A DNA stretch of 64,000 nucleotides from an uncultured Candidatus Saccharibacteria bacterium. Lineage in GTDB: Bacteria; Patescibacteriota; Dojkabacteria; SC72; WJKH01. The stretch is from assembly GCA_964602665.1 (NCBI GenBank), contig CAZRRH010000001.1, positions 8,414 through 72,413 of the forward strand. The letters run 5' to 3'. Below the pieces are notes generated by a model. It saw only the letters and a list, made by a program, of their open reading frames with translations, was not told the origin of the DNA and searched no databases. This document shows, one piece after another, positions 1 through 64,000 of the stretch (positions within the stretch are counted from its first letter, which is position 1; every line of letters starts with the position of its first letter). The translations under genes were made by a program, and so were the position numbers.

Positions 1-244
1 TTATTTCACATAACGTTTCCCGATGAAGCGAAGTTTCACTTCAGTTTTCCATTGGACAATCTATTAGCTTTACTGCTTGATTGTCATCACCAGATGAACG
101 TTCATTGAACATCACAGAAAACTGGAGTGAAATTTGGGTCGGAAGAAATTTCCTTATTATTATTTCTCTGTAGCGAAGCGTAAGAGAAAAGTTGAATTAA
201 GAAAGATTTCTGTAGCCGCTTATCGCGGTGTTATCGGATGTAAA

Positions 245-670
245 TTAAAAACCCTTCGCCAGGAGAATTTTTGATTTTTTCGCCGCGATCTTGCTGTTGA
301 TATTATGCCATGGGATTTTTTCTATGTCGCTGAATTTGATCCATTTGCTTTCAATGTGTTCATTGCTGATTTTCACATCTTGCTTGCCAACTAATTTACA
401 TAGAAAAAATACCGAGTACTTCGCGGGGTTCTCAATGCCCCATCTGGCAACGTGCACAGGGGAAATGACTTTGATTTTTAAGCCCGTCTCCTCTAGCACC
501 TCACGTTGCAAGCCGAACTCAGGCTGGTCGTCAGCATTGAGCCTGCCACCGGGGAACATCCACATCTCTTTTGTAAATTCTTTGTTTAGTGGCAGTCTTA
601 AAATCAAAAATTCTCCTCGTTGATTTACGATAACGCCATATTCACCGACATTGCATTTTAATCTCTTCAT
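245..670 (-). CDS. NUDIX hydrolase
   Basis: Nudix box GGRLNADDQPEFGLQREVLEETGL (GX5EX7REUXEEXGU pattern) in the 141-aa ORF. Confidence 0.8.
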   Translation of the reverse strand: MKRLKCNVGEYGVIVNQRGEFLILRLPLNKEFTKEMWMFPGGRLNADDQPEFGLQREVLEETGLKIKVISPVHVARWGIENPAKYSVFFLCKLVGKQDVKISNEHIESKWIKFSDIEKIPWHNINSKIAAKKSKILLAKGF

Positions 671-742
671 ACTTGGTAGGTTTTTAATTTATTTCCGATA
701 ACTCTCTCTTATACGAACTGTATTCACTTAATAAACTTAAAA

Positions 743-771
743 TTGCATGCAATGCGAACAAGTGTTATAAT
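743..771 (+). promoter_or_regulatory. sigma70-like promoter TTGCAT-N17-TATAAT upstream of the recombinase gene
   Basis: Hexamers TTGCAT and TATAAT separated by exactly 17 nt, ending about 20 nt before the ATG at 792. Motif match only, in an AT-rich genome. Confidence 0.35.
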
Positions 772-791
772 ACAAACTAATAACTCACACT

Positions 792-1631
792 ATGAATAAT
801 ATCAAAACCAAACAAAAAATACAAGAAGAAATCGCAACTACAGTAATGGAATTAAAAATAAGGAATTTTAGTTCAAAAACAATAAAAGCTTACACATACG
901 CCTTACGACAATACTTTACATATAAAAAGATCGACCTCAATAAACTAGAACAAAACAACATTCGTCAATACCTATACCAGTGCGAAAAGAAAAACATATC
1001 ACCACAAACACGTAATATATATTTATCTGCAATCAAGTTTTATTACTATAAAACAGTCAAAATACAGACCAAAATTCAAATACCAAATGCTAAAAAACCT
1101 CACAAACTACCAACCGTTCTTTCACGAAAAGAAATAAAGCAAATACTCGATGTGACAAAAAACACCAAGCACAAATTAATCCTCGCTCTTACATACGGAG
1201 CCGGATTACGAGTAAGCGAAGTCGTATCACTAAAAGTACAAGATTGTGATTTAGATGAGTTAATACTTCATATAAGACAGTCAAAAGGACAAAAAGACCG
1301 CATAACAGTAATCCCAGAGAAATTAATCTTGGATTTACAAAATCATATAGCTGGCAAAAACAGTACAGATCCTCTATTCTCAAGTGAACGCGGAGGTAAA
1401 CTAACAACAAGAACACTACAAAAAACCTTTGCCCGTTCATTGAAAAAATCACAGATAAAAAAATCTGCAACATTTCACTCATTGAGACATTCCTTTGCTA
1501 CACACCTACTTGAAAACGGAACAGATATACGGTACGTACAAGAGCTCCTAGGACATCAAAACATACGAACAACACAACTTTATACTCACGTTACAAACCC
1601 TAAATTAAAAAACATCAAAAGCCCGTTATAA
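792..1631 (+). CDS. tyrosine site-specific recombinase, XerC/XerD (phage integrase) family
   Basis: C-terminal catalytic signature GLRVSEV ... HSLRHSFATHLLENG ... LLGHQNIRTTQLYTHV (R, HxxR, Y) plus an N-terminal SAM-like domain. 279 aa. Confidence 0.8.
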   Translation: MNNIKTKQKIQEEIATTVMELKIRNFSSKTIKAYTYALRQYFTYKKIDLNKLEQNNIRQYLYQCEKKNISPQTRNIYLSAIKFYYYKTVKIQTKIQIPNAKKPHKLPTVLSRKEIKQILDVTKNTKHKLILALTYGAGLRVSEVVSLKVQDCDLDELILHIRQSKGQKDRITVIPEKLILDLQNHIAGKNSTDPLFSSERGGKLTTRTLQKTFARSLKKSQIKKSATFHSLRHSFATHLLENGTDIRYVQELLGHQNIRTTQLYTHVTNPKLKNIKSPL

Positions 1632-1723
1632 TTTTTATAAAAGAATTTATACAAAAACAGCTCTGAGTCGCTAAAGCTCGTGAAGCAATATATAAACGGC
1701 GGTTTTGATGATATAATATGCTC

Positions 1724-2179
1724 ATGAGACTATGGTCAATAAATCCTAAATATCTTGATTCAAAAGGACTTGTTGCACTATGGCGGGAATCACTACTTGC
1801 CAAAGCCGTCCTTACAGGTCAAACCAAAGGCTATAAACATCATCCACAACTTAATCGGTTTTATGATTCATCTGATCCAATATATGCTATTAATTTTTAT
1901 TTACAGTTTATCTATTACGAGGCACAAAAAAGGCACTATACTTTTTCATCAGACAAATTTTTGCACCAAGAAGATATCCCAAAATTCACTTTAGAGATAA
2001 CAAACGGGCAATTAGAATATGAAAAATCACACTTGATAAAAAAGTTGATGATTCGAGACCCCAGCAGAATCGAGCTGATTCATAAATTTAAGCTCCCAGA
2101 TCCTCACCCGCTCTTTACAGTCATCAAAGGAGAAATCGCCCCATGGGAAAACATGCAACATAAGGATAAACAATTTTGA
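1724..2179 (+). CDS. pyrimidine-dimer DNA glycosylase (T4 endonuclease V / Pyr_excise family)
   Basis: N-terminus MRLWSINPKYLDSKGLVALWRESLLAKAVLTG...HHPQLNRF resembles the endonuclease V family. I place the start at the third in-frame ATG (1724) to match the family N-terminus. TATAAT at 1712-1717 sits 6 nt upstream, which implies a leaderless mRNA. Confidence 0.55.
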   Translation: MRLWSINPKYLDSKGLVALWRESLLAKAVLTGQTKGYKHHPQLNRFYDSSDPIYAINFYLQFIYYEAQKRHYTFSSDKFLHQEDIPKFTLEITNGQLEYEKSHLIKKLMIRDPSRIELIHKFKLPDPHPLFTVIKGEIAPWENMQHKDKQF

Positions 2180-2225
2180 ATGCTAAATTTTAATTTTTAA
2201 ATCCTGAATTATGGAGGTCACGCAA

Positions 2226-2253
2226 CATTTCTAATCTCTAATCTCTAATCTCT
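2226..2253. repeat. tandem heptamer repeat (TCTAATC, about 4 copies)
   Basis: ctaatctctaatctctaatctctaatt, read directly. It overlaps the last codons and stop of the minus-strand adenylate-kinase-like gene. Confidence 0.5.
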
Positions 2254-3347
2254 AATTTTCCCCCCAGTATCTTAACCAACTGTCTTACCATAGAAACCAC
2301 AACCGGCTCAGCCATAAAGCTTGAATATTTAACTCCATTTACATCAAAATTAAAGTCTCTTCCCTTGCTAACAACTTTGCCGTCAACAAAATTATGCTCA
2401 AATTCCTTTGTCATTTCGTAATCATCGCAGTACTGATCAATTTTGCTTGCCTCAATTGCATTATAAAGCTCTATTTTAGGAATTCCATACATATTTCTTG
2501 CCATTTCCATAAGATCCAAATCGTCTTCAATTCTTTTTTCGATCAAACCAATTCCTTTTTCATCTCCCTCCTTTTTTTCAAGAATTGTATGATTGCCTTT
2601 GCACTGTTGGCTATCGCAAATTAGCATAAACTCTTTTGTATCAGCATCAAACTCTACTATCGATGTTGGCCTTAAGCTCAAGTTACAAGAGTTACGACAA
2701 ACAGGGCAAGTTCTTCGACCCCTGATTCGCGCATCAATAACCTCAAGTGGTATATTTATAAAAAGGAAAAGGTCAGGATCATCCCTGTGATTTATCAAAT
2801 CACGAAAGTATAAAGAATAAGTCACTTGATCTGTCGTTCTGGGAAACCCGTCGATAAAAACAGATTTACCTTCAAGTTGATCAATCTCATATTTCATAAG
2901 AGTCAACATAAGCTCCGTTGGAACTGAAACTTTATCACTTGTACGATTAACAAGTGCGTCAAAAGCCTTATCTAACTCCATCATTCCACGATAATATTTT
3001 GCCGCATATTTGTAATATTTTGATTCTTTGCCGTTTTTGGCAAAATCTTCATCAACTTTTCGCACGACATCACCTGCGCTGATATTCTCAAAATAGCCCT
3101 CTCCTATTATATCTTTGAGCGCATTCGTATAAGTTCCTTTGCCTGCCATCTTTGGCGCTACAAGATATGCTACAAAAGTGTTATTTTTTAAATACTCTTT
3201 TAAAAACTCTATCTCTTCTCCAATTTTATAGTTAAAATAAAGACGCTTACTCGCAGGATCTACTAAATCAAATTTCTTGTACTCGCCTGGCATTTTTGTG
3301 CCGACGACACTATAGTCAACCGTGTATTTGTAATCTGAGAGCTTCAT
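2238..3347 (-). CDS. adenylate kinase family protein with N- and C-terminal extensions (369 aa)
   Basis: P-loop-like APKMAGKGT, NMP-domain motif VFIDGFPRT, LID motif RIRGRRTCPVCRNSC...CDSQQC (Cys4 zinc LID as in Gram-positive Adk). About 150 residues longer than canonical Adk. Confidence 0.6.
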   Translation of the reverse strand: MKLSDYKYTVDYSVVGTKMPGEYKKFDLVDPASKRLYFNYKIGEEIEFLKEYLKNNTFVAYLVAPKMAGKGTYTNALKDIIGEGYFENISAGDVVRKVDEDFAKNGKESKYYKYAAKYYRGMMELDKAFDALVNRTSDKVSVPTELMLTLMKYEIDQLEGKSVFIDGFPRTTDQVTYSLYFRDLINHRDDPDLFLFINIPLEVIDARIRGRRTCPVCRNSCNLSLRPTSIVEFDADTKEFMLICDSQQCKGNHTILEKKEGDEKGIGLIEKRIEDDLDLMEMARNMYGIPKIELYNAIEASKIDQYCDDYEMTKEFEHNFVDGKVVSKGRDFNFDVNGVKYSSFMAEPVVVSMVRQLVKILGGKLEIRD

Positions 3348-3432
3348 CTTTTAATAATTTTATTAAAAATTAATGACCCTAATTTTACCATACGAGATAA
3401 TATTTGTCATTTATTTCTTTTTTCTGTTATAA

Positions 3433-4479
3433 TTGTGGAGTATGCAAAAAACAGGAATTATATGTACAATCGGTCCTGCTAGCTGGGACCAGAAGATTAT
3501 CAGCTCAATGATTGATAAAGGTATGGTCTGCGCCAGAGTAAACGGCGCTTTTGCTGACCCTAATGAGCTAGATAAGGTTAGAATGCTGGTAAGAGCTAAA
3601 TCCAACAAAGTACAGCTCATGCTTGATGTAAAAGGTCCAGAAGTTAGGCTCAATAAATTTACAACGCCAATAGATGTTAGACCTGGGGAATATGTCATAA
3701 TCGGGAATAACCGCACCAATGAAATTTACCCTTCAAATTATAATAATTTATATACACACTTAAAACCAGGACAGAGAATAATAGTCGGAGATGGCGAAGT
3801 CGAACTTATCCTTCGCAAGGTAGTAAAAGATCGTATGCACTGTGAGGTCATCGTTGGCAATCAAATAAAGCCAGGCAAAGCCCTTAGTCTCCCATCTGCT
3901 ACATATGCAACTAATGTTTTGACAGCTAAAGATGAAGAAAATTTGTATCATGGAATTAAAACAGGCTGGGATAGTGTTAGTGCTTCATTTATACAAAACG
4001 CAAATTGCGCAAATCAAGTAAGAGATTTTATAAATAGAAATCAAGGCAAAGTAAAATTAATAGCAAAAATAGAAGATCAACAAGGAGTAGATAATATCGA
4101 TGAAATACTTCCTGTCGTTGATGGAATAATGATTGCACGAGGAGGACTTGGTGTTGAAGTAGGCCTTGAAAAGGTTCCAATGATTGAAAGATTCCTTATT
4201 AACAAAGCTCATGAGTACAATAAACCCGAAATCACTGCTACTCAGATGCTTGAATCAATGACTGAGAATCCACGGCCAACTCGAGCAGAAGTTAATGATG
4301 TCGCCACAGCTGTACTTCTTGGCTCAGATTTTGTTATGCTATCAGGAGAAAGCGCATCAGGATCATATCCTGTACTGGCAGTCGAATGGATGGCCAAAGT
4401 TATCGCTGAGACACAGAAATGGATGGATCAAGGTTTTTATGAATCGTTTCATGTGCCAGATAAATCATCACTGCTATAA
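3433..4479 (+). CDS. pyk: pyruvate kinase (short form, no C-terminal regulatory domain)
   Basis: MLDVKGPEVR active-site motif plus barrel-domain conservation. 348 aa. Confidence 0.8.
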   Translation: MWSMQKTGIICTIGPASWDQKIISSMIDKGMVCARVNGAFADPNELDKVRMLVRAKSNKVQLMLDVKGPEVRLNKFTTPIDVRPGEYVIIGNNRTNEIYPSNYNNLYTHLKPGQRIIVGDGEVELILRKVVKDRMHCEVIVGNQIKPGKALSLPSATYATNVLTAKDEENLYHGIKTGWDSVSASFIQNANCANQVRDFINRNQGKVKLIAKIEDQQGVDNIDEILPVVDGIMIARGGLGVEVGLEKVPMIERFLINKAHEYNKPEITATQMLESMTENPRPTRAEVNDVATAVLLGSDFVMLSGESASGSYPVLAVEWMAKVIAETQKWMDQGFYESFHVPDKSSLL

Positions 4480-5656
4480 AACAGCCAAAAGCTGCTATTC
4501 CCTGGTGTAATGTTATCAAAAAATGATCAAATCCTCCGAAAACAATTACCCATACAATTAAAATTCCAAATAAAACACGATTTTTTCTTTTAGAAAAACA
4601 TTTCTTTTGCGCTTGGAAAATCAGTATTAATAAAGCTATAATAGAAATCAAACCGATAATAAGGCCGTTTTCAGATAGAAACAGTAAAAAAATGTTGTGT
4701 ACAGGCTCGAAAAGTCCTCTACCCTCACTTATTATTATATCCTGATTTTGCCCCATATGGCTTACAAATCTTCCATATCCGACGCCTAAAACTGGTTGCC
4801 CCATAATATAATTTATTGCTCTTTTTGTTAGTTCAATTCGTTCTCGCACAGTTGTACTCATCGTATTAAAAATCTCTCCGACTCTTTCAACCAAAATAAA
4901 CGACGAGATTTTAACTTCTCTGTGGCGATAAAAATACTGTACAATTTTCACAGCAAAAAACGCACCTAACACAAAAATCGCCATTCTTGAAAAAGTTAGA
5001 AAAATAGCTATCGTACCAAAACATAAAACCAATGCTTTTTTCCACGAATTCAATTTTGCAAGCTCAATTAGCATTATTATGGCAAAAACAATATATGCAC
5101 CTGCAATATTTGGATGTGCAAATGTACCGTATCCTCTTAGATAAATATTGCCATTATGTACAATTGAGCTACTGCCATAGTAGCCAGCAATAAGCTCTGA
5201 TTCGCCTAAGAAATTTAAATCTATGCTACTACCAGTAGCCACCTGTATTATCATAATGATGCATTGCACAACTAAATTCACTATTAAAATATTTGTTATT
5301 ACTACCCATATTTGACTTTTGACATTATTTATCCCTTCGACAAAAGATATTGCAGTAAGAATATAAGCATAAAACTGTACTTGTTTTACTAATATAACAA
5401 TATCTTTATATATCAACAAATTTAATAATATTGAGAAAAATGGCAAAAGAAAGTACAGCCATCTTTTATACTTTCTGTAAAAAGCAACAATAGAAGGTAA
5501 CATAAATAAAACCACTAAATCAAGTGCCGAAAAAACAATTCTATAATAATTACTTGGAACGCCATATTTAAAAGAATCGTAAATACTTAGCCCAAAAACT
5601 ATTTGTGGTAAAACAAAACAAATATTAAAAGGTAAAATCGCTGAAAAAATAATCAA
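4400..5656 (-). CDS. O-antigen ligase / Wzy_C family polytopic membrane protein
   Basis: Many TM helices with Wzy_C-like motifs GTFAHPNIAGAYIVF, LTFSRMA, GVGYGRF, PVHNIFL. Its 3' end overlaps pyk convergently by 80 nt. Confidence 0.5.
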   Translation of the reverse strand: MIIFSAILPFNICFVLPQIVFGLSIYDSFKYGVPSNYYRIVFSALDLVVLFMLPSIVAFYRKYKRWLYFLLPFFSILLNLLIYKDIVILVKQVQFYAYILTAISFVEGINNVKSQIWVVITNILIVNLVVQCIIMIIQVATGSSIDLNFLGESELIAGYYGSSSIVHNGNIYLRGYGTFAHPNIAGAYIVFAIIMLIELAKLNSWKKALVLCFGTIAIFLTFSRMAIFVLGAFFAVKIVQYFYRHREVKISSFILVERVGEIFNTMSTTVRERIELTKRAINYIMGQPVLGVGYGRFVSHMGQNQDIIISEGRGLFEPVHNIFLLFLSENGLIIGLISIIALLILIFQAQKKCFSKRKNRVLFGILIVWVIVFGGFDHFLITLHQGIAAFGCFIAVMIYLAHETIHKNLDPSISVSQR

Positions 5657-5761
5657 GCAAGCACTACTAGCAGGCGTTTTTCTTAGCCAAAAATAAATCC
5701 TAGAAAATATTATAATTGTTATCGAAATTAGCTTTATTATTTTGCTTGATTAATAAAAGCA

Positions 5762-6304
5762 TTAACTCTCTTCTTCCTCGCTCTCGGGATTGTTTGTGCT
5801 ATCACCAACACCTATCTCTTCGTCGCTTTTTGCAGTTATAACAACATGTCTATCTCTCCCTTCGCCCTCGCTACTAGTTACAATATCATCAAATTTGCCA
5901 AGTACAGTATGCACAATTCGCCTTTCAAATGAGTTCATTGGATGAAGATGAACTGGTTCACCCATAATCCTACAATCATCTGCTTTTGTCATTGCAATAC
6001 TCTCAATTCTTTTTGTTTTCTCATCAAGATAGCCCCCTGCGTCGAGCAAAATGTTTACAGAACGCTCATCACCAAGCTCCCTGTTAACCATCATAGATAT
6101 AACAAACTGCAAAGACTCAATATGTTGACCATGATATCCGATAAGAAATCCAACATCCTCACCTTTTATTGTTATCTTTACAGTTGGGAGCTCACCATCT
6201 TTTAACTCTTCATAATCAACTTCGACAATCTTGGCTATATCCATAAGCTCAAGCAAGCTAGTCGTTTTATCCTTGACGACAGATAATATCTTCTTATTAG
6301 ACAT
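5762..6304 (-). CDS. jag: Jag/KhpB RNA-binding protein (KH + R3H domains)
   Basis: R3H-like GYLDEKTKRIE...RRIVHTVL plus a KH-like region. Conserved position downstream of yidC. Confidence 0.7.
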   Translation of the reverse strand: MSNKKILSVVKDKTTSLLELMDIAKIVEVDYEELKDGELPTVKITIKGEDVGFLIGYHGQHIESLQFVISMMVNRELGDERSVNILLDAGGYLDEKTKRIESIAMTKADDCRIMGEPVHLHPMNSFERRIVHTVLGKFDDIVTSSEGEGRDRHVVITAKSDEEIGVGDSTNNPESEEEES

Positions 6305-6305
6305 A

Positions 6306-7235
6306 TTACTTTTTCTTAAAATTTAATTTCTCTTTAAAAAATTTGACGGTTTTTTCTCTCTCTAGTATGAAATATTGGACGATCATCATTAAAGACTGCG
6401 CAAGCCAATATACGCCGAGTACCGCCGGAGATGTCATTGTAAAGAACAGCGTCATTATAGGAAAAAGCTTGTTCATAGACTGCATGCTTTTCATTTGAAT
6501 CTCCTCAGGACCTAATTCTTCTGTTTTCTTACCTTTTTTCTTTGCCTTAGATTGGCTTTCATTAACATTACCTTGGAAATACTGCATCAACATTGTTGTA
6601 AAATACTGGGTCAATGCAACTAAAATCGATATTATCAAATAAGGAAAAGCGGATGGCACAAAAAACGCACCAAATATAAAAGCTAAAATGTTGTAAGGGA
6701 TATTAAAAAGTACATCTTTAAGAGGGATTGCTCCTGAAGCTGAAACTAGCGCCATATAATTATTATTTAGCTCGACACCAAGAAATCTCATGTTTATACT
6801 ATCTATACTACCAACCCAGTTTTTAACAAAAGGATAGATTCCAGCAAGCTCCTTTGTAAAATCCTCTTTGGTTATAAGATTTATTACATTGATAATAACG
6901 ATAAGGATTGCAAGCTGTATAAATGTGCTACCAAAGCATCCAATAGGATTGTAACCAACCTCTTTCCACAATTTAACTTGCTCTTGTGATAATTTTTCTT
7001 GATTGCCTTTGTATTTCTTTTGTAAAGCATCAAGTCGAGGCTTCATTATACGCATCTTCTCACTCATCTCGTTTTGCTTTTTTGTTACAGGAATTAGCAA
7101 AATACGACTTATTATTGCAACTGCTATAACAGCCAATCCCATATTTGAGCCAAGAAGTATGTATAGCACAAATACAAGATTAAGAAACGGATAAAACATC
7201 ACCGTATTCCAAATTGTTTTTATAATTTCTCCCAT
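6306..7235 (-). CDS. yidC: membrane protein insertase YidC
   Basis: YidC/Oxa1 core with conserved TM arrangement. Sits in the rpmH-rnpA-yidD-yidC-jag context. Confidence 0.85.
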   Translation of the reverse strand: MGEIIKTIWNTVMFYPFLNLVFVLYILLGSNMGLAVIAVAIISRILLIPVTKKQNEMSEKMRIMKPRLDALQKKYKGNQEKLSQEQVKLWKEVGYNPIGCFGSTFIQLAILIVIINVINLITKEDFTKELAGIYPFVKNWVGSIDSINMRFLGVELNNNYMALVSASGAIPLKDVLFNIPYNILAFIFGAFFVPSAFPYLIISILVALTQYFTTMLMQYFQGNVNESQSKAKKKGKKTEELGPEEIQMKSMQSMNKLFPIMTLFFTMTSPAVLGVYWLAQSLMMIVQYFILEREKTVKFFKEKLNFKKK

Positions 7236-7281
7236 AGATGCACTATTATACCAAATTTAAAAGAAAATTAGAATGGCATAT

Positions 7282-7515
7282 CTATTTTAACGGATCGTAG
7301 CCCGAGCTTCCCCATGGATTACAGCTTACGATCCTTTTTAAAGCCTTCCATCCGCCTTTTATTACGCCGTATTTATCAATTGCTTCATATGAGTACTGCG
7401 AACAGCTTGGGATATGACGACAAACTCGCTTTGTACTTATTTTACCTGCAATTCCATGGTCCAAAGAAAATGTCCTTTGATAAATTCTAATTAGCAATAG
7501 AAGCACTTTTTTCAT
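7282..7515 (-). CDS. yidD: membrane protein insertion efficiency factor YidD
   Basis: 77 aa, cysteine-containing motif RHIPSCSQY typical of YidD. Overlaps rnpA by 29 nt. Confidence 0.8.
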
Positions 7516-7867
7516 TGTAATTTATCAGTTTTATTATTTGTTTTCTGAACTCTTCTCTAATTTCTGTATAATCAAGCTCTGCACTTGGATATACAATGTA
7601 AGAAATCATTATTTCATTATTTCCTATTTTATCGGTATATTCACGAATTATTTCCCATGCAGCAGCCCTTAATTCTCGTTTTATTTTATTTCTTATATAA
7701 GCTTTACCTACTTTTTTACCTAAAATAAAGCCAAATCTAAAGTTAGGAGTATCTGAAGGACGAAATATTGCGACAGCTTTACCAAAATGAGAGCTGTTTT
7801 GCACACCCTGCTTTCGTATATAAGCAAAATCACTACTCTTTGATATGCGATTACTTTTAGGAAGCAT
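7487..7867 (-). CDS. rnpA: RNase P protein component
   Basis: 126 aa, basic, with RnpA-like motifs ([27 protein letters not shown]). Lies between rpmH and yidD. Confidence 0.8.
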
Positions 7868-7875
7868 TAAATAAA

Positions 7876-8044
7876 GCTACTTAGCCTTTCTAAGTAATTT
7901 AAATTCCTCCGTAGCAGTTAATCTGGCTCTGCCTTTTAACCTGCGGGATTTTAATACTCTTCTCCCGTCGCTTGAGCTATTTCTTGCTCTAAATCCAAAT
8001 TTGCGGATTCTTTTACCTTTTTTTGGTTGAAATGTCCTTTTCAT
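7876..8044 (-). CDS. rpmH: ribosomal protein L34 gene with an interrupted reading frame (apparent +1 A in a homopolymer)
   Basis: Minus-strand translation from the ATG at 8042-8044 gives [21 protein letters not shown], then AAA TAG. The conserved remainder [22 protein letters not shown]...K is in the next frame and ends at the TAG at 7876-7878. Four A (T on the plus strand, about 7979-7982) occur where three would keep the frame. Confidence 0.6.
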
Positions 8045-8158
8045 CTATCTTTTATTATACCATATTCTATCTTTCTTGTCCAGAGTTAGAAATTTATTGC
8101 GGAACTACTTTACTTCTTCTTACAATGGCAACTATTACAACAACAAACAAAACAGGTT

Positions 8159-8590
8159 TCAGATCTTCTCAACACCGATCTTTCCTTCTGCTCGCTGTTT
8201 TTCGCGCTCTCGTTTGTCGTACTTTTTCCTTCCTTTACCAAGGCCAAGCTCGACCTTAATCTTTCCCGCCTTAACATAGAAAGATAGAGGTAATAAAGTA
8301 AGTTTCTCTTTGCTAATTCTCTCGGACAATCTACTAATTTGCGACGCATGAAGCAAAAGCTTGCGCGGTCGATATGGATCATACTCTTTTAATCCAGAAG
8401 CGTATTTATACAAAGAGATATTTACATTATAAAGCCAGAGTTCTCCGTGTTCCTCTCGCGCGAAACTATCAGCTAAACTTATACTACCATTTAAAACCGA
8501 TTTGACCTCGTGTCCTTGTAAAACAATTCCTGCCTCAATCTTATCGGAAATATCGTAATCGTAAAATGCTTTGCGGTTTTTAACTAACAT
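8159..8590 (-). CDS. smpB: SsrA-binding protein SmpB
   Basis: KNRKAFYDYDI...EAGIVLQGHEVKS...RPRKLLLH, the SmpB signature. 143 aa. Confidence 0.85.
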   Translation of the reverse strand: MLVKNRKAFYDYDISDKIEAGIVLQGHEVKSVLNGSISLADSFAREEHGELWLYNVNISLYKYASGLKEYDPYRPRKLLLHASQISRLSERISKEKLTLLPLSFYVKAGKIKVELGLGKGRKKYDKREREKQRAEGKIGVEKI

Positions 8591-8592
8591 GG

Positions 8593-10941
8593 TTACTCTT
8601 TTTTAAGGTTAACAAGCCATACGTTATCGCCATCAAGCACATACACATAAGAATCTTGCTGATCAACAACAAGGTTTTTAACATCATCAAAAACCGTATC
8701 TACGCCTCCTCTATAAACAAACTGTTTCTGCAATACCATCATTCCATTGTCGTCGGGTTTTGTAAAAAGCATAATTCTATTTTCCTCGGTTTGAATAACA
8801 CTATTTTGCGTCCCTTCATCATACACATATACAAACGCATGTTTATCTGAGCTAAATCCATAAAGCATATTTGTAGGTTGTGGATATACACCCTCCAAAA
8901 CCAAGTTCTCATCAGTCCAACTATTTTTATTGCGGTCCAGTTTAAACCTTTTTATCGTCTGTTGACCAGTAAATACTCCATATACATTAATCTCATCAGC
9001 AAATATATCATTGCCATAAGTCACAAAATCGCCCTCAAACCTCGTCGTTGCTTGTCCGTACATACCTTTTGAGACAGAGTACATGTACATTTTGCCATCC
9101 TTTGGGACAAGTGAGAACATCCTCTCCTGTGACCATACTTCAAAATCCTTAATGTCGCTTGCGCTGATTTTATTAGCCTCCAAACCACTTACTCTCGTTA
9201 TGTCACCACTATTACCTTGTTCGTCTACCGTTGCCCTTAATACTCCCTCTTGACCATCTAATATATAAACGCCTAAGCTATTAGTAGTAAGGCTTATTGG
9301 TGCCTTTAACAATGTCGCTGGATCAGCAACCTTGGTTATCGATTTGTTTTTTAACGATATTTTATAAAGAGTTTTTGTTCCTGAATCAAGTAAAAACAGA
9401 TTCTCGGATCCATTTGTTGATTTATGATATGCTATGTCTGCCAAAATTGTATTCTCTTGAAAGTTTACCTTTGCGTTAACAAAAAGCTCAATGTTTTTTT
9501 TGTCTTCATTTAAAAGCTGCTTTCTACTTACTTTGTCATCAGCAGAAATAAGTTTTTCTTTCATCTGGTCAATTTGAGGCTTTATCTCATCTGGAATAAG
9601 TGTGAGGTTATTAATTTTAGAGTAACTTAGCTGCGCTTGCGCAATTTTAGCTTGAGAATTAGTGGAGTCAGACATAACAGTTCTTTCTGCCTCAATTATT
9701 AGCGCCTCAGTCTCAAGTAAAATTGTACTGATTTCCTCTTTTGCTTCTTTTATTTGAGCCTGTTTTTGAGTCCATTTATATCCCCAATAAACGAGCCCTA
9801 TTACAGCTAAAACAACTACTATATAGCCCACAAGCTTTTTTCTTTTATTAACTGTTTGATATCCGTCAATTTTAGTTCCCTTAATGCTCTTATTATTGAA
9901 GCGATAAGTTATATTTGACCACAACTGTCTTAATCTCCTAAACCACAGCTCTTTACCAAACTGTTTATCGAGCAGATATTTAATCTTATCTCTGAAAAAG
10001 GAAAATATCTTACCTATTAATCCGCCAATTTTACAAAATACATTATTAAAAAAGGCCTTAATTATAGGAGTCTTTTCTTTGATAAAAGAGGCTGCTTTGT
10101 TTTTTGCAATTGATAATTTTATGTTTTCTGGCTTCTTTATATTTTTAGGTGCAATAACAACATTGCTTTCTTCTTTGATTTCTTCAGGAGTATCAACAAT
10201 CTCTTCTTTTTCTTCCTCTTTTGTTATTTCAGCACTTATTTGTGGCTCCTCTATGATTTCCTCTTGTTTTAACCGGCTTTCATCAACAGTTTCCTCCTTG
10301 ACCGGTTCTATTATTTGCCCTTGCTCAATTTGGCCAATTTCCTCCTCTTTCTGATCGCTAAAAAACACAACACCGCCATCATCTTTATCAACAATTTCAA
10401 CCCCGATATCACATACCGCAGATAAGCTCAACTCACTTTTTCTTAAAATTCTTGATGCTTCTTTTGGCGTACCAATAAGGATTTTATCAGTTGAATACAA
10501 ATATGTGCTCAGAATATTGCTTCCTTTTTTTCTTATAATTTCTGATAAATCAAGTCTTTTACCATCTCTAACCATCACAACCATACTATTTCCAAACACA
10601 GAAACATAAATCTTATTTTCAGAAAAAAGTATAAGTACATAATTTAGATCAACACCTTTTTTACTAAAAAGCTTATCTTTTTTAATTATCTCTCTAAGAG
10701 TATGCTCACCAAATTTGAGCGCAAGTTTAAGCCCATCAGATGGCTTCATCCTCTCGTTTTTCTTGTACTCTTCTAAGATCCCATCCCAAACTAATTTTGC
10801 AAGTCTTACAGAATCTGACGCGTTATGAGTTGATAAATCAATAAATCCGTAAAGTTCTCTCTTTGGCACAAAAACCCTGTCAGGATCTGTAATGTACCTA
10901 AAAAAAGAGATATTTTTAGCTAAAAACTCTTTGCTCTCCAT
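8593..10941 (-). CDS. hypothetical multi-domain membrane protein (N-terminal PP2C-like, possibly degenerate; one TM; coiled coil; C-terminal beta-rich domain)
   Basis: Cytoplasmic N-terminal region with PP2C-fold-like blocks (VLILFSENKIYVSVFGNSMVVMVRDGK, DKILIGT). The GDSR equivalent is GNSM. One TM helix LVGYIVVVLAVIGLVYWGYKW. No confident family assignment. Confidence 0.35.
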   Translation of the reverse strand: MESKEFLAKNISFFRYITDPDRVFVPKRELYGFIDLSTHNASDSVRLAKLVWDGILEEYKKNERMKPSDGLKLALKFGEHTLREIIKKDKLFSKKGVDLNYVLILFSENKIYVSVFGNSMVVMVRDGKRLDLSEIIRKKGSNILSTYLYSTDKILIGTPKEASRILRKSELSLSAVCDIGVEIVDKDDGGVVFFSDQKEEEIGQIEQGQIIEPVKEETVDESRLKQEEIIEEPQISAEITKEEEKEEIVDTPEEIKEESNVVIAPKNIKKPENIKLSIAKNKAASFIKEKTPIIKAFFNNVFCKIGGLIGKIFSFFRDKIKYLLDKQFGKELWFRRLRQLWSNITYRFNNKSIKGTKIDGYQTVNKRKKLVGYIVVVLAVIGLVYWGYKWTQKQAQIKEAKEEISTILLETEALIIEAERTVMSDSTNSQAKIAQAQLSYSKINNLTLIPDEIKPQIDQMKEKLISADDKVSRKQLLNEDKKNIELFVNAKVNFQENTILADIAYHKSTNGSENLFLLDSGTKTLYKISLKNKSITKVADPATLLKAPISLTTNSLGVYILDGQEGVLRATVDEQGNSGDITRVSGLEANKISASDIKDFEVWSQERMFSLVPKDGKMYMYSVSKGMYGQATTRFEGDFVTYGNDIFADEINVYGVFTGQQTIKRFKLDRNKNSWTDENLVLEGVYPQPTNMLYGFSSDKHAFVYVYDEGTQNSVIQTEENRIMLFTKPDDNGMMVLQKQFVYRGGVDTVFDDVKNLVVDQQDSYVYVLDGDNVWLVNLKKE

Positions 10942-10944
10942 AAA

Positions 10945-11160
10945 TTATGCAACTAAAATAAGTAGGATAGAAATAGCTCCTCCTATTAAAACCATTATAA
11001 CATGAAGCGTTGACAAAAATCTCATTGTCCCATTAAATGGCGTTTTGACACTATCAGCAAGTATTCGAACCCTCAAAGAAAGGAGAATGGAATAAATAAA
11101 GTATCCTATCAAAATAACTGCGCCAACTAATTTTAGCATTAATCCAATTGTTAATGTCAT
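10945..11160 (-). CDS. small membrane protein (71 aa, two predicted TM helices)
   Basis: Hydrophobic ORF overlapping the upstream gene by 4 nt. Confidence 0.3.
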   Translation of the reverse strand: MTLTIGLMLKLVGAVILIGYFIYSILLSLRVRILADSVKTPFNGTMRFLSTLHVIMVLIGGAISILLILVA

Positions 11161-11849
11161 ATCTCTCCTCCGTGCTTCATATCAATTAAATCATAAATTG
11201 TATCTTGAATATCTCTAGCTCTTGGGACATTTTTCATTATTATACCCATTTTTGTACCTGCAGTTTGCACATAAACATCTCCAAAATCAAATATTGAGCT
11301 CCAAAATCCCGCTGGTTTATGTGTTACATCCTCTATTTTATCAAGCCTTGCTTCTGTATATACATGTTTTATAACATCTTGGAAATCAAGATCTATAATT
11401 CTTGTCGTTGTAACAATATTTACCGTATAAAACCACTTTAAAAAAGCTGAAAATATCGATGTCAGTATAAATAGTGTTAAAATTATCAAAAATGCAATAA
11501 TTCCTGCAACACTTTTACTTCCAAGTAAACCATAATTAGCAAGCACGGACGAGATAACAAATCCTATAAATAAAACAAGCACGGAAGTGACAATACCAGG
11601 TAACAAAACGATCGGATGTTGTCTAATAATAAGAACAATCTCCTCTCCTCTGTCCTGTCCACTAAAAAAAGTCTCCTTTGGAAATGCATTAAATGAGGAA
11701 ATTGATGGAGAATTTACTGCATCCGCAATTTTGCCTATGAAGGAGCGATTTATAAACGGGTCATTTGGAGTTACAGGCTTTCTATAATTTGAGGGCAAAA
11801 TAACTGTTTTTATTTCTCCTTCGCCAGTTTTGACATTTTTTGTCGGCAT
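11157..11849 (-). CDS. membrane protein with bacterial PH (YdbS/YdbT-like) domain
   Basis: Two TM helices followed by a soluble domain. Overall resemblance to bPH_2 proteins. Weak assignment. Confidence 0.35.
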   Translation of the reverse strand: MPTKNVKTGEGEIKTVILPSNYRKPVTPNDPFINRSFIGKIADAVNSPSISSFNAFPKETFFSGQDRGEEIVLIIRQHPIVLLPGIVTSVLVLFIGFVISSVLANYGLLGSKSVAGIIAFLIILTLFILTSIFSAFLKWFYTVNIVTTTRIIDLDFQDVIKHVYTEARLDKIEDVTHKPAGFWSSIFDFGDVYVQTAGTKMGIIMKNVPRARDIQDTIYDLIDMKHGGEI

Positions 11850-11880
11850 ACTAAGATTTTACTATTTTAACAAGATTATG

Positions 11881-12360
11881 TCAACAATACACAACAACTC
11901 GTGCAGGCCTAATAACCACATCTCCGAGTCTATATCCAAGCTGTATCACATCTGCAATCGTTCCCGATCTCTGCTTGTCGTCAGATGGTATTATAGACAA
12001 AGCTTCGTGATATGCGCTGTCAAATTTATGTCCTTTTACTACTTCAATCTTAGTTATACCCAATTCTACAAGTGTTGTCTCAATTTTGCTTAGTGAGCTT
12101 ATTATTCCATCCGCCCACGCTTTCTGTTTATCTTCAAACTTTATATCTGTATAAGCCTGCTTTGCCATATGCATGTCATCGAGTAGCGTAATTAATCCTC
12201 TTGCAATTTTTGCGCTCTGCTGAGTTAAGGCGATGTCAAGACGGTTATCAATGGTCTTTTCTAAGTTTATATAATCCGCCAGAACCCTTTTGAGTTGATT
12301 AGTTATTTTCTCGTTTTCTTCATGTAGCCTTTTGATTTCATCAATTTTTGCTTTTTTCAT
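11881..12360 (-). CDS. grpE: nucleotide exchange factor GrpE
   Basis: Coiled-coil N-terminus plus C-terminal GrpE motif (GDVVIRPARVVV). Adjacent to hrcA. Confidence 0.85.
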   Translation of the reverse strand: MKKAKIDEIKRLHEENEKITNQLKRVLADYINLEKTIDNRLDIALTQQSAKIARGLITLLDDMHMAKQAYTDIKFEDKQKAWADGIISSLSKIETTLVELGITKIEVVKGHKFDSAYHEALSIIPSDDKQRSGTIADVIQLGYRLGDVVIRPARVVVYC

Positions 12361-12390
12361 ATCGGTATCTGCTCAAAATTTATAATCTTA

Positions 12391-13110
12391 TTAAGCCCAA
12401 CCCGTAAGAGATTCCTCTATAGCTTTTCTTATACTCTTTATCAGGTTAAGCATTTTAGCATAGTCAACTCGCCTTGGTCCAATAACTCCAAAATATGCAT
12501 TATCACCAATTAAACCAACTGTTGTGTAAGCTAAAGAACAGTCAGCTAGGTCATCAATTCCTAGCTCTTGACCAATAATTAGCCCGACATCGTTTGTATT
12601 GTATTTAGAAAGAATAGTTTTAAGAAGTATCTGATCTTCAAGCAAATCCATAAGTCGCTCCATTATATACACCTCTCTTAACTCCTGATATCGCATCAAT
12701 CTTGACAAACCGTAATATCGCAATTGACTGCCTTTTATAAGAAAACTCGCTCCTACAATATTATCAGATAACACGGAAAGAACCTCGTCAACAAGGCCTT
12801 GCTCGTCAAATCTTTTTTTGAAAATTTCATTGCGAACAGCAGGGTCTTCTACGCCGTTTCTTTTTACAACATCTTGGACATACATTCTAAATGCCAAATC
12901 AGTAGGGATTCTGCCTGATGAAAAATGGCTTTTTGCAAGATATCCTTTCTCCATTAGTGCAGCCATTTCATTACGGATTGTAGCAGAGCTAATATCGTAA
13001 TTGTATCTTTTTATTAGTTGATTAGAACTTACTTCTTGTGCTGTGAGGATGTATTCTTCAATTATACTTTTCAATATGTCTATTTGTCTTTGGGTAAGAT
13101 CGCTAATCAT
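12391..13110 (-). CDS. hrcA: heat-inducible transcription repressor HrcA (short, 239 aa)
   Basis: N-terminal winged HTH TQRQIDILKSIIEEYILTAQEVSSNQLIKRY...ATIRNEMAALMEKGYLAKSHFSSGRIPT, the HrcA signature. Confidence 0.75.
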   Translation of the reverse strand: MISDLTQRQIDILKSIIEEYILTAQEVSSNQLIKRYNYDISSATIRNEMAALMEKGYLAKSHFSSGRIPTDLAFRMYVQDVVKRNGVEDPAVRNEIFKKRFDEQGLVDEVLSVLSDNIVGASFLIKGSQLRYYGLSRLMRYQELREVYIMERLMDLLEDQILLKTILSKYNTNDVGLIIGQELGIDDLADCSLAYTTVGLIGDNAYFGVIGPRRVDYAKMLNLIKSIRKAIEESLTGWA

Positions 13111-13114
13111 ATAT

Positions 13115-13141
13115 TTGGCAATTAATTTTATGCTCTGCTAA
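13115..13141. promoter_or_regulatory. degenerate CIRCE-like inverted repeat upstream of hrcA
   Basis: TTGGCAATT-N9-CTCTGCTAA against CIRCE TTAGCACTC-N9-GAGTGCTAA. It lies 5-31 nt upstream of the hrcA start. Only partial match. Confidence 0.25.
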
Positions 13142-13207
13142 AAATTTTACAATGTTTTTGATATATTGTCAATCAATACTTATGCAATTTATGCATTTTA
13201 CAGCGTT

Positions 13208-14425
13208 TTACCGACGGGAGTTTACAAATTTGAGGCTAAGTTCCGATGGGATGCCAAATTTTAATCTAAATTCTTCAGCAGGAAATTCTTCTGTATCACC
13301 TTTATTAATCCACAACAAAATTTTATTTCTGGCTTTTTCTAATGTCTTTTCATAAACCTCGTTGTGATCAACTATTATTTTTAATACTTTTGCCTTTTTA
13401 TCATTCAAATATGGATATCTATCAGAATAATAAGAGCATACTTCATCAAGAGTCTCACTAATCACCTTAATATCTAGCTCATTAATTTTTAATATCGTTA
13501 AAACCTTTCTTATTAACCTTCTGATTATCCTTGCTCTTCCGTTATTACCAGGATTTGGAGCGCCGTCAGCAAGAAGAAACATCAGAGCAGTAACATGATC
13601 GGTAAAGATTCTTAAATCAACATCATTCATTTTTACTTTTTTCGCAATTAATTTCGGTAAATTATTTTCAAATACACTTTTCAAACCATTTTTTGACATA
13701 ATTAATCTCTCAATTCCAAAGACAGTCTCAAAAGCCTGATTTTGCAATTTAATAATTTTATTTTGTGTCGTTATACCGCTTGTGATGAAAAGATTGTTCG
13801 ATATTTCAATAAATCTTCCGCATTTACAAAACGGATTACAATTAGTATTTTTACATCCCTTTTTCTCAGTATCATAAAAAATTTCTGTTGTAACACCACA
13901 CAACCGTAATTCAGAAATAATTTTATCAGAAGGCCCTTGCACCCATATATTATCTTTGATTTTACCAAAATGAACATTTCTCTCTCCAAGAAGTTTCAAC
14001 CAACCGTAATATGAGTCTTTGTCTTTCATAAATTTATGCCTCATATATACACCACCGCCAAAAACTGTTGCATGAATTTTTTCTTTTTTAAAACCAAGAT
14101 TTACAAGAAGATCAAAAAGCTTTTTAATCTCATCTTCCTTTGAGTAATCCCCAACAATAAAAGCTCCGGCCATTTCAAAAAAGCTTAAATGAGTATCGTC
14201 ACCGATTAAATCAATATCAAAATGCCTGAAGCATTTCTGTATCACAGAAATTTTTCGGTTTATTTTATGAGGCAATTTAATTAATGGGTCAAGCTGTACC
14301 ATTCCTGCAGACATATTAAAAGACATCGGAAACATCTCATGAACAAGAGAAGCAGATGGCTGATTCTCATAATCATATCTATTAAAGTATTTAATAAATT
14401 CTATCGCTAAATTATTAGCTTCCAT
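13208..14425 (-). CDS. alaS: alanyl-tRNA synthetase catalytic fragment (aminoacylation + tRNA-recognition domains only; no editing or C-Ala domain)
   Basis: SAGMVQ (E. coli TNAGMNQF), SVIQKCFR (TTSQRCVRAGG), HLSFFEMAGAFIVGDY (HHTFFEMLGNFSFGDY), TTEIFYD, GRFIEISNNLF (RYIEIWNIVFMQ), FGIERL, TDHVTALMFLLADGAPNPGNNGRARIIRRLIRK. The ORF ends at the equivalent of about E. coli residue 455. Confidence 0.8.
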   Translation of the reverse strand: MEANNLAIEFIKYFNRYDYENQPSASLVHEMFPMSFNMSAGMVQLDPLIKLPHKINRKISVIQKCFRHFDIDLIGDDTHLSFFEMAGAFIVGDYSKEDEIKKLFDLLVNLGFKKEKIHATVFGGGVYMRHKFMKDKDSYYGWLKLLGERNVHFGKIKDNIWVQGPSDKIISELRLCGVTTEIFYDTEKKGCKNTNCNPFCKCGRFIEISNNLFITSGITTQNKIIKLQNQAFETVFGIERLIMSKNGLKSVFENNLPKLIAKKVKMNDVDLRIFTDHVTALMFLLADGAPNPGNNGRARIIRRLIRKVLTILKINELDIKVISETLDEVCSYYSDRYPYLNDKKAKVLKIIVDHNEVYEKTLEKARNKILLWINKGDTEEFPAEEFRLKFGIPSELSLKFVNSRR

Positions 14426-14484
14426 ATGACTAAATTATACCATGTCGTCCCCAATATTACAACCTTATATCAACAAATCAACAA

Positions 14485-14513
14485 TTGCATAATCCTGCTA
14501 AATATGGTAAAAT
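14485..14513 (+). promoter_or_regulatory. sigma70-like promoter TTGCAT-N17-TAAAAT upstream of rplY
   Basis: Hexamers with exact 17-nt spacing about 30 nt before the ATG at 14543. Confidence 0.3.
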
Positions 14514-14542
14514 AACGCCAATAAGTTTAAAAGAAAAGCAAA

Positions 14543-15226
14543 ATGTCAGACAGTACAAACGAATTAAAGCTAAAAAAGCGAACAGAACTTGGCAAAAAGT
14601 GTAAAAATTTAAAAAGCAAGGGAATAACAACCGCTGTAATATACAATCATAAAACAGAATCAATTCCACTACAAGTAGAAAGCAACACATTATTAAAACA
14701 TCTTGCAAATCTTTCTCTTACTACAATATTTGATCTTGATATAGACGGTAAAAAAGTCAAGGCGCTTGTTAAAGAGGTCCAAAGGCACCCAATAACTGAT
14801 CAGATCACGCATATTTCATTCCAAGAAATCGAGCCAACAAGAAGAATGAGATTTAATGTACCAATAGAAATAACCGGTGTCTCACCAGCAGTTAAAAACA
14901 ATCTTGGTACGCTTATTGTCGTTAAGGACTCAGTTGAGGTCAAGTGTACACTCAACGATCTACCACACAATATCACAGTAGATATTTCAGGGCTTGAGAA
15001 TGTTGGTAACACAATACAGATTAAGGGTATTGCGCTTCCAAAAGGACTAGAGCTTGTTCGAAAGGAAGATGAGGAGCTTACAGCAATAACCATATCTGAA
15101 CTTGAGAAAGAAATCGTTATTGAGGAAACTGTGGCCAGTACTGAGGCAACAGAAGAAGGAGCAGCAGTTGAAGGCGAGCCAGCAATTGAAGCTAAAGATG
15201 GCACTACAGAAGTTAAAGCTGAGTAA
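14543..15226 (+). CDS. rplY: ribosomal protein L25 / general stress protein Ctc (long form)
   Basis: N-terminal L25 beta-barrel (LKLKKRTELGKKCKNLKSKGITTAVIYN) plus a Ctc-type C-terminal extension. 227 aa. Confidence 0.8.
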   Translation: MSDSTNELKLKKRTELGKKCKNLKSKGITTAVIYNHKTESIPLQVESNTLLKHLANLSLTTIFDLDIDGKKVKALVKEVQRHPITDQITHISFQEIEPTRRMRFNVPIEITGVSPAVKNNLGTLIVVKDSVEVKCTLNDLPHNITVDISGLENVGNTIQIKGIALPKGLELVRKEDEELTAITISELEKEIVIEETVASTEATEEGAAVEGEPAIEAKDGTTEVKAE

Positions 15227-15249
15227 TCTTATAAGTTACATCGCAATAT

Positions 15250-16170
15250 ATGATTTCTATAATAATTTCCTCTTATAAAGAGCCTAAGACAATAGGCAAG
15301 GCTATTATTTCTGCTCTGAATTTTTCCAAATCAGATATACACGATAAAATTGAAATCATACAAGTAAGCCCCGATGAAGAAACTTTACAAGCAGGATTAA
15401 GTGCATCAAAAAAGGCAAGTCTTTCTTCTGATAGTTTTATACAAATCAGAGATCCTCAAAAAGGCAAACCTCACGCTTTAAACTTAGCTTTTAAAAAAGC
15501 TTCTGGGGACATCATAATCTTAACTGATGGAGATGTTTTTTTTAGCCCAAATGCAATCAACCAACTTATAAAAGCGCTTGAAAGAGAAAGTATTGGCGGT
15601 GTATCAGGCAGGCCTTTATCTTTTTTCCCGCCAAGAAACACAAAATGGGGGTTTTATTCAAATTTGCTTGCCGATGCAGCACATTATAAAAGGCAAAAAG
15701 CATCTGACAAGGCACAGTTTTTCCCTATGAGCGGATATATTATGGCTGTTAAAAAAGATGCTATTAAAAATCTTATTTTGCCAGACGATGTTTTGTCAGA
15801 TGATGCTTATATTTCTTATTTTATAGCCAATAAAGGATATGAGATAGGGTATGCTCCAAATGCAATTGCCAATATAAAATATCCTGATAATATAAAGGAC
15901 TATTATAAGCAAAAAGTCCGCTCTCTCGGCGGATATACTCAACTTAAAAAGTACAATATTTTAAATAATATCCCACGCACAAGGACATTTTTTGATGAAG
16001 CAAAACTTGCATGGTTTCCAATTTCTTATGCTAAGACTTTCAAGGAGTTTTTCTGGGCTTTGCAATTATACTTTATCCGCTTATCTACTTGGACAAAGAT
16101 TTTTTATACCCAGAAGATTAGAAAAAGAGATTTTTCTAAAATCTGGACTAGAGTTGAAAGTACAAAGTAA
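15250..16170 (+). CDS. glycosyltransferase family 2
   Basis: N-terminal GT-A fold with ISIIISSYKE start and DxD-like TDGD. 306 aa. Confidence 0.7.
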   Translation: MISIIISSYKEPKTIGKAIISALNFSKSDIHDKIEIIQVSPDEETLQAGLSASKKASLSSDSFIQIRDPQKGKPHALNLAFKKASGDIIILTDGDVFFSPNAINQLIKALERESIGGVSGRPLSFFPPRNTKWGFYSNLLADAAHYKRQKASDKAQFFPMSGYIMAVKKDAIKNLILPDDVLSDDAYISYFIANKGYEIGYAPNAIANIKYPDNIKDYYKQKVRSLGGYTQLKKYNILNNIPRTRTFFDEAKLAWFPISYAKTFKEFFWALQLYFIRLSTWTKIFYTQKIRKRDFSKIWTRVESTK

Positions 16171-16334
16171 ATTTTATACACCATTTCTCTTACTTTTGAG
16201 AAATATCGCACCTGAAATGGCAAAAATATTAATATCAGGGCTCCTGTGATGTAATAGATTGTTTTATTAGAAGTATTTTCCTCTGCCTCTGCTTGTTTAA
16301 AAAGTCTTACAAAAGCTTATATCTGTTGTCAAAT

Positions 16335-16360
16335 AAAAAAACGGCTCTTTATAGAGCCGT
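16335..16360 (-). terminator. intrinsic terminator downstream of rpsG
   Basis: Stem ACGGCTCT/AGAGCCGT (8 bp, 4-nt loop) followed on the minus strand by seven U. Confidence 0.5.
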
Positions 16361-16383
16361 TATCAAAATTCAAAATATAATTT

Positions 16384-16851
16384 TTACCATTTAAAATGAG
16401 CAAATGCCTTATTGGCTTCTGCCATCTTCTCCATATTAGCCTTCTTATTGAAAGCCTCGCCCTGCTCATTGTATGCATCCATAAGCTCTTTTTTAAGAAG
16501 AACATCAAAATTCGCACCACTCTTAGCCCTTGCGCTATCAACTATCCATCTAATAGCAAGTGTTTCCTGTCTTACAGGAGTCACTGGCATAGGGATAGAA
16601 TAATTAGCACCACCGATTCTTCTTGGTCTAACTTCTAGTGATGGTCTAACTTTATCAACAACAACATTTACAAAATCAACAGGCTCCAATTTTAGCTCTT
16701 TTGAGGCGGATTCAACTGCGCTATAAACTAATCTCTCCGCAACAGTTTTCCTTCCTCCTTGCATGACTTTGTTTATAAGCCTAGCAATAAGCTTATTGTT
16801 ATACTTAACATCTAGTGATACTTCTCTCTTTTTAGCTTGTTTACCTCGCAT
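16384..16851 (-). CDS. rpsG: ribosomal protein S7
   Basis: Strong S7 conservation throughout (VMQGGRKTVAERLVY..., GGANYSIPMPV). Confidence 0.9.
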   Translation of the reverse strand: MRGKQAKKREVSLDVKYNNKLIARLINKVMQGGRKTVAERLVYSAVESASKELKLEPVDFVNVVVDKVRPSLEVRPRRIGGANYSIPMPVTPVRQETLAIRWIVDSARAKSGANFDVLLKKELMDAYNEQGEAFNKKANMEKMAEANKAFAHFKW

Positions 16852-16878
16852 CTTTGTCTATCGATCTAAAATTTAAAA

Positions 16879-17301
16879 TTACTCAGCACTCTTTGTTTGT
16901 TTTTTAGCTCCATACTTTGATCTGGCTTTCTTCCTGTTTTCAACTCCTGCACAGTCATATTTGCCTCTTACAATTATGTATTTAACTCCTGGTAAGTCTC
17001 TTTTCCTCCCGCCCTTAACCAAGACAACTGAGTGCTCTTGCAAATTATGCCCTTCACCAGGGATATAAGCCGTAACTTCACTCCCATTTGACAATCTGAC
17101 TCTTGCGACTTTTCGCAATGCAGAGTTTGGTTTTTTAGGAGTCATCGTCTTAACTTGGAGACAAACACCTCTTTTAAAAGGGTTGCTTGCCAATTTATAT
17201 CTATTTTTTACAGAATTAAAGTTTTTTGCCAAAGCGACTCTTTTGAGCCTTTTGGACTTGTCTTTTCTTGGTTTTCTGACTAACTGATTTATTGTAGGCA
17301 T
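16879..17301 (-). CDS. rpsL: ribosomal protein S12 (with an N-proximal insertion of about 16 aa)
   Basis: [11 protein letters not shown] ... [46 protein letters not shown]. 140 aa versus about 124 typical. Confidence 0.9.
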
Positions 17302-17314
17302 ATATAATATTATA

Positions 17315-20300
17315 CTACGAATTTATTTTTTTTTCAACAATTTCATATATTTCATCTATGCTGTCAATCCTTGCTTCTTCTCCAGAAGGAATTCTTTTGC
17401 CAAGCATGACATTTTCCTTCATTCCTCTTAGATAGTCGATTTTGCCTAGTAAAGCGCCTTCTGTTAGGACCCTTACATGCTCCTGAAACGACATTGCTGA
17501 TAAGAAGCTATCAGTATTTAATGAAACCATTTTTATACCCATCAATCTTGGTGTGTAATAAATGATGTTTTTACCCTCTTCTCTTAACAGTTCATTATGT
17601 TTTCGCGCGAGCTGAGTTGCGATAATGCCTCCTGCGACATGCTCAGTATCTCCTGGATTATTTATCCTTGCAAGAGAAGACATTTGTTTGACGATTATCT
17701 CAAAATGAATATCAGCCAATGCAACTCCCTGCTCATTAAACACTCTTTGACATTGATCTACTATATACTTTTGAGCGGTCAAAATACTTGTCGCGACTGC
17801 TAATCTCTGAGGATCGACAGCTCCAGAGGTTATTAAATCGCCAGCCTTTATATTCTGCCCATCTTTTATTATTAACTCCTCATTTGGAAGTACAGTTATA
17901 GTTTCTTGCGCTTTAACAGTAGCTTTTAATGTCATTACACCATTGTCAATAAGCACTTTACCCGTGTATGGTGACTGCTTCTCACTCTCGTCATGGGCAA
18001 TATATAAGACATCACCTACTTTAACTTCAGCTTCATTTTCAACAACAACTTTCTTCGCATCATATACAGGATAAATTGTCTCGATGTATTTGCTCCCCTC
18101 AATGGTTACAACATAGCTATCATCTTCTAGCTTTTGCACATGAGCAACACCGTCGATGGTAGCTATCTCTGCTTCTGCTTTTGGCTTGCGAGCTTCTAAA
18201 AGCTCCTCAACCCTAGGAAGACCTTGTGTGATATCAGTTTTTTCAACTCCTCCCTTGTGGAAGGTTTTCATAGTTAGCTGAGTACCAGGTTCCCCGATTG
18301 ATTGAGCTGCAATTACACCAACGGCCTTACCCATTTCAACCATCTCGTTTGTTTCATAATCAAATCCATAGCAATGTTTGCACATTCCGATGGGAGATTT
18401 ACATGTAAGAGGTGTCCTTACAAATACGCTCTCAACCCCTGCTTTATCAATTTTTATTGCTAATTCTCTATCAATTGGTGTGTTTTTTTCTACTAATAAC
18501 TTGCCCTTTGAATCTTTTACATCCTGCGCTAGTACTCTTCCAAAGATTCTATCTTCATAAGAAAGTCTTCTTACATCATCTTTTCTTACTTCTATACCAT
18601 CTCCATCATAACCACAATCATCTTCTCTTATTATCACAGGGTGAGAAACATCTACAAGTCTTCTTGTCAAATATCCTGAGAAAGGTGTTCTTAATGACTG
18701 GTCAGCCTGCCCTTTTCTTCCTCCATTTGCAGCGACAAAATACTCAAATGAGTTTAGTCCGTCACGATAATTACCTTTAATAGGCAATGGAACCCAGTTT
18801 CCAGACGAGTCTCTTACCATACCGATAACAGTAGCAACCTGTCTTACCTGGATCTTACTACCGTTTGCCTTGGATTCTACCATCTCATATACAGAGTTAT
18901 TCTTTTCCAATTTTGACCATGCTTCTTCTGATAACTTATCGGCAAAGTCATTCCACATGTTGACTGATAGAGTGTTTTTTTCTTTTGAAACGATTAATCC
19001 TTGCAAAAAGTTCTCTTCTAAAGCCTCATCTTTTTTTTCTATTTCACCTATATTTCCTTGAATATCTATCTTGACATTACAATCACTCATCGCAAAAGAA
19101 AATCCGGAATCTGTTGCATATTTAAATCCAAGCTGCTTTAAATTATCAAGCAAATCTATAAGTACTTCTTTACTGTAACGGATTTTTATATCTTCAATAA
19201 TGTCATAAGCTTTACCGCCACCAATTCTCTCGTTAATAAAAGGGTAATCATCTGGCAGTATCTTGTTAAATATTATTCTTCCAACGCTAGTTTTATAGAC
19301 TTGTCCTTTACCTGAAGAATATATCATCTCATTTAATCCTATCTTGCCATTTTGAAAAGCCCTGATTGCCGAGCCGAAATCTCCTATTACTTTTGGCTTC
19401 TTCTCCTCGTTGATATCAGTTAAGATAAAAAACCCTAAAAGCATATCGTTTGTTGGATAGGCTAAAACTTTACCACTTGCAAAACTTGTGATATTCTTTG
19501 ATGCCATTACTTTTTCTTTTACCTCTTCAACAGCCTCATCTGTTAATAATACATGCACAGACATTTGGTCTCCGTCAAAGTCAGCGTTAAATGCTTTACA
19601 AACAAGAGGGTGCAAATGAATTGCATCTCCTTCTACAAGTATAGGATAAAACGCTTGGATACTGTATTTATGTAATGTAGGAGCACGGTTAAGTAACACA
19701 GGTCTTTTTGATATTATACTCTCAAGATAATCCCATACGACAACATTTTTTTCATCAATTAAGTCTTTTGCCACTTTGACATTTGTCGCATGACCATTCT
19801 CTAAAAGCGCGTGCATCACAAATGGCTTATAAATCTCAAGCGCTATTGATTTTGGCAATCCACATTGATCAATTTTAAGTGTAGCATCTCCAACAATGAC
19901 TGCACGACCAGAGTAATCGACTCTTTTGCCAAGAAGATTCTTTCGAAATATACCTTTTTTACCTCTTATCTGATCTGTCAATGAATTGTAAGGCAATCTC
20001 TTATTGCTCATCATTGGTCGACCTGGTCTATGGCTATTATCAATAAGAGCATCAACTGCTTCTTGCAACATTCTCTTTTCATTTCGCATAATAATATCAG
20101 GAGCACCTATCTGCAAAAGCTTTTTGAGTCTATTATTTCTATTTATTATTCTGCGATACAAATCATTTAAATCATGAGTCGCAAACTTACCTCCTGCTAG
20201 AGGAATGATTGGACGCAAATCTGGAGGTATTACTGGCAATGTTTTTAATATTATCCAATCAGGCTTTATATCGTTTTTTTTCATGCCTTGCAAAATCTTT

Positions 20301-21223
20301 AACCTTTGGATGTTTTTGGCACGATCTTGCTTTTTACTACCAAGTTCAGCCTGAGTTCTCTCGATTTCTTTGTCTATATCAAAGTTCTGCAATAAATCAC
20401 TTATCGCTTCAGCACCAATTTTAGCCTCAAAAAAGATTAGTTCATTATCCGCAAAAGATACATACTCATCTTCTGTAAGTATTGTCCCAACAGTAATTGT
20501 ATTGCTTAGCTCGATTAGCCTGTTATATATATCACTCTCTGTCTCAATCATACCAGCATAATCATGTCTTAGTCTTGCAATACTTTGATTCTTTTTATGA
20601 AGAAGCTTATCTGCTTCAAAAGCCTTTTTATCTTTTTTAAGTTTTCCCGCCTCTAATTCTTTTATCTTTTTATTATACTTGTTTTCAATATTTGCTATTT
20701 CATCTTCAAGCTCTTTCTGCAAATCTTTTTCCAACTGCTGAAGAATTTTATCGATTTTAAGAAGTGTCTCCTCTCTTTTATCTTCATTTACCCCGACGAT
20801 CATATATCTTGAATAGTAAAGTACAGATAATAATTTCTTATGTGGCATATTTAAGATCATTGAGAGCTTGTTTGGCACTCCATATGCAAACCACACATGA
20901 GATACTGGGACGGCCAAATCAATATGGCCCATTCGCTCTCGTCTGACATCCGATGTTGTAATTTCTACACCGCATTTGTCACAAACAATACCTCGGTATT
21001 TTATTTTCTTATATTTACCGCAGTAACACTCGAAGTTTTTTATTGGACCAAATATTTTCTCGCAAAAAAGTCCATCAGGTTCTGGTTTATATGTGCGATA
21101 GTTTATTGTCTCTGCCTTTGTGACTTCTCCTGAGGACCAGCTACTAATCTGCTCCGGAGATGCCAGCATTACTTTTAATGCAAAAAAATCGTTAATCTGC
21201 TGGTTGAATTTTCTCTTGATCAT
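17315..21223 (-). CDS. rpoC: DNA-directed RNA polymerase subunit beta prime
   Basis: Zinc-binding N-terminus [21 protein letters not shown] and the NADFDGDQM catalytic motif. 1302 aa. Overlaps the rpoB 3' end by 32 nt. Confidence 0.95.
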
Positions 21224-24200
21224 CTTCGTTATTTGGTTTAGAAATTAAATCGATGTTTAGACAAAGTGCGTTTAATTCTCTTATAAGAACTTTAAACGAC
21301 TCAGGAATGTTTACAGGAGGAATTTTCTCTCCCTGTATTATAGCCTTATAAGCATTGGCTCTTCCCTTTACATCGTCTGATTTTATTGTCAACATCTCTT
21401 GCAAAGCATAAGGTGTCCCGTGTGCTTGCAATGCCCATACTTCCATTTCTCCAAATCTCTGTCCTCCCATCTGCGCTTTACCACCAAGTGGCTGCTGAGT
21501 AACAAGAGTATAAGGTCCAGTTGACCTAGCATGTAATTTCTCGTCAGCGATATGGTGCAGTTTAAGCATGTATTTATATCCAACGGTAACTTTTCTTGGA
21601 AATTTTTCACCTGTTCTGCCATCGTATAAATCCTCTTTCTCCTCCATAGCAAATCCTTTTTTCTCAAGCTCTGATTTGACCCACTCCATTCCGATCTTTT
21701 CAAAAATTGGAACACCAAAATTTACTCCAAGTTTATCAGCAAAATTGCCTAAATGAATTTCAGCAATCTGACCCATATTCATTCTTTTAATAAACATTGG
21801 CGTTAATATAATATCAATTGGTTTACCATCTGCAGTAAAAGGCATGTCTTCCATCGGCCTTATTTCCGCAATAGTTGCCTTATCTCCATGTCTTCCCGTT
21901 AATTTATCTCCGTAATCAATTTTCTTGGTTTGGGCAAGCCATACTTTGACTTTTTTAAGAACTCCAGGAGGTAATTTCTCTCCATCACTTGAGTCTAGTA
22001 CCTGAGTCTTTATAACCACACCTTTCTCACCATTTGGTACGCGAAGCGAGTTGTCTTTTACATCTTTTGATGATTCACCGAAAATGGCTTTTAACAATCG
22101 CTCTTCTGCTGTTAGCTCTCTTTCTCCTCTAGGAGCAACCACTCCAGCAAGAATGTCGCCCTCAACAACCCTTTGTCCTACTCTAATTACTCCATCTGCA
22201 TTTAGCTTCTGCAATACAGTCTCGTTTACAAAAGGGATATCACAAGTAAGCATCTCATCCCCAAGATCTGTCGCCATTATACTTGTTGTGTACTCTTTTA
22301 TGTGAATTGATGTGAGAACATCTTCTTTTATTAGTCTGTCTGAAATTACTGTTGAGTCCTCATAGTTATATCCCTCAAAAAACATTAGTGCGACCCTAAG
22401 ATTTGTACCAATAGATAATTCTCCTTCGACAATTGTTGGTCCATCAATTATTAAATCGCCTTTTTTGACTTTTTGCCCAGGAACAACTCTTACTGTCTGA
22501 GATAAGCAAGTGTCGTCATTTGATCTATCAAATTTTATTACTTCATAATCTTTTACTTTGCTTTTTCCATATCTTAGGCTGACTTTATTTGCATCAGCAT
22601 ATTCAACAACACCATCATCTTCTGCAAGAATAGTCCATTTTGACTGTCTACCAATAATCTCTTCAAATCCCGTACCAACTTTAGGAGCTTCTTGCTTTAT
22701 AAGAGGAACTCCCTGTCTTTGATGGTTGGAACCCATGAGCGTTCGTCTTGAGTGATCATTTGAGCCGTAAGGAATTAGTGCCAAACCAAGTCCTGCAACT
22801 TGAGAAGGATGAACATCAACATAATCAATCTTAGATTTATCACGAAGAACAAAATTTCCTCTGGTTTTTATTGGAACTAAAGTCGCCGTTATATTTCCAT
22901 ACTCATCCTGCTCGACATTTGAGAAACTGATATTTACAGCATCTTCCTCCATAGCATCGATATAATCTATCTGATCAGTAATATAAGGATAAACTTCTAT
23001 TTCAGCGTCTTTTACCTGCTCTTGTATTTTTTTAGCTGTCTGACTATCAATAACATCGCCTTTAGATGCAATTTTTTTGTTTTTATTATCAAAAATGTCA
23101 TTTGCAACGATTCTATTTATAAGCGTTTTCCCATCATTCTTAGCAGTTTTTAATACCTTTTTATAAGGAGCCTCCAAAAATCCGTATTCATTAATCTTAG
23201 CAAGAGAAGCTATCTGAGTAACAACACCTACAGAATTACTCTCTGGAGTTGTTACAGGACAAATTCTAGAATATTGTGACTGGTGAACCTCTCTTAATGA
23301 AAACGGCGCTCTTTCTTTTGTGACGCCGCCTGGTCCTGCACTTGTTATTTTTCTCTTATTTTCAAGTTCTGACAGAATATTTGTCTGATCCATAAAAGAA
23401 GAAAGCTGATTCTGGCCAAAAAATGATTGCACTGCAATTGATAATGTTTTTGACCCAACTAATGTTGATGGAGTCAATTTTGCATCTTCTCCATATGTGC
23501 TCATCTTGTCTTTTATCATTTTCTCGAGCCTTCGCATTGCGGGAGTCAATTGATCTATAATTGTCTCGCCAATACTTCTTATTCTCCTGTTCTGAAGATG
23601 ATCTACATCATCAGATGGAATTTCTCCGTTATTAACTTTTATAAGTCTTTTAACTACTCTTATAACATCATCAACATAAAGTTTTGCTTCTTTATCAATA
23701 TCATATTTAGTATCAAGCTTCCTATTAAGCTGATATCTTCCTACTTTCCCAAGTGAAAACTTCCTATCATTAAAGAAAAGAGACTTTATGTATTTTTCTG
23801 CACTTTCTAAAGTTGCAGTCTCCTCTGATCGAAGCTTTGAATAAACATTAATCACTGCTTCCTGCTTGTTTGTAGAAAAGTCTCTAGCCAGTGTTGCATC
23901 AATGTATTTCCTATCTGGATTAGTATCAACATCTGCAAAAAGTTTTTTAATATCTTCATTTGACTCATAGCCAAGTACTCTCAAAATTTCTGTTATAAGT
24001 ACCCTGCCAGTGTTTTTACCAAATTTTACAGTTATAACATCTGATTTGCTAACCTCAAATGAGTACCATGTACCTCTTGCAGGCATCAATACCGCCTTGT
24101 ATAGTTTCCTATCAGGCAAAGTTTCGTTCTCATCAAAAAGTACTCCTTCTGCTCTAACCATCTGGTGCATGACGACTCTTTTAACTCCGTTAATAACAAA

Positions 24201-24572
24201 ATACCCTTCATCTGTCATCATAGGGAAATCTGTGAGAAAAACCTCTTGCTCTTTAATTTCACCTGTTTTGTTGTTTAGCAATTGAACTTTTGTTGTAATT
24301 GGGACATCATAAGACAAACCCTTGTCTATGGCTTCTCTTATGGTCCTGTTGGGCTCCCCCCACTTAAACCCCTTAAACTCCATCGTCCATAATTTCTCCA
24401 TGGAGTCTTTAACAGGATTAATATCAGCAAAGAGTTCATCAAATCCATGCTGTTTAAACCAGTCAAACGAGTTTAACTGAGTCTCTATAAAATTTATGTA
24501 AGGCAACTGAAAAAATGTCTGCCCAAGAATGATTCTTGAAGCCTTGTTACGATGAGGTTCTCGTAATTTCAT
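21192..24572 (-). CDS. rpoB: DNA-directed RNA polymerase subunit beta
   Basis: 1126 aa with canonical beta-subunit blocks throughout. Confidence 0.95.
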   Translation of the reverse strand: MKLREPHRNKASRIILGQTFFQLPYINFIETQLNSFDWFKQHGFDELFADINPVKDSMEKLWTMEFKGFKWGEPNRTIREAIDKGLSYDVPITTKVQLLNNKTGEIKEQEVFLTDFPMMTDEGYFVINGVKRVVMHQMVRAEGVLFDENETLPDRKLYKAVLMPARGTWYSFEVSKSDVITVKFGKNTGRVLITEILRVLGYESNEDIKKLFADVDTNPDRKYIDATLARDFSTNKQEAVINVYSKLRSEETATLESAEKYIKSLFFNDRKFSLGKVGRYQLNRKLDTKYDIDKEAKLYVDDVIRVVKRLIKVNNGEIPSDDVDHLQNRRIRSIGETIIDQLTPAMRRLEKMIKDKMSTYGEDAKLTPSTLVGSKTLSIAVQSFFGQNQLSSFMDQTNILSELENKRKITSAGPGGVTKERAPFSLREVHQSQYSRICPVTTPESNSVGVVTQIASLAKINEYGFLEAPYKKVLKTAKNDGKTLINRIVANDIFDNKNKKIASKGDVIDSQTAKKIQEQVKDAEIEVYPYITDQIDYIDAMEEDAVNISFSNVEQDEYGNITATLVPIKTRGNFVLRDKSKIDYVDVHPSQVAGLGLALIPYGSNDHSRRTLMGSNHQRQGVPLIKQEAPKVGTGFEEIIGRQSKWTILAEDDGVVEYADANKVSLRYGKSKVKDYEVIKFDRSNDDTCLSQTVRVVPGQKVKKGDLIIDGPTIVEGELSIGTNLRVALMFFEGYNYEDSTVISDRLIKEDVLTSIHIKEYTTSIMATDLGDEMLTCDIPFVNETVLQKLNADGVIRVGQRVVEGDILAGVVAPRGERELTAEERLLKAIFGESSKDVKDNSLRVPNGEKGVVIKTQVLDSSDGEKLPPGVLKKVKVWLAQTKKIDYGDKLTGRHGDKATIAEIRPMEDMPFTADGKPIDIILTPMFIKRMNMGQIAEIHLGNFADKLGVNFGVPIFEKIGMEWVKSELEKKGFAMEEKEDLYDGRTGEKFPRKVTVGYKYMLKLHHIADEKLHARSTGPYTLVTQQPLGGKAQMGGQRFGEMEVWALQAHGTPYALQEMLTIKSDDVKGRANAYKAIIQGEKIPPVNIPESFKVLIRELNALCLNIDLISKPNNEDDQEKIQPAD

Positions 24573-24619
24573 ATATTTAATTTTATAAAAGTTAACTTTA
24601 ATTTTGGGAAATCTTAGGA

Positions 24620-24648
24620 ATTATACCATTAATTTTGAAATGTTGCAA
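24620..24648 (-). promoter_or_regulatory. sigma70-like promoter TTGCAA-N17-TATAAT for rpoB (minus strand)
   Basis: Minus strand reads TTGCAA (24648-24643), a 17-nt spacer, TATAAT (24625-24620). About 45 nt upstream of the rpoB ATG. Confidence 0.4.
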
Positions 24649-24693
24649 GCCTTTTCCAATTTCTTATTCGCATTTTCTCGCTTTCAAATTTGT

Positions 24694-24722
24694 TTGTCAA
24701 ATATAATATTATCTGTTATAAT
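24694..24722 (+). promoter_or_regulatory. sigma70-like promoter TTGTCA-N17-TATAAT for ftsK
   Basis: Exact 17-nt spacing. The -10 ends 8 nt before the ftsK ATG, so the mRNA would be leaderless or nearly so. Confidence 0.4.
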
Positions 24723-24730
24723 TTTGGTTA

Positions 24731-26977
24731 ATGGGAAGGAAGAAAAAGAAAGACTTAAAAGACATAAACATTAAAAGCAACGAAACCAAGGTTACCGTAG
24801 GCCTTATTATGTTCATTATTTCTATTGCATTAATAATAACTCCCTTCTTTACAGAGGTGATTTTTACTATAATTGCATCTTCATTAGGATATAGCTCAAT
24901 ATTATGGGGAGTTACGACTTTTTATATAAGCGGCTGGATGTTAACCAAATTTAAATTTTTTCATTCATCTAAGAGATTACTCGCATTAGTCCTAATGTCT
25001 TTAAATACATCACTTTTTCTGTCTTTCATAATTCCAAGACAAATGATGCTACCAACCGTTATTCCGCCAGATTTATCAATATATGGAGGACAGCTTGGAT
25101 ACTCATTGCATATTTCGCTTTATACTTTTATTGGGCCATTATTAGAATTTATCCTTATCGCAATAACATATATAACAGGGGCGTTTATGCTTTTTGGAAT
25201 CAAATTAGAGAGCCTAATGTCCTTACTTGAGAAAAAGTTTGAAATAAAAGAAGAAAACAAAGAGATAAGCCTAATAAAATCAGAGGACTCAACGAATTCA
25301 ATGTCACAAGATCATGAGGTTGAGATTAAAAAGCCTCCAATCGAATGGCCAAGCTTATTTAATCGCAAAAGAGATTTTCCTCAACACACAGACGACATAA
25401 TCGACGAAGAGGATGACGACACAGATGAGGGTTATTTTAATGATAAAAACACTGAAAAAGAATTGCTCCAAAATGTTCCTGAGATAATAACTAAAGAATC
25501 TGATGGGTGCGAGCTAGATGTTTATGAGCCGAAATATTCTCACTGGGCATTCCCAAGTATCAAACTCCTAAAAGATGTCATAAAAAGACCACAAGACGAG
25601 CAAATTCTCAAACAAAAAGCAAAGGTGATAGAAGAAACGCTTACTAGCTTTGGAATTCAATCAAGAGTTATCGAGATTGTAATCGGCCCAACCGTAGTAC
25701 AATTTGCTCTAAAGATCAATATTGGAACAAAAGTTGCAAAAATCAAAAACCTTAGCAATGATTTAGCCCTTGCGCTAGCAACATCTGCCAACTCAATAAG
25801 GCTAGAAGCCCCAATTCCTGGCACATCCCTCATCGGCATAGAGATGCCTAACCCAACACCAAACTTTGTGTTCGTAAAAGAAATGGTGGCAAATTTACAA
25901 GCCAAAAAAGATGATTTCGAATTACCAATTATTCTTGGAAAAAGCGTTTCAGGAGAAATCATGATCAAAGATTTAACTAATCTTCCTCACATACTTGTTG
26001 CAGGAGCTACTGGCACTGGTAAATCTGTCGGCATAAATGCAATGCTAATAGGATTACTTATGACAAAAACACCTGATGAGCTCAAATTAATTCTTGTAGA
26101 TCCTAAAATGGTTGAGATGTCGCCTTACAACGGTATTCCCCACTTACTCACACCCGTTGTCACCGAAATGGAGCTTGTTATAAACGCTTTGCAATGGGCA
26201 GTTGAGGAGATGCATAAAAGATACAGGATGCTCAAGGGTGCTGGAGTCCGCAAAATAACCGAGTATAATGAAAAACTTGGATTTGTTGGCATGCCATACA
26301 TTATAATTGTGATTGACGAGATGGCCGATTTGATGCTATCAACGGGAGTTGACGTTGAATCAAAGATTGTGCGATTGGCACAAATGTCCAGGGCGGTAGG
26401 AATTCATCTCATATTAGCGACTCAGAGACCGTCTGTAGATGTTATAACAGGCCTTATCAAAGCGAATATCCCTGGAAGAGTTTCTTTTGCAGTTACTACG
26501 GCAATAGATTCTAGAGTCATTATTGATCAATCGGGCGCAGAGAATCTTATCGGAAAAGGAGATATGCTTTTTAAATCGCCTGAGCTTGCTAAACCAATAA
26601 GAATTCAGGGAGCATACACAGATATTAAAGATATTGAGAGCATAATTGGAGCAATAAAAGCCCAAGTAGATGGTGAAGTTGAATATTTCAACGAGATATT
26701 AGAAAATCGTGATGAATCAAAGAAATGTCAAGAGCCACAATCAGGCGAACGAGATGAGCTATTTGCACAATCGCTTGAAGCCGTAATAAATATGCAAAAG
26801 GCATCTGCTTCATATCTTCAAAGAAAATTTAGGATAGGTTATAATAGAGCTGCAAGGATAATAGATGAATTAGAAGAGGCGGGCGCAATTAGTGCTCCTG
26901 ATGGAAGTAATCCTCGTAAAGTACTAGTATCGTCCCCAGAGCAAATATTGGGACAAGATAATTTTAGTGAAGAATAA
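24731..26977 (+). CDS. ftsK: DNA translocase FtsK/SpoIIIE
   Basis: N-terminal TM segments, Walker A AGATGTGKSVGINAML, C-terminal gamma wHTH. 748 aa. Confidence 0.85.
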   Translation: MGRKKKKDLKDINIKSNETKVTVGLIMFIISIALIITPFFTEVIFTIIASSLGYSSILWGVTTFYISGWMLTKFKFFHSSKRLLALVLMSLNTSLFLSFIIPRQMMLPTVIPPDLSIYGGQLGYSLHISLYTFIGPLLEFILIAITYITGAFMLFGIKLESLMSLLEKKFEIKEENKEISLIKSEDSTNSMSQDHEVEIKKPPIEWPSLFNRKRDFPQHTDDIIDEEDDDTDEGYFNDKNTEKELLQNVPEIITKESDGCELDVYEPKYSHWAFPSIKLLKDVIKRPQDEQILKQKAKVIEETLTSFGIQSRVIEIVIGPTVVQFALKINIGTKVAKIKNLSNDLALALATSANSIRLEAPIPGTSLIGIEMPNPTPNFVFVKEMVANLQAKKDDFELPIILGKSVSGEIMIKDLTNLPHILVAGATGTGKSVGINAMLIGLLMTKTPDELKLILVDPKMVEMSPYNGIPHLLTPVVTEMELVINALQWAVEEMHKRYRMLKGAGVRKITEYNEKLGFVGMPYIIIVIDEMADLMLSTGVDVESKIVRLAQMSRAVGIHLILATQRPSVDVITGLIKANIPGRVSFAVTTAIDSRVIIDQSGAENLIGKGDMLFKSPELAKPIRIQGAYTDIKDIESIIGAIKAQVDGEVEYFNEILENRDESKKCQEPQSGERDELFAQSLEAVINMQKASASYLQRKFRIGYNRAARIIDELEEAGAISAPDGSNPRKVLVSSPEQILGQDNFSEE

Positions 26978-26979
26978 AT

Positions 26980-28050
26980 ATGAACGATATGCTAACACCT
27001 GGTAAAATCTTAAAGTATTATAGAATTAAAAAGGGTTTTTCATTATCAGATATTGCTTCAGCAACACGCATCCCTATTGACCAACTAACACAAATTGAGG
27101 CTGATCAGTATACAGATCCTGATGCAGAAGTTTTTTATAAAGGCTTTATAAAAAATTACTCGGATCATCTAAATCTTGACACGGAAAAGATCTTAGCAAT
27201 CTTTCGCAGAACTGTTGCAGCAAAACCGGCTACTACACCAGTAATAAAAGAAGATAAAAAGCAGATCGTCATAGACAAAGTCAACAGCAGCGAAATTATA
27301 AAAAGCGGAACCGGGCCAAAAACAACCACAACAGCTACTTCCATTATTACCAAGGTAAAAAGTTATATTAAAAACCTTCAATTAACGCCATCTTTTATCG
27401 CAACATTAATAGCAGCAATAGTCTTAATCGCCGTAGCAACATATCTTATTATCCAATTTAATAATTATAGAAAAGCCCCACAGGTCACCATCTCTTCACC
27501 AGATGATAATTACATTACAAATGAAAGTTTTGTAACAATCGTTGGTTCTACTACGCCAAAAACAATCATAGAAATAAATGACCAGATCGTACAAATAGAC
27601 ACAGAAGGAAATTTCACTTATGAAATCCAGCTAACAGAGGGTGTTAATCAAGTAAATGTAAAGGCCAAAAGGAATGAAAAAGATGAGGGGACAATAATAA
27701 CAAGAACTGTTGTTTACGAAAAGCCATTTGTACCAGTTGAAGATGACGAAGAGGAAGAAGAAACAGCCCCCCAAACTCCTGTTATCACAGAGCATGATTT
27801 ATCAATCTCGATGACCGAAGATGTATGGATAAAACTAACGATAGATTCTAACTCACCTATCAACACTCTCCTCAAAGCAGGTGACACTAAAGAATACACT
27901 TGGAAAGATAGTTTTACGGTAAGTATTGGCAAGCCAAAAACAACAAAGATTACTGTAGACGGGGAAGAAAAAGAAATTATCGCAAATATGCAAACTGGTG
28001 TTGGACGAGTATCTTGTACTTCTGACAACGGCACAGTAAGTTGCAAATAA
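26980..28050 (+). CDS. RodZ-like protein (XRE-type HTH, one TM, C-terminal DUF4115-like domain)
   Basis: HTH KKGFSLSDIASATRIPIDQLTQIE, TM PSFIATLIAAIVLIAVATYLII, acidic linker, conserved C-terminal beta domain. Confidence 0.5.
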   Translation: MNDMLTPGKILKYYRIKKGFSLSDIASATRIPIDQLTQIEADQYTDPDAEVFYKGFIKNYSDHLNLDTEKILAIFRRTVAAKPATTPVIKEDKKQIVIDKVNSSEIIKSGTGPKTTTTATSIITKVKSYIKNLQLTPSFIATLIAAIVLIAVATYLIIQFNNYRKAPQVTISSPDDNYITNESFVTIVGSTTPKTIIEINDQIVQIDTEGNFTYEIQLTEGVNQVNVKAKRNEKDEGTIITRTVVYEKPFVPVEDDEEEEETAPQTPVITEHDLSISMTEDVWIKLTIDSNSPINTLLKAGDTKEYTWKDSFTVSIGKPKTTKITVDGEEKEIIANMQTGVGRVSCTSDNGTVSCK

Positions 28051-28056
28051 ATCACT

Positions 28057-29736
28057 ATGCCCGATAATAATAGAGACAATATAGAGCAAATTAAAGAGAG
28101 AATCGATATTGTCGAGTACATAGGAAGATATCTACATCTTAAAAGAGCGGGTAGGAATTTCGTTACAGTTTGCCCTTTTCACAAAGAAAAAACACCGTCT
28201 TTTTCAATAAGTCCTGATCTTCAAATTTATAAATGCTTTGGCTGTGGCAAAAGTGGCGATATATTTTCGTTTCTTATGGATTATGAGAACTTAGATTTTC
28301 CCGAGATTTTAGAACGACTCGCAAAAGAGACTGGCGTAAAACTTGAGAAAAGTTCATTTAAGAATGGTACCAACTCTAACATACCTCTTAAAATCACTTT
28401 AATGATTAATACTCTAGCCACTAATTTTTTCATACAGCAGCTAGCTCAAGATAAAATGATTCTAGAGTACTATCACAAAAGAGGATTTACCGATGAAACG
28501 ATTAAAAAATTTAAGCTTGGCTATGCACCCAAAAACAGATCTGCTCTACTTCAACACGTTTTATCGCAAGCGAAGTTTACTCAAAAACAGCTTATTGATA
28601 GTGGACTTTTTGTAGAAAAATACGGGAGATTAACAGATAAATTTTTTGACCGTGCAATTTTTCCAATAACAAATCAAAAAGGTGAAATAATTGGTTTTAC
28701 AGGAAGAGTCATAAATAAGGATGATCAAAGACCCAAATATCTAAACTCACCCGAGACAACTGCTTTTAAAAAAGCGTATAATGTGTATGGAATTTACCAT
28801 GCCAGACAGGAGATACGCAAAAAAGATCTATGTATAATTTGCGAAGGTTCTACCGATGTAATGTCCGTACATCAAGCAGGCTATTCTAATATCGTTGCGC
28901 CACTCGGGACAGCTCTTACAGACGGTCAAGTTTCACTTATCAAAAAGTATACAAATAATATCCTTGTGATATTTGACAATGACGAGGCAGGACAAAAAGC
29001 CGTAGAAAGAGCCTTTTTCTTGACAACTAAGGCAGGCATAAATTGTTATGCTAATAATACCGGCGAATATAAAGATCTCGATGAGCTAGTTCAAAAAAAT
29101 CCGACGGCGCTTAGCAAGCTTATAAAAGATAAAATTGACACTTTTACATATTTACTTTTGGCAAAACTTAGTAAATTAGATTTAACAAGAATGGCAGATT
29201 ACAATGTTGCCACATCATATATAAAACAGCTTTTACTTGCCACCGACGATCCTATTAAAAGGAATTATTTCATTAAAAAAGCCGCTAAGATAACAGGTAT
29301 AAAGGATGAGATATTTACACCTCAAAGAGAGCTTACCGAAAAAATAGGCAAGACACAGTATTCAAACAAAAAAGACATTGATAAAGTTGATTTTGAACGC
29401 CTTATATTAGCTTATGTCATTCATAAAAAGCTTCCAAACGATGTGAAACTAAATAAAAAATTCTTCACAATCGAGGCTGCAAATGATATAATTACAACTG
29501 GAAAATGTTCTGACGAGAGAATTCTTCTGCCATCTCCAAGATTTCAGACAGAAATTTCCGATATGGAAGATGAGGATTTCAAAAATTTATATGCAAGGCT
29601 AAAAAAGGACTATTATAAAAAAAGGTTAAGGCATAAAAAACAGCTACTCTCTATCGAAGAAGAAAAACCTTCACCCGATAAATCAACAATAAATAAGCTT
29701 ATGAAAGAAATAATGACATTAAGTAAAAAGATATGA
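28057..29736 (+). CDS. dnaG: DNA primase
   Basis: CHC2 zinc finger CPFHKEKTPSFSISPDLQIYKCFGCGKSGD and TOPRIM CEGSTDVMSVHQAGYSNIVAPLGTALT. Confidence 0.85.
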   Translation: MPDNNRDNIEQIKERIDIVEYIGRYLHLKRAGRNFVTVCPFHKEKTPSFSISPDLQIYKCFGCGKSGDIFSFLMDYENLDFPEILERLAKETGVKLEKSSFKNGTNSNIPLKITLMINTLATNFFIQQLAQDKMILEYYHKRGFTDETIKKFKLGYAPKNRSALLQHVLSQAKFTQKQLIDSGLFVEKYGRLTDKFFDRAIFPITNQKGEIIGFTGRVINKDDQRPKYLNSPETTAFKKAYNVYGIYHARQEIRKKDLCIICEGSTDVMSVHQAGYSNIVAPLGTALTDGQVSLIKKYTNNILVIFDNDEAGQKAVERAFFLTTKAGINCYANNTGEYKDLDELVQKNPTALSKLIKDKIDTFTYLLLAKLSKLDLTRMADYNVATSYIKQLLLATDDPIKRNYFIKKAAKITGIKDEIFTPQRELTEKIGKTQYSNKKDIDKVDFERLILAYVIHKKLPNDVKLNKKFFTIEAANDIITTGKCSDERILLPSPRFQTEISDMEDEDFKNLYARLKKDYYKKRLRHKKQLLSIEEEKPSPDKSTINKLMKEIMTLSKKI

Positions 29737-31334
29737 GCAATACTTCTTGTGAAAACGAAATATTAATTCCGATCAACATTGACGCACTCCGACCTGAAGG
29801 CAAAATTGACGGTTACCCTACTAATTTCCCAAAAAGAATAAGAAAATTTCTGGAAATAATCCCTGGACTTATAACCTGGTTTATGATTCTTTCCCCTATT
29901 ACATTTACACTCATTGGTATCCCGCAAATTTTAGTGTACTATGTCTCTTTTCTTGTGATCTTCTGGACGATGCGTGGTGTACAGTTTGCTCTTGGGCTAT
30001 TTATAGGCTATCTTAGAGGTAAAAAAGAGATGGATACTGATTGGCTAAAGTTAATAAATGATGACCCCCAACTAAAAAAGCAGTTTGATGATCTAAAATA
30101 CCTTTATATATGTCCAGTATACAAAGAGCCTCTTGATGCCTTTGAGAAATCAATTGATTCATACGCAACTCAAGATATTGATCCTAAAAAAATCAGCGTT
30201 ATTTTCGCATATGAGGAAAAAGCTTTTGATTTACAAAAAGATAATTTTGAATATTTAAAAAATAAATACGGAGAGAAATTTGGATATTTTGGATATTTTG
30301 TGCATCCAACCGGCATACCGGACGAGGTCACAGGAGTAAAAGGCGCAAATATAAACTGGGCATGCCGTAATTTCGTGAAAAAGCTTGAAAAAGACGGCGA
30401 AGATTTATCGAAATATCTACTTACGACATCAGATTGCGACCAAGCCATTCACCCAAAATATCTTAGTGCAATAACATATAAATACCTCATAAATGAAAAA
30501 CCTCTGAGAACCTTTTTCTCATCTGCTATACATACATTTAATAACAATGTTTATCGGGTCCCTTTGTTCTGCCGAATACATAGCATAATGCTCACATTGG
30601 CAATATTTCAAGACTGGATTTGGCACAAAAAAAGAAGAGAAACATTTTCTTCATATGTGGTTAATTTAAAGACAGTGCACGATGTCGGATACTGGCCACC
30701 AGATGTTGGAATTGACGATACAACTTTTTACTGGAATGCTCTTGTCTATTTTAACGGGGACTTTAGAGGAGAAGAAGTTTACATCCCAACTTATAATGAC
30801 GCCGTAGAAAATGAGACTACAACAAAAACTTATCAGTCCCTTTATAAACAGCAACACCGCTGGGGTTGGGGCATTATTATCTTCCCAACAACAATTGCAA
30901 ATGTATTAAAAAGCAAATGCATGACTATATGGACAAAGCTTAAGATTATATCAATGCTACTTTTTAGCCCTAATATGCTCCTTTTTACCACAATCTATCT
31001 GATCACTTTTACTCTACCAATATTAAATTTAATCAGCCCTCAATACAATTATAGCTCTTACTCTTACAATCTTCCAAAGGTAATAAGCTACATTCTTACT
31101 GGTCTAATGACTATAAATTTCAGCACAATAATAATAAGGCACAAAATATCACCAATTCCACGAGAATGGAGTCTTTGGCGTAGATTTAGAGATATTATAG
31201 AAAATCTGCTTATCACCGTTGGTTATCTTTTCTTTGGTTTTACTCCCTATGTACAAGCCCAAACAGAGATGATGCTTGGCAAAGGACTTAGGAAAAATTA
31301 CTACGCCACAGAAAAACAAAAAATGACCAGGTAA
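29733..31334 (+). CDS. membrane-integrated processive glycosyltransferase (GT2, cellulose/chitin-synthase-like)
   Basis: QQHRWGWG (the Q-x-x-R-W motif of processive GT2 synthases), DCD, and multiple TM helices on both sides of the catalytic domain. Confidence 0.55.
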   Translation: MSNTSCENEILIPINIDALRPEGKIDGYPTNFPKRIRKFLEIIPGLITWFMILSPITFTLIGIPQILVYYVSFLVIFWTMRGVQFALGLFIGYLRGKKEMDTDWLKLINDDPQLKKQFDDLKYLYICPVYKEPLDAFEKSIDSYATQDIDPKKISVIFAYEEKAFDLQKDNFEYLKNKYGEKFGYFGYFVHPTGIPDEVTGVKGANINWACRNFVKKLEKDGEDLSKYLLTTSDCDQAIHPKYLSAITYKYLINEKPLRTFFSSAIHTFNNNVYRVPLFCRIHSIMLTLAIFQDWIWHKKRRETFSSYVVNLKTVHDVGYWPPDVGIDDTTFYWNALVYFNGDFRGEEVYIPTYNDAVENETTTKTYQSLYKQQHRWGWGIIIFPTTIANVLKSKCMTIWTKLKIISMLLFSPNMLLFTTIYLITFTLPILNLISPQYNYSSYSYNLPKVISYILTGLMTINFSTIIIRHKISPIPREWSLWRRFRDIIENLLITVGYLFFGFTPYVQAQTEMMLGKGLRKNYYATEKQKMTR

Positions 31335-31339
31335 AAAGC

Positions 31340-31843
31340 CTAAATCAAGATAATCGCAAACCACAAGATTGCTAAAGCAATACAAACTCCCGATTTTAAA
31401 ATCACAGTAATAAAAAAAGCTATTAAAGCACCCGAACCTGACTTCACGGCTTCCATAAATTCCTTCTTTTTTATAACAATCTCAAATAGAACAACACCTA
31501 AGAAAGGACCAACTATAAGCCCAATCGGCCCTGCAATAAACAATCCCACTACCGCGCCAATTAACGCCCCAACGACACCCCATATTGATGCACCTGTCTT
31601 CTTGCTACTAATTGCAAGCACAAAATTATCAATTAGCGTGCTCAATACAGTTATTATGAGTACAACAATAACTAATAGCACCGAAATCTGATAAAAGTTA
31701 AGAGTAATTGCAGATATTAAATATGCAAGAAATATAAACCAAATGCCTGGAAGATTTATCACTGTCAGAATTATTCCCGCGACAATAAATATTCCGCAAA
31801 GTACAAGTATTATTGTTACTAAGATTGGAGACATAGTAAACAT
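31340..31843 (-). CDS. DUF456-like small polytopic membrane protein
   Basis: 167 aa, almost entirely hydrophobic, glycine-rich TM helices. Confidence 0.35.
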   Translation of the reverse strand: MFTMSPILVTIILVLCGIFIVAGIILTVINLPGIWFIFLAYLISAITLNFYQISVLLVIVVLIITVLSTLIDNFVLAISSKKTGASIWGVVGALIGAVVGLFIAGPIGLIVGPFLGVVLFEIVIKKKEFMEAVKSGSGALIAFFITVILKSGVCIALAILWFAIILI

Positions 31844-31873
31844 AATATTATCATATTAGAGCTTAATAAGCAA

Positions 31874-31902
31874 TTGACGTTTTTATTGCTTTATGGTATA
31901 AT
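31874..31902 (+). promoter_or_regulatory. sigma70-like promoter TTGACG-N17-TATAAT for ssrA
   Basis: Near-consensus hexamers with 17-nt spacing. The -10 ends 27 nt before the mature tmRNA 5' end. Confidence 0.5.
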
Positions 31903-31929
31903 TAAGTTAGTAAGTTCATTAAAAAACAA

Positions 31930-32350
31930 GGGGACGCAAGGCTTTCGACAGGGATTGTCTTCTTTATATTACAAGCAGGGTTTGACTCACCTTTATAATA
32001 GAGTCGGCAAAATAACTGCCAAAACAAATATTGCAACTTGGATAAGCGAGAAAGCACAGAATTTGTTTGCCTCACTAAGGCCAGCATTTCAGTACCAACT
32101 CCTTGCCTAGTTTATCTCTAAGGAGATACGCTTTTAATCACTCCTCCCAAATCGAGGGGTTATAGGCGGCTAAGAGGTTTGGGTGTAGCAAGATGGCTTC
32201 TCTTGGCCAAGCTATCTTGTCAAATTTATGTGCCAGGCGTGTTATCTTTTTTGCTCACTTAAGATGATAGCATGTATAACAAGTGAGATAAGCTTGTATA
32301 ATAGTATGAGGAAGGATTTCTGGATATGGGTTCAATTCCCGTCGTCTCCA
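31930..32350 (+). ncRNA. ssrA: transfer-messenger RNA (tmRNA)
   Basis: 5' end GGGGACGCAAGGCTTTCGACAGGG (the tmRNA acceptor and D-analogue signature). The 3' end GGGTTCAATTCCCGTCGTCTCCA has a T-arm and an acceptor strand complementary to the 5' GGGGACG. CCA is not encoded. A candidate tag frame ends ...ASLRPAFQYQLLA before a TAG at 32108-32110. Confidence 0.8.
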
Positions 32351-33138
32351 ATTGGGAATATTTGAGTTAGACCAGCACAGGTTTCAATTATTCTATAAAA
32401 ATCTCCTAGACTAATACCTATTGTTCTATTATATGTATCCCATCTTTTTGGTATAGCCATTGTGAATCCACGATCATCTAGCATCAATCCTAAATCGTCA
32501 TATCCATAAGTTGTTCTTTTTCTATGAAAAGGCCCGTCTTTTTTTCTTTCATATTCCCCTCTTATCAACATCATTAGTGCGGGAGTTCTTATCATATAAG
32601 CATCAGGAGAAAATAAATGCTGTTGAACAGAGAGAGATCTCACATATGGAGTATGTCCGTTATTTTTGTTTCTTCCAAGTTTTAGTACGGCAAGCGAAAT
32701 AGTAGGAATCCATCTGTTATCAATTCTTATTCTAGGCAATAAGAAAGCACATGCATTACTATAAGGATCAATAAACCCATGAAATCTTGGATTAATTTCA
32801 TTTAATCAAGTATCTGCAAGGATCCCAAGCATTGAATCTTGATTAGCTGGTACCATTTCAACAGGATTTGTTGTGTTTTCATCTATGCAGACAGAGATAC
32901 TTCTAACCGGAGAATGCCAATTTAGCACCTTTCCGGACCAAGCTTCAGTGGCTTCTTGGCAACCATCCGCAAATGTCATTCCTAAAAATCCCCACCTTTC
33001 TGGTAGAACTGTCTTTTGAAGCAATGGATGAACAACCTCTTTGCTTACACTTGCACCTTCTCTAGCAAACCCGGGCGTTTGCCCGTTTTCATCACCAAAC
33101 ATCATATTTGCAAGTGTTAAATTGCCGTTATTTTCCAT
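32332..33138 (-). pseudogene. hypothetical protein gene interrupted by an in-frame TGA (two same-frame ORFs); about 45% GC island abutting the tmRNA 3' end
   Basis: The ORFs at 32806..33138 and 32332..32739 are in the same frame. Translating across 32740-32805 gives ...GILADT-TGA-LNEINPRFHGFIDPYSNACAFLL-PRIRIDNRW... with no other stop. The TGA is at 32806-32808. Local GC is about 45% against about 30% genome-wide. The 3' end overlaps the tmRNA 3' end by 19 nt. I could not assign a family. Confidence 0.35.
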
Positions 33139-33269
33139 AAGCAGTTGAAAAATATTTAATCTATATAAATTATACTATATATTGCCGCAAAAGTCAATGC
33201 CGTAGACTGTTTATAAGTTTCATAAAAATTTCAGTACTTATTCATAATTATTTCTTAAAATATGCTCAT

Positions 33270-36200
33270 ATGAGGATATTAAGGAAAATTTACGCTATAT
33301 CAGCAGGTATTGCCCTGTTATTTTCTCCATCTTTTACATTTGCACAAGAGCAATCTCAAATAGCCATAACAGAGGATAGTTATGCACAATCAGGTTATCC
33401 AACAGCATCGGCTTGGGATAATCGCAATTTTTACATAGGATACGATTTTATTTATGACAAAGGTATTACAAGAGCATATCTTAAATACGACTTTGCGAGT
33501 CTTTTCACACTTGTTCCAGACAAGGATAACCTTCTACAGGCAAATTTGTCGATATATGATTATATAGACAACGGATTTAGTAATCGTGACATACAGATAT
33601 ATAGAATTGCTTCTCCGTGGCAAGAATCAACATTAAATTGGAATAACCAACCAGATGTTGAATATGAAAGTTCTTTTCTACTAAAAGCTCCGCTTGGGCA
33701 AAAAAACATCGATATAACCAACATTGTTAAGCGAGATATAGAAGAGAAAAACAGCTATGGATTAGCAATTTTCTACGAAAACGAATTTGATCCTGGCACA
33801 ATCTTTTGGTCTACAAGCTGTTTTATTGCTCCAACATCGCCTAGATGCCAAGAGGGTCAACAGCCAATTATTATAATTTCATATGAGGCAATACCGACAA
33901 ATCTTCCGCCATCAAAATCATCCCTTATTTCACCACAAAGCAGTTTTTCAACAAATAGCAATAATATTAATTTTTCTTGGGAAGAAAGCCTTGATCCTGA
34001 ACAAGATCCTGTTTTTTATCAGCTTAGAATTTCAAAAGATCCCCAATATGATCAACAAATATACAGCAGTCAGTGGATATCTCAAAACGATTTAGAAATA
34101 GACACTAGCAATTTTACTGATGCGCAATACTTTTGGACTGTTATATCAACAGATAACACCGAAGATTCTAATAAGTATGTTATTTCTGATAGCCTTATTT
34201 TTACAGTCGATAGAATCGCTCCTTCTATCCCTGTCTTTGAACCGTTACCTCCATATAACTCTGAGGATTTTATCGCGCTTAAATGGAGTGGGCAAATTAT
34301 TGAAGACAGCTGTTTTGAAATCTCACATGTGAATACAAATGTAATATACAATACATCTGATAACTTTTTAAAAATAGAAAACCTTGATGAGAACGAACAT
34401 TGCTTCTTAATACGCGCAACAGATATAACAGGCAATGTTTCTGATTGGTCTTTACCCTCTTGCATAAAGCAAGATTACTCCTTCCCTGTATTAAAAGGAT
34501 TTGATGTTGACAATCAATATTTATCACCTTACAGCTCCAAAGATATTGCTGATTTTGCAAAAATTTCCTATAACTTTATTGAAGAGAATATCAAAGAAGC
34601 AAAGATAGTTGTTATCGACCAGTGGCACAATGACTTTTACTCGTATAATATTAACGATAAAAATGGCAATGTTATATTCCCACCTGCTGATCAAACAATA
34701 ATTGATGGCAAGTACTTTGCCTATTTAATAATTTTTGACAATACTGATAAATATTCCAAGAGCAATATTATAGAAATATATGTCGATAATTATCCTCCTC
34801 TTACGCCTAAAATTGATATTATGAGTTTCAAAGCAGTTTTTAACAAGACAGAAATCCCTATAAAAATAATTACTGATTATGAAACAGAGAACAGCCTTTT
34901 AATAAATAATATCCCCATTTTTAACTGGAGTAATAATTCGATATTAGATTACACTCTCTCGACAAATTTTATACAAGGACAAAACATCATCAAAGTAATA
35001 TCAAAAAACAAGTTTGGGAACAGCGCCATCGGTCAAAATTTATTTGTATTTGATTCAATACCACCACAAAAGCCATCCCTTGAGCTAATAACCTCAACAA
35101 ATATGCTTCACGGCAACATTAAAGGTTCTGATTACTCTCGTGCATATATTTATAATTTAGCTGGTTTGCATAAAATAATCAATTTTACAACATCAAATTT
35201 CGTTTTAGAAACAGCTCTTATTGGTGATACAAACTACTCATATACTGTAAAATTAGAAGATAAAGCCGGGAATTTAAGTCCGCAGAGTGATCCTGCGAGT
35301 TATTATCATTCAGTCATAAACCCAAACACAAATTCTTTGCCAAGCAATCAGTCCAAGATAGAGGCAAAAAATAGCATATGTGAAATAAAAGTTAATTATG
35401 AGAAGAAAAATGCTCAAGTGGTTAATTGCACGCTAGAATCACCAATTATAAATAAGATACTACACGACAAATCTTCACAGGAGTACCAAATGTCAATTGA
35501 TCTATCATTTAATAAAGAAATTAAGCTCATAATAAACGAATATGACTGCACACCCAAAAGCTTATGGAATCCTAAAACTTGGTTTGGATGCCTCGAAAGA
35601 TTTATAAAATCAGAAACAATTTATGTGAAAAGTACTGGATGTTTTGAGGCTCAGATTGACAACAACAAGCAACAAATTGCTCAGCAAACAAGTAACCCTA
35701 ACAATTTGTATAATATAAATCTTCTCACTCCGACAGATTATACTGGTAAAAAAGTAAAAGTAGCGTCAACTGTATATTTTTCTTACAACTTAAAAAACGG
35801 ATTATCTATCAATTATAGCGGCAAAAGCAAATATTCTGCATTAGCCACAGTACCAAAAGCGATTACTAATACAACAAACGGGACAAATAAGCCGTTTAGG
35901 TTTCCATTTAATAAGCATGTTGGAGTAACACAATGGTATGGCAATACAAAATATCAATCTCCTCATCGAGGAATAGATTTTGGAGCCAAACAAGAAGCTC
36001 TTTATGCAATGGCTGATGGCTATATAGAGAAAATGGGCTGGGAAACAACTAAAAACAAATGCCTTAGTGGAGGCAACATTATGCTCATAAGACACGACAA
36101 CGGCTACTACACACTATTTGCACACATGGAGAATTTCCAAAAAGCAAATGGAAAATCTTGGAAGGTTGGTGATAGAGTCCTAAGAGGAGATAAAGTCGGT

Positions 36201-36398
36201 TTGAGTGGCAATACAGGATTATACAACTGCAAAGCCCTAGGATATCACCTACACTTAGAAACGCGTACAAAATCAGCCTGGAAATCAGATGTTAATCCTA
36301 TTGGCCTAATAGATGTTGATTGGAATTTAATCCCAACACTTGGATACAAACAAAATCCGGGACGATTAACCGGCGAAAACCCTCATCCTTCATTCTAA
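33270..36398 (+). CDS. large secreted protein (1042 aa) with C-terminal M23 (LytM-type) metallopeptidase domain
   Basis: Signal peptide MRILRKIYAISAGIALLFSPSFTFAQE. Central repeated beta-rich (FN3/Ig-like) regions. C-terminal M23 motifs HRGIDFGA ... GNTGLYNCKALGYHLHLE (HxxxD ... HxH). Confidence 0.7.
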   Translation: MRILRKIYAISAGIALLFSPSFTFAQEQSQIAITEDSYAQSGYPTASAWDNRNFYIGYDFIYDKGITRAYLKYDFASLFTLVPDKDNLLQANLSIYDYIDNGFSNRDIQIYRIASPWQESTLNWNNQPDVEYESSFLLKAPLGQKNIDITNIVKRDIEEKNSYGLAIFYENEFDPGTIFWSTSCFIAPTSPRCQEGQQPIIIISYEAIPTNLPPSKSSLISPQSSFSTNSNNINFSWEESLDPEQDPVFYQLRISKDPQYDQQIYSSQWISQNDLEIDTSNFTDAQYFWTVISTDNTEDSNKYVISDSLIFTVDRIAPSIPVFEPLPPYNSEDFIALKWSGQIIEDSCFEISHVNTNVIYNTSDNFLKIENLDENEHCFLIRATDITGNVSDWSLPSCIKQDYSFPVLKGFDVDNQYLSPYSSKDIADFAKISYNFIEENIKEAKIVVIDQWHNDFYSYNINDKNGNVIFPPADQTIIDGKYFAYLIIFDNTDKYSKSNIIEIYVDNYPPLTPKIDIMSFKAVFNKTEIPIKIITDYETENSLLINNIPIFNWSNNSILDYTLSTNFIQGQNIIKVISKNKFGNSAIGQNLFVFDSIPPQKPSLELITSTNMLHGNIKGSDYSRAYIYNLAGLHKIINFTTSNFVLETALIGDTNYSYTVKLEDKAGNLSPQSDPASYYHSVINPNTNSLPSNQSKIEAKNSICEIKVNYEKKNAQVVNCTLESPIINKILHDKSSQEYQMSIDLSFNKEIKLIINEYDCTPKSLWNPKTWFGCLERFIKSETIYVKSTGCFEAQIDNNKQQIAQQTSNPNNLYNINLLTPTDYTGKKVKVASTVYFSYNLKNGLSINYSGKSKYSALATVPKAITNTTNGTNKPFRFPFNKHVGVTQWYGNTKYQSPHRGIDFGAKQEALYAMADGYIEKMGWETTKNKCLSGGNIMLIRHDNGYYTLFAHMENFQKANGKSWKVGDRVLRGDKVGLSGNTGLYNCKALGYHLHLETRTKSAWKSDVNPIGLIDVDWNLIPTLGYKQNPGRLTGENPHPSF

Positions 36399-36418
36399 TT
36401 AATTTTAATTTATTTTTT

Positions 36419-37141
36419 ATGAAAAAGAACAAAATAAGATTTTTTCTAGTTATTCTTTTTATTGCTTTTCTAATCTCTGCGATTTTACTTCTATTTAAAT
36501 CAAAGCTTTTACCAGCAAAACAAACTATTCGCGATGTTAAAAGCACGATTTTATTTAGCACAGCAGATATTAAAAACCCAAGTTATCTTTTTTGGCAAAA
36601 TAATGATTCCTTACTTGTAGTAACTGATCAAGGAGAGATCTATCAAATAAGCGATTCGGTCTCTTTGGTATCATCTATTGATAAAATTTCTCTTCTTGGA
36701 ATAAGAGGTAACGAGCTGATTACCTGCGAGACAAAAAATTATGAGATTTCATCTCCAGAACAGATTGCGAGTAAGATAATAGTTAAAAATCTAAGCAATC
36801 AAGAAATTATTACACAAGTAGAAACAACAGAAAGTATTATTCCACTTAACTGTGCCTTACCAACCTTTTATGCAATGCCTGCATATTATTTCTTAGAAGA
36901 ACAATTTTTCATTGTTAATGCCGATTCAATTCCCACTTCAATAGAACAAATTAGCACTATTCCAAGTAAAGAGTATAATTACACAGATAATGGCATTCTT
37001 TTTACAGATGATTATATTGGCAAATCTGCGACTCTAATCACCGATGACAGCTTTGATTTAAAAGATTTTGCTATCTCAGATGATGAACACAAAATTGCAC
37101 TTATCCTAAAAGATGGTGGAGTAATAATTTTTAGACTTTAA
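36419..37141 (+). CDS. hypothetical membrane-anchored or secreted protein (240 aa)
   Basis: Start taken at the internal ATG, MKKNKIRFFLVILFIAFLISAILLLF (signal anchor). The listed upstream extension would overlap the M23 gene by 79 nt. Confidence 0.4.
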   Translation: MKKNKIRFFLVILFIAFLISAILLLFKSKLLPAKQTIRDVKSTILFSTADIKNPSYLFWQNNDSLLVVTDQGEIYQISDSVSLVSSIDKISLLGIRGNELITCETKNYEISSPEQIASKIIVKNLSNQEIITQVETTESIIPLNCALPTFYAMPAYYFLEEQFFIVNADSIPTSIEQISTIPSKEYNYTDNGILFTDDYIGKSATLITDDSFDLKDFAISDDEHKIALILKDGGVIIFRL

Positions 37142-38018
37142 TAATTCCCTTAGCTTTTAAATATGCCTCTTTTTCTTTCCTAAAACTATTAATTGCCATG
37201 TTCTGTTTTATCTGTTCAATAATTTGCAATAAGACAGTAAAAACAAGATAAAAATATGTTTTTTGGGCTGCCTTTTCTGCATTAACTTCATCTTCTATTA
37301 TCAAAAAGAATGGAACCATTATAAGCTGTATTAAAGCAACAATGCCAATAAATCTACTATCAATTCCATAAATCATGAAAACCGCAAACAAGGAAGCCCA
37401 TATTGCTAAAGTTACTCCCCAAAAATAGTATATACATACAAAAACGGCAGAAATTATTAACATGGATAAGGGTTTTCTAGCAATCTTTCTTAATGAAATT
37501 ATAATTTCTCGGAATATACTATATTCAAATTCTTCTTCGTTGAAACCTGAGTATTTATCAATAAGTTCTTTTCTGATATAAAGACAAAAAGGTTTGCTTT
37601 CAGAAATGTTTTGTGGTACAACAAAGCCGTTATTCTCCTCTATCTCTCCCTCAGATTCATAAATTGGTTTTGCTTCATCCATATTCAAGAATACATTGCA
37701 AGTTTTATTTTTATCTGAATAAGCAAGATATTCCAGAAAATTAAAAAAAACTCCTGGGTAGAGGTCTAAAAACTCCGTAGAGTTAAAAATTACGACATCA
37801 TCATTAATATGCTTAAACGCTTTATTTACTGACTTTATAAATCCAAGCCTCTTTCTGTTACGAATCAGTACTACATTATGTAATTTTATCTTCTTCTCTT
37901 TTGAGGCATCATCAACGACTATTAATCGATATTTTCCAGCATAGATACTATCTATCTTGCCTATAAAGTTTTCTACTAGTGCGAAGTTATTTCTTGCAAC
38001 AACAATTACATTTATCAT
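37131..38018 (-). CDS. GT2-like N-terminal domain fused to a C-terminal polytopic membrane region
   Basis: IVVARNNF...YRLIVVDDAS (GT-A beginning), then several TM helices. 295 aa. Last gene of the ECF-sigma operon. Confidence 0.4.
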   Translation of the reverse strand: MINVIVVARNNFALVENFIGKIDSIYAGKYRLIVVDDASKEKKIKLHNVVLIRNRKRLGFIKSVNKAFKHINDDVVIFNSTEFLDLYPGVFFNFLEYLAYSDKNKTCNVFLNMDEAKPIYESEGEIEENNGFVVPQNISESKPFCLYIRKELIDKYSGFNEEEFEYSIFREIIISLRKIARKPLSMLIISAVFVCIYYFWGVTLAIWASLFAVFMIYGIDSRFIGIVALIQLIMVPFFLIIEDEVNAEKAAQKTYFYLVFTVLLQIIEQIKQNMAINSFRKEKEAYLKAKGIIKV

Positions 38019-38023
38019 ACGAT

Positions 38024-39793
38024 TTAGTCACTTACCACTGTACCACCCCACTCAAACATAAAGAAGCCTTCTCTATTAACCTTCTCTATCTTAGGACTAT
38101 CAATTTGTATCGGATTATCAACGCCCTTAAACAACATTAAGTATCTTTTGTAGGAGTCAACCTTAGGTTCTATACTTATAGGAGCAAGATAATCAAGGAA
38201 TTTCTCATCCCTATAAGAAATCAAAACATAAGGAGAATCCATTTCCGCGACTTTAGCAACCCAGTACTCCTTAAATTGACCGCTTTCTTTTTGATTAAAG
38301 CCCATACCTGGCAATGTTCTTGATAAGAACTCCTCTATTTCACCCTTTTTTATACACCAACCTGTTGAAAAATCCTCAACATTAATCTCGCTCATCCCAT
38401 CCCAAAAAAGATAATCATATTTATTTCCATCATTATCAGTAAGTATGGAACCTGAAGAAGCTTTAACTTCCCATCTTCCATTATATTTTGGAATAGTTCT
38501 TCTTAACTCTCCTTTAAAATCAATCCTCACAACAACATCGGTTGCTTTTGGAGGATAGAGATAAATCACTGGCTTTGCAATTCCGCCTTCATATACAAAA
38601 TCTTGGTTTGTCATTCTAACCCATCTTCCCATAAAATCTTTCCAGTAAGCAACTGGAGCATATTTATAGCTTTGTTCATAAGTAAATGGTGTAACATCAT
38701 CTTCTGTCATCAAGTTGTATTTATAATGTGCAAAATTGTTGTTAAGATAATCTTCTGTATAAATCTTTTTGGCATACTCATCTTTATTCATATCTTTATA
38801 TCGATATAATTTCTCACCACTTGTATGTACAGCAAATAATTCAAGATCACTTTCGTTTAACTCGACAACATCAATCGAATTAAGGATGTATTGCCCCTTA
38901 ATATCCATACTAAACCAAGGTTGATATGAGTCCAAAGAGCTGTCAACCCAAACAAGCTTCTCTTTACCGTCAGAGCCGTGATTTATTGGATTAACAAGAT
39001 AATTTTGCGAATAAAAATCATCAAAAATGTTAATGTACAAAATCCTGTTATCAGAATCCTCTTCGTCTGAATATATTGCATATTTTGTGCCTTCAAATTC
39101 GTACTCTTTTTTTAATTCAACAGAATTTTCATCTAATAAGACAATAGATTCAAAGAATATCTTTTCATTATATGTAGAGTCTATTGGTATATTTGCAAGG
39201 CTTTTTGATAAATTAAGCTCTGAATCTATAACCACATTACTATTTGGTACAAAAAAACTAGAGCCTTCCCCCTCATCAACATTATAAAATCTTTTTCCTC
39301 CAAGAGTATATTTACCATCTTTTTCTAAAATCTCAATTTCAACAGGGGTCCTACTGTCATAAGAAGTTAGAAATATCCCGTAAAAATAATTTTGATATTC
39401 TTCAAGATCATTAGTCAAAACCCCAAGAATAATTCTACTGCCAGAGAAATCACCGTCTGTAATCTCTCCTACTTCATAATATTGATAATATTTATCAGGA
39501 TCAAGCCCTGCATAATTTGTCGTAAAAAGATTAATATCAGAAACGGTTTTTTTGCTCTGATTTATTGCAAGTTCTGATTTCGGTGCGCTATCAAGATATC
39601 CTCCTTTAAAAACAGCGGGTGTTGTTGGATTATCATCTATATCAACTGGATCTTCTATATTTGGCCGTGGATCAACATCCACTATTGTTGATCGCTTAAC
39701 TAAAACAGCTATCAAAACAGCTGTTACGACAGATCCTATAACACATAAGCTCAGCAAGCCAACAATCAAAATTGTAATATGTTTTTTTTCCAT
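38024..39793 (-). CDS. hypothetical secreted or membrane-anchored protein (589 aa)
   Basis: N-terminal TM anchor ITILIVGLLSLCVIGSVVTAVLIAVLV. No recognisable family. Translationally coupled context (5-nt and 17-nt gaps). Confidence 0.4.
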   Translation of the reverse strand: MEKKHITILIVGLLSLCVIGSVVTAVLIAVLVKRSTIVDVDPRPNIEDPVDIDDNPTTPAVFKGGYLDSAPKSELAINQSKKTVSDINLFTTNYAGLDPDKYYQYYEVGEITDGDFSGSRIILGVLTNDLEEYQNYFYGIFLTSYDSRTPVEIEILEKDGKYTLGGKRFYNVDEGEGSSFFVPNSNVVIDSELNLSKSLANIPIDSTYNEKIFFESIVLLDENSVELKKEYEFEGTKYAIYSDEEDSDNRILYINIFDDFYSQNYLVNPINHGSDGKEKLVWVDSSLDSYQPWFSMDIKGQYILNSIDVVELNESDLELFAVHTSGEKLYRYKDMNKDEYAKKIYTEDYLNNNFAHYKYNLMTEDDVTPFTYEQSYKYAPVAYWKDFMGRWVRMTNQDFVYEGGIAKPVIYLYPPKATDVVVRIDFKGELRRTIPKYNGRWEVKASSGSILTDNDGNKYDYLFWDGMSEINVEDFSTGWCIKKGEIEEFLSRTLPGMGFNQKESGQFKEYWVAKVAEMDSPYVLISYRDEKFLDYLAPISIEPKVDSYKRYLMLFKGVDNPIQIDSPKIEKVNREGFFMFEWGGTVVSD

Positions 39794-39810
39794 GATTAAT
39801 TAATTAAAAT

Positions 39811-42800
39811 TTAATTGTTTTTAGAAATAATCACTCTCTCATTTGCTTTAATTCCATTAATCTCGTCCGCACCAAGAATATAGTATGTACTGGTTCCTCC
39901 GTCAAAATCTCCCAAACTTTTTGCTCTGACAAGATAATTAAATCCATTGTAATTAGAAGAATAATACGGCGAGATTGTTGTAACGCCATAATTATAAGTA
40001 TATGTGCTATTAAAGCCCCAGTATTTATAATATTTACTGCGAACTTCGGATGGAATACTAAAAAATCCTCCGTCAAAGACATCAAGTCCTGATGGCACTT
40101 CATCTTTGACGACAACCTCATTTTTATTTTTGCTGTCCTCAATATTTATTTTTACGACATAATATTTACCTTCTTTAAGATCTTTTGCTAAAACCTGCTT
40201 ATTAGTATCTAAATCATAATACTCTCTAACTATATTTCCACCAGAATCACCTTGAGCTTCATCCTGTTTTACAATTTTTATTAGTACAAAAAGCTCTCCT
40301 AAATTATCAGATTTTAGTTTGATTTCATTTGAGCCGTTCTTAAGTTTACTCGGATCAATTGAATATATACAGCCCTTCTCTTTTACTTGAGCATCAGCCA
40401 ATTTCTCGTTATTAACAAATATCTCCATTGTTCCTGATTTAACAATAGAATTAATTCTTCCCTCTTCAGCCAAGGCAAGGACATACGATATCCTCTTATA
40501 ATCCTGCCTACTGTTAACAAACTGCATATTTCGATCCAAAAGCCACGATCTTACTTTATACTTTAACTGCCATTGATCGAGTGGTGCAAGTGCAAGATAT
40601 ACATTGCTTGTGACAATATCTGATACGGCAATATTCTTATAAAGTGAATCAACATCCTCCCAATATGCATATCTATCTCCTGACTTTACTGTCTGTAAAA
40701 GATATTTTACGAGTTCTTGAGCGTTCCCTGTGCTACCTATATTGTTATATGTAAGCATCAAAGAAGAAATAGCCACAGGAGAATTAACAAGTTCAGATGT
40801 TTCAAAACTCTCTCTCACAACCAGCATATATTGTATAACAACCGCTTTATCCAAATATGACAAACCGTATAAAGCAACAATTTTTTGTTCCAAAGTATAT
40901 TTCTCATCTCCAAGGATAAAAATGAAGTACGCTTTTAATCTTTCTATTCTACTATAATCAACAGATATGCCGTTTTTTTGCATACTATCTAGTGCCTGCG
41001 CCGCAAAAACAGATGATTCAATGTTCTCTGCATCATAGTCAAACCAACCAAACCCTCCAATTTCTGTCTGATTTTGGATTAACATTTCATAATAATCTTG
41101 TATTTTCTTATACAAATCGGCCTTCTGATAATCTGTAATTTCTAAGCTATCGTAATTTTTATACATATAGCTGTAGAAAAGGATAGAATTCGCAAGGTCA
41201 TTTGTTGATTTAAGCTGTGCAGAAGAAATAGATATAAAATCAGTTACAGGAAAAGATGGCGAAAGACAGACATCAACACTCGTAAACTCCTCTGAAATCT
41301 CGCCCAAATTGGCATCAATTGTAACTTCTCCTACATTGCTATCAAGTAAACCAGAAATACTTTCATTTTTCGTCTTACCTGAATTATAAATTGGAATCAT
41401 TACTGGTGTTTGTTCTGTTTTTTTATCGCCTATTTTAATGTACGGATAAATCTTGAGCTTATTATTAGAACCTGTTTCTAGAATTTCTATAGGTACATTT
41501 ATAACTTTTACTTCTTGCTTATCAACGATTATTTCCTCTTTCCAATCTTTTGTTACGCAACCAGTACATTCAAATCCTACTTCTGCTTCAAATTTATCAG
41601 AGTAATTCTTAACTATTAATGAAATTTCTGTCTTATCTGAACTTCTTACATACTCAGGAGTATTAACATCTACGAATTTATCAAGACGACTAACAATCTC
41701 GACTGAGTTTTGACCATATAAATCTTGAGGATTTGTTGCAGTAGCAGTAATTACCCATTTCGTAAGATTATTTGGCATCTTAAATCTTATTGTTCCATTT
41801 CCGCTTTGATCAGTATACACAGCTCCGAGATTAATAAAGTTACGGCTGTTTTTTGAAATCGATCCCGTTTTATTTATTTCATCTGTAAAACCAACATCAT
41901 CGCCATAATAATCTGGGCCAACATTATCAAAAATCGGTGTAGATCCAAAATATTTACTCCAATAACCACTATCAAAATCATAAAAAGGATTATTGATAGA
42001 ATTTGTAGTATAGCCAAAAGATAGATCTGCAACTCTTTTATCAACAACATATAAATTAATTAGTGCAGGAGTGCCCTGACCATCTTTTTTACTCTTTATA
42101 TTCAAAATCACCTCTTCATCTGGCTTGTACTCTGTTTTTTGAGTTTTCATATCAATATCTAAAACAGTACTTGGTCCATCAAATGACACATATGTACATT
42201 GCATAATAAACATTTTCTTGTTTGGATTCTTGCTGGCGACCTCTTTATCATAAAAATTTGAAGGCGATAAACCTACTGAGTAAGCACAAAGCCCAACAGA
42301 GCCTCTTGCATCATTAGGAATCTTTATTTTTCCTGTTGTACTTTTATCAAAAGTTACTGTGCTCCAATCACCTATTTTATCTGTCTGTACAAATATTGTA
42401 GCATTTTTATAAACATCGCTTTTTACAGTATATTCAATTTCCTGTCCTGGTTTTACTTCTGCATCATTATTTGCAGATATTGACAGTAACTCTTTATAGT
42501 CACCCCCACCGCTTCCAAATGATGTGACATAAACAGCTCCCAAATATTGCTTTACTAGGTCAGAATTCTTAGCATAAATAACGATATCATAGCTACCTCC
42601 GATAAGCTCATCAAATTGCCAAACTGCTTGACCTTTATCATCGGTTATAAACTCTTTTTCTGCAATGACTTTTTTATTAACTACATATGAGCCAGGATAT
42701 ATCATGGATTTCGTCTCATCATCATAATAAGGCTCTCCTGTAACATACTCTCTTACATTTTTTATAAGCTTTGCGCTAAACTCAACGCCGTTTAGAGGCT

Positions 42801-45192
42801 TGCCACTCCATATTTGATCAGCTAAAAATACGATTTCCACAGGTTTATTCTCTTGATAAAAAGATGCTATTCCATTTTCTGCAAACCTTATGTTAACAGT
42901 ATAATTTGAAACCAACAACAATTTTTGAGCGACGATACTGTCTTGAGCATTTCTTACTTGTAAAATAAGCGTCTTAAATGGACTACTGTTATCGTTTAAT
43001 TTTACTTGATAATCAGTGCTCCATTTTCCGTTTTTATCAAGAGTTATTTTCTCGTCATATATTGATACTGCTTCTCCATCGCCATAACCATAAAAAACTG
43101 AGTTAAGATCATATATAAAATCATCATAATTCCTCCCAGAGGTTTCAAGCCATGAATATTGGAAATCACCTTCATAAACAACCACTCGCATTTCTTGTGA
43201 TATAAGAGGCATTCCTGCGTAGTCTTCACCACTAAAATCTATCTTGACTTTTTCATTGGCAACAAGTTTCTGTTTATCGATTTGTAAATCATAAATATAA
43301 TCAGACTGTGTATTAGGCTCTACCATAATAAACTCCCTGCCAATAATCAGCCCTTGGTATTCAACAACAATTTCATATGACTTACTTTGAGTATTTGCCA
43401 GCAAATCAAAATTATCCTCTATATAACCAAACTGATTGTCCAAAACATAATCTTTTCTCTTTAAAACCGCTGTACCCTCTTTTATATAAACAGTCATTTG
43501 CTCACCTTCTAATTCCTCACTCTGAATATTACCCTCTAATTTTTTTACAAATATGCTGTAATTAACTGTGTCTCCAGGCGCATAAATCATCTTATCAGTA
43601 TCAACAAGAGCAGCGTTTGTTCTAACCGTTGTTTGTTCGTAAAAGCTGACATTCGCTCGATTACTTACAACTATCGTACCAACGGGGCTAGTTACTTTCA
43701 AAATATCACAGTTATCCATCTTAAAATAGCCTTTTTTATTTGTACTTGCTGTACAATCAGCTATCTTTTCATTATTGCTACCGTATGTAAACTTTGTTTT
43801 TCTACTGTTATAACCAACTATTTGAGCATCGCCTATTAGCTGTTCTTTGTCCATATTCCAAACCCAACCCTCAAGTTTTCCATCCAAGTAGCTTGAGAAA
43901 ACAGCCCCCTGTGAATATGAATAAACAATTAACTTCTGTCTAGAATTCTTGCTGTTTTTATACTGCAAAATGTATTGTCCATCTTGAACCGGTTTATACT
44001 CAAAATCAAAATTACCAAAGCCATAAGGGTAATCTTTTGTGTACACTATTTTGGCAGAATCAGGAATAGCTTTTAAAATTCCATCTGTATACAAAATATT
44101 TTCAATCAAATCGTCTGCCTCAATAGAATAAATATTTATAGTAAAAACTGTATCAGAAGGAAACCCAGAGTAATAAAACCTCTCAAATATCTTATCATTA
44201 ATACTCATATGAGTACTATCAAGATAATTTGTACCAATAAATTGTTTATCATCCAAAATTTTACCTGCCCTATCTTGATCAGTCGTGCGGAAAGTAAATT
44301 TACTGTCGTAATCAATTGTTTCACCATCTAAAGTCGCAATTCCTTTTTTTACAACAACTGAGTAATCTGTGTTTATCAAAAACGGAGTTTCTGGCATAAA
44401 CAAAACTTTTGTTCCATACTGTGTAAATTTACCGCTGATCTGAGGATAAACATCTATATAATCAGTAAGCTTATTGATATCAACATTTTTTTTGTTAAAC
44501 TCAAACTCTATCGTGCTATCATAAGGAACATTTGTTGTATTATTTCTTGGAGTAGTGGCAAGAAGAGCAAATTTAGGATTAACTGTGTATTTCCAAACAA
44601 GATCATTCTCCAAAACAGCATCATTACTAAACTTTGTCCCGGCAGGGATAATAATGCTGTACTCTTGTCCCTCGATTAAACTTGACTCGGGCTTAATCAA
44701 TATTTGCTGATTACCCGCTGAATCTTTTGTTGCCTCAAATACAATTTCTGTTTCAGGCTCAATACGAACTATTTTATTAATATTGCCTTTTATTTCGCCA
44801 TTAATTTCTAATGTAAAAGTACTATCCTGTGTTAGATATCCTGACTGAGTAAATTGCTGTGGCTCTATACTCATAGCAGGAGCAGCAGGTAAAATTTTAT
44901 AATCAGAAATACTCTTATCTTGCTGTCTAAACACACCAACCAGATACAAGATACCAAATAAAAAAATAAAACTCGTTAAGAGTGCAAGAGAGCCAAATAC
45001 AAATTTTTTACCGCCTTTACTCTCTGCAAAAGCACCTTTTTCTATTTTCTTTGCGATCACGAGATTAGAAGATTTTTCAGATTCGCTCACACCTAAACTA
45101 GACAGCTTCTGTGCTAATTTTGCGTCAAGGGTGGCAAAATCTTTGCTTTCTTCCACTTTCTTAATTTTTTTTATCAAACTTTTTATGTCCAT
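39811..45192 (-). CDS. giant (1793 aa) membrane-anchored alpha-2-macroglobulin-family-like protein without a CxEQ thioester motif
   Basis: Cytoplasmic N-terminus of about 65 aa, one TM (FVFGSLALLTSFIFLFGILYLVGVF), a long series of Ig/MG-like beta domains, a TED-like region with GGFGWFDYDAENIESSVFAAQAL (compare A2M/C3 GGF/GGGYGSTQ...ALAQY), and a C-terminal receptor-binding/MG8-like VVVKDEVPSGLDVFDGGF. No CxEQ found. The corresponding position reads CLSPS. Confidence 0.45.
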   Translation of the reverse strand: MDIKSLIKKIKKVEESKDFATLDAKLAQKLSSLGVSESEKSSNLVIAKKIEKGAFAESKGGKKFVFGSLALLTSFIFLFGILYLVGVFRQQDKSISDYKILPAAPAMSIEPQQFTQSGYLTQDSTFTLEINGEIKGNINKIVRIEPETEIVFEATKDSAGNQQILIKPESSLIEGQEYSIIIPAGTKFSNDAVLENDLVWKYTVNPKFALLATTPRNNTTNVPYDSTIEFEFNKKNVDINKLTDYIDVYPQISGKFTQYGTKVLFMPETPFLINTDYSVVVKKGIATLDGETIDYDSKFTFRTTDQDRAGKILDDKQFIGTNYLDSTHMSINDKIFERFYYSGFPSDTVFTINIYSIEADDLIENILYTDGILKAIPDSAKIVYTKDYPYGFGNFDFEYKPVQDGQYILQYKNSKNSRQKLIVYSYSQGAVFSSYLDGKLEGWVWNMDKEQLIGDAQIVGYNSRKTKFTYGSNNEKIADCTASTNKKGYFKMDNCDILKVTSPVGTIVVSNRANVSFYEQTTVRTNAALVDTDKMIYAPGDTVNYSIFVKKLEGNIQSEELEGEQMTVYIKEGTAVLKRKDYVLDNQFGYIEDNFDLLANTQSKSYEIVVEYQGLIIGREFIMVEPNTQSDYIYDLQIDKQKLVANEKVKIDFSGEDYAGMPLISQEMRVVVYEGDFQYSWLETSGRNYDDFIYDLNSVFYGYGDGEAVSIYDEKITLDKNGKWSTDYQVKLNDNSSPFKTLILQVRNAQDSIVAQKLLLVSNYTVNIRFAENGIASFYQENKPVEIVFLADQIWSGKPLNGVEFSAKLIKNVREYVTGEPYYDDETKSMIYPGSYVVNKKVIAEKEFITDDKGQAVWQFDELIGGSYDIVIYAKNSDLVKQYLGAVYVTSFGSGGGDYKELLSISANNDAEVKPGQEIEYTVKSDVYKNATIFVQTDKIGDWSTVTFDKSTTGKIKIPNDARGSVGLCAYSVGLSPSNFYDKEVASKNPNKKMFIMQCTYVSFDGPSTVLDIDMKTQKTEYKPDEEVILNIKSKKDGQGTPALINLYVVDKRVADLSFGYTTNSINNPFYDFDSGYWSKYFGSTPIFDNVGPDYYGDDVGFTDEINKTGSISKNSRNFINLGAVYTDQSGNGTIRFKMPNNLTKWVITATATNPQDLYGQNSVEIVSRLDKFVDVNTPEYVRSSDKTEISLIVKNYSDKFEAEVGFECTGCVTKDWKEEIIVDKQEVKVINVPIEILETGSNNKLKIYPYIKIGDKKTEQTPVMIPIYNSGKTKNESISGLLDSNVGEVTIDANLGEISEEFTSVDVCLSPSFPVTDFISISSAQLKSTNDLANSILFYSYMYKNYDSLEITDYQKADLYKKIQDYYEMLIQNQTEIGGFGWFDYDAENIESSVFAAQALDSMQKNGISVDYSRIERLKAYFIFILGDEKYTLEQKIVALYGLSYLDKAVVIQYMLVVRESFETSELVNSPVAISSLMLTYNNIGSTGNAQELVKYLLQTVKSGDRYAYWEDVDSLYKNIAVSDIVTSNVYLALAPLDQWQLKYKVRSWLLDRNMQFVNSRQDYKRISYVLALAEEGRINSIVKSGTMEIFVNNEKLADAQVKEKGCIYSIDPSKLKNGSNEIKLKSDNLGELFVLIKIVKQDEAQGDSGGNIVREYYDLDTNKQVLAKDLKEGKYYVVKINIEDSKNKNEVVVKDEVPSGLDVFDGGFFSIPSEVRSKYYKYWGFNSTYTYNYGVTTISPYYSSNYNGFNYLVRAKSLGDFDGGTSTYYILGADEINGIKANERVIISKNN

Positions 45193-45209
45193 AAGTTTAT
45201 GGATTTAAA

Positions 45210-45746
45210 TTACTTATTTGATTTAATTCTCTTAATCGCTCTATAATATCTCATTTTAACAGACCCCTCTTCTTCGTTTAAAATCTTTGCTATTTGTATA
45301 AATTTAAGATCATCAAATAATTTTAATGTTATGACCTCTCTGTCTTTTGGATCTAACTTTTCCAAGATTTCTTTCACTTTATCTCTTTCTTCCTGCGCAA
45401 TAATTTCATAAAGTGTGTTATCTTCCGCTACCGCCAATAAGTCAAAGATATCATCATCTTGCGCAGAGCTTATCTTTTGCACATTATTCTCTTTTTTGCG
45501 GTACGAATCAATTACCATGTTCCTTGCCACAAAATAAAGCCACGCCTGTACTCTCTTTTTATCTTTATTATATAAAATATCTTCATTCTCAAGCAATTTT
45601 ATAAATACATCGCTTGCAATATCCTCTGCAATTTCATTAGTTGAGACTTTTTTCCTTATGTACCAGTAGATTCTATCTCTATGTAAGTAATATGTCTTTG
45701 TAAAAATCTCGTCTCTTCTCATATATTTATACGATTTTCTACGCAA
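45210..45746 (-). CDS. ECF-type RNA polymerase sigma factor (sigma-70 family, regions 2 and 4)
   Basis: Region 2 ASDVFIKLLEN...AWLYFVARNMVIDSYRK and region 4 REVITLKLFDDLKFIQIAKILNEEEGSVKMRYYRAIKRIK. 178 aa. Confidence 0.75.
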   Translation of the reverse strand: MRRKSYKYMRRDEIFTKTYYLHRDRIYWYIRKKVSTNEIAEDIASDVFIKLLENEDILYNKDKKRVQAWLYFVARNMVIDSYRKKENNVQKISSAQDDDIFDLLAVAEDNTLYEIIAQEERDKVKEILEKLDPKDREVITLKLFDDLKFIQIAKILNEEEGSVKMRYYRAIKRIKSNK

Positions 45747-45753
45747 AAAGTAA

Positions 45754-46341
45754 CTAAAATAGCGACGCTTGTTTATGTTGCCCTTTTGTTAGATCAACAT
45801 TTGCATAACCTTTGCTCCAATCAATCTTTGTCTCCTTTAAGAACCCATCTAAATCATAATATTTTATATTACCATATTTGAGCCCATATTCATAAAGCTC
45901 CATCGTCAATAGCACATCCTGATCACAATATTTTTTAAGTTTATCTAAGTCCCCTTCCTCATAATACTTAACAGCATCAAGCCCACTGCCGATTTTCCCC
46001 TTACCAAGAGTTGCTTTGCATAAAATATCAAGTTTAATTCTAAAGCCTTCTGTTTTTTGGAAAGCAACCATCAAGTCGAGCATAGGAAGAGAATTGCAGT
46101 CCTGACCAAGATAATTTGCAATAATTGGCATATCAAAAGACAAAATATTATATCCCACAACCAAATCCGCATTAAAAAGAAGCTTCCTTAGTTTTTCATA
46201 ATCCTCTTTTTTATCCCAAATACTTATAACATTTTTTGTATCATAGTCAATACAACCACAATACGAAATTTCCATCTTCCTAAATGCTTCTGGAGAATTA
46301 TCTGTGACCGCAGATTTTGTTTCTATATCAAGAAAAATCAT
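45754..46341 (-). CDS. DEDD-family 3'-5' exonuclease (PolB-exonuclease-like)
   Basis: Exo I FLDIETKS, Exo II VGYNILSFDMPII, Exo III KYCDQDVLLTMELY. 195 aa. Confidence 0.55.
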   Translation of the reverse strand: MIFLDIETKSAVTDNSPEAFRKMEISYCGCIDYDTKNVISIWDKKEDYEKLRKLLFNADLVVGYNILSFDMPIIANYLGQDCNSLPMLDLMVAFQKTEGFRIKLDILCKATLGKGKIGSGLDAVKYYEEGDLDKLKKYCDQDVLLTMELYEYGLKYGNIKYYDLDGFLKETKIDWSKGYANVDLTKGQHKQASLF

Positions 46342-48035
46342 TTGTCAAGCTTTATCATATCATCAAATAAATCATCCTCAAATTTCTCTTTTGATAAAAT
46401 AATTACCGTTTTATCAACAAGAAATTTTCCCATAGCCAAAAGAATATCTCGACGGTTTTTAGGGTCAACAAAAACAAAAGGTTCATCCATTATGTAAATA
46501 TCTGCTTTTTTATACAACATCCTAGCAATAGCAATTCGTTGCCAATGAGCAGGTGATAAATCCATCCCTCCATTAAAAAACTTGCCCAACATTTGCTTGT
46601 CATTAATTTTTAGTTTAGCCATCAAAGAATCAATCTTCAAAATTTTCTTAACCTCTTCATATCGCTCATTGTTAATTTTATTTGGATTTAAAACAATATT
46701 TTCTTTAATCGTGAAATGATAACGATTAAAATCCTGATCTATTATAGACAATCTTTTTTTTAGCTCACCTCGGGCAAGCTCCCGGATAGAATGACCATTA
46801 ACAGTATAATCACCCGCTGTAATCTCATAAAAACCACAGAGAACACGCATAAGCGTTGTCTTACCACTACTATCCCCACCTACAAAAAGAACCTTACTTC
46901 CCGGCTCAATAGTAAAACTAAGATTCTCAAGTGATTTTGTATCTTTATTATGATATTTAAAATCAAGAGAATGAAATTGCAACCTTGGCACCCCTTTTTC
47001 TATAATTGTTTCTCCACTTGAGAGATCTCCAAATCCATCATAATTTATGAATTCATAATATTTATCAATATATATACTGTTTTTCTGCATCCAAAAAAGC
47101 TTATTAAAAATATTAAAAGCAGCACTGTATGCCGTTTTTATATAATTAAACAAAGCCTGGAAGTCACCAATGCTCATTTTGCGTATAATCGCAATCGCAA
47201 TAAGAAATATTGAGTAAAAACGAAAGACTGTTTGATCTAAAACGCCAAAAAATGTCTTATCTGTCCAATAATGCCAATCATATTTATCAAGCCCTCTGTC
47301 TTGTATGGAAAGCTTCTTGGCAAACATCTTCTTTAGATTACGAAAAGTTCTGCTAATCTTGAGCTCAGAAAAATTGTTATAATCTGTCAAAAGAGATAGA
47401 AGATAATTTATAAGTTTAACACGATAAACATTTTTTTCTATATATTTGGCAATTTGTTTCTGACGATAAAGTTCAGAGATACATTCTGGAAGAACAAAAA
47501 CAAATACAAGCAGAGAATAGAGTCCCATAACACTAAACACAAAACCGATAACAGAAAAAAATCTGATAATCTGTCTTACAAACTCCGTAAAATTCTCATA
47601 AGCGGCAAAAATGTTTGTAACAGAATAACCCTGAACATATGCCAGCAAATCTTGAAACTTCTGATCTTCAAACTCTTGGAGATTTTGTGTACTTATCTTT
47701 TGTAAAACATTACCTTGAATCTGACGATAATAAGCTCTATAAATCTTATCTCGTAAAAAAGATCGCATATTTTGAGTTAAAAGTAGAATAATCCACAAAA
47801 AAAGATCGAGCGCAAAATACCAAAACGCTCTAGAATAAAAAAAACTATCAAGAGAAAAACTATCCCATGTCCCCAGTATTGTAACTGTCTCATCCAGGAA
47901 ACTACCCGCAACGGCTATACCAAGCATTTCAACAATTATCCCGACAACAAAAAGGAGATCACTAATAATTGCGAGTCCTGGCGCCGTTTTATATATTAAA
48001 AGGATGGCCTCAGGAAGATTACTTTTCTGCTTCAT
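46338..48035 (-). CDS. ABC transporter, fused permease and ATP-binding protein (exporter type) with a degenerate signature motif
   Basis: N-terminal 5-6 TM helices. Walker A GGDSSGKTT, signature LSPAHWQRIAIARML (LSGGQ degenerate), Walker B IYIMDEPFVFVD. Confidence 0.7.
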   Translation of the reverse strand: MKQKSNLPEAILLIYKTAPGLAIISDLLFVVGIIVEMLGIAVAGSFLDETVTILGTWDSFSLDSFFYSRAFWYFALDLFLWIILLLTQNMRSFLRDKIYRAYYRQIQGNVLQKISTQNLQEFEDQKFQDLLAYVQGYSVTNIFAAYENFTEFVRQIIRFFSVIGFVFSVMGLYSLLVFVFVLPECISELYRQKQIAKYIEKNVYRVKLINYLLSLLTDYNNFSELKISRTFRNLKKMFAKKLSIQDRGLDKYDWHYWTDKTFFGVLDQTVFRFYSIFLIAIAIIRKMSIGDFQALFNYIKTAYSAAFNIFNKLFWMQKNSIYIDKYYEFINYDGFGDLSSGETIIEKGVPRLQFHSLDFKYHNKDTKSLENLSFTIEPGSKVLFVGGDSSGKTTLMRVLCGFYEITAGDYTVNGHSIRELARGELKKRLSIIDQDFNRYHFTIKENIVLNPNKINNERYEEVKKILKIDSLMAKLKINDKQMLGKFFNGGMDLSPAHWQRIAIARMLYKKADIYIMDEPFVFVDPKNRRDILLAMGKFLVDKTVIILSKEKFEDDLFDDMIKLDK

Positions 48036-48086
48036 ATGAGATTATTCTACCATCTTTTAGACAAGTTTGATATATAAGCACAAAAA

Positions 48087-49091
48087 TCACTCACAAAGAG
48101 CAAATCCTTTGCCTTTTATTGTATAGATTATATCCTTATTTATTCCTTCTTCTTTTAGCCTTGTTCTTATTCTCTCTACAAGCTTTGTAATTGCATAAAG
48201 TGAAAATTTTTCATCAGAAAACTTACCCCAAATCACATCTGCTATTTCATCGTATGTTACGATCTTGTTACGATTCTCGATCAGTAATTTCAATATGCTA
48301 TACTGATAACTTCTTATTTTTATAACATTTTCTCCTGCATAGATATTGTCCCCATAGATATTTAGAACAGATTTAATAGGATAACCTATCTGTTTAAAAT
48401 ATTTAATCGACTCAATAGCCAGCTTGCCATTTTGATTGTTTTTTATACCATCAATCGTCGGAATATATCCTGTAAAAATATCAGCTAATTTAGTTTCCAA
48501 CAGTATAAAATCAACAACTCCTTCCTTAATCATCCAATCGCCCTTAAACAACGAAAGTCTCTTAATTCGTTCAGAAATTATCATCTCAAATAAATTAGCT
48601 AAGCTAGCATCTTTTCTTATAAATATCTTAACAATAGAGCTATCCACAAGAAAACTAGAATATTCGCTTGATATAGAGCCGTACGGAGTTGGATAAACCT
48701 CTACTCTTTTAATTCCTTTAAATAGTTTTGGCATATATTCAAGAAATAAGGACCATATCAAAGATGCTTTTTCCTCATACTCTTTTTTTAAAATGGAGAA
48801 ATTAAAGTCATCATACTCTAAATTATCGGCCAGTTTCTTTACAGTAGAATCTAGATTGTCATTAACTTTAGAGTAATATTTTTTAGGAATACTATCCCAA
48901 AAAGAGGACTCAAATAAGCATTTTAACGACGGGATATGTATAGTTGCAGAATTTTTACTTTGTAATTTTTTAGTGATTAGCATGTTATGGCTTTGAGTGA
49001 GCCCTTTTTTAATCTGATCACACTCAAAGAGTATTTTAACAGAATCAGTTATAGGCGTGTGCATCCAAACAGACTCCGGGACGTTATTCAT
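48087..49091 (-). CDS. transcriptional regulator with C-terminal OmpR/PhoB-type winged-helix domain and an uncharacterised N-terminal domain (no receiver)
   Basis: C-terminus RNKIVTYDEIADVIWGKFSDEKFSLYAITKLVERIRTRLKE...IYTIKGKGFAL matches Trans_reg_C. The N-terminal 230 aa has no phospho-acceptor receiver motifs. Confidence 0.6.
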   Translation of the reverse strand: MNNVPESVWMHTPITDSVKILFECDQIKKGLTQSHNMLITKKLQSKNSATIHIPSLKCLFESSFWDSIPKKYYSKVNDNLDSTVKKLADNLEYDDFNFSILKKEYEEKASLIWSLFLEYMPKLFKGIKRVEVYPTPYGSISSEYSSFLVDSSIVKIFIRKDASLANLFEMIISERIKRLSLFKGDWMIKEGVVDFILLETKLADIFTGYIPTIDGIKNNQNGKLAIESIKYFKQIGYPIKSVLNIYGDNIYAGENVIKIRSYQYSILKLLIENRNKIVTYDEIADVIWGKFSDEKFSLYAITKLVERIRTRLKEEGINKDIIYTIKGKGFALCE

Positions 49092-49170
49092 AATAATATT
49101 ATACTATAAACGATTAAAACTGTCAATGTGCATCTTTATGTATTTATACCAATAATTAGTAGCCATTTAT

Positions 49171-49179
49171 GCTATAATA
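49171..49179 (+). promoter_or_regulatory. extended -10 element TGCTATAAT immediately upstream of the methyltransferase ATG (leaderless candidate)
   Basis: TGnTATAAT ends 7 nt before the ATG at 49186. Confidence 0.3.
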
Positions 49180-49185
49180 GAGATC

Positions 49186-50223
49186 ATGAATAAAAACTAT
49201 CTTGGAAAAAATTACGATAGAAATTTTATTAAAAAAGTAAAAAAGAGAAGCGGCGAAAAATACTTTACTAAGGAGGATATTTTTATATCAAGAATGTCTA
49301 GTATCTTACGTATGCCGCACAAAGTCACTAAAGAGCTATTTTCTCAAAGGGCTATCTCTGCTATCCGTCTAAACTCTTTAGCCGCAGACATTGACCAAAT
49401 TAAAGCAAAGCTTATACATAAAGGTATTAATTTAGAAAAAGTTCCCTGGACACCCGATGGATATATTGCATCCGAGATTGATAAATCAGATCTTGGTAAA
49501 ATTTTTGAGTATAAAAACGGGCTTTTTTACATACAAAATCTTTCAAGTATGATTCCCGCCCTTTCCCTTTCCTGGGGCAAAAAACCGCAAAAAATTCTTG
49601 ATATGTGTGCCTCGCCTGGAGGGAAAACACTACAAATAGCCTCTTTGACTGCAGAAAAGTCCGAAATAATCGCAAACGAAGTGGATTTTTATAGATACAA
49701 AAAAATGCTTGATGTCTTCAGGATTTTCCATGGCGAAAAAATCAGCACAACTAATCTTGATGGCGAACTTTTCGGCCAAAAAAGATCAACTTTTTACGAT
49801 ATTGTCTTTCTTGACGCTCCGTGCTCTAGTGAAGGTCAGATTTATCTTAAAGGCATAAAACCTCTTCGAACCTGGAATCTTAAGAAGGTTAAGTTTATGA
49901 GCGCACTTCAAAAAAAGCTCATTAAATCTGCCTTTATCGCATTAAAAAAAGGTGGAACTTTAATATACTCTACTTGCACCTTAGAGCCAGAAGAGAACGA
50001 AGGCACTGTTTCTTATCTCAAATCGATTTTTAAAGAAAACGCCGTTATAGAGCCAATAGAACTTATAAGTTCAAACTCTTTTGAACAGTATCGAAAGTAT
50101 ACCTCTCGCGGAATTATCTCTTGGAACGGCAAAGAGTACCATCCTGATACTGTAAATTGCGTAAGAATTATCCCCAGCTCACAAATGATGGGGTTTTTTA
50201 TTTGCAAAATTAAAAAGATTTAA
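49186..50223 (+). CDS. SAM-dependent rRNA cytosine-C5 methyltransferase, RsmB/RsmF (NOL1/NOP2/Sun) family
   Basis: SAM motif DMCASPGGKT, catalytic FLDAPCSSEG and LIYSTCTLEPEENEG (two catalytic Cys). Confidence 0.75.
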   Translation: MNKNYLGKNYDRNFIKKVKKRSGEKYFTKEDIFISRMSSILRMPHKVTKELFSQRAISAIRLNSLAADIDQIKAKLIHKGINLEKVPWTPDGYIASEIDKSDLGKIFEYKNGLFYIQNLSSMIPALSLSWGKKPQKILDMCASPGGKTLQIASLTAEKSEIIANEVDFYRYKKMLDVFRIFHGEKISTTNLDGELFGQKRSTFYDIVFLDAPCSSEGQIYLKGIKPLRTWNLKKVKFMSALQKKLIKSAFIALKKGGTLIYSTCTLEPEENEGTVSYLKSIFKENAVIEPIELISSNSFEQYRKYTSRGIISWNGKEYHPDTVNCVRIIPSSQMMGFFICKIKKI

Positions 50224-50225
50224 TT

Positions 50226-50759
50226 CTACAAAACGCTTTTAATGTATAACCTGATTTCTTGTGAATAATTAACAGATCCATCGTCTAATATTGCGACCTC
50301 TAGCTCTGTATCTTTTATTATGTTTATATTGACAACATAATAATTTCCATCTTCGTAAAGAACAAATTCTTCGTCGCCTTTTATTAAAATTATCTTGCTG
50401 TTTGCGTAATCACCACTTCTATCCAACCACACATTTAAAATATCTGGATACCTGGCAGATTTAATCTCCATTCTGTTTTTATAAATTCCTAAGTCTCTTT
50501 TATTGGCGATTAACTTATAAAGTACAGTATTCTCTGATATGTTATTGCTATTAGAAGACATGAATATTTTGTCAGCCTCAATAGATTTTACAGAAAGTCC
50601 GGAATTAACACCAAGAACTTGCTCTCCTTCGCTTTGGCGTCCTCGATATATTGTTGACAAATTTCCAACTGTATAAACAGCAAACGCGGGCATCATAAGA
50701 CCTATTAACAGGAATACCATACTAAAAAATGTTTTGATTATCTGGTTAATTTTTGGCAT
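50226..50759 (-). CDS. hypothetical membrane-anchored protein
   Basis: N-terminal TM FFSMVFLLIGLMMPAFAVY. No family assigned. Confidence 0.35.
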   Translation of the reverse strand: MPKINQIIKTFFSMVFLLIGLMMPAFAVYTVGNLSTIYRGRQSEGEQVLGVNSGLSVKSIEADKIFMSSNSNNISENTVLYKLIANKRDLGIYKNRMEIKSARYPDILNVWLDRSGDYANSKIILIKGDEEFVLYEDGNYYVVNINIIKDTELEVAILDDGSVNYSQEIRLYIKSVL

Positions 50760-51285
50760 AACAAACTGTATAGAAATTCTTTAATAAGTTCTCGATTTTC
50801 TCATGCAAGACAACTATTATTGAGAATGCAAATGCTCCAACTATTGCAACGACACTGAATTTATCAGGTCCTTGATAATCTTTTATCAGCACATAACTTG
50901 AAAGAAAAAAGTACATAAACCAAATAAAGAGTTGTAATACACCGTCGTTACCTTGTAATAACCACTCTTGGGCAGTCTTTTTTTTCAAATTGCATGCGAC
51001 ACTTTTCTTTGGTGCAATATAATATTTATAATAAATCATTATTGATATTATCCCAATAGCAAGTAATATTGTCATGCTAATGTTTGAAATCCTATTTATA
51101 AATAAGACGTTATCGTAATCAGCTACATATAATTGCACCATATATTTACCTCCTAAATCGTTACCAATCTCGACTGTTGTATCAAGCATATTTGCGGCAA
51201 TTATAACGCCAACAAGCTTACCAGTTATCATGACTGAGAACGGCAAAAAAGAGTACTGCAATATTTTTGTGAGTATTTTTGTCAT
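50746..51285 (-). CDS. hypothetical polytopic membrane protein
   Basis: Four predicted TM helices. No family assigned. Confidence 0.35.
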   Translation of the reverse strand: MTKILTKILQYSFLPFSVMITGKLVGVIIAANMLDTTVEIGNDLGGKYMVQLYVADYDNVLFINRISNISMTILLAIGIISIMIYYKYYIAPKKSVACNLKKKTAQEWLLQGNDGVLQLFIWFMYFFLSSYVLIKDYQGPDKFSVVAIVGAFAFSIIVVLHEKIENLLKNFYTVCYAKN

Positions 51286-51325
51286 AAATCTACTCTTATA
51301 TTAACTTATAAGGGACTGTTTGTCA

Positions 51326-51358
51326 ATAAAAAAAGTGGCCGTCTTAACTGGCGGCCAC
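51326..51358 (-). terminator. intrinsic terminator downstream of dnaK
   Basis: Stem AGTGGCCG/CGGCCACT (8 bp, 10-nt loop), followed on the minus strand by seven U. Lies 30 nt past the dnaK stop. Confidence 0.55.
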
Positions 51359-51387
51359 TAATAAAGCATAATTCGTTTATCAAAGAT

Positions 51388-53304
51388 TTACTTTACAACC
51401 TCTCCCTCTTGAGCATTATCTTCTTTATCATCTTTTTTCTGCTCAGATGAATCTGGTTTTTTATCTTCTGACTGAGTTTTCTGTGCTTGAGAAGCGGCTT
51501 CTTCATACATTTTCTTGCTTATTTCTTGAACTATTTTCTCAAGTTCTTCCTGCTTTGTCTTAACTTCATCAGCTTTAAAATCCTCCTTAGCTATAAGATC
51601 TTTAAGCTCTTTGGTTAATTCTTCTGCTTTTTTCTTTTTATCTTCGTCTATTTTATCGCCCGATTCTTTTATTAACTTCTCTGTATTAAAGACTAATGAG
51701 TCGGCATTATTTCTTACTTCAGCTTTTTCTTTTTTCTCCTTATCTTCTTTGGCGTGCAACGCAGCTTCCTGCACCATTTTTTCGACCTCTTCATCGGCAA
51801 GATCTGTCGAAGCAGTAATTGTTATCGCTTGCTCTTTGCCTGTAGCCTTATCTTGAGCTTTTACATTGAGTATACCGTTGGCATCTATCGCAAACGAGAC
51901 TTCAATTTGAGGAACACCTCTTGGTGCTGGAGGAATTCCCGATAACTGAAATCTACCAAGTGTTTTATTGTCACTTGCCATTTCTCGCTCCCCCTGCAAT
52001 ATATGTATATCAACTGCGGGTTGATTATCCGCTGCTGTAGAGAATATTTGTTTTTTCTCTGTCGGAATTGTCGTATTTCTCTCAATTATTTTTGTCATTA
52101 TTCCTCCCATAGTTTCAACCCCAAGTGAAAGAGGTGTTACGTCAAGTAAGGTTATGTCGTTTACATCTCCGCCTAAGACTCCTGCTTCAATAGCCGCTCC
52201 AAGTCCAACTGCTTCATCAGGATTTACTGACTTATTAGGCTCCTTACCAAATATATCTTTAACTTTCTTTATAACTGCAGGCATTCTGGTCATACCTCCT
52301 ACGAGTATAACTTCATCAATATCTTTGACATCCATCTTTGCATCTTTTATTGCCTTAACAGTTGGCTCCTCGCATTTATTTATTAAATCAGCTGTCCATT
52401 TTTCTATTTCTGATCTTGTGATTTCCCTCTTAAAGTGTTTAGGACCTTTTGCATCAGCGGTTATGTAAGGAAGGTTTATTTCTGTTGTTTCCTTTGATGA
52501 AAGCTCTATTTTGGCTTTCTCTGCGGCTTCTCTAAGTCTTTGAAGTGCAGTTCTATCGTCATTTAGATCGATTCCTTGCTCCTTTTTAAATTCGTCTATT
52601 AGCTCTTGCATTATTACTCTATCCCAGTCATCACCACCTAAGTGAGTATCACCATTGGTTGATAAGACCTCATAAACCCCGTCTCCAATATCAAGAATCG
52701 ATATATCAAATGTGCCTCCTCCAAGGTCAAATACTGCGACTGTTTGCTCTTTCTCTTTATCGAGACCATAAGCTAAAGCCGCTGCGGTTGGCTCGTTTAG
52801 AACTCTTTTGACGTCAAACCCAGCTATTTTACCCGCATCTTTTGTAGCTTTTCTCTGTGAGTCATCAAAATATGCAGGGACAGTAATAACAGCTTCTTTT
52901 ACTTCTTCACCCAAAAATCTCTCTGCGTCAGCTTTAATTTTTGCAAGAATTTTTGCAGAGACTTCCTGTGGTGTATACCATTTGTCTCCCATTTTGACTT
53001 CAATTCCACCTGAAGATGATTTCTGCATTTTAAAAGGTAAATTCTTTTTGTCTTGCTCTATTGCAGGATCATCCCAAGTTCGACCAATCAGCCTCTTTAC
53101 CGAATAAATTGTGTTCTCAGGATTTACTACAGCCTGATTTCTTGCTTGTCTTCCGACAATTAGCTGTTTTTTATCATCAACAGCAACAACAGAAGGCAGG
53201 AGATTTTCACCTTCAGCTGTTGGTATCACAGTTGATTTACCAGCCGCCATATATGCGATAACTGAATTTGTTGTTCCCAAATCAATTCCTATTATTTTTG
53301 CCAT
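51388..53304 (-). CDS. dnaK: molecular chaperone DnaK (Hsp70)
   Basis: [18 protein letters not shown], full-length Hsp70 conservation. 638 aa. Confidence 0.95.
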
Positions 53305-53326
53305 ACTTTTTACAATTAAAATTTAA

Positions 53327-53353
53327 TTAGCAATTAAGCACAACGAGTGCTAA
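53327..53353. promoter_or_regulatory. CIRCE-like HrcA operator upstream of dnaK
   Basis: TTAGCAATT-AAGCACAAC-GAGTGCTAA. The right arm matches the CIRCE consensus 9/9 and the left 7/9, with the canonical 9-nt spacer. It lies 23-49 nt upstream of the dnaK ATG. Confidence 0.6.
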
Positions 53354-53398
53354 ATGTATCTTACCAAAAATGAGGGTTTTTTGTCAAGAGCAAAAGAG

Positions 53399-53944
53399 TT
53401 AAATACTCTTTTTTGCTGATAATATTACATCCTGACCGATGGTATCTATCTTGTCGAGCGCGTAGCCTATCTCTGAACCTGCTTTTATCTCAATTACAAT
53501 TTGGTCAGAATTTGATTTCAAATTAAGAATTGGCATATTATTACTAAGACCAACCAGATTGTCTACAGGCGAAATAGCAAAAGCGTTGACAATTTTATCC
53601 TCAGAACTTGCAAGCAAGCACGACAATCCCTCAACACACGAAACCGAGGAAATATCTCCAGAAATAACATTAATTTTTAAATCATAGCCTAAGAGAGTAT
53701 CATTGTTAGCATTTTTATAAAAGAGTGCATATCCTTCATCTACTGGCTTTAGCTCAAATTCCCCTTTTACACTTATTCTCTCACCTAAAACAGCGGGGCT
53801 TGGTTTCTGGCTCAAATTATCTATCAGTGCGTCTTTTTGCTCAATCTTGTACTGAATAAAAGGAACCATAAATCCAAGTACAAATCCAAACAAAGCAACA
53901 GATAAAAATACTAAGCTTTTTGATAGTTTTTCTGTTTTAACCAT
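53399..53944 (-). CDS. hypothetical membrane-anchored protein (181 aa)
   Basis: N-terminal TM LVFLSVALFGFVLGFMVPFI. No family assigned. Confidence 0.35.
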   Translation of the reverse strand: MVKTEKLSKSLVFLSVALFGFVLGFMVPFIQYKIEQKDALIDNLSQKPSPAVLGERISVKGEFELKPVDEGYALFYKNANNDTLLGYDLKINVISGDISSVSCVEGLSCLLASSEDKIVNAFAISPVDNLVGLSNNMPILNLKSNSDQIVIEIKAGSEIGYALDKIDTIGQDVILSAKKSI

Positions 53945-53988
53945 AAAATTTTAAGCTAAACTTATTTGCCATTATTATAACATATAAG

Positions 53989-56595
53989 CTACTCAATAAC
54001 AAAGTCAGCATTTTTAGTTGGCAAATATTTCTCCAAAGCTATACGAATTTCTTTTGACAACTTTTCGCTGATTTGTTCTTCGACTCCTCGCATCGCTATT
54101 CTTACAGTTTCCTGCCTTAAATCTTTCTTTTTCAATTCATCATTGCTGTAGATATCGACAGGCTCAAGCTCAAAATGAATTGGATATTTGCTTAAAATCT
54201 TTTCTATACCTTCAATAAGCTCTCTATGAGTCATTTTATTTTCGACTATATAACAAATATCTTGTACCATCTTAGGGAATTTAGTAGGAACATCCTCCGT
54301 CTTCTTACTATCAACAATGTTCATTAGTTCTTCAATGTTGATCTCAAATCCTGCTGTATGCTCTGGTATCTTCATCTTTTCAATCAGCTTGTAAGAAATT
54401 TGCCCCAATACGCCTAAATAAAATCTTTGCCCATTTAATTTATATATTAGGATACCGCTTTGATTATGGTCATACACATCTTTCATGTTTTCTAACCAAA
54501 CAGGAAGATCAACACAGCTATCCCATGACACAATATCTATTTTAGGACATCTAAGGAAATTAGATAGCTCCGTTAAATATTTTTTTGCACTATAATATCC
54601 TGTCCCTACTCCTTGCAAATCAGTATAAACAAGAGCGAGTGATCTAAACTCATAAGGAAGCCCTTCATTATTTAAAATATTTTTTACATGGAATTTATTA
54701 ACTTCAAATAAAACGAACTTTTTATACCCATTAGATATATTTAATGGCACTTTTGATATTACAGATGGCATTAATAACGATCTCATATACTCTAATTCAG
54801 GAGATATAGAGTTAGTAAGTCTAAACGAAGAGGTTTTAAGCGTAGGATTAATTTGATCATACAAATCTCTATTAATAAAACTGTAAGTAATTATCTCGTT
54901 ACCTCCCATTGCAATAAGTCCATTTCTTACCCGACTTTCGAGCTCAAGTACTTTATTTCTTTTAACAGGCTTAACTTTCCTGCTTGGTAATTTTAATGGA
55001 ATATTATTAAAGCCAGAAATTCTTGCGATCTCTTCATAAATATCTTCTTTGATAGATAAATCCTGCCTATATGTCGGAACAGAAACAACTAATACTTCTT
55101 CCTCATCATCAAGAGGACTATCATATCCATCTTTGACAACAAGCTCTGTCTCTTTTTGAGGAGTTAACTTCTCTTTTACAACAAGCTCTGCGTTTGACAG
55201 GGTAGAAATGACTTCTTTTTTTGTAAATGTCTTACCAATTATTTTATTAAGTCCATTAATGCTAAAAGCAACTTCTTTTTCGGATCTAGGAAATTGAAAG
55301 TCGTCGCAGATCTCACTAGCTAAATTACCATTTGCATGACTTTGTAGCATTTCAAGAGTTTTATGCAAAACAACCTCACACATGGCAGGATCTTGATTTC
55401 TTGAGTATCTAGTTGTCGCTTCGCTACTGATTCCAACTTTATTACTTGTCTTACGAATATTATACATATCAAAGTTAGCCGACTCCAATATTATTGTTTT
55501 ACTTTTAACATCTATTTCTGTATCAAGACCTCCCATAACGCCGGCAATTCCTATAGGATCTTCTCCATCAGTTATTACGACTATGGAACTATCTAACTTA
55601 ATTTTATCTCCGTTGATCACAGTTATCGTTTCGCCGTCTTTTGCCGTTCTAACAACAATACTTGCATCACAATCGCTACTGTTCTTAAGACATTTTGTTG
55701 ATCTGTTAACAACTTTATCGTAATCAAAAGCATGCAGTGGCTGTCCCGTCAACAACATCATATAATTTGTTATGTCTACTACATTGTTTATTGGCCTTAT
55801 GCCCGCTTTCGCTAATTCTATTTGCATCCAGATAGGAGATTGCTTTATTTCGATATTCTCGATTACGGCTCCCATATATCGAGGACATAGACTCCCTGCT
55901 TCATTCTTAACCTGTAAGTTATACTTATTTGAACTGTTAATCTTTATCTCTAGCAACTTGTGACCCGACCAATAATTAAACCAATCTGGCGTTTTGTACT
56001 CTAATCCTTGTATTGCACTAATCTCCCTTGCTATTCCGATTAAGCCAAAACACTCAGGACGATTTACCAAAGCTTTATTCTCGACCTCATATATGTAATC
56101 ATCTAAGCCGTAAAGAGAAGCAAAAGATTGCCCTGGCAAAGCATCATCGCCTATTTTATCATTTAATCTCATAACTTGTTCATGATTTCCTGATATATCA
56201 AGCTCTTTTGACGATGCCATCATTCCATTAGACTCAACTCCTCGTAGTTTTACAGCTCTAATAATGCCATCAAAATCATCAGGATGCATATTATGTGGCA
56301 CTCTCGTATTTGGCGGAATATAAGCAACTTTATCACCGACAGCAAGAGTCTTATCTCCTGCAACTACCTGTATAAGCTCCTCTTGCCCAATATCTATCTT
56401 ATACACATTTAACTTATCTGCATCAGGATGAGAGGCCACTTCCTTGATTTGAGCGACAATTATTCCTTTGTATTTCTCACTTAAATTCTCAATACTTTCA
56501 ACCTCTCCAATTCTTGTAGCGATAAGCTCAGCAAGTATTATTGGATCAACAACTACCTGAGTAAGCTTTTTTACACTATTTAATGAAATTCTCAT
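53989..56595 (-). CDS. pheT: phenylalanyl-tRNA synthetase beta subunit
   Basis: N-terminal tRNA-binding domain HPDADKLNVYKIDIGQEELIQVVAGDKTLAVGDKVAYIPP, B3/B4 and B5 regions, C-terminal anticodon-binding-like domain. 868 aa. Confidence 0.85.
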   Translation of the reverse strand: MRISLNSVKKLTQVVVDPIILAELIATRIGEVESIENLSEKYKGIIVAQIKEVASHPDADKLNVYKIDIGQEELIQVVAGDKTLAVGDKVAYIPPNTRVPHNMHPDDFDGIIRAVKLRGVESNGMMASSKELDISGNHEQVMRLNDKIGDDALPGQSFASLYGLDDYIYEVENKALVNRPECFGLIGIAREISAIQGLEYKTPDWFNYWSGHKLLEIKINSSNKYNLQVKNEAGSLCPRYMGAVIENIEIKQSPIWMQIELAKAGIRPINNVVDITNYMMLLTGQPLHAFDYDKVVNRSTKCLKNSSDCDASIVVRTAKDGETITVINGDKIKLDSSIVVITDGEDPIGIAGVMGGLDTEIDVKSKTIILESANFDMYNIRKTSNKVGISSEATTRYSRNQDPAMCEVVLHKTLEMLQSHANGNLASEICDDFQFPRSEKEVAFSINGLNKIIGKTFTKKEVISTLSNAELVVKEKLTPQKETELVVKDGYDSPLDDEEEVLVVSVPTYRQDLSIKEDIYEEIARISGFNNIPLKLPSRKVKPVKRNKVLELESRVRNGLIAMGGNEIITYSFINRDLYDQINPTLKTSSFRLTNSISPELEYMRSLLMPSVISKVPLNISNGYKKFVLFEVNKFHVKNILNNEGLPYEFRSLALVYTDLQGVGTGYYSAKKYLTELSNFLRCPKIDIVSWDSCVDLPVWLENMKDVYDHNQSGILIYKLNGQRFYLGVLGQISYKLIEKMKIPEHTAGFEINIEELMNIVDSKKTEDVPTKFPKMVQDICYIVENKMTHRELIEGIEKILSKYPIHFELEPVDIYSNDELKKKDLRQETVRIAMRGVEEQISEKLSKEIRIALEKYLPTKNADFVIE

Positions 56596-56615
56596 AAAAT
56601 AATTTATAAATCAAA

Positions 56616-58316
56616 TTAAAATTGTTTTAAGAAATCTAAATTTCCTCCTCTTATGTCACGAATATTCTTAATGCCTGCTCTTATCATGACAAGTCTATCA
56701 AGTCCAAATCCCCAGGCAAATCCAGAATATATATTTGGATCAATCCCCGCCAGTGATAAAACATTAGGATGAATAACACCACAACCTACAAGCTCAATCC
56801 AACCATGATGCCCACAAGTACTACATCCTGTTTTTTTACAGAAAGGACAAGACATACACAACTCAAGTCCCGGCTCAACAAACGGAAAATGTGATGGCTG
56901 TAATTTTACTTCTAACTTTGTCTGATAATACTCCTCCAAAAAGCTATGCATCACAGCTTCCATATTACTTAAACTAATCCCCTTATCTACATAGATTCCT
57001 TCTAAATGCGCTAAAGTATGTTCATGCCTATCATCTGTTGCTTCATTTCTATAACAAGTACCTGGAACTATAAATCTAATAGGAGGTTTATTGCTTTTTA
57101 ATATACGATTTTGCATAGTAGAAGTATGGGTTGTCGGAATAAGCCCTTCTTCTGTATGGAAAGTATCCCACATATCTCTCGCAGGATGGCCATCAGGGAA
57201 ATTTAGCGCTGTAAACATATTGTAATCGCTATCAAGCTGTCTTGCGTCTTGCACAGAAAACCCCATGGATAAAAATATCTTAGAAATCTCCTCTAGCTCT
57301 GCACTTAACGGGTTCTTATGCCCTCTATCAGGAATCAATTGAGGTCTATCCTTTTGCTCACTATTGACTCCAAAAGGAGCTGTTAAATCAATCTTATAAG
57401 ATTTCTTAGCTGTCTTCTCAGCTTCTAACAACTGTTTCCATTTTTCTTGTGCAGACATTTTTAATATATTAACTTTCTTACCATATTCTGCCCTCTCTTC
57501 ACCTGATTTGTTCTTTATCTCTTGCAGAAGATTTGTTATTAGACCGTTTTTACCAAGATATTTGTCCTCAAATTGTTTTGCTGTTAGACTCTGGCTATCC
57601 ATCTCTTTAATTATATCAGAAAATTCTATTGAACTAGCATTGTCAACAATCTCATATCTAATTCTCACATTATCACTGCCTTCCTTTTTTATCTTAACAA
57701 TTTTTAGTCCCGCTAATTTACTTGTATTATCGGCATGCGTACCCCCACATAAATCTTCAACATCATCTCCAATATGCAAAACACTTTTATGTTCATCAAT
57801 GCAAACTACTTTCATATTTAAAGCCAATTTTATTATCTTATCAACCTCTTTCTGAAGATCATCAGTATTACGAGGCTCCCCTTGATACTGAACATAAGCA
57901 GCCTCTTTATAATGATAGCCCTTAATTGGCTTATAATCCCAAGCCAAATTTCTCACCGCCAAGTCAATAATGTGACCAGCGCTATGATAAATGCTATTAA
58001 TAGATCTGACATCTTTATCTATGGAAACTTTTACGGTATCACCTTTATTAAAGTATCCCTGTTTTATTGTCCCTAGATGAAGTATTTTATCAGCTTCTTT
58101 ATCTTTATATACTTTCTCGACTTGAAAAAGAGCGCTACCTTTTACTATTGTACCGATATCTGATGGCTGTCCCCCTCCCTGTGGATAAAAAGGCGTTTTA
58201 TCAAGCAATATTGCCGTATGAGTAATTCCATCAATCGTCTCCTCCTCTAATTCGATTATTTTGGCCTCAACCGTCATTAATTGTGGATTATGCTTATAAA
58301 TCAGCTCTGTTTTCAT
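56616..58316 (-). CDS. pheS: phenylalanyl-tRNA synthetase alpha subunit fused to an N-terminal AlaX-M / AlaRS-editing-type domain
   Basis: Residues 1-230 match the AlaX/AlaRS editing-domain fold: LLDKTPFYPQGGGQPSDIG, HxxxH (YHSAGHIIDL), CxxxH (LCGGTHADNTS). Residues 235-566 are canonical PheS: FPDGHPARDMWDTF, PTTHTSTMQ, GTCYRNE...HLEG, SHFPFVEPGLEL, GWIELVGCGVIHPNVL, GFAWGFGLDRL. It is a single uninterrupted ORF. Confidence 0.8.
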   Translation of the reverse strand: MKTELIYKHNPQLMTVEAKIIELEEETIDGITHTAILLDKTPFYPQGGGQPSDIGTIVKGSALFQVEKVYKDKEADKILHLGTIKQGYFNKGDTVKVSIDKDVRSINSIYHSAGHIIDLAVRNLAWDYKPIKGYHYKEAAYVQYQGEPRNTDDLQKEVDKIIKLALNMKVVCIDEHKSVLHIGDDVEDLCGGTHADNTSKLAGLKIVKIKKEGSDNVRIRYEIVDNASSIEFSDIIKEMDSQSLTAKQFEDKYLGKNGLITNLLQEIKNKSGEERAEYGKKVNILKMSAQEKWKQLLEAEKTAKKSYKIDLTAPFGVNSEQKDRPQLIPDRGHKNPLSAELEEISKIFLSMGFSVQDARQLDSDYNMFTALNFPDGHPARDMWDTFHTEEGLIPTTHTSTMQNRILKSNKPPIRFIVPGTCYRNEATDDRHEHTLAHLEGIYVDKGISLSNMEAVMHSFLEEYYQTKLEVKLQPSHFPFVEPGLELCMSCPFCKKTGCSTCGHHGWIELVGCGVIHPNVLSLAGIDPNIYSGFAWGFGLDRLVMIRAGIKNIRDIRGGNLDFLKQF

Positions 58317-58575
58317 CTTTTTTGTTTGTATTAATTTAATTAAACGCCCCCGCCATTAGGAATTTTGCTTTGTAACAGACATAACTACATCTGTCCTCAA
58401 TACCAAAATTCCTAATGGCGGGGGCGTATCTATTTCTTACGCGGTACCACCCTACCTTTGATCTCTTTTCTAGTATTTATACGGTTTTATTCCGTCGGAT
58501 TCTACTCTCCTGTCTATACACAACAAAATTTCTTTCCGCCCCATCCTCAGATGAACAATTCTGAGTCTATCGGGT
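58317..58575 (-). promoter_or_regulatory. T-box riboswitch leader (antiterminator/terminator) upstream of pheS
   Basis: The minus strand contains AAAGGUAGGGUGGUACCGCG (the T-box consensus AGGGUGGNACCGCG) at 58453..58440. A perfect 24-bp terminator stem lies at 58427..58404 and 58367..58344 (GCCCCCGCCAUUAGGAAUUUUG ... CAAAAUUCCUAAUGGCGGGGGCG), followed by a U/A-rich tract. GGGUGG can pair with CCGCCC of the terminator 5' arm to form the antiterminator. A small upstream hairpin at 58565..58546 displays UUC. Confidence 0.75.
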
Positions 58576-58917
58576 TTATTTAGCCTGATTTACTATTTTT
58601 GAAAATAATTCAGGACTGTCTTGCAAAATCTCTGATAATACTTTTCTGTTTAACTGAATCTTTGCTTTTTTTAAACCGAAGATTAGCTCTTTATATTTGA
58701 GCCCGTTTTGCAATGCGCCTGCATTTAATCTTGTTATCCAAACCCTGCGCATTTGACTTGCTCTCCTGCGTCTGTGGATATAAGAATATTGTCCTGCATG
58801 TAAATATGCCTCGTGAGCAACTTTGTACAGCTTACTTTTTGTCATTCTATAACCTTTATTTGCATTAAGGACTTTTTTATGTCTTCTTCTTGTTACAACA
58901 CCACCTTTTACTCTCAT
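58576..58917 (-). CDS. rplT: ribosomal protein L20
   Basis: VTRRRHKKVLN...YIHRRRRASQMRRVWITRLNAGAL, strong L20 identity. Confidence 0.9.
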   Translation of the reverse strand: MRVKGGVVTRRRHKKVLNANKGYRMTKSKLYKVAHEAYLHAGQYSYIHRRRRASQMRRVWITRLNAGALQNGLKYKELIFGLKKAKIQLNRKVLSEILQDSPELFSKIVNQAK

Positions 58918-59132
58918 TTCTTTATGTTGGTTATTTTATTTCTTATTTTTGCAACAGCAACTTCTGTATGTGTTTTACTTGGTAATTTCCTTCTTTTGCT
59001 TCTTGCTGATCTCTTGGTCTGAAGATGATGTTTACGAGTTGGATTGTAAAGCCCTTTTATTTTGGATTTATCTTTAGGGTTTGTGAATTTCACTCGTTTT
59101 TTTGCTGTTTTATTTGTCTTTATTTTAGGCAT
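58914..59132 (-). CDS. rpmI: ribosomal protein L35
   Basis: MPKIKTNKTAKKRVKFT... matches L35. Start taken at the internal ATG; the listed ORF begins 12 codons upstream at a TTG. Confidence 0.75.
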   Translation of the reverse strand: MPKIKTNKTAKKRVKFTNPKDKSKIKGLYNPTRKHHLQTKRSARSKRRKLPSKTHTEVAVAKIRNKITNIKK

Positions 59133-59169
59133 GTCTTTTATTATACCATGTTGGTCGTCATTTGTCAAT

Positions 59170-59772
59170 CTAGGGAGAAACTGTTATCCTCAGCACTGGC
59201 CCCATTGCAACAGAATCTTTATCTCCTGAAACTTTTAAATTTATGCTTGTCATCTCATGCTCTTCACCATCTAGAGGACAAAAACGGGCAACAACAGAAC
59301 CTTCGGCTCTGTTTTCTTTAAGCACTCCTTCTGGTGCTCTCTCAAGGATCATTGCGCTACGATATGATCCTTCTTGATTATCGGTGGCTCTTGCATCGAT
59401 AACAGCATCTTCAAAACAAGCTTGATTTGTATTCCCAAAAGCAATTCCATAAGGAGAAGGGCTCACACCTGCATTCATGCGGTATTCAAGCTCAACTGGA
59501 TCAAAAATCATTGGTACAACCATAGTTGGGGACCCGGCAACTACGGACCTGGGTTGCCAAAAAGATGTCCTTAAAGATCTCATTGCATCAAGAATTTTTT
59601 CACCGTTATTAACAAGATGTTGAAAATGCTTCAACCTTGCAGAAAATCTTGGAGCAACAACTTCCATCCCTTTGAAAACTCGCTCGTGCGATCTTCGCCA
59701 AACAATGGTTTCCTCTTCATTAGGTATTTGCGTAACAGTTCTTTCAGATGTGGGTCTGTTATAAAATGTCAT
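59170..59772 (-). CDS. hypothetical protein (200 aa), a compositionally atypical gene (about 45% GC) between infC and rpmI
   Basis: The ORF has no recognisable motifs and breaks up the otherwise conserved infC-rpmI-rplT arrangement. Hand-counted GC of 60-nt samples is about 45% against about 30% in flanking genes. Confidence 0.35.
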   Translation of the reverse strand: MTFYNRPTSERTVTQIPNEEETIVWRRSHERVFKGMEVVAPRFSARLKHFQHLVNNGEKILDAMRSLRTSFWQPRSVVAGSPTMVVPMIFDPVELEYRMNAGVSPSPYGIAFGNTNQACFEDAVIDARATDNQEGSYRSAMILERAPEGVLKENRAEGSVVARFCPLDGEEHEMTSINLKVSGDKDSVAMGPVLRITVSP

Positions 59773-59946
59773 GTGTGTTTTTTTACAATTTAAATATTTT
59801 TTACAATCTCTTCAATCTTTATAAAAAGAGATTCTGCATAATCCTCTGTCATCTCTCCACTCTCTATCATCTTTAACACTTTATCCGTGATAGATAATAT
59901 CAGCCTTTTTAGTTTCTCTTCTTTTAAGCTTTTCTCCATATCAAAA

Positions 59947-60492
59947 CTATTTCCTCTTCTTGTAAGTAATCATCATCCTCCTTCCTTCTTCTTTGCTATC
60001 ACCTTCGATACTGTCATAATCCATAAAAAGTTCTTTGAGCGAAGCCATAATAATCAAAGCTTGCTCTCTAGGCTGCCGGCCTCGCCTTTCTACTGTTATC
60101 CTCACATTATGGCCTTTATCCAAAAACTCTTTTGCTCTTTTGACTTTTATATCAATATCGTGCTGCTCGATCACGGGACTAAACTTAAATTCTTTCATTT
60201 CACGAGCTTTTGTACGGCTTTTTTTCTTTTTCTTATTTTGCTCGTAGAGGTATTTGGAGTAGTCCATAATTTTACAAACAGGAGGATTTGCCTCTGGACT
60301 TATTTCTATCAAATCAAGCTCTGCTTCCCACGCAATCTTTCTGGCTTCATCCGTTTTCAAAACGCCTAAATTGTTTCCTTCGTTGTCAATTACTCTTACT
60401 TCTGGTGCTTTTATATACATATTCCTGTTAGGCCCAGCGAAATAATTTCTGTTTACAGCTGGTGCTCTATTCTTATTGTAAAATTTTGGCAT
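59947..60492 (-). CDS. infC: translation initiation factor IF-3
   Basis: EVRVIDNEGNNLGVLKTDEARKIAWEAELDLIEISPEANPPVCKIMDY and C-domain conservation. Confidence 0.85.
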   Translation of the reverse strand: MPKFYNKNRAPAVNRNYFAGPNRNMYIKAPEVRVIDNEGNNLGVLKTDEARKIAWEAELDLIEISPEANPPVCKIMDYSKYLYEQNKKKKKSRTKAREMKEFKFSPVIEQHDIDIKVKRAKEFLDKGHNVRITVERRGRQPREQALIIMASLKELFMDYDSIEGDSKEEGRRMMITYKKRK

Positions 60493-60508
60493 ATCTCCTA
60501 TTAAAAAT

Positions 60509-62290
60509 TTAACTGTTCTGTCCCAAGCTTGTTTCTCCTTTGCTTTTTATCTCCTTGACAAGCTGTTCTATAAATCGATCTTTTTGTATCATACCGATAT
60601 TTTGACCTCCCTTTGGCCTTACTGATACCGTGCCAAGCTCCATTTCCTTATCACCGACAACAACAATGTAATTTATTCTGTCTAATTCAGCTTTTCTTAT
60701 CTTTGCCTGCATTTTTTCCTCGCTCGCGTCGACAGAGCTTCTTATGCCAATATCAAGTAAATCATCATTAAGTTTGTTTAGATATTCTGTATGCTTCTGG
60801 TTAGACACAGGGATTAATCTAACCTGATTAGGCGCCAGCCAGAGAGGAAAGTTACCACCATAATACTCTATCAGAAAGGCAAAAAACCTCTCAAAAGAGC
60901 CTATCAATGCTCTGTGTATAACAAATGGTCGTTTCTTCTGCCCATCACTATCAACATAAGATATATCAAATCGTTCTGGCAGATTAAAATCTACCTGTAT
61001 TGTTGATATAGAGTCTTCTTTGCCAAAGACATTTATTGCTTGTACATCAAGCTTAGGTCCATAAAAAGCCGCTTCTCCCGGCGCCTCATAAAAATCAACT
61101 TTGTTTTTAACTAAAACATCACGGAGAGTTTGCTCTGCCACCTCCCAATCCTCCGCTGTCCCACAGAATTTAAACTTCTCGGCGGTTTTATCAGACAAAG
61201 AGAGCCTATATTTATAATTAGTAAATCCTAAGTCTTTGTAAAATTTCTGTAGCATCTCCATAACCTCCATAAATTGTGTCTCAAGTTGTGATGGCGTACA
61301 GAAAATATGAGCGTCATTTTGCGTAAATCCTCTTACTCTTTGCAAGCCATGCAGCTCTCCAGATTTCTCAAATCTATAAACAGTACCAAATTCACCTATT
61401 TTAAAAGGCAAATCTCGATAACTTTTTGTGTTCATTTTATAAATCATCATCGTGGCAGGACAATTCATTGGCTTAAGATAATATTTGTCATTCTCTATTT
61501 TTATCGGGGAGTACATCGAGTCTTTATAAAAATCAAGATGCCCAGATGTTTTGAAAAGATCTTCTTTATTTATATGAGGGGTAAGACAGTGAACATAGCC
61601 TGCTCTTCGCTCCATTTTAAGCATATAGTCTTCAAGAGTCCTGCGGATTACATAGCCATTTGGCAACCAAACAGGAAGCCCCTGACCTATTTCGTTAAAT
61701 ATGGCAAAAAGCTCCATTTCTTTGCCGATTTTGCGATGATTTCTCTCTTCTGCCAATTTAAGATTGTCAAGATAATGTTTTAACTGCTCTTTAGTTGCAA
61801 ACGCCGTCCCATAAATCCTAGTGAGCATCTTTTTTTTCTCATCTCCTCTCCAATAAGCTCCTGCAATACTAAGTAATTTGATCTTACCAACCTTACCTGT
61901 ATCAGAAACATGGGGCCCTCTACAAAGGTCTGTGAATTCTCCATTTCCAAGAGCATAAAAACTAAGTTTTTGGTCCTCAATCTCTTTTAACAGGTCAAGT
62001 TTATAAGGCTGATCCCAACTTTTGTAAAACTGTGTAGCATCACTTCGATCCTTGAAATACTGATTGACAGGCATCTTTGCTTTGATAATTCTTTGCATTT
62101 CCTTCTCAATCTTTGGAAGATCTTCCTCAGTCACAGGCTCGCTAAATTCGAAGTCGTAGTAAAATCCATTGTCGATTGCTGGACCAATACCAAGTTTAGT
62201 ATCAGGATAAAGTCGGAGTACTGCAAGTGCCAAAACATGAGATGCAGTATGCCTCATTTGTTCAAGTGCCTTTTGCTCTATTTCACTCAT
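60509..62290 (-). CDS. thrS: threonyl-tRNA synthetase (no N1/TGS domain; N2 editing domain present)
   Basis: N2 motifs RHTASHVLAL (HxxxH) and CRGPHV; class II catalytic core; C-terminal anticodon-binding domain HRALIGSFERFFAFLIEYYGGNFPLWLAP. 593 aa, against about 640 with N1. Confidence 0.9.
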   Translation of the reverse strand: MSEIEQKALEQMRHTASHVLALAVLRLYPDTKLGIGPAIDNGFYYDFEFSEPVTEEDLPKIEKEMQRIIKAKMPVNQYFKDRSDATQFYKSWDQPYKLDLLKEIEDQKLSFYALGNGEFTDLCRGPHVSDTGKVGKIKLLSIAGAYWRGDEKKKMLTRIYGTAFATKEQLKHYLDNLKLAEERNHRKIGKEMELFAIFNEIGQGLPVWLPNGYVIRRTLEDYMLKMERRAGYVHCLTPHINKEDLFKTSGHLDFYKDSMYSPIKIENDKYYLKPMNCPATMMIYKMNTKSYRDLPFKIGEFGTVYRFEKSGELHGLQRVRGFTQNDAHIFCTPSQLETQFMEVMEMLQKFYKDLGFTNYKYRLSLSDKTAEKFKFCGTAEDWEVAEQTLRDVLVKNKVDFYEAPGEAAFYGPKLDVQAINVFGKEDSISTIQVDFNLPERFDISYVDSDGQKKRPFVIHRALIGSFERFFAFLIEYYGGNFPLWLAPNQVRLIPVSNQKHTEYLNKLNDDLLDIGIRSSVDASEEKMQAKIRKAELDRINYIVVVGDKEMELGTVSVRPKGGQNIGMIQKDRFIEQLVKEIKSKGETSLGQNS

Positions 62291-62294
62291 AAGA

Positions 62295-62555
62295 TTACTT
62301 AACGGTGATTTTTTTCATTATTCTAGATTTCTTGCGGTCGGCAGTGCCTTTTTTGAGATACTTAACTTTTACTGCCTTATCTAGTACTTTTTGAAGATTA
62401 GGAAGCGTCTTCTTTGCTCCTTCAATATCTCCTTTGGCTATTTTAGAAAGAATTCCTTTTTCATTTCTTTTAATTCTGCTTTTTAGGCTGTCATTTTTCT
62501 GAGTTCTTCTCTTGATCCTGCGAATATCTTTCTGTGATGATTTTAAGTTTGCCAT
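62295..62555 (-). CDS. rpsT: ribosomal protein S20
   Basis: MANLKSSQKDIRRIKRRTQKN...KGTADRKKSR, typical S20. Confidence 0.85.
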   Translation of the reverse strand: MANLKSSQKDIRRIKRRTQKNDSLKSRIKRNEKGILSKIAKGDIEGAKKTLPNLQKVLDKAVKVKYLKKGTADRKKSRIMKKITVK

Positions 62556-62640
62556 AAATATTTTAATATATTATCTATCTATAATTATACCTCATTTTAG
62601 CTCATTTGTAAATAGCAAAAAAATTTGTTATCATATTACC

Positions 62641-63057
62641 ATGCAAAAGCAAATAATTGGCAAATTCCTTCTTGTTTTTTTAGCCGTTATTGCGGTATTA
62701 ATCCTAACTTTTCTATTTAAAAAAGAACCTCCAGCCCAAGAAATCAAGCAAGAAGAGAGCGTTGCTAAAATCTATAATATAGATTTTATAAATGTGCCAA
62801 GTGAATCAGCGCAAAAAGGCGTACCTTATTATTATCCAATTAAAACCGTAATTTCTGATGAAGGCGGAATGGAGATTGAAGCTGTACCACAATTAAAACT
62901 TATAGAAGCTCCGACATGGCTTAATTTAAATTTAGACACTTCTATTTTAGAAGGTATACCGCCAGCAATTTCTGGCGAAGCTACCTACAAAGTAGTTTTA
63001 GAGGCTGAATATGACGGATCAAAAGCAACAAAAACTTTTTACATTTTCCTTAGATAA
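62641..63057 (+). CDS. hypothetical secreted or anchored protein
   Basis: Start taken at the internal ATG, MQKQIIGKFLLVFLAVIAVLILTFLF (signal anchor). Confidence 0.35.
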   Translation: MQKQIIGKFLLVFLAVIAVLILTFLFKKEPPAQEIKQEESVAKIYNIDFINVPSESAQKGVPYYYPIKTVISDEGGMEIEAVPQLKLIEAPTWLNLNLDTSILEGIPPAISGEATYKVVLEAEYDGSKATKTFYIFLR

Positions 63058-63427
63058 GGTAATTATAGCAATCTTTATCTTGACAATACTTAGTTGTACC
63101 GTTTGGCTGTTTTTTCTAACACAAAGAAGTAAAAAGCTAAATGAACTGCAAATAGAAGCCTGCATACCTTACAATATTGATGTACAAAACAGTTCTGCTG
63201 GCGAAGCAATCATAAGCTGGCACACAAAAGGCGATTGCCTAAACTATGTGGAGTACGGAACTCATACAGGCAATATGCCTTATCAGATCACTCCCGACGA
63301 TTTAAATCCAAGGAAAGATCACTCCGTTAATTTAATAGGCGATCCGGGCAAATCATATTTCTTCGTTGTTTTATCGGAAGGGATTGCCTATGGGCAAGAT
63401 GGTGTACCGATCTTGATTAATTTATGA
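63011..63427 (+). CDS. hypothetical membrane-anchored protein with a small extracellular beta domain
   Basis: TM VIIAIFILTILSCTVWLFFL followed by a putative FN3-like domain. Low confidence. Confidence 0.3.
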   Translation: MTDQKQQKLFTFSLDKVIIAIFILTILSCTVWLFFLTQRSKKLNELQIEACIPYNIDVQNSSAGEAIISWHTKGDCLNYVEYGTHTGNMPYQITPDDLNPRKDHSVNLIGDPGKSYFFVVLSEGIAYGQDGVPILINL

Positions 63428-64000
63428 TCTGTAAACCACTCCACTTACACCTCTAAGTATAAAACCATCCATAAAACTTGTAAAATCTTGAAAAGAAGTC
63501 TCTTCAATATCTTTAAAAAAATCTGCAAAAACAACCTCTGAATCTAAGCTTATCATTGATAAAATTCCAACAACAAGAGGATCAACAACAAAATCTCCCG
63601 ACTCAAGCTTTTGACTTAACCTTGTTATCAATATTTTTTTTGCTCTTACAAATTCGTCAGGAGTAAAAAAGGGTTTCATCATAATGTTTTGCAGGAGATT
63701 CTCGAGCTTCTCTTTCTTTGCCCAATCGAAGTCAAGTCTTAATCCAATCGACAAGAAATCTGCAAATTGTGAGCTGTAAAAATCAAAACTCTTCGTATAA
63801 CTTTCTTTGTAAAGCAACTCTTGCGCCAATTTACTAAAAGATCCATCTTGCATTGCAGTATCATATATCATTGCGCAAATGATTTCTTTTTCATCTTTGG
63901 GAAGCTTTGCACAAATTTCATATAAATATATTGGCGCATCGATGTTTTTTATCTGAGTAAAATGCTTGTAGTCGCTCTTTATTGCCCATTTTGCTTTGTC
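63422..64000 (-). CDS. possible M16-family (insulinase-like) peptidase C-terminal region, truncated by the window edge
   Basis: The reading frame stays open to the window end. Weak resemblance to Peptidase_M16_C only. Confidence 0.25.
   Translation of the reverse strand, partial: DKAKWAIKSDYKHFTQIKNIDAPIYLYEICAKLPKDEKEIICAMIYDTAMQDGSFSKLAQELLYKESYTKSFDFYSSQFADFLSIGLRLDFDWAKKEKLENLLQNIMMKPFFTPDEFVRAKKILITRLSQKLESGDFVVDPLVVGILSMISLDSEVVFADFFKDIEETSFQDFTSFMDGFILRGVSGVVYRS

Follow-up and report, generated by a model that had tools for sequence, protein, structure and literature searches.

Alanyl-tRNA synthetase (AlaRS) is, to our knowledge, regarded as the aminoacyl-tRNA synthetase with the most conserved architecture. 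Its pocket for the amino acid is built on Asp235, a design that is said to make misactivation of serine unavoidable, and editing is therefore held to be unavoidable in this enzyme. In Nanoarchaeum equitans the catalytic and editing parts are encoded by separate genes, and the halves of one canonical AlaRS reassemble. The well-studied active fragments of the Escherichia coli enzyme comprise residues 1-441 and 1-461.

Asp235 is described as conserved and essential in AlaRS, and serine misactivation can be abolished by mutating a single neighbour of the pocket (PMC12143591). The Tupanvirus mini-AlaRS (TuAlaRS) is reported to stem from the AlaRS of the amoebal host through domain loss, and it is specific even though it lacks the usual residues that read G3:U70 (PMC10036535). 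A reduced architecture termed small-AlaRS has been reported from CPR, DPANN and Asgard genomes (bioRxiv 10.1101/2023.05.29.542759) and is represented by NCBIfam model NF002436, with a length of ~595 aa.

Here we examine a 405-aa AlaRS-type protein encoded in a CPR genome, within a stretch of 64 kb that we analysed as a whole and refer to as the window. Like TuAlaRS, it consists of catalytic and tRNA-recognition domains only. Its sequence places it in a separate clade that always lacks the editing domain, that carries Glu and Val where E. coli AlaRS has D235 and G237, and that is apparently undescribed so far.

An intact gene for a free-standing aminoacylation core

The ORF runs from an ATG start to a TAA stop (Table 1). 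Pfam family PF01411 (tRNA-synt_2c) covers residues 9-400 of the product with positions 5-404 of its 552 (E 1.4e-51), no Pfam match to tRNA_SAD or DHHA1 was found on the protein, and the match to the NCBIfam alaS models is confined to their first ~406 positions. In the alignment to AlaRS profiles that the initial annotation proposed as a check, the best-scoring curated model, NF002436, yields 192 bits against a curated cut-off of 529, and TIGR00344 yields 160 bits against 457. An AlphaFold (AF2) model of the core (pLDDT 94, pTM 0.92) superposes over its full length on AlaRS catalytic fragments with a TM of 0.83. These fragments, E. coli AlaRS 1-441 (PDB 3HXU) and Methylomonas AlaRS429 (PDB 9JC7), have the same pair of domains, but the core is a natural stand-alone gene product with only ~25% identity to them. 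The domain composition first assigned to the protein is borne out by the Pfam match and this superposition, and so is an alignment from its very start, since the fragments in the PDB align from residue ~3-6. The C-terminus of the core was initially placed near E. coli residue 455, whereas the alignment gives residue 417 (Met = 1).

A protein identical to the core (P0001) is encoded on a 288,444-bp NCBI contig, and gene calls on three independent contigs each give this same 405-aa product. An allele with 74% identity has the same length and the same stop position, and comparison with it gives a dN/dS of 0.13; purifying selection acts on this gene. Although this allele is deeply diverged (dS 1.27), its flanks are 93-100% identical, which points to recombination at the locus. 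Of the spacer, the half proximal to hrcA (from ~13160 down) is 100% identical in L043 and the side of the stop codon ~78% identical.

A frameshift at the 3′ end had been named as an observation that would overturn the initial annotation. None was found. Relatives of the same length stop at the same place, and the spacer holds a promoter-like site but nothing resembling a remnant of AlaRS coding sequence; frameshift and truncation are therefore ruled out, and the gene is intact and conserved, not a canonical alaS that has been truncated. The gap before hrcA, estimated at about 100 nt, measures 97 nt, and with hrcA beyond it there is no room for an editing or C-Ala domain after the core, as had been claimed.

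Table 1. Positions in the 64-kb window of the core gene, the AlaX-M::PheS fusion and adjoining features
Feature	Position	Strand	Basis
CDS, 405-aa free-standing AlaRS-type aminoacylation core, Glu/Val clade	13208..14425 (incl. stop codon)	-	ORF, Pfam, AF2
Class II catalytic domain, residues ~1-245	13691..14425	-	Motif positions, alignment to E. coli and family, model secondary structure
Helical acceptor-stem (tRNA-recognition) domain, residues ~246-405	13211..13690	-	Alignment, model
Promoter-like TTGTAA-17-TATAAT, TG-extended, 9 nt 5′ of the core start codon	14434..14462	-	Consensus match only
Non-coding spacer, 97 nt, between core stop and hrcA	13111..13207	-	ORF calls, promoter-motif scan
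Promoter-like TTGACA-17-TAAAAT in spacer, before hrcA	13172-13144	-	Promoter-like match
hrcA, 239 aa, downstream neighbour, no part of the enzyme	12391..13110	-	Pfam HrcA
grpE, after hrcA	11881-12360		Pfam GrpE
AlaX-M::PheS, whole ORF	56616..58316	-	
AlaX-M-type trans-editing domain, PheS residues 1-~230	57627..58316	-	Pfam, NCBIfam AlaXM, alignment
PheS proper, N-terminal coiled coil and class II core, fused in frame to AlaX-M	56616..57626	-	Profile matches
pheT, after pheS	53989-56595		

The gene is surrounded by core housekeeping genes, those for L25, HrcA-GrpE, RpoBC and ribosomal proteins. Conserved synteny with hrcA was considered and rejected, as AlaRS is missing upstream of hrcA-grpE at all 26 distant CPR loci. 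There is no conventional alaS within the window, where a tblastn search with the C-terminal half of E. coli AlaRS matched only the N-terminus of PheS and the N2 domain of ThrRS.

The alanine pocket and the tRNA-reader positions are altered

The catalytic domain of the core carries the motifs QKCFRHFD at residues 63-70 (including R67), FFEM at 82-85, DNIWVQG (W161), a Cys cluster at 191-202, IEISNNLFI (N210, L212) and FETVFGIERL (E233, V235, G237, E239, R240). Within the tRNA-recognition domain, residues 276-307 contain DHVTALMFLLADGAPNPGNNGRARIIRRLIRK, and the Arg-rich helix of this domain is present. The claim that all class II catalytic motifs are intact survives for the motif-2 Arg (R67), W161, N210 and the motif-3 G-x-E-R, and the canonical AlaRS fragment and the core share R69, W170, N212, L229 and G-x-E-R in E. 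coli numbering. The claim fails in the alanine pocket, where the core has E233, V235 and L212 at the sites of E. coli D235, G237 and V214 (numbering without Met). The G3:U70 reader sites are not conserved: the site of N303 (Met = 1) is Asn in the window protein and Lys or Arg in its relatives, and that of D400 (Met = 1) is non-acidic in the core, although TuAlaRS shows that such residues can be dispensable (PMC10036535). Among 75 members of the clade, L212 and V235 are invariant, as are R67, E84, W161, N210, E233, G237, E239 and R240.

Two of the altered positions recall the alpha subunit of bacterial glycyl-tRNA synthetase (GlyQ), which has a homologous catalytic fold and whose motif GEITYGLER places Glu and Thr at the AlaRS D235 and G237 sites, compared with Glu and Val in the clade. 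Overall, the core is nevertheless far less similar to GlyQ than to AlaRS, its helical domain for tRNA recognition is of the AlaRS kind, and specificity of the core for glycine would be speculation. Two further differences from E. coli AlaRS were dismissed as traits of the clade. The ‘AGGK’ loop, whose deletion removes K73, is an E. coli-type feature missing from most canonical AlaRSs, and the Cys cluster (CxxxxCxPxCxC) is shared by the core and many canonical AlaRSs.

A separate clade that always lacks editing

We surveyed 261 AlaRS cores. Glu and Val at the D235/G237 positions were found in 158 short proteins and in all fusions to GAF or kinase domains. The motif D-T-G-x-G-x-E-R occurs in all 64 Asp/Gly proteins of 521-1000 aa, and those scanned contain the editing-domain marker tRNA_SAD. 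No editing domain occurs in any of the Glu-type proteins checked, and wherever such a domain is present the protein is of the Asp/Gly type. A midpoint-rooted neighbour-joining tree has two halves without overlap, a Glu clade of 177 leaves and an Asp/Gly clade of 84, and the 405-aa core falls inside the former, in a subclade of 37 proteins of 400-424 aa. Further traits of the Glu/Val clade are a 7-8-aa insertion after W170, Leu in place of V214 and an altered N303/D400 region, all of which also distinguish the core from canonical AlaRS. Its full motif set (CFRHFD as motif 2; WxQGGG with the 7-8-aa insertion; EISNxLFI; (T/S)E(T/S)V(I/F)GxER; DGAPxPGxxGRxRII; no editing domain) is found in the window protein. 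The gene had initially been taken for a minimised ordinary AlaRS, a view that its place in a separate clade with an altered amino acid pocket and altered tRNA-reader positions contradicts.

Neither reduced AlaRS described previously matches this family. Small-AlaRS (e.g. P0408, P0419 and P0421) keeps the editing domain and the Asp/Gly pocket, whereas the core has neither and stands on the opposite side of the tree. TuAlaRS is set apart by its description, as the core belongs to an old bacterial clade, occurs in a CPR context and has no viral relatives that we could find. A phage or mobile origin was rejected, as IMG/VR and the GenBank phages contain no relatives of the clade; the matches in phage collections are ordinary AlaRSs with ~27% identity. 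The literature searched held no description of the clade or of its kinase fusions.

Most members of the clade reside in Chloroflexota, where they adjoin or are fused to GAF histidine kinases. At 25 of 33 genome loci, all of the Chloroflexota type, the core gene adjoins genes for giant GAF histidine kinases and for receiver proteins, and in some proteins, one of them from Anaerolinea, the core is fused to GAF and HATPase domains. The copies in large chloroflexotal and cyanobacterial genomes behave as paralogues. No editing or AlaX gene lies within 6 kb of clade members at the 33 loci, and no dedicated tRNA adjoins them. The 400-424-aa subclade is spread thinly across CPR bacteria in scattered lineages. 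A genome scan, on contigs other than those of the window's own genome, found the core in at least five CPR species representatives, none of them from Dojkabacteria, and because this pattern-based scan is limited in sensitivity the rarity in CPR is to be read as a lower bound on occurrence. Other CPR carriers include GCA_964490125.1, MGAI01, JBDRQW01 and JBGSIU01, and CPR copies adjoin toxin-antitoxin, restriction-modification, PIN and recombinase genes.

An AlaX-M domain is fused to PheS

The initial annotation had pointed to an AlaX domain on PheS as a possible source of editing in trans, and such a domain is indeed present. The N-terminus of PheS matches positions 463-551 of tRNA-synt_2c as well as tRNA_SAD, and it matches NCBIfam AlaXM (NF040865) with an E of 4e-27, at 95 bits relative to a cut-off of 300 bits. 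Like free-standing AlaX-M (~230-250 aa), its first 230 residues comprise a beta-barrel (FYPQGGGQPSD, 43-53) and an editing core with HxxxH (HSAGH, 111-115) and CxxxH (CGGTH, 190-194); they differ in the in-frame fusion and in the deletion of a segment of ~20 aa before CGGTH. The nearest relatives of the domain are free-standing AlaX-M proteins, with 35-40% identity to those of other CPR lineages. In the N. equitans enzyme both parts derive from one AlaRS, whereas in the window the editing domain stems from AlaX-M and is carried by another synthetase, and the core comes from a different clade.

The zinc motifs HxxxH and CxxxH are intact in the window's fusion and in its closest relatives, and in P0146 and P0156, which are more distant fusions, the Cys/His ligands of the AlaX domain are lost. 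None of the literature searched describes a fusion of AlaX to PheS. Dojkabacteria contigs carry the same fusion within their thrS-infC-rpmI-rplT-pheST operon. Two of the contigs with the fusion, 1.13 Mb and 598 kb long, are absent from the 120 relatives of the core listed and from the loci of the genome scan, and their AlaX domains have lost the Cys/His zinc ligands. P0123, P0002 and P0003 stem from three different sequencing runs, so that a comparison by run says nothing about co-occurrence of core and fusion. The tie between the 405-aa core and the fusion is circumstantial.

Proposed function and alternative explanations

The core keeps the ligands for ATP and carboxylate (R67 and R240 of motif 3), W161 and N210, retains the Arg-rich helix, and has in E233 a putative acidic ligand for the alpha-amino group. 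Given these features, it has most likely kept the ability to adenylate an amino acid of very small size, with alanine as the default, in a pocket that would be narrowed by L212 and V235 and that at two positions resembles bacterial GlyRS-alpha. It would then pass the amino acid to the acceptor end of a tRNA, probably with no proofreading of its own.

We give about an even chance to an accessory role, in which the core is a synthetase-like enzyme working beside a conventional alaS located outside the window; this is likelier than that it is the sole AlaRS. The AlaX-M domain on PheS would then be an independent trans-editing device (a ‘third sieve’) and not a partner dedicated to the core. We favour this role because the clade is separate in its E..V pocket, its position in the tree and its scores below AlaRS cut-offs, because members elsewhere are paralogues that adjoin GAF histidine kinases, and because the occurrence in CPR is rare and patchy, the locus appears to have recombined and the link to the AlaX-PheS fusion is weak. 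Against it, paralogues of aminoacyl-tRNA synthetases are seldom retained in the small genomes of CPR bacteria, the window holds no conventional alaS, the core gene has its own promoter-like site in a housekeeping region, and the rarity in CPR is a lower bound.

The sole housekeeping AlaRS of the cell is a less probable but serious alternative. Canonical alaS would have been lost, the core would charge tRNA-Ala, and AlaX-M on the alpha subunit of PheRS would clear Ser- and Gly-tRNA-Ala in trans; the pocket formed by L212, V235 and E233 may itself reduce serine misactivation. Several of the observations that weigh on an accessory role favour this one: the only other piece of AlaRS in the window is the N-terminus of PheS, and its zinc motifs, intact here and in its nearest relatives and lost in P0146 and P0156, fit an editing-less housekeeping AlaRS that needs editing in trans. 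The residues that bind ATP and most of those that bind the amino acid are kept under purifying selection, in a housekeeping neighbourhood; a bare AlaRS core without the usual G3:U70 readers is functional and specific in Tupanvirus (PMC10036535), and one pocket-neighbour mutation removes serine misactivation (PMC12143591). Arguing against it, Asp235, described as essential (PMC12143591), is Glu throughout a clade that is paralogous in large chloroflexotal and cyanobacterial genomes, the reader positions are not conserved, and the core ends ~25-45 residues short of the active E. coli fragments. The very patchy distribution in flexible CPR contexts and the scores under curated AlaRS thresholds also count against it.

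A broader proposal, which we consider rather unlikely, is that the Glu/Val clade constitutes an unrecognised synthetase-like family with a redesigned pocket for small amino acids and no proofreading, that it has displaced canonical AlaRS in a small number of CPR lineages, this one among them, and that in Chloroflexota the core serves two-component kinases as an input module for amino acid or tRNA charging.

By analogy with HisZ or the HisRS-like domain of GCN2, the core might instead bind alanine, ATP or uncharged tRNA as a regulator and supply no aminoacyl-tRNA. The fusions to GAF histidine kinases and receiver proteins, the operons shared with them, and the altered tRNA-reader and pocket residues, are in keeping with such a sensor. 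Degenerate sensor domains, however, usually lose the residues of adenylate chemistry, which are invariant in the 75 clade members, and the CPR copies have no adjoining kinase or other partner, so that we judge a sensor improbable. An assembly error, frameshift or pseudogene, with the 3′ part of a broken canonical alaS lost, has the shortness of the ORF as its sole support and can practically be dismissed in view of the identical products on three contigs, the allele of equal length and stop position, the 37 subclade members of similar size, the spacer sequence and the separation of the core from canonical AlaRS in the tree.

Implications

The Glu/Val clade, in which editing is always absent and Asp235, Gly237 and Val214 are replaced, offers a direct test of the idea that editing by AlaRS is unavoidable. 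Either the pocket design of these enzymes discriminates against serine, or fidelity is irrelevant to their purpose; candidates for such a purpose are signalling, through physical coupling to GAF histidine kinases, and non-ribosomal use of aminoacyl-tRNA. For annotation, marker-gene pipelines based on TIGR00344 will overlook or misname proteins of this clade. If the core acts as an input module of kinases in Chloroflexota, it would correspond, in bacteria, to the HisRS-like domain of GCN2. If the CPR copies have displaced canonical AlaRS and are the sole AlaRSs of their cells, this genome would possess a naturally editing-free AlaRS whose sole proofreading is the AlaX-M domain on PheRS, and it would represent a minimal case of proofreading outsourced to another synthetase.

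Extent and integrity of the gene

Residues 9-400 of the 405-aa core align with positions 5-404 of the 552-position Pfam tRNA-synt_2c profile (E 1.4e-51), and matches to the NCBIfam AlaRS models (NF002436 and TIGR00344) are confined to the first ~406 model positions, with 192 bits for the former (cut-off 529) and 160 bits for the latter (cut-off 457). Alignment with the AlaRS catalytic fragments in the PDB runs end to end at ~25% identity. An AlphaFold model from 75 relatives is confident (pLDDT 94.1, pTM 0.92) and gives a TM-score of 0.83 with the catalytic fragments of E. coli, human, Aquifex and Methylomonas AlaRS. The ORF therefore encodes a class II catalytic domain followed by a helical tRNA-recognition domain, and no more. 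The initial annotation had placed the terminus near E. coli residue ~455; in our alignment it corresponds to residue 417 (Met = 1 numbering).

The spacer between the stop codon and hrcA, put earlier at ~100 nt, measures 97 nt and carries a promoter-like site. A tblastn search of the whole 64-kb window with the C-terminal half of E. coli AlaRS detected no C-terminal remnant, its sole matches being the PheS N-terminus and the ThrRS N2 domain. Three independent contigs have a gene call for the identical product; among the matches listed, ~120 relatives are 400-460 aa long with PF01411 alone, and the nearest stop at the same residue. Comparison with P0002, an allele whose product is 74% identical, yields a dN/dS of 0.13. 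For these reasons a broken gene was rejected, and an artefactual origin of the ORF is hardly conceivable.

P0002 resides at the same locus (dS 1.27). The gene bodies of the window and L043, the locus carrying P0002, share just 62-85% identity, and the flanks (~110-160 nt each) match at 93% of positions towards L25 and at 100% over the promoter of hrcA and its first 20 codons. Judged from these sequences, a divergent allele in near-identical short flanks looks like deep allelic replacement through recombination.

Coordinates of the features discussed (in the window unless a locus, L, is named)
Feature	Coordinates	Strand	Remarks
AlaRS-type core, 405 aa	13208..14425	-	ORF, ATG to TAA
Promoter-like site of this ORF	14462-14434		
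Promoter-like site for hrcA	13172-13144		TTGACA-17-TAAAAT, strong; in the 97-nt spacer
Second allele (P0002)	L043:1-1534		versus window 13050-14600
PheS, 566 aa	56616..58316	-	AlaX-M-type module at start (Pfam, NCBIfam)
PheT, 868 aa	53989-56595	-	tRNA_bind, B3_4, B5 and core domains; FDX-ACB match absent (present in PheT of related fusion loci L002, L003, L042)
ThrRS, 593 aa	60509-62290	-	tRNA_SAD, class II core, anticodon-binding domain; TGS (N1) match absent
Most distant AlaX-PheS copies	L002:10001-11851; L003:10001-11824		P0146; P0156
E. coli glyQ	L071:3408-4319		compared with core residues 232-241
Chloroflexota core genes	L006-L030, e.g. L006:2125-9198, L030:7352-12880		in operons with GAF histidine kinases and receivers
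CPR-type core copies	L038:11246-11801; L041:11949-21248; L039:8768-9133		in flexible regions
tmRNA gene	31930-32350	+	predicted tag unusually long: AKTNIATWISEKAQNLFASLRPAFQYQLLA
SmpB	8159-8590	-	23 kb from tmRNA gene
Alpha-2-macroglobulin-like protein, 1793 aa	39811-45192	-	A2M, MG2, bMG10, Big_5; large for a small CPR genome
Tyrosine recombinase	792-1631		between NUDIX hydrolase and pyrimidine-dimer glycosylase (cluster 245-2179, left edge of an otherwise housekeeping region)

A remodelled pocket defines a separate clade

The earlier statement that all catalytic motifs are present holds only in part when the core is aligned to E. coli AlaRS. R69, W170, N212 and L229 are retained as R67, W161, N210 and L227, as are the FFEM motif and the motif-3 G-x-E-R, while D235, G237 and V214 are replaced by E233, V235 and L212. 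There is also a 7-8-aa insertion after W170, the D400 position is non-acidic, and the recognition helix reads DGAPxPGxxGRxRII in place of DG-VxPSNExRGYxLRR. Both E233 and V235 are invariant among 75 relatives. Asp235 has been described as the conserved, essential ligand of the alpha-amino group that makes serine misactivation unavoidable, and V214 and L229 are equivalent to Val204 and Leu219 of Methylomonas AlaRS, described as conserved discriminators (PMC12143591).

Bacterial GlyRS-alpha is similar in having Glu and Thr at the D235 and G237 positions. Motif 3 is GEITYGLER in that enzyme, VDTGMGLER in AlaRS and (T/F)ETV(I/F)GxER in the proteins that share Glu/Val with the 405-aa core; this Glu/Val clade is therefore GlyQ-like (Glu plus a beta-branched residue) at two pocket positions. 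P0372, a tandem pair of cores, has a weak Pfam GlyRS-alpha match at the same motif.

We surveyed 261 AlaRS cores obtained by word-indexed and exhaustive representative searches. The Glu/Val signature occurs in 158 proteins of at most 520 aa and in GAF- or kinase-fused proteins. DTGxGxER was read in all 64 Asp/Gly (canonical-type) proteins of 521-1000 aa, and those scanned carry tRNA_SAD, the editing-domain marker; the one Glu-type protein of 976 aa that was checked lacks an editing domain. A midpoint-rooted NJ tree of the 261 cores divides exactly in two, with 177 leaves on the Glu side and 84 on the Asp/Gly side, and places the 405-aa core inside a 37-leaf subclade of 400-424-aa proteins. The Cys cluster and the absence of the AGGK loop were both rejected as clade markers, being common among canonical AlaRS too. 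In the literature we found no description of the Glu/Val clade, its kinase fusions or any AlaX-PheS fusion.

An AlaX-M domain fused to PheS

The AlaX domain proposed on PheS is borne out by Pfam (tRNA-synt_2c positions 463-551 plus tRNA_SAD), by NCBIfam AlaXM (E 4e-27) and by the motifs FYPQGGGQ, HSAGH (111-115) and CGGTH (190-194). It is closest to free-standing AlaX-M proteins from other CPR lineages (35-40% identity), not to AlaRS editing domains. Zinc ligands are retained here and in the closest fused relatives (P0122-P0126), and a ~20-aa segment directly before CGGTH is missing from the window protein.

The fusion is present in 13 protein clusters, one of which (P0156) has a Dojkabacteria name, and lies in a thrS-infC-rpmI-rplT-pheST operon on all three fusion contigs examined. 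Dojkabacteria PheS is mostly plain (~345 aa), and the plain PheS most similar to that of the window likewise bear the name Dojkabacteria or WS6. P0146 (1.13-Mb contig) and P0156 (GCA_016932785.1), both distant fusions, show DGGTM or DGGTL instead of CGGTH; with the CxxxH ligands replaced, their editing domain is probably dead. Their contigs are absent from the 120 core relatives among the matches listed and from the genome-scan loci, and thus the fusion is not strictly tied to the core.

Distribution and genomic context

Scanning 185,579 species-representative genomes with two peptide patterns, which gives lower bounds, recovered at least 33 loci, the majority in Chloroflexota (Anaerolineae, Caldilineaceae, Promineifilaceae). 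At least five are from CPR: Beckwithbacteria, Roizmanbacteria, two labelled Saccharibacteria and one labelled only Patescibacteria. Dojkabacteria are not represented among the 33, the genome of the window being outside that collection. NCBI gives cyanobacterial members the name 'alanine--tRNA ligase-related protein', and a search for viral relatives of the clade found none.

The core gene adjoins giant multi-GAF histidine kinases and receiver proteins at 25 of the 33 loci. Fused forms also occur: P0371 and P0373 have two cores and then GAF and HATPase domains, and in P0406 (Anaerolinea sp.) and P0411 a single core precedes GAF domains, with HATPase at the end of P0411. The CPR copies are stand-alone and non-syntenic, in flexible-looking surroundings with BrnT/CopG (toxin-antitoxin), Fic, type I restriction-modification, PIN, resolvase and bAvd genes. 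At the clade loci examined, the core gene has neither an editing gene nor a tRNA gene as a neighbour.

Possible roles of the 405-aa core

We consider it an even chance that the core is an accessory paralogue. Pocket and tRNA-reader positions are changed clade-wide, members outside CPR are paralogues linked to kinases, the core is rare and in flexible contexts within CPR, and the allele at this locus appears to have been replaced. That it is instead the sole AlaRS, edited in trans by AlaX-PheS, is a tentative, less probable reading, favoured by the small genome, the housekeeping neighbours, the intact AlaX-M on PheS and the Tupanvirus mini-AlaRS as a precedent (PMC10036535). That the core is purely a sensor is improbable because all residues required for adenylate chemistry are invariant.

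The core is set apart from canonical AlaRS by scores below the curated cut-offs and by the lack of the Asp235/Gly237 pocket and of an editing domain. It is also distinct from the CPR 'small-AlaRS', where the Asp/Gly pocket and the editing function persist (bioRxiv 10.1101/2023.05.29.542759). From sequence and model, the core is likened in mode of action to an AlaRS aminoacylation fragment or mini-AlaRS. Its narrowed pocket would take up ATP together with a very small amino acid; the protein would form the adenylate and transfer the aminoacyl group to a tRNA acceptor end gripped by the Arg-rich helical domain, with no proofreading of its own. Fold, residue pattern and selection on the gene are established here, whereas which substrate it uses, the transfer to tRNA and what it does in the cell are inferred. 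In Chloroflexota, the Glu/Val cores seem to constitute a synthetase-like module, not yet described, that supplies input to two-component signalling.

What the first reader, a model, noticed from the sequence alone, without database searches (positions are those of the whole stretch)
37131..49091. Eleven-kb co-directional operon: OmpR-type regulator, ABC exporter, DEDD exonuclease, ECF sigma, 1793-aa alpha-2-macroglobulin-like protein, 589-aa secreted protein and GT-like membrane protein
Seven minus-strand genes are packed with gaps of 4 to 51 nt, or overlaps. The ECF sigma factor is followed immediately, 17 nt later, by a giant protein. Its topology (about 65-aa cytoplasmic N-terminus, one TM helix, huge extracytoplasmic part) is that of an anti-sigma factor. 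Its extracytoplasmic part resembles a thioester-less alpha-2-macroglobulin. Bacterial A2Ms normally pair with PBP1c, not with an ECF sigma, an exonuclease and an ABC exporter. This may be a new envelope-surveillance or protease-trapping module under ECF control.
Basis: partly seen in the sequence, partly recalled or inferred. Interest (0 to 1): 0.6.

Follow-up and report, generated by a model that had tools for sequence, protein, structure and literature searches.

The report
ECF sigma factor paired with macroglobulin-like protein
In a tiny uncultured (Dojkabacteria-like) bacterium, a stress sigma factor gene sits just before a giant membrane-anchored protein built like the protease trap alpha-2-macroglobulin, so this protein may also be the sigma factor's sensor; the other five genes of the supposed operon look like unrelated neighbours.

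Summary
The seven tightly packed minus-strand genes exist exactly as described, and most domain calls hold. The 1793-aa protein is a real alpha-2-macroglobulin (A2M) relative without a thioester. It has an N-in tail of about 63 aa and one TM helix.

The "eleven-kb operon" is a mosaic, not one module:
- The 334-aa wHTH protein and the 589-aa protein are missing from the nearest relative.
- The ABC transporter and the exonuclease are old neighbourhood residents. Exonuclease orthologues in other Dojkabacteria lie in unrelated contexts.
- Three related lineages conserve ABC-exo-sigma-A2M; the one contig that continues downstream adds the GT2-like gene.

A conserved ECF-type promoter (GTTAC-N16-CGT) lies directly before the sigma gene in all three lineages. 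It matches the GTAAC-N16-CGT motif found before 19 of 25 CPR (Candidate Phyla Radiation) homologues. This supports sigma-A2M as its own autoregulated unit.

In 66 of 74 homologous sigma loci the next gene encodes an N-in membrane protein with a comparably placed first TM helix. The A2M-like protein holds that slot, but its tail resembles those partners only weakly (p about 0.001-0.02). No sigma binding was tested.

The closest A2M relatives outside this family are canonical CxEQ proteins paired with PBP1c.

The parts
49098..49126 (-). Perfect sigma-70 consensus promoter (TTGACA-17-TATAAT) ending 6 nt before the ATG of the 334-aa gene. It implies a leaderless or near-leaderless transcript and is the most likely start of read-through transcription into the block.
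   Evidence: 12 of 12 matches, the only one in 14 kb; sequence.
48087..49091 (-). 334-aa protein with a C-terminal OmpR/PhoB-type winged helix (residues 257-332) and an N-terminal part of about 250 aa of unknown type. It has no receiver domain. It is lineage-specific and not part of the conserved core.
   Evidence: only the DNA-binding domain matches; absent from L001 and L008.
46338..48035 (-). ABC half-transporter (transmembrane part plus ATPase). Its signature motif is degenerate (LSPAH instead of LSGGQ) and it has no H-loop His. It overlaps the exonuclease gene by 4 nt. It is an ancestral resident of this chromosomal neighbourhood.
   Evidence: It is 75% and 67% identical in L001 and L008, and 35% identical over nearly full length to an ABC gene in Dojkabacteria CP129478 that has no adjacent sigma or A2M gene.
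45754..46341 (-). DEDD/RNase H-like 3'-5' exonuclease. It is a conserved Dojkabacteria gene whose neighbours vary between genomes, so it is probably unrelated in function to the sigma-A2M unit.
   Evidence: Homologues 40-57% identical lie in unrelated contexts.
45731..45754 (-). Candidate autoregulatory ECF-type promoter, GTTAC-N16-CGT, ending 8 nt before sigma ATG 45722. It overlaps the exonuclease stop codon.
   Evidence: The same motif lies at the same place in L001 and L008, and in L008 it is fully intergenic. Of 25 CPR sigma-homologue loci, 19 carry G[AT][AT]AC-N16-CGT within 150 nt upstream, against a background of 0.0026 per 150 nt. It is the only intergenic copy in the window.
45210..45722 (-). 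ECF sigma factor with regions 2 and 4 only. The likely start is ATG 45722 (170 aa). The TTG at 45746 lies inside the predicted promoter.
   Evidence: TIGR02937 80 bits against a cut-off of 42.9. Gene callers give 170 aa for near-identical copies. Promoter geometry.
45003..45192 (-). Cytoplasmic N-terminal tail (residues 1-63) of the giant protein. It is Lys-rich and conserves an amphipathic pattern in residues 1-33. This is the candidate sigma-binding (anti-sigma) segment.
   Evidence: Three-lineage alignment. It is about 53% identical to L001 in residues 1-30. Similarity to CPR partner tails is weak. No Pfam or NCBIfam anti-sigma domain is found.
44932..45002 (-). Single transmembrane helix (about residues 64-87), N-in.
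   Evidence: Hydropathy scan; sequence.
39811..45192 (-). 1793-aa membrane-anchored, thioester-less A2M-like protein. Domain map by residue: Big_5 121-203 and 209-303; MG2 530-613; bait-region domain 909-1057; bait-like disordered loop about 1058-1117; A2M 1127-1200; alpha/alpha-toroid TED-like domain about 1314-1579; bMG10 1653-1769.
   Evidence: Only two close homologues exist among 5.8 billion proteins.
41845..42024 (-). Bait-like region (residues about 1057-1116). It is predicted disordered and is more variable than the protein as a whole.
   Evidence: pLDDT 22-41 at model residues 464-523. About 33% identity to L001 in this stretch against 48% overall.
41197..41220 (-). Position equivalent to the CxEQ thioester site. 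It reads AQLKSTND and has no Cys.
   Evidence: Alignment with the canonical CTEQ and CAEQ proteins. No C.EQ occurs anywhere in the window protein or in P0002.
38024..39793 (-). 589-aa N-terminally anchored extracytoplasmic protein. Its C-terminal domain of about 300 aa belongs to a very large uncharacterised family. The gene is absent from L001, so it is an accessory or an insertion.
37131..38018 (-). GT2-like protein with a cytoplasmic N-domain, no DXD motif and C-terminal TM helices. Its counterpart follows the A2M gene directly in L001.

Best explanation
The block is a mosaic of at least three units in a densely packed CPR (Dojkabacteria-like) chromosome.

(1) A lineage-specific wHTH regulator gene is driven by a perfect sigma-70 promoter.

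(2) A translationally coupled ABC-exonuclease pair belongs to the ancestral neighbourhood.

(3) The real feature is an autoregulated ECF unit. A GTTAC-N16-CGT promoter is followed by the ECF sigma gene, then the 1793-aa membrane-anchored thioester-less A2M-like protein, then (in this lineage) the inserted 589-aa gene, then a DXD-less GT2-like membrane protein.

Shown: membership in the A2M family, loss of the thioester, topology, adjacency in three lineages, and the conserved promoter motif.

Inferred: the A2M-like protein is the cognate anti-sigma factor and sensor. Its conserved cytoplasmic tail of about 63 aa would hold the sigma factor at the membrane. Its ectodomain would expose a bait-like loop on the cell surface of an organism presumed (from general knowledge of CPR, not tested here) to lack an outer membrane. 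Cleavage by a foreign protease, or the conformational change that follows, would make the protein a substrate for regulated proteolysis. That would free the sigma factor, which would then re-induce its own operon and replenish the trap.
For: - A2M family: Pfam A2M 5.7e-13, bMG10 1.4e-8, Big_5, MG2 and BRD. The AF2 model of residues 595-1793 matches ECAM and Salmonella A2M best (E 2e-46 and 6e-45).
- No CxEQ motif.
- Sigma and A2M genes are 17 nt apart here, 13 nt apart in L001 and overlapping in L008.
- The promoter motif is conserved in all three lineages and matches the motif upstream of 19 of 25 homologous CPR sigma genes.
- In 66 of 74 homologous sigma loci the next gene encodes a protein whose first TM helix lies at residues 30-210, as an anti-sigma factor's would. 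CPR partners share a short N-terminal helix motif and DUF5667.
- The tails of the A2M-like proteins align in register with that motif. They rank 1st, 3rd and 12th among 145 composition-matched N-termini. hhalign gives P = 0.001.
- Canonical membrane-anchored A2Ms (P0003, P0004) have N-terminal tails of only about 15-25 aa before the TM helix.
- Mosaic nature of the block.
Against: - No recognised anti-sigma domain is found in the tail. The control CPR partner is not recognised by these libraries either.
- Only three related lineages carry the pair, so the adjacency could be inherited synteny and need not reflect selection.
- A TM anchor is expected for any A2M in a bacterium without a periplasm.
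- No predicted terminator or transcript data separate the units. No site-1 or site-2 protease was looked for.
- Protease trapping by a protein with such a diverged TED-like domain is unproven.
Confidence: 0.5

Rival explanations
1. Effector only. The A2M-like protein is a membrane-anchored surface protease trap whose gene belongs to the sigma factor's regulon. It does not bind the sigma factor. The sigma factor is controlled only at the level of transcription or by an unlinked factor, and the cytoplasmic tail is just an anchor or spacer.
For: No anti-sigma domain is detected. The tail similarity to partner proteins is statistically weak. Membrane anchoring is also seen in canonical A2Ms P0003, P0004 and P0005, which have no adjacent sigma gene.
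Against: The tail is 63-95 aa long against about 15-25 aa in the canonical anchored A2Ms. Its first 30 residues are conserved at or above the protein average. The gene occupies exactly the slot that homologous sigma loci fill with a protein whose first TM helix is similarly placed, in 66 of 74 cases. No other anti-sigma candidate lies next to the sigma gene.
Confidence: 0.3
2. All seven genes form one functional envelope-surveillance operon, in which the regulator, exporter, exonuclease, sigma factor, A2M, secreted protein and GT-like protein act together.
For: The genes are tightly packed and co-directional, and no predicted intrinsic terminator lies between them. ABC-exo-sigma-A2M order is kept in three lineages.
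Against: The regulator and the 589-aa gene are absent from L001. The exonuclease lies in unrelated contexts in other Dojkabacteria. The ABC orthologue lies next to HSP20 and about 6 kb from the exonuclease in CP129478, where no sigma or A2M gene is present in the fetched region. An internal conserved promoter is present. Tight spacing is the rule across this genome.
Confidence: 0.07
3. Surface adhesin or structural protein. The thioester-less, diverged macroglobulin scaffold no longer traps proteases. It serves as a large surface or attachment protein of an episymbiotic CPR cell, either expressed under ECF control or itself acting as the anti-sigma factor.
For: There is no CxEQ motif. The TED-like domain gets no Pfam TED hit and only a weak match to prenyltransferase toroids. 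Two N-terminal Big_5 Ig-like domains and about 225 aa (residues 304-529) with no Pfam match are present. NCBIfam has no match.
Against: The full A2M domain order is kept, including the bait-region domain, a disordered bait-like loop, a TED-like toroid and MG10. Thioester-less MagD still traps a protease (PMC5764988).
Confidence: 0.13

Closest known systems
Type I bacterial alpha-2-macroglobulins (E. coli ECAM/YfhM, Salmonella Sa-A2M), encoded next to PBP1c
   Same: The overall domain order is the same: MG array, bait-region domain, A2M domain, TED toroid and MG10. These are the best structural matches (5a42, 4u48). The nearest sequence relatives outside the family (P0003, P0004) are of this type and are also anchored by an N-terminal TM helix.
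   Different: The window protein has no CxEQ thioester and no adjacent PBP1c gene; P0003 and P0004 have one. It has a long conserved cytoplasmic tail, an ECF sigma gene directly upstream, and only 20-22% identity to these proteins.
Type II bacterial alpha-2-macroglobulins (P. aeruginosa MagD, E. coli YfaS) in the six-gene mag operon
   Same: Both lack the thioester and keep a bait region. Both associate with the cytoplasmic membrane. MagD traps a protease non-covalently, which shows that a thioester is not required (PMC5764988).
   Different: None of the neighbouring gene products was identified as a Mag protein; this was judged from their Pfam annotations and was not tested against Mag sequences. 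Here the A2M-like protein carries its own TM helix and does not depend on a MagB-like partner. The host is a CPR bacterium and not a Gram-negative. Sequence relatedness to MagD or YfaS was not tested.
ECF sigma / single-pass partner pairs of CPR and Chloroflexi with DUF5667 (or FecR/DUF5666) ectodomains
   Same: These carry the nearest sigma relatives found (23-37% identical). They share the promoter architecture (GTAAC-N16-CGT against GTTAC-N16-CGT), the gene order sigma then partner, and a partner with an N-in tail and a TM helix.
   Different: The partner ectodomain here is a 1700-aa A2M scaffold in place of DUF5667. None of the 80 sampled loci has an A2M gene. The tail matches the partner motif only weakly.
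SigmaV-RsiV (an anti-sigma factor that is itself the receptor for lysozyme) and other anti-sigma factors controlled by regulated proteolysis
   Same: This is the functional analogy for the proposed mechanism. An anti-sigma ectodomain directly engages a hostile enzyme, and regulated proteolysis then frees the sigma factor (PMC4183432, abstract).
   Different: There is no sequence or domain relationship. The signal here would be cleavage or capture of a protease by a macroglobulin bait, which has not been shown for any anti-sigma factor in the literature searched.

Membership tests
Alpha-2-macroglobulin family (general) | MG-domain array plus the A2M domain | tested here: met
   Pfam A2M scores 48.9 bits (cut-off 21). 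MG2 scores 32.8 bits when the segment is scanned alone, exactly at the cut-off. bMG10 scores 35-40 bits (cut-off 26.2). Foldseek top hits are ECAM and Sa-A2M, E about 1e-46.
Alpha-2-macroglobulin family (general) | Bait-region domain with an exposed, flexible bait | tested here: met
   A2M_BRD scores 27.1 bits (cut-off 22.7) on the isolated segment. The adjacent loop at residues 1058-1117 has pLDDT 22-41 and is hypervariable. Cleavage by a protease is not testable here.
Alpha-2-macroglobulin family (general) | TED (alpha/alpha toroid) domain | tested here: inconclusive
   There is no Pfam TED_complement hit, only Prenyltrans at E = 0.011. The AF2 model has an all-helical domain at residues 1314-1579 with pLDDT mostly 75-90. 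The conserved GGFGW motif aligns with canonical TEDs.
Type I bacterial A2M (ECAM/Sa-A2M) | CxEQ thioester motif | tested here: not met
   No C.EQ occurs anywhere in the window protein or in P0002. The aligned site reads AQLKSTND.
Type I bacterial A2M (ECAM/Sa-A2M) | Adjacent PBP1c gene | tested here: not met
   The neighbours are the sigma gene, the 589-aa protein gene and the GT2-like gene. P0003 and P0004 do have Transgly+Transpeptidase+BiPBP_C genes downstream.
Type II bacterial A2M (MagD/YfaS) | Thioester-less A2M encoded within a mag/yfa six-gene operon | tested here: not met
   The protein lacks a thioester, which fits. The flanking gene products were not identified as Mag proteins from their Pfam annotations. 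Operon composition as described in PMC5764988. Direct sequence comparison with MagD was not done.
ECF (group 4) sigma factors | Only sigma regions 2 and 4, about 170-200 aa | tested here: met
   Sigma70_r2 and Sigma70_r4_2 match. TIGR02937 scores 80.2 bits against a cut-off of 42.9. No curated subgroup reaches its own cut-off.
ECF (group 4) sigma factors | Autoregulatory promoter with an AAC-type -35 element and a CGT-type -10 element | tested here: met
   GTTAC-N16-CGT is conserved in three lineages. Homologues carry GTAAC-N16-CGT in 19 of 25 loci. Promoter activity is not testable here.
Anti-sigma factors (class I ASD, zf-HC2/RskA types) | Recognisable anti-sigma domain in the cytoplasmic N-terminus | tested here: not met
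   Pfam and NCBIfam find nothing at E up to 10. There is no Cys or His for a zinc site. Control: partners of homologous CPR sigma factors are not recognised either.
Anti-sigma factors (functional class) | Gene directly downstream of the sigma gene; N-in single-pass topology | tested here: met
Anti-sigma factors (functional class) | Binds and inhibits the cognate sigma factor | not testable with these tools
OmpR/PhoB response regulators | N-terminal receiver (REC) domain plus a C-terminal wHTH | tested here: not met
   Only Trans_reg_C at residues 257-332 matches. All NCBIfam and PDB hits cover only the DNA-binding domain.
GT2 glycosyltransferases | GT-A fold with the DXD metal-binding motif | tested here: not met
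   Pfam covers only profile positions 2-84 of 168. The DXD position reads NST here and HHT in L001, against DGD in a typical GT2 from the same window.

The most novel reading that the evidence does not exclude
A complete macroglobulin scaffold has been recruited as the extracytoplasmic sensor of an ECF anti-sigma factor. In this reading, cleavage of the bait loop by a foreign protease, or capture of that protease, on the surface of a CPR cell is the signal that releases the sigma factor. The sigma factor then re-induces the trap. This would be a protease-sensing, self-replenishing defence circuit and a third genomic type of bacterial A2M.
Probability: 0.4. Interest if true: 0.7.

Novelty: new variant of a known kind. 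Interest (0 to 1): 0.5.

Why it matters
Bacterial A2Ms are known in two settings: Type I with PBP1c and Type II in the mag operon, both described mainly in Gram-negative bacteria. This family would be a third setting. It is membrane-anchored, lacks the thioester, is coupled to a sigma factor, and occurs in an ultra-small uncultured bacterium that probably depends on other cells.

If the tail binds the sigma factor, it would add a sensing principle to ECF signalling in which the anti-sigma ectodomain offers a bait to proteases. It would also give a concrete, testable example of envelope defence in CPR bacteria.

The analysis also defines features of a CPR/Chloroflexi ECF group that current domain libraries do not recognise. 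These are its promoter (GTAAC-N16-CGT) and the short N-terminal motif of its partner proteins.

Limits: only three related lineages carry the pair, none is cultured, and the key interaction is untested.

Tried and rejected
- Seven-gene functional module: rejected as the main reading after the synteny comparison.
- Metagenome scan with the family alignment: it found only the L001 contig again.
- Pfam and NCBIfam scans of the cytoplasmic tail at E up to 10: no anti-sigma domain.
- HMM of the CPR partner motif against the tail: 2.4-3.8 bits for the window and L001 tails (-1.2 for L008), not significant at database level. hhalign probability is 21%.
- phmmer of the A2M-like and 589-aa proteins against PDB: no hits.
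- Foldseek of the confident 589-aa C-terminal domain model against PDB: nothing at or below E = 0.001.
- PADLOC: only generic ABC ATPase hits, so no defence-system assignment.
- Other A2M-like proteins with unusual N-termini (P0007, P0009): no sigma gene nearby.
- A wider regulon: no second intergenic copy of the promoter motif in the window, L001 or L008.
- Literature: no paper links A2M with anti-sigma or ECF factors. The ECF reclassification paper mentions neither CPR, nor DUF5667, nor macroglobulin.
- Cluster look-up gave no organism names. The Dojkabacteria assignment therefore rests on one named exonuclease homologue and on synteny.

Full report
**Observation.** The seven minus-strand ORFs are at exactly the stated coordinates. 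Their spacings are 51 nt, a 4-nt overlap, 7 nt (or 31 nt), 17 nt, 17 nt and 5 nt. Plus-strand genes flank the block on both sides. The window has about 33% G+C and carries housekeeping genes: DnaK, PheRS, ThrRS, FtsK, DnaG and a tmRNA. An exonuclease homologue 57% identical is named Candidatus Dojkabacteria. The source is therefore a CPR (Candidate Phyla Radiation) bacterium, probably related to Dojkabacteria. Same-strand gaps of 1-44 nt and overlaps are common across the window, so packing alone does not show an operon.

**Gene identities.**
- The 334-aa protein has only a C-terminal OmpR/PhoB-type winged helix. It has no receiver domain.
- The 565-aa protein is an MsbA-like half-transporter. 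Its signature motif is degenerate (LSPAH) and it has no H-loop His. Both features are conserved in its orthologues.
- The 195-aa protein is a DEDD/RNase H-like exonuclease.
- The sigma factor is a plain ECF type (TIGR02937, 80 bits).
- The 1793-aa protein carries, in order by residue: Big_5 at 121-203 and 209-303, MG2 at 530-613, A2M_BRD at 909-1057, A2M at 1127-1200 and bMG10 at 1653-1769.
- The 589-aa protein has no Pfam match.
- The 295-aa protein has half a GT2 domain without the DXD motif, followed by TM helices.

**Conservation.** A search of 5.8 billion proteins found only two close relatives of the giant protein: a 99% identical copy, and P0002 at 47% identity. A metagenome scan added nothing.
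- P0002's contig (L001) shows DnaK .. RsmB .. [methyltransferase, 274-aa protein, 799-aa HATPase_c protein] .. ABC (75% identical) - exo (70%) - sigma (62%) - A2M (47%) - GT2-like (32%) - 254-aa protein - M23 peptidase. The 334-aa regulator and the 589-aa protein are absent there.
- A third lineage (L008) has HSP20 - ABC - exo - sigma - A2M N-terminus, cut by the contig end.
- Exonuclease orthologues 40-57% identical in other Dojkabacteria sit next to NifU/SHMT, ferredoxin or Sod/NUDIX genes.
- In the complete genome CP129478, an ABC orthologue (35% identical, near full length) lies beside HSP20, about 6 kb from the exonuclease. No sigma or A2M gene lies in the fetched region.
- ABC and exo therefore look like ancestral residents of this neighbourhood. 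The sigma-A2M(-GT-like) cassette looks like a lineage-specific addition.

**Promoters.**
- A perfect TTGACA-17-TATAAT lies 6 nt before the ATG of the 334-aa gene.
- Directly before the sigma gene, all three lineages share TTT-GTTACTTT-N13-CGT, which is GTTAC-N16-CGT. It ends 6-8 nt before the ATG. It overlaps the exonuclease stop codon here and in L001, but it is fully intergenic in L008.
- Among 25 CPR loci with homologous sigma genes, 19 have G[AT][AT]AC-N16-CGT (mostly GTAAC) within 150 nt upstream. The background rate is 0.0026 per 150 nt.
- This is the classic self-regulating ECF promoter layout. It supports sigma-A2M as a separate transcription unit and places the sigma start at ATG 45722 (170 aa, as gene callers give for near-identical copies).
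- No other intergenic copy exists in the window, L001 or L008.
- No convincing terminators are predicted, so read-through from upstream remains possible.

**The giant protein.**
- It has no CxEQ motif anywhere. The aligned site reads AQLKSTND, while the GGFGW motif of the TED domain is kept.
- An AF2 model of residues 595-1793 (pLDDT 65, with domains mostly 70-90) shows beta-sandwich MG domains, a disordered loop at residues 1058-1117, a helical toroid at residues 1314-1579 and a C-terminal sandwich.
- Its best structural matches are ECAM (2e-46) and Salmonella A2M, followed by TEP1, A2ML1 and C5.
- The next-nearest sequence relatives (P0003, P0004; 20-22% identical) are canonical CTEQ/CAEQ proteins followed by PBP1c genes. 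They are anchored by a TM helix after an N-terminal tail of only about 15-25 aa.
- The literature distinguishes Type I A2Ms (thioester, PBP1c neighbour) from Type II (MagD; no thioester, mag operon; still traps a protease) (PMC5764988). This protein fits neither genomic type.

**Anti-sigma test.**
- Eighty loci with sigma homologues (23-37% identical; CPR, Chloroflexi and others) were fetched. In 66 of 74 loci with a downstream partner of at least 100 aa, the partner's first TM helix lies at residues 30-210.
- CPR partners share an N-terminal motif (L..QLK.LK.I.P...W....R..LL.QI) followed by a TM helix and DUF5667. Chloroflexi partners have longer N-terminal domains and DUF5667 or FecR/DUF5666. 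None of these loci has an A2M gene.
- Pfam and NCBIfam detect no anti-sigma domain. They also miss the control CPR partner, so this negative result carries little weight.
- Position, topology, tail length and tail conservation therefore favour an anti-sigma role. Sequence similarity is only suggestive, and binding is untested.

**Mechanism and rivals.**
- Best reading (confidence 0.5): an autoregulated ECF unit whose anti-sigma sensor is a surface-exposed, thioester-less macroglobulin. Bait cleavage or protease capture would trigger regulated proteolysis and release the sigma factor, which would then renew the trap. The promoter, adjacency, fold and topology are shown. Sigma binding, the nature of the signal and the proteolysis step are inferred.
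- Rival 1 (0.3): the protein is an effector under sigma control and has no anti-sigma role.
- Rival 2 (0.13): the scaffold is an adhesin or structural protein that no longer traps proteases.
- Rival 3 (0.07): all seven genes form one functional module.

**Novelty.** No paper in the searchable library links macroglobulins with anti-sigma or ECF factors. The ECF reclassification paper does not mention CPR, DUF5667 or macroglobulin. This is a new variant of two known kinds: ECF sigma/anti-sigma pairs and bacterial A2Ms. It is confined so far to three related uncultured lineages.

**Side result.** The C-terminal 300 aa of the 589-aa protein belong to a very large family (5729 clusters at 50% identity). 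The family has no Pfam model. A confident AF2 model (pLDDT 91) has no PDB neighbour by Foldseek.

Noticed in passing
window 38024-39793 (-), residues about 290-589: The C-terminal domain of the 589-aa protein belongs to a very widespread uncharacterised extracytoplasmic family: 5729 clusters at 50% identity, with some homologues carrying SLH, Big_2 or ankyrin domains. It has no Pfam model. A confident AF2 model (pLDDT 91, pTM 0.81) has no PDB structural neighbour by Foldseek. Invariant residues include a KP..Y.Y motif near the domain start and EWGG at the C-terminus.
   Followed up: partly
window 49098-49126 (-) and 45731-45754 (-): Both promoter candidates end only 6-8 nt before their ATG. 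No Shine-Dalgarno-like sequence precedes the ABC, A2M or 589-aa genes. This suggests leaderless or near-leaderless expression and translational coupling in this organism.
   Followed up: partly
window 46338-48035 (-); L001 7084-8808; L008 7599-9302; L003 2229-4061: The ABC half-transporter has a degenerate signature motif (LSPAH, ISPGF or IPAGY in place of LSGGQ) and lacks the H-loop His. Both features are conserved in four Dojkabacteria-like homologues, yet the protein is 67-75% identical between lineages. It may be an atypical ATPase.
   Followed up: partly
window 37131-38018 (-); L001 15514-16446: The GT2-like membrane protein downstream of the A2M gene lacks the DXD motif (NST here, HHT in L001). 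It keeps the first DD motif and the C-terminal TM helices. It may be a pseudo-glycosyltransferase.
   Followed up: partly
window 56616-58316 (-) and 13208-14425 (-): The PheRS alpha subunit carries an N-terminal AlaX-like module (C-terminal part of tRNA-synt_2c plus tRNA_SAD). A separate 405-aa ORF holds only the AlaRS catalytic core. This could be a split or rearranged AlaRS.
   Followed up: no
window 31930-32353 (+): tmRNA gene with an unusually long predicted tag peptide of 30 aa (AKTNIATWISEKAQNLFASLRPAFQYQLLA).
   Followed up: no
L012-L082 (25 CPR loci), upstream of and downstream of the sigma genes: A CPR ECF group has a consistent GTAAC-N16-CGT(C/T) promoter. Its partner proteins share the N-terminal motif L..QLK.LK.I.P...W....R..LL.QI, then a TM helix and DUF5667. 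Pfam and NCBIfam do not recognise the cytoplasmic part. In L030 and L066 the promoter motif lies between the sigma gene and the partner gene.
   Followed up: partly
window 33270-36398 (+); L001 17252-20419: A 1042-aa M23 peptidase with CBM96 and Big_13 domains lies next to the cluster, separated from it by a conserved 273-aa ORF. It is syntenic in L001 (51% identical). It is another large envelope-active protein beside the A2M unit, and its relation to that unit is unknown.
   Followed up: no
L093 2548-7983 (P0009): A distant A2M-family protein (CxEQ type) has an N-terminal region of about 400 aa upstream of the A2M domains. It contains a zinc-ribbon-like CxxC..CxxC motif and hydrophobic segments, and the gene lies next to a FliG_N/FliH-like gene. 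This is another A2M with an unusual N-terminal extension.
   Followed up: no

What the first reader, a model, noticed from the sequence alone, without database searches (positions are those of the whole stretch)
56616..58316. PheS fused to an AlaX/AlaRS-type editing domain, while the only AlaRS here is a catalytic fragment without an editing domain
The first 230 residues of PheS match the AlaX-M / AlaRS editing-domain fold. Both zinc-ligand motifs are present: HxxxH (HSAGH) and CxxxH (CGGTH). A complete PheS follows in the same ORF. The alaS homologue at 13208..14425 stops where canonical AlaRS begins its editing domain. AlaRS editing clears Ser- and Gly-tRNA(Ala), so moving that module onto PheS suggests either trans-editing of tRNA(Ala) mischarging from a PheRS scaffold or a new proofreading activity for PheRS. 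The fusion is read directly from the sequence. Whether it is unusual across lineages is my judgement and is unchecked.
Basis: partly seen in the sequence, partly recalled or inferred. Interest (0 to 1): 0.75.

Follow-up and report, generated by a model that had tools for sequence, protein, structure and literature searches.

The report
PheRS alpha subunit carrying an AlaX editing domain
A candidate-phyla-radiation bacterium (probably Dojkabacteria) has welded a complete AlaX-type proofreading enzyme, which normally removes serine or glycine wrongly attached to alanine tRNA, onto the front of its phenylalanine-tRNA synthetase; this is a real but rare gene architecture with a known precedent in malaria parasites.

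Summary
ORF 56616..58316(-) encodes a 566-aa protein. Residues 1-225 are a complete AlaX-M-type editing module: beta-barrel plus editing core, HSAGH and CGGTH motifs, and the equivalent of E. coli Arg693. A short linker and a complete PheS follow.

The fusion is not an assembly join. At least 14 clusters at 90% identity carry it, on contigs up to 1.13 Mb, always next to pheT. It is rare: 11 of the 150 best clusters at 50% identity.

- The domain's nearest relatives are free-standing AlaX-M proteins, not AlaRS editing domains.
- The 405-aa "alaS" belongs to an old family that never has an editing domain and has a changed amino-acid pocket (D235E, G237V, V214L/I).
- Outside CPR-like contigs, this family sits next to multi-GAF histidine kinases.
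- The fusion and the AlaRS-like gene do not look coupled in other lineages.
- PheT keeps its own editing residues, so a new PheRS proofreading role is unlikely.

I could not test whether a full alaS exists elsewhere in this genome.

Most likely the domain is a trans-acting Ser/Gly-tRNA(Ala) deacylase tethered to PheRS. The closest precedent is the Plasmodium AlaX-TrpRS fusion.

The parts
56616..58316 (-). fused gene: AlaX-M domain, linker and complete PheS (566 aa)
   Evidence: conserved architecture in homologs
57642..58316 (-). AlaX-M-type editing module, residues 1-225 (beta-barrel about 1-100, editing core about 101-225)
   Evidence: Pfam and NCBIfam; PDB 9iuw and 2e1b; AF2 pLDDT about 90; Foldseek 9iuw TMt 0.74, rmsd 3.7
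57972..57986 (-). HxxxH motif (H111-S-A-G-H115)
   Evidence: invariant in all 13 fused homologs aligned
57735..57749 (-). CxGxH motif (C190-G-G-T-H194)
   Evidence: kept in the window's group, replaced by DGGT[LQMI] in most other fused proteins
57663..57665 (-). R218, aligned with E. coli AlaRS R693
   Evidence: R693 as a G3:U70 determinant of editing is from my own knowledge
57624..57641 (-). short flexible linker (residues 226-231)
   Evidence: pLDDT below 50 at 226-230; variable-length insertions here in homologs
57402..57623 (-). PheS N-terminal helical (coiled-coil) tRNA-binding arm, residues 232-305
   Evidence: PF02912 at 248-305; helices 232-303
56616..57329 (-). PheS class II catalytic core, residues 330-566, plus stop codon
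   Evidence: PF01409 243.8 bits; Foldseek top hits are PheRS alpha chains
58317..58579 (-). T-box-like leader of pheST. Stem I hairpin with UUC in its loop (58553..58555); T-box core GGGTGGTACCGCG (58440..58452); terminator hairpin 58343..58428 followed by a U-rich tract
   Evidence: RF00230, 28.6 bits, E=1.2e-4, below gathering score; unique in window, 0.03 expected; z=-8.9
53989..56595 (-). pheT, PheRS beta subunit (868 aa), with the six checked editing-site residues of the B3/4 domain kept
58576..62290 (-). upstream part of the conserved thrS-infC-(200-aa unknown ORF)-rpmI-rplT operon
   Evidence: same order in L002, L003, L034, L038, L039
13208..14425 (-). AlaRS-like protein (405 aa): aminoacylation plus tRNA-recognition domains only; pocket residues E/V/L in place of D235/G237/V214
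31930..32353 (+). tmRNA with a G3:U pair in its acceptor stem (substrate of whichever AlaRS the cell uses)

Best explanation
The gene encodes the housekeeping PheRS alpha subunit with a complete AlaX-M trans-editing deacylase fused to its N-terminus.

Shown:
- The architecture, its conservation, and its position in the thrS-infC-rpmI-rplT-pheS-pheT operon.
- Intact HxxxH and CxGxH motifs and the Arg693 equivalent.
- Six checked PheT editing-site residues kept.
- A tRNA(Phe)-type T-box-like leader upstream.

Inferred:
- The protein assembles into the usual (alpha-beta)2 PheRS.
- Two AlaX modules hang from the tips of the alpha-subunit helical arms on a short flexible linker.
- Each works as an independent hydrolase that clears Ser-tRNA(Ala) and Gly-tRNA(Ala) in trans, as free-standing AlaX does.
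- The fusion mainly gives the editing factor constitutive, stoichiometric expression. It may also give it a tRNA-rich platform in a reduced genome.

In this genome, the only AlaRS-type enzyme seen has no editing domain. The tethered AlaX may therefore be the only AlaRS-type proofreading available. I put that sub-claim at about 0.35-0.4.
For: - Domain identity.
- Motifs and R218.
- Not an artefact: fused homologs at 38-65% identity come from NCBI, JGI, ENA and Logan assemblies, on contigs up to 598 kb and 1.13 Mb. Every locus inspected has pheT downstream. There are 11 fused clusters at 50% identity among the 150 best hits of an exhaustive search.
- Origin: the domain's closest relatives are free-standing AlaX-M proteins named Ser-tRNA(Ala) deacylase AlaX, many from Patescibacteria.
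- PheRS keeps its own editing site.
- T-box-like leader with UUC in the Stem I loop.
- Editing-less AlaRS-like gene in the same window.
- The tmRNA keeps G3:U.
- Precedent for AlaX fused to a non-cognate synthetase: PMC3240968.
Against: - No activity has been measured.
- Most other fused PheS proteins replace the Cys that is reported as crucial for editing (PMC12003907) with Asp, and the His with Leu/Gln/Ile/Met. Across the family, the domain may therefore not be a classical deacylase.
- NCBIfam AlaXM scores 91 bits against an equivalog cut-off of 300.
- The link to the AlaRS-like gene rests on a single genome.
- The AlaRS-like family has a systematically different amino-acid pocket, so it may not make Ser-tRNA(Ala), or may not be the cell's AlaRS at all.
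Confidence: 0.6

Rival explanations
1. The appended domain is no longer, or not only, a Ser/Gly-tRNA(Ala) deacylase. It serves as a general tRNA-binding or scaffolding appendage of PheRS, or it hydrolyses a different substrate.
For: - 8 of the 11 fused cluster representatives have DGGT[LQI] instead of CxGxH.
- About two thirds of the free-standing relatives have an Asp in place of the Cys.
- The literature calls the motif universally conserved and the Cys crucial for editing.
- The fusion persists in lineages where no AlaRS-like gene was detected.
Against: The window's protein and its nearest relatives (P0002, P0003, P0004, P0006) keep the canonical H/H/C/H set, and the window's protein also keeps R218. 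The whole domain is predicted with high confidence as an AlaX-M fold.
Confidence: 0.2
2. The domain gives PheRS, or the neighbouring ThrRS, a new proofreading activity. For example, it clears small amino acids from tRNA(Phe), or Ser from tRNA(Thr).
For: - Physical tethering to PheRS.
- Expression under a tRNA(Phe)-responsive leader.
- The AlaX and ThrRS N2 domains are homologous.
Against: - PheT keeps N254, H265, G318, E334 and A356, with T354 replaced by Ser.
- ThrRS has its own tRNA_SAD editing domain.
- From my own knowledge, PheRS errors are Tyr and m-Tyr, which do not fit an AlaX pocket.
- The Arg693 equivalent points to tRNA(Ala).
Confidence: 0.08
3. One reading: a canonical AlaRS was split, and its own editing domain was relocated to PheS as compensation.
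For: In this window, E. coli AlaRS maps in two complementary pieces onto the two genes.
Against: - The domain includes the AlaX-M beta-barrel, and its best relatives are free-standing AlaX proteins, not AlaRS.
- The AlaRS-like protein belongs to an old family with no editing domain, and every one of the 120 relatives examined carries the same altered pocket.
- AlaRS-like occurs with an unfused PheS in L119.
- Fused PheS occurs where no AlaRS-like gene was found.
Confidence: 0.07
4. Assembly join or frameshift artefact.
For: None found.
Against: The same architecture appears in independent assemblies from four sources, at 38-99% identity.
Confidence: 0.01

Closest known systems
Plasmodium falciparum TrpRS with an appended AlaX-like domain (and ProRS with YbaK); PMC3240968
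   Same: A normally free-standing AlaX-family editing module is fused to the N-terminus of a synthetase for an unrelated amino acid, in organisms with a parasitic or reduced lifestyle. The function of that fusion is also unresolved.
   Different: The partner there is class I TrpRS in a eukaryote, and the paper calls the appended domain a distant AlaX homolog. Here the partner is the class II PheRS alpha subunit in a bacterium, and the domain is a full AlaX-M with canonical motifs.
Free-standing AlaX-M trans-editing proteins (P. horikoshii PH0108 / 2e1b, P. furiosus 9iuw; NCBIfam NF040865)
   Same: Two-subdomain layout, HxxxH and CxGxH motifs, and a match over the whole length.
   Different: Not free-standing. 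The score is 91 bits against the 300-bit equivalog cut-off.
Split or reduced AlaRS systems: Nanoarchaeum equitans split AlaRS (my own knowledge), Tupanvirus mini-AlaRS (PMC10036535), 'small-AlaRS' of CPR/DPANN (bioRxiv 10.1101/2023.05.29.542759)
   Same: The aminoacylation core is separated from, or lacks, the editing and C-Ala domains.
   Different: - The small-AlaRS keeps its editing domain.
- The Tupanvirus enzyme groups with the eukaryotic AlaRSs of its amoeba hosts.
- The family here has its own invariant pocket signature and a 4-Cys cluster. It is not shown to be the cell's only AlaRS.
T-box leaders of Firmicutes pheS genes and the short-Stem-I T-boxes of Actinobacteria (my own knowledge)
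   Same: A T-box core, overlapping antiterminator and terminator, and a UUC codon in the Stem I loop upstream of pheS.
   Different: Stem I is reduced to a single hairpin. The Rfam score is far below the gathering threshold. The element is absent from the related loci examined.

Membership tests
AlaX-M (AlaRS/ThrRS editing-domain superfamily) | N-terminal beta-barrel plus editing core, matched over the full length | tested here: met
   PF01411 positions 463-551 at residues 17-102 and PF07973 at 178-219; 9iuw residues 2-207 aligned to residues 3-218; Foldseek TMt 0.74
AlaX-M (AlaRS/ThrRS editing-domain superfamily) | HxxxH and CxGxH zinc/catalytic motifs | tested here: met
   H111/H115 and C190/H194; the motif definition is from PMC12003907
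AlaX-M (AlaRS/ThrRS editing-domain superfamily) | free-standing protein of about 210-250 aa that reaches the NCBIfam equivalog score | tested here: not met
   Fused to PheS; NF040865 scores 91.3 bits against a cut-off of 300
AlaX-M (AlaRS/ThrRS editing-domain superfamily) | hydrolysis of Ser-tRNA(Ala) and Gly-tRNA(Ala) | not testable with these tools
   Needs a deacylation assay
Bacterial PheRS alpha subunit (PheS) | class II core of the PheS type plus the N-terminal helical domain | tested here: met
   PF01409 243.8 bits (cut-off 19.8) and PF02912 41.4 bits; PheRS alpha chains are the top structural matches
Bacterial PheRS alpha subunit (PheS) | TIGR00468 equivalog score | tested here: inconclusive
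   223.7 bits against a cut-off of 237.45
Bacterial PheRS alpha subunit (PheS) | encoded next to pheT in the rplT-pheS-pheT operon | tested here: met
Canonical AlaRS (alaS, TIGR00344) | aminoacylation and tRNA-recognition domains with the class II catalytic residues (R69, W170, N212, motif-3 R) | tested here: met
   PF01411 positions 5-404; residues conserved in all or nearly all of the 120 homologs
Canonical AlaRS (alaS, TIGR00344) | editing domain and C-Ala | tested here: not met
   The protein ends at 405 aa and hrcA follows after 97 nt
Canonical AlaRS (alaS, TIGR00344) | alanine pocket residues D235, G237, V214 (E. coli numbering) | tested here: not met
   E and V in 120 of 120 homologs; L in 114 and I in 6
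Canonical AlaRS (alaS, TIGR00344) | equivalog score | tested here: not met
   160.4 bits against 457 (TIGR00344); 191.9 bits against 529 (NF002436)
T-box leader (RF00230) | conserved T-box sequence with overlapping antiterminator and terminator | tested here: met
T-box leader (RF00230) | full Stem I and the Rfam gathering score | tested here: not met
   28.6 bits against 93; 73 model positions of Stem I are replaced by 7 nt

The most novel reading that the evidence does not exclude
This lineage decodes alanine with a three-way dismantled AlaRS. The parts are a 405-aa stand-alone synthetase with a re-engineered pocket (E235/V237/L214), no C-Ala domain, and the editing function carried as a passenger on PheRS. 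The cell's only AlaRS would then be naturally editing-less, and alanine-tRNA proofreading would be physically and transcriptionally coupled to tRNA(Phe) charging through the T-box-like leader.
Probability: 0.3. Interest if true: 0.75.

Novelty: new variant of a known kind. Interest (0 to 1): 0.5.

Why it matters
AlaRS editing is regarded as nearly indispensable, and its domain layout as one of the most conserved among synthetases.

A bacterial lineage that carries its AlaX-type proofreading module on PheRS, and that may run on an editing-less AlaRS-like enzyme, would be a natural test of two questions: how much cis-editing is really needed, and whether trans-editing factors gain from being tethered to another synthetase.

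It also gives a bacterial counterpart to the unexplained AlaX-TrpRS fusion of malaria parasites.

Separately, the work exposed an uncharacterised AlaRS-like family. Its pocket is invariant and altered, and in larger genomes it is paired with multi-GAF histidine kinases.

Tried and rejected
1. Genome-wide co-occurrence. I scanned genome contigs with a concatenated AlaX+AlaRS-like alignment. Both patterns the tool chose fell in the AlaRS-like part, so fused PheS loci were not retrieved. No Dojkabacteria genome was hit, not even the window's own.
2. The same query on metagenome contigs again used only AlaRS-like patterns. This was useful for describing that family, but not for co-occurrence.
3. 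Matching Logan samples between fused PheS (P0003, P0004) and AlaRS-like proteins (P0123, P0124). The runs differ.
4. The listing of cluster members returned no accession numbers.
5. Looking for AlaX-like ORFs next to AlaRS-like genes: none.
6. Looking for an alaX gene upstream of pheS in the nearest unfused relatives: none. Fusion of neighbouring genes is therefore not supported.
7. Extending beyond the window ends with edge proteins: not on record.
8. A T-box upstream of the AlaRS-like gene: none.
9. Literature searches for the fusion or for the AlaRS-like/GAF-kinase pairing: nothing found.

Full report
**Observation.**
The ORF at 56616..58316(-) is uninterrupted and encodes 566 aa.
- Pfam places the C-terminal beta-barrel part of the AlaRS family model at residues 17-102 (E=1.8e-15), tRNA_SAD at 178-219 (E=2.2e-9), the PheS N-terminal helical domain at 248-305, and the PheS class II core at 330-566 (E=2.4e-72).
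- NCBIfam adds AlaXM (E=7.6e-26, 91 bits, below its 300-bit equivalog cut-off) and pheS (223.7 bits against a cut-off of 237.45).
- Against solved structures, residues 3-218 align over the whole 214-aa AlaX-M of P. furiosus (9iuw, E=4e-11) and over P. horikoshii AlaX-M (2e1b).
- An AlphaFold model built on 16 sequences gives residues 1-225 a pLDDT of about 90. A low-confidence linker follows at 226-230, then helices at 232-303.
- Foldseek finds PheRS alpha chains first, and 9iuw with TMt 0.74 and rmsd 3.7 A.
- HSAGH (111-115) and CGGTH (190-194) are present. R218 aligns with E. coli AlaRS R693.

**The PheS half and its setting.**
The gene sits in the classic thrS-infC-rpmI-rplT-pheS-pheT operon. 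The same order is seen in related loci L002, L003, L034, L038 and L039.

PheT is complete. It keeps the editing-site residues known from E. coli: N254, H265, G318, E334 and A356, with T354 replaced by Ser. PheRS has therefore not lost its own Tyr-tRNA(Phe) editing site.

The 259-nt leader between rplT and pheS holds several T-box features.
- It has the only copy in the window of the T-box core GGGTGGTACCGCG (0.03 expected by chance).
- It gives a weak Rfam T-box match: 28.6 bits, E=1.2e-4, below the gathering score, with Stem I shortened.
- It has a Stem I hairpin whose 8-nt loop AUUGUUCA contains the Phe codon UUC.
- It has a 24-bp terminator overlapping the antiterminator (z=-8.9).

This fits a housekeeping pheS regulated by uncharged tRNA(Phe). 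The element is absent from the related loci.

**Is the fusion real, and how common is it?**
Fused homologs at 38-65% identity, plus one at 99%, come from NCBI, JGI, ENA and Logan assemblies. They lie on contigs up to 598 kb (GCA_016932785.1, named Candidatus Dojkabacteria) and 1.13 Mb. This is not an assembly join.

An exhaustive search of 1.84 billion cluster representatives finds 11 fused representatives among the best 150 PheS hits. The architecture is real but rare.

The nearest unfused PheS proteins are also Dojkabacteria/WS6. In a neighbour-joining tree of PheS cores, fused and unfused proteins interleave. The AlaX domains fall into three similarity groups, each about as close to free-standing AlaX proteins as to the other groups. 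This suggests repeated gain or loss, but the tree has no support values.

No alaX gene lies upstream of pheS in the closest unfused relatives, so read-through fusion of neighbouring genes is not supported.

**Origin of the domain.**
A profile of the 13 fused domains retrieves mostly free-standing 230-250-aa proteins. Sources name them Ser-tRNA(Ala) deacylase AlaX or alanyl-tRNA editing protein, and many come from Patescibacteria. No AlaRS appears in the best 120. One such gene (P0254) sits alone in a CPR-like contig. The module is therefore an AlaX-M that became fused, not an editing domain excised from AlaRS.

The second motif varies unexpectedly. Among the free-standing relatives and the fused domains pooled, it is CxxxH in about a third, and DxxxQ, DxxxH, DxxxI or DxxxL in the rest. 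Only 2 of the 11 fused representatives, the window's cluster and P0004, keep CGGTH. The literature calls the motif universally conserved and the Cys crucial for editing (PMC12003907). The window's protein has the canonical set.

**The 'alaS fragment'.**
The 405-aa protein covers only the aminoacylation and tRNA-recognition domains. E. coli AlaRS maps onto the window in two pieces: residues 12-416 here and residues 481-704 on PheS.

It is not a recently truncated AlaRS. All 120 best homologs are 322-495 aa. They share a signature:
- E. coli D235 is replaced by E, and G237 by V, in 120 of 120.
- V214 is replaced by L in 114 and by I in 6.
- The AGGK segment after R69 is deleted, and there is a 4-Cys cluster.
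- R69, W170, N212, the motif-3 Arg and R314 are kept.

Genome and metagenome scans plus a tree split the family into two clades.
- Clade I has 17 loci, mostly of low GC and CPR-like. It includes the window, Beckwithbacteria and Roizmanbacteria. None of these genes sits next to a GAF kinase.
- Clade II is found in cyanobacteria, Chloroflexota, Saprospiraceae and Methylococcaceae. A multi-GAF histidine kinase flanks the gene in nearly every locus with enough flanking sequence. One such genome is 8.9 Mb, so there the gene is presumably a paralog of the normal alaS.

Whether the clade I gene is the only AlaRS of its host could not be tested. The tmRNA of the window keeps the G3:U identity pair.

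**Are the two features coupled?**
The evidence points against coupling.
- L119 carries a clade-I AlaRS-like gene 2.7 kb upstream of an operon with an unfused 341-aa PheS.
- The NCBI-sourced clade-I proteins are P0121 (the window's), P0141, P0142, P0191 and P0204. None lies on a contig of the length that carries fused PheS P0002, P0022, P0026 or P0036, one of which is 1.13 Mb.
- The genome scan hit no Dojkabacteria.

This is indirect evidence. It suggests the fusion arose independently of the AlaRS-like gene, and that their meeting in this genome may be fortuitous.

**Mechanism.**
- Best reading (0.6): a trans-acting Ser/Gly-tRNA(Ala) deacylase is tethered by a short linker to the helical arm of PheRS alpha. 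There are two per heterotetramer. It is expressed with, and under the tRNA(Phe) control of, the pheST operon.
- If the AlaRS-like enzyme is the cell's only AlaRS (about 0.35-0.4), this module supplies the missing proofreading.
- Rivals: a non-catalytic or re-purposed domain (0.2, mainly because of the Asp variants); a new PheRS or ThrRS proofreading role (0.08; PheT and ThrRS keep their own editing domains); relocation of AlaRS's own domain (0.07); artefact (0.01).

**Comparison with what is known.**
The closest precedent is the AlaX-like domain appended to P. falciparum TrpRS, with YbaK appended to ProRS. That fusion was described as a highly unusual gene fusion of unknown advantage (PMC3240968).

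A related locus here (L039) has a ThrRS carrying a YbaK-type tRNA_edit domain. Fusion of trans-editing factors to non-cognate synthetases may therefore recur in these reduced genomes.

Reduced AlaRS forms are known: the small-AlaRS of CPR, which keeps its editing domain, and the Tupanvirus mini-AlaRS. I found no paper describing AlaX-PheS or the AlaRS-like/GAF-kinase pairing.

**Verdict.**
This is a real, rare and apparently undescribed variant of a known kind of fusion.

Noticed in passing
L008 4052-8798, L024 4004-9283, L020 24-6508, L025 4052-6981, and about 50 of the loci L043-L122: Outside CPR-like contigs, the 400-450-aa AlaRS-like gene is flanked by a multi-GAF histidine kinase (5-7 GAF domains, usually with HATPase_c). 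The kinase lies downstream in L008, L024 and L025. This holds across cyanobacteria, Chloroflexota, Saprospiraceae and Methylococcaceae. It forms a separate clade from the CPR-like copies. I found no literature on this pairing.
   Followed up: partly
window 13208..14425 and homologs P0121-P0240: The family signature is fixed in all 120 homologs. E. coli D235 becomes E, G237 becomes V, and V214 becomes L or I. The AGGK segment after R69 is deleted, and there is a Cys cluster C-x4-C-x-P-x-C-x-C-G-R. The class II catalytic residues are kept. The amino-acid specificity may therefore differ from, or be stricter than, that of canonical AlaRS.
   Followed up: partly
window 58317..58579 (-): A T-box-like riboswitch leader with a drastically shortened Stem I, a UUC specifier candidate and a strong terminator lies upstream of pheS in a CPR-type genome. 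It is absent from the related loci examined.
   Followed up: partly
L039 3937-6276: The ThrRS of the closest unfused relative is 779 aa. It carries a YbaK/ProX-type tRNA_edit domain (PF04073) in addition to its own tRNA_SAD domain. This is another foreign editing domain fused to a synthetase in the same operon.
   Followed up: no
P0241-P0360 (free-standing AlaX-M homologs) and fused PheS P0005, P0008, P0010, P0022, P0026, P0036, P0067, P0085: About two thirds of these AlaX-M-like proteins replace the 'universally conserved' CxGxH with D-G-G-[TVI]-[HQIL]. The HxxxH motif is kept. This is a large Asp-variant subfamily of unknown activity.
   Followed up: partly
window 56616..58316, PheS residues 490-501: A four-Cys cluster (C490, C493, C498, C501; CPFCKKTGCSTCGHHGW) is invariant in all 16 aligned Dojkabacteria PheS proteins, fused or not. 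It looks like a zinc-ribbon insertion in the catalytic core.
   Followed up: no
window 59170..59772 (-): A 200-aa ORF with no Pfam match lies between infC and rpmI. L034 has a 244-aa ORF, also without a Pfam match, at the same place.
   Followed up: no
window 31930..32353 (+): tmRNA (Rfam 121.8 bits) with the tag AKTNIATWISEKAQNLFASLRPAFQYQLLA and a G3:U pair in the acceptor stem.
   Followed up: partly

Follow-up and report, generated by a model that had tools for sequence, protein, structure and literature searches.

A probable phenylalanine-specific T-box riboswitch of unusual compact build between rplT and alaX-pheS-pheT

The window (the whole 64-kb stretch of DNA analysed here) has a GC content of 33-36% and carries a cluster of genes that all lie on the minus strand, in the order thrS, infC, an unknown 200-aa ORF, a promoter, rpmI, rplT, a gap, alaX-pheS, pheT and, later, dnaK. 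The nearest named relatives of the PheS part belong to Candidatus Dojkabacteria / WS6 and other Patescibacteria, so that the organism probably falls within the candidate phyla radiation. The initial annotation had placed AlaX, pheS and pheT genes downstream of the gap. Synthetase genes do follow it, but AlaX and pheS are a single fused ORF of 566 aa rather than two genes. The AlaX-like domain of this fusion carries the motifs HxxxH (residues 111-115) and CxxxH (residues 189-193), and the start codon of the ORF was set by conservation of the N-terminus among homologues. The features of the cluster are:

62290-60509, minus strand: thrS
60492-59947, minus strand: infC, followed by the unknown 200-aa ORF
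59140-59168, minus strand: promoter-like site of the sigma-70 type, TTGACA-17-TATAAT (12/12), with TG upstream
58576-58917, minus strand: rplT, ribosomal protein L20, 113 aa; its stop codon (58578-58576) lies two bases before the start of the leader
58317-58575, minus (coding) strand: leader, the 259-nt intergenic region between rplT and the next ORF
56616-58316, minus strand: first gene under the proposed control, the 566-aa ORF with an AlaX-like editing domain fused to PheS
53989-56595, minus strand: second gene under the proposed control, pheT, 868 aa

Apart from the site at 59168-59140, there is no good promoter upstream of the leader; the ATG of rpmI (59132) is located about 7 nt past the -10 hexamer of this site. 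A search within rplT and after the large hairpin of the leader found nothing comparable, the best score being 8/12. Since there is no promoter between this hairpin and the ATG, expression of the essential synthetase genes apparently requires transcription to read through from the rpmI-rplT promoter.

The leader can be divided into a decoding module, a T-box with its antiterminator, and a terminator-like hairpin:

58540-58574, minus strand: ultrashort Stem I, 35 nt, with C-stem CCCG 58574-71 / UGGG 58543-40 and a 3-nt bulge AUA 58570-68
58552-58555, minus strand: proposed specifier UUC (Phe) 58555-53 and purine A58552, which close the apical loop on its 3′ side
58496-58538, minus strand: Stem II, with lower helix 58538-35 / 58499-96, upper helix 58528-22 / 58514-08 and loop 58521-15
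58477-58495, minus strand: Stem IIA hairpin 58495-92 / 58484-81 with loop AAUAAAA, and an F-box-like CCGUAUA
58457-58467, minus strand: purine string AAGAG (RRRxG) 58467-63, then AUC 58462-60 and AAA 58459-57
58453-58440, minus strand: T-box 14-mer AGGGUGGUACCGCG
58421-58452, minus strand: antiterminator, with A1 58452-50 / 58423-21, bulge 58449-43, A2 58442-38 / 58428-24 and loop 58437-29
58344-58427, minus strand: terminator hairpin, a perfect 24-bp stem (58427-58404 / 58367-58344) with an inner hairpin, -57 kcal/mol
58317-58343, minus strand: U/A-rich tail UUAAUUAAAUUAAU and short 5′ UTR

The exact T-box that had been claimed upstream of pheS is present. It agrees with the consensus AGGGUGGNACCGCG at 14 of 14 positions (0 mismatches), and the window holds no other exact copy of it; about 5×10−4 exact matches would be expected by chance in 128 kb, counting two strands (our own arithmetic). 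When up to three mismatches are allowed, the window yields one further match, compared with 0.52 expected by chance. A T-box-like site with three mismatches at 38036-38049 was dismissed because it lies within coding sequence.

The initial annotation also proposed that GGGUGG of the T-box pairs with CCGCCC in the 5′ arm of the terminator. The competition with the terminator is real, but the canonical register is a different one, in which GGG pairs with CCC (A1, 3 bp) and GCGUA with UACGC (A2, 5 bp) around a 7-nt bulge, UGGUACC, with an energy of -6.2 kcal/mol. The UGGU in this bulge (58449-46) would be able to pair with the ACCA 3′ end of a tRNA. The 3′ strand of the antiterminator (58427-58421) is identical with the first 7 nucleotides of the terminator 5′ arm, so that the two helices are mutually exclusive. 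The perfect 24-bp hairpin described after the T-box was likewise recovered. Its stem has a GC-rich base, after which comes UUAAUUAAAUU, where the U-tract (UUAAUU) is a weak one. The stem also greatly exceeds the usual length. Terminators in TBDB have energies of -19.5 ± 7.9 kcal/mol, and the stability of the hairpin at 58344-58427 exceeds their mean by more than 4 SD. The 27 nucleotides between the end of the hairpin and the ATG are without any Shine-Dalgarno-like sequence, and classical terminators are not enriched near the locus. For the leader as a whole, the folding energy is -101.5 kcal/mol (z = -8.5 relative to shuffled sequences).

The decoding module (58574-58477) is 98 nt long. It starts two bases past the rplT stop codon; coding sequence is thus not needed and the entire leader fits into the intergenic region. 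The minimum free energy fold of the module gives the same three hairpins as listed above (-27.3 kcal/mol, z = -3.4). A small upstream hairpin presenting UUC in its loop had been noticed before, and we find it at 58565-58546, with A58552 directly after the UUC. This hairpin can be folded into a longer one upstream of the T-box, 58574-58540, which has the makings of a Stem I with an apical UUC-A. As a sequence, its outline CCCG-AUA-GA...GA-UGGG fits a K-turn with C-stem, 3-nt bulge and tandem G.A, and the K-turn consensus pairs G58567.A58544 and A58566.G58545 can be read from the sequence. The NC stem is formed by CUCAGA 58565-60 and UCUGAG 58551-46, and the apical loop is AUUGUUCA (58559-52). 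The K-turn-hairpin pattern taken alone is not significant, with 3 sites in the window and 2.2 in shuffled sequences. In T-boxes with a short Stem I, the specifier is mounted in the apical loop and a conserved purine comes after it (reviews). The UUC at 58555-53 is most likely the true specifier. It and its flanking sequences make up a K-turn hairpin in which the codon plus A stand last in the apical loop, as in the solved ileS leader of N. farcinica. The UUC also agrees with the amino acid of the downstream genes, pheS-pheT, and is the codon that serves as specifier in most of the other pheS T-boxes fetched.

Downstream of Stem I, GAA (58532-30) stands opposite AGUA (58506-03), which is followed by G58502 and A58501 (AGUAGA 58506-01). 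In reviews, Stem II of T-boxes is described as carrying an S-turn of this GAA/AGUA kind together with a string of five purines. The Stem IIA region is aligned by Rfam to CGg...cCGUUA with high posterior. We searched downstream by hand for a Stem IIB pseudoknot partner of the loop AAUAAAA and found none. Similarly, the flanks of the discriminator follow the consensus 5′-RRRxG-Stem III-AA-3′ (reviews), and no Stem III helix could be drawn by hand in the leader; only AUC stands between the AAGAG and AAA flanks.

At its gathering score, the Rfam T-box model RF00230 finds no T-box in the whole window. In E-value mode, RF00230 is the best family match and covers the full-length model with 30.2 bits, corresponding to E = 5.7e-5 locally (501 nt) and 0.0073 for the whole window. 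The Infernal check suggested by the initial annotation therefore comes out divided, with E-values in favour and a score below the curated 93 bits. In the alignment, the 19 columns of Stem III are reduced to 3 nt and nearly all of Stem II is marked as unpaired. Even so, the exact 14-mer, the antiterminator with its A1 helix, UGGU-containing bulge and A2 helix, the mutually exclusive terminator, and the position directly upstream of pheS-pheT together support the identification of the leader as a putative T-box riboswitch.

The closest match to the decoding module is found in the ileS leaders of Actinobacteria, which have a class II T-box (N. farcinica, M. tuberculosis; PDB 6UFM, 6UFG). The N. 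farcinica ileS module reads [GGC]-[GAC]-GA-[UCCGG]-(CC AUC A)-[CCGGG]-GA-[GCC], then CGG-AA-GAA ... AGUA-GAA-CCG-AA-CGGG...CCCGUCA. The module in the window reads [CCCG]-[AUA]-GA-[CUCAGA]-(AUUG UUC A)-[UCUGAG]-GA-[UGGG], G, CGGA-AA-GAA ... AGUA-GAA-UCCG-A-CGG...CCGUAUA. Every decoding element occurs in the same order and with the same spacing (98 versus 99 nt), and the ileS leaders of both N. farcinica and M. tuberculosis likewise contain CGGAA(A)GAA and AGUAGAA(U)CCGA(A)CGG. Common to the window leader and the actinobacterial ultrashort Stem I leaders are the K-turn hairpin, the apical specifier with its purine, the GAA/AGUAGA S-turn of Stem II, Stem IIA with an F-box or F-box-like string, the purine string, and the lack of an elbow platform. 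Stem I measures 35 nt (58574-58540) in the window and spans nt 1-29 in N. farcinica. The actinobacterial ileS leaders are Ile-specific and translational (the Shine-Dalgarno sequence is sequestered), and they have Stem III and a IIA/B pseudoknot; in contrast, the window leader lies in a Patescibacteria-like genome, has a Phe codon and ends in a hairpin that resembles a terminator and is followed by a U/A tail, and the search for Stem III and the pseudoknot found neither.

With the class I pheS leaders of Firmicutes (RF00230), the window leader shares the gene target, the 14-mer with UGGU, the competition between antiterminator and terminator, and UUC, as well as an S-turn in Stem II and the CGG...CCGU(U)A element. 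The Firmicutes leaders differ in having a long Stem I, a specifier in an internal loop, an AGAGA/UGxRA platform, Stem III, and Rfam scores of 105-120 bits, against 30 for the window leader. No K-turn hairpin with an apical UUC was found among the pheS-linked T-box leaders that we fetched (72 motif matches). Comparison of the leader with all fetched loci by blastn showed only a shared core of 14-20 nt, and no donor of a horizontal transfer was identified.

The leader was then compared among metagenome contigs of the same species, more than 20 of which encode an identical 566-aa protein and an identical L20. Thirteen contigs show no variation in the Stem I hairpin. RRRxG-AUC-AAA, the T-box and the antiterminator are invariant in 12 of 12 aligned leaders, the sole change being one base of the A2 loop. 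The upper helix of Stem II has 7 pairs, of which 3 show a change in one partner, always without loss of pairing; the other changes in Stem II fall into the 7-nt loop. The proposed register of Stem II has 100% of its cells paired in four haplotypes, and a rival thermodynamic register loses three cells. The variation in the decoding module is shallow, with four distinct haplotypes and no double compensatory change. The population thus gives support for the structure that is real but thin. All four differences between the window and contig L163 spare the structure, which is not significant (P = 0.13). Upstream of the T-box the leader diverges by 3.5%, close to the figure for third codon positions in pheT.

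The terminator varies in length. An 85-nt form is found in the window and in contigs L174 and L179, and a 152-nt form has about 4.5 copies of a 13-14-nt unit per arm and energies of -92 to -103 kcal/mol. In a 125-nt version (L177), one repeat unit has been lost from both arms together. Among the long-form haplotypes, 7 of 7 differences keep or gain pairing, including one compensatory change from C-G to U-A. The population can be regarded as a natural experiment in which the terminator expands by matched units on both arms and the sensor stays fixed.

A second type of leader, which we call B-type, was found in one contig upstream of the same gene. The MEGAHIT contig L174 (= L180) has an identical pheS (0 differences over 1701 nt), and its leader differs from that of the window at 13 of 224 positions. 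Upstream of the equivalent of G58540, the sequence of L174 is unrelated and contains a 217-aa ORF and an extended -10 promoter. In place of Stem I, the B-type leader (L174/L180-L184) has the hairpin UCUC-AGU-UA-A-GCCAA-(CUAGUCA)-UUGGU-AA-GAGG, the loop of which ends in GUC-A, with no Phe codon and no G.A pairs; the F-box-like string is CCGUAGA. Four independent contigs show the 217-aa ORF followed by the B-type leader, and these contigs break inside the leader. None of the rplT contigs leads anywhere other than the known context. What surrounds the 217-aa ORF and rplT in the other contigs is compatible with the B-type leader being either an allele or a paralogue. There are two readings. The B-type leader could come from a strain with a substitute for the specifier hairpin, and the functional model would then be weaker. 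It could instead be a sister T-box (perhaps of a Val type) that recombination or assembly has brought next to pheS, and the model would then be stronger.

We found no T-box in about 19 related Patescibacteria pheS loci (L001-L003, L013, L014, L016, L028, L051, L056, L074, L076, L081, L082 and L164-L169), whether by motif, by gathering score, or at E <= 1. In eight of these the PheS, fused or unfused, is among the nearest (61-38% identity), and eleven come from other Patescibacteria; their rplT-pheS gaps contain plain hairpins. A scan of genome contigs with the alignment as query returned mostly Clostridia, and a scan of metagenomes returned distant PheS; neither yielded close relatives of the leader. 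In the literature that we searched, no paper links T-boxes with the candidate phyla radiation.

The Rfam alignment itself implies another structure, that of a class I T-box with a long Stem I (58615-58515), in which the UUC hairpin would be the distal tRNA-elbow platform. Calibration of the register with genuine pheS T-boxes of clostridia, which score 120 and 105 bits, placed the specifier columns on UUU 58528-26 in the context GAA-A-UUU-U. We first adopted this UUU as the specifier and dropped it after the comparison with N. farcinica and the analysis of strain variation. The class I structure draws on an Infernal alignment that covers the full model, on bona fide pheS T-boxes aligning GAA-N-UUC-N at the equivalent columns (the pattern GAA-N-UU[C/U] occurs in 51 of the 72 other pheS T-boxes fetched, nearly all with UUC), and on the resemblance of AGUA (58594-91) and AUAGA to the specifier-loop and AG-bulge motifs. 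We nevertheless regard it as quite improbable. Its register has no K-turn, and the "AG bulge" is better explained as a K-turn because GA is present on the opposite strand too. Three of six mid-helix pairs and most of Stem II are mismatched. The interdigitated T-loops AGAGA and UGxRA at the apex of Stem I are replaced by AUAGA and UGUUC, the distal loop UGUUC departing from the UGxRA consensus. Stem II loses its 5′ strand because its GAA is already used, and a better reading is that the GAA which Rfam assigns to Stem I's specifier loop belongs to the Stem II S-turn. The 5′ half of the long Stem I would fall in the last 13 codons of rplT, where AGUA lies in conserved KIV codons of L20, so that rplT coding sequence would be needed, and the B-type leader has no rplT upstream. 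Finally, the UUUU run is paired within a helix whose variants remain paired.

The Phe-specific T-box with an ultrashort Stem I also has to be weighed against explanations in which the leader is not a working transcriptional switch. It could be a degenerate or relic T-box that no longer reads tRNA-Phe, with a leaky terminator or attenuator that ends rpmI-rplT and pheST expressed by basal read-through. The absence of a detectable Stem III and IIB pseudoknot, the subthreshold RF00230 score, the lack of a T-box at all related loci examined, the divergence upstream of the T-box (similar to pheT third positions), and a B-type leader without a Phe codon joined to an identical pheS would all be consistent with such a relic. 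Yet the 14-mer, both antiterminator helices, RRRxG, the K-turn G.A pairs and UUC-A are intact and invariant while neighbouring loops and linkers vary, whereas a relic would be expected to have decayed in a genome of 35% GC. A hairpin of -57 to -103 kcal/mol, with no promoter downstream of it and before essential genes, calls for an antitermination device, and the apparent dependence of these genes on read-through argues for a working one. We therefore consider a relic unlikely. Translational control, with the large hairpin sequestering the ribosome-binding site as in Actinobacteria, is suggested by the ultrashort Stem I, which is otherwise known from translational T-boxes; it is very improbable given that the hairpin ends 27 nt upstream of an ATG fixed by N-terminal conservation in homologues, that its 3′ arm has no Shine-Dalgarno-like sequence at a usable distance, and that a U/A-rich tail comes directly after the stem. 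As for a chance resemblance, in which an ordinary operon terminator happens to lie beside a T-box-like 14-mer, the subthreshold Rfam score and the commonness of the bare K-turn-hairpin pattern could be cited. It is effectively refuted by the joint occurrence of an exact and rarely expected 14-mer in the right strand, place and register with antiterminator and terminator, and of the Stem II, IIA and RRRxG motifs in order with a Phe codon before pheS; its probability is negligible.

Taken together, it is almost certain that the element is derived from a T-box. The leader is probably a Phe-specific T-box riboswitch of unusual compact build that terminates transcription conditionally in the gap from rplT to alaX-pheS-pheT, and the sequence features make it fairly likely that the element works as a tRNA-Phe-sensing terminator switch; tRNA binding, Phe specificity and termination at the leader are what we infer from them. 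It joins a class II-type decoding module to a class I-type output, and falls short of known T-boxes in Stem III and in the Rfam score. Under the proposed mechanism, transcription would start at the 59168-59140 promoter, pass through rpmI and rplT, and reach the leader two bases past the stop codon of rplT. The K-turn hairpin would offer the apical UUC-A to the GAA anticodon of tRNA-Phe, and the GAA/AGUAGA S-turn of Stem II would buttress the codon-anticodon helix. With uncharged tRNA, pairing of the ACCA end with UGGU in the 7-nt bulge would stabilise the antiterminator and let the polymerase read into the synthetase genes. With charged tRNA, the far more stable 58427-58344 hairpin would form and transcription would stop in the U/A-rich tail. 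A tRNA-Phe gene was not found in tRNA scans of the window and 20 loci.

According to reviews, a long Stem I bearing a tRNA-elbow platform is in general required by transcriptional T-boxes, because capture of the tRNA is slow without it, and in Actinobacteria the ultrashort Stem I decoding module goes with control of translation. In the window leader, the very long terminator hairpin may delay the decision point and so buy time for tRNA capture without an elbow platform.

Comparable arrangements are known elsewhere. The E. coli pheM leader-peptide attenuator also lies between rplT and pheST, in the conserved thrS-infC-rpmI-rplT-pheS-pheT cluster, and there the charging of tRNA-Phe controls read-through into pheST, as we propose for the window leader. 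Unlike the proposed switch, pheM senses charging by ribosome stalling on Phe codons of the leader peptide and not by direct binding of tRNA. In the B. subtilis gltX-cysE-cysS operon, a T-box is intercistronic and must be passed by transcription from upstream, but it is an ordinary class I leader and does not abut the upstream stop codon.

More tentatively, Patescibacteria may hold an unrecognised subclass of T-boxes with an ultrashort K-turn Stem I, an apical specifier, no Stem III and a long, expandable terminator, which the standard covariance model misses. The B-type leader, having an equal body from Stem II to the terminator and an apical GUC-A, could then be a sister T-box of another specificity, and would imply a recent duplication and re-targeting of the switch. 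If the window leader works as proposed, tRNA-sensing riboswitches would be extended to the candidate phyla radiation, and an ultrashort Stem I module that is tied to translation in Actinobacteria would drive transcription termination. The element would also be the first T-box without Stem III and a test case for the requirements of the discriminator. RF00230 fails to pick up elements of this kind at the curated cut-off, so that counts of riboswitches in uncultured lineages are probably too low.

In the operon downstream of rplT, PheS carries an N-terminal AlaX-like editing domain of about 230 amino acids in the same open reading frame, in which both zinc motifs are intact (HSAGH at residues 111-115 and CGGTH at residues 189-193). 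At least 13 homologues of this fused AlaX-PheS protein are found in the database, one of which is labelled Candidatus Dojkabacteria, and no description of an AlaX-like/PheS fusion was found in our literature search.

Window 56616-58316, minus strand: AlaX-PheS fusion, one ORF (editing domain: C-terminal part of Pfam tRNA-synt_2c, and tRNA_SAD)

Among strains, the pheS portion of this operon hardly varies, with 0-4 differences in 1701 nucleotides. The first 1.5 kb of pheT (window 53989-56595, minus strand) shows 8-25 differences, and in the one comparison in which codon positions were checked, that of the window with metagenome contig L163, 21 of 25 differences are located at third codon positions. 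In the proposed Phe T-box leader, 3-6% of the positions 5′ of the T-box differ among strains. The terminator hairpin of this leader also varies in length, with an 85-nucleotide form versus 125- and 152-nucleotide forms. These two longer terminators contain tandem units of 13-14 nucleotides (GCCATTAGGATCCT / CCTATTAGCAGGA), the copy number of which is matched on both arms. Many assemblies break at the terminator hairpin.

Window 58428-58344, minus strand: terminator hairpin, 85-nucleotide form
Metagenome loci L163:113-264, L170-L173:1322-1473 and L177:97-221: terminator hairpin, long forms
L174:1194-1500 (the same as L180) and the ends of L181-L184: B-type leader, a second leader form

The segment from Stem II to the terminator is common to both leader types, and across it the B-type leader shows 94% identity. 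Its first hairpin is different, with a loop that ends GUC-A, and the B-type leader carries an extended -10 promoter of its own (TGATATAAT). Upstream of it is a 217-amino-acid ORF, adjoining a beta-lactamase-fold gene and RNase J.

Among other RNA elements in the window, a tmRNA gene was identified, the predicted tag of which (AKTNIATWISEKAQNLFASLRPAFQYQLLA) is unusually long. The L20 leader family (RF00558) gave two weak matches (about 26 bits, E 0.6-0.75); neither adjoins infC-rpmI-rplT, and both are probably due to chance.

31930-32353, plus strand: tmRNA gene (RF00023, 121.8 bits)
16327-16434, minus strand: weak RF00558 match
51321-51512, minus strand: weak RF00558 match

The infC-rpmI spacer is hypervariable (window 59170-59929, minus strand; L170-L173 and L185-L194). 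It holds a 200-amino-acid ORF in the window (59772-59170, minus strand), and elsewhere ORFs of 53 and 173 amino acids, ORFs of 49 and 200 amino acids, or almost nothing (L173/L186); none of these spacer ORFs, in the window or in the other strains, has a Pfam match. A perfect promoter was also found at rpmI.

Window 59130-59168, minus strand: promoter TTGACA-17-TATAAT

Since the rpmI ATG (59132) lies only 7 nucleotides past the promoter end, the rpmI-rplT transcript predicted from this spacing would be leaderless or nearly so.
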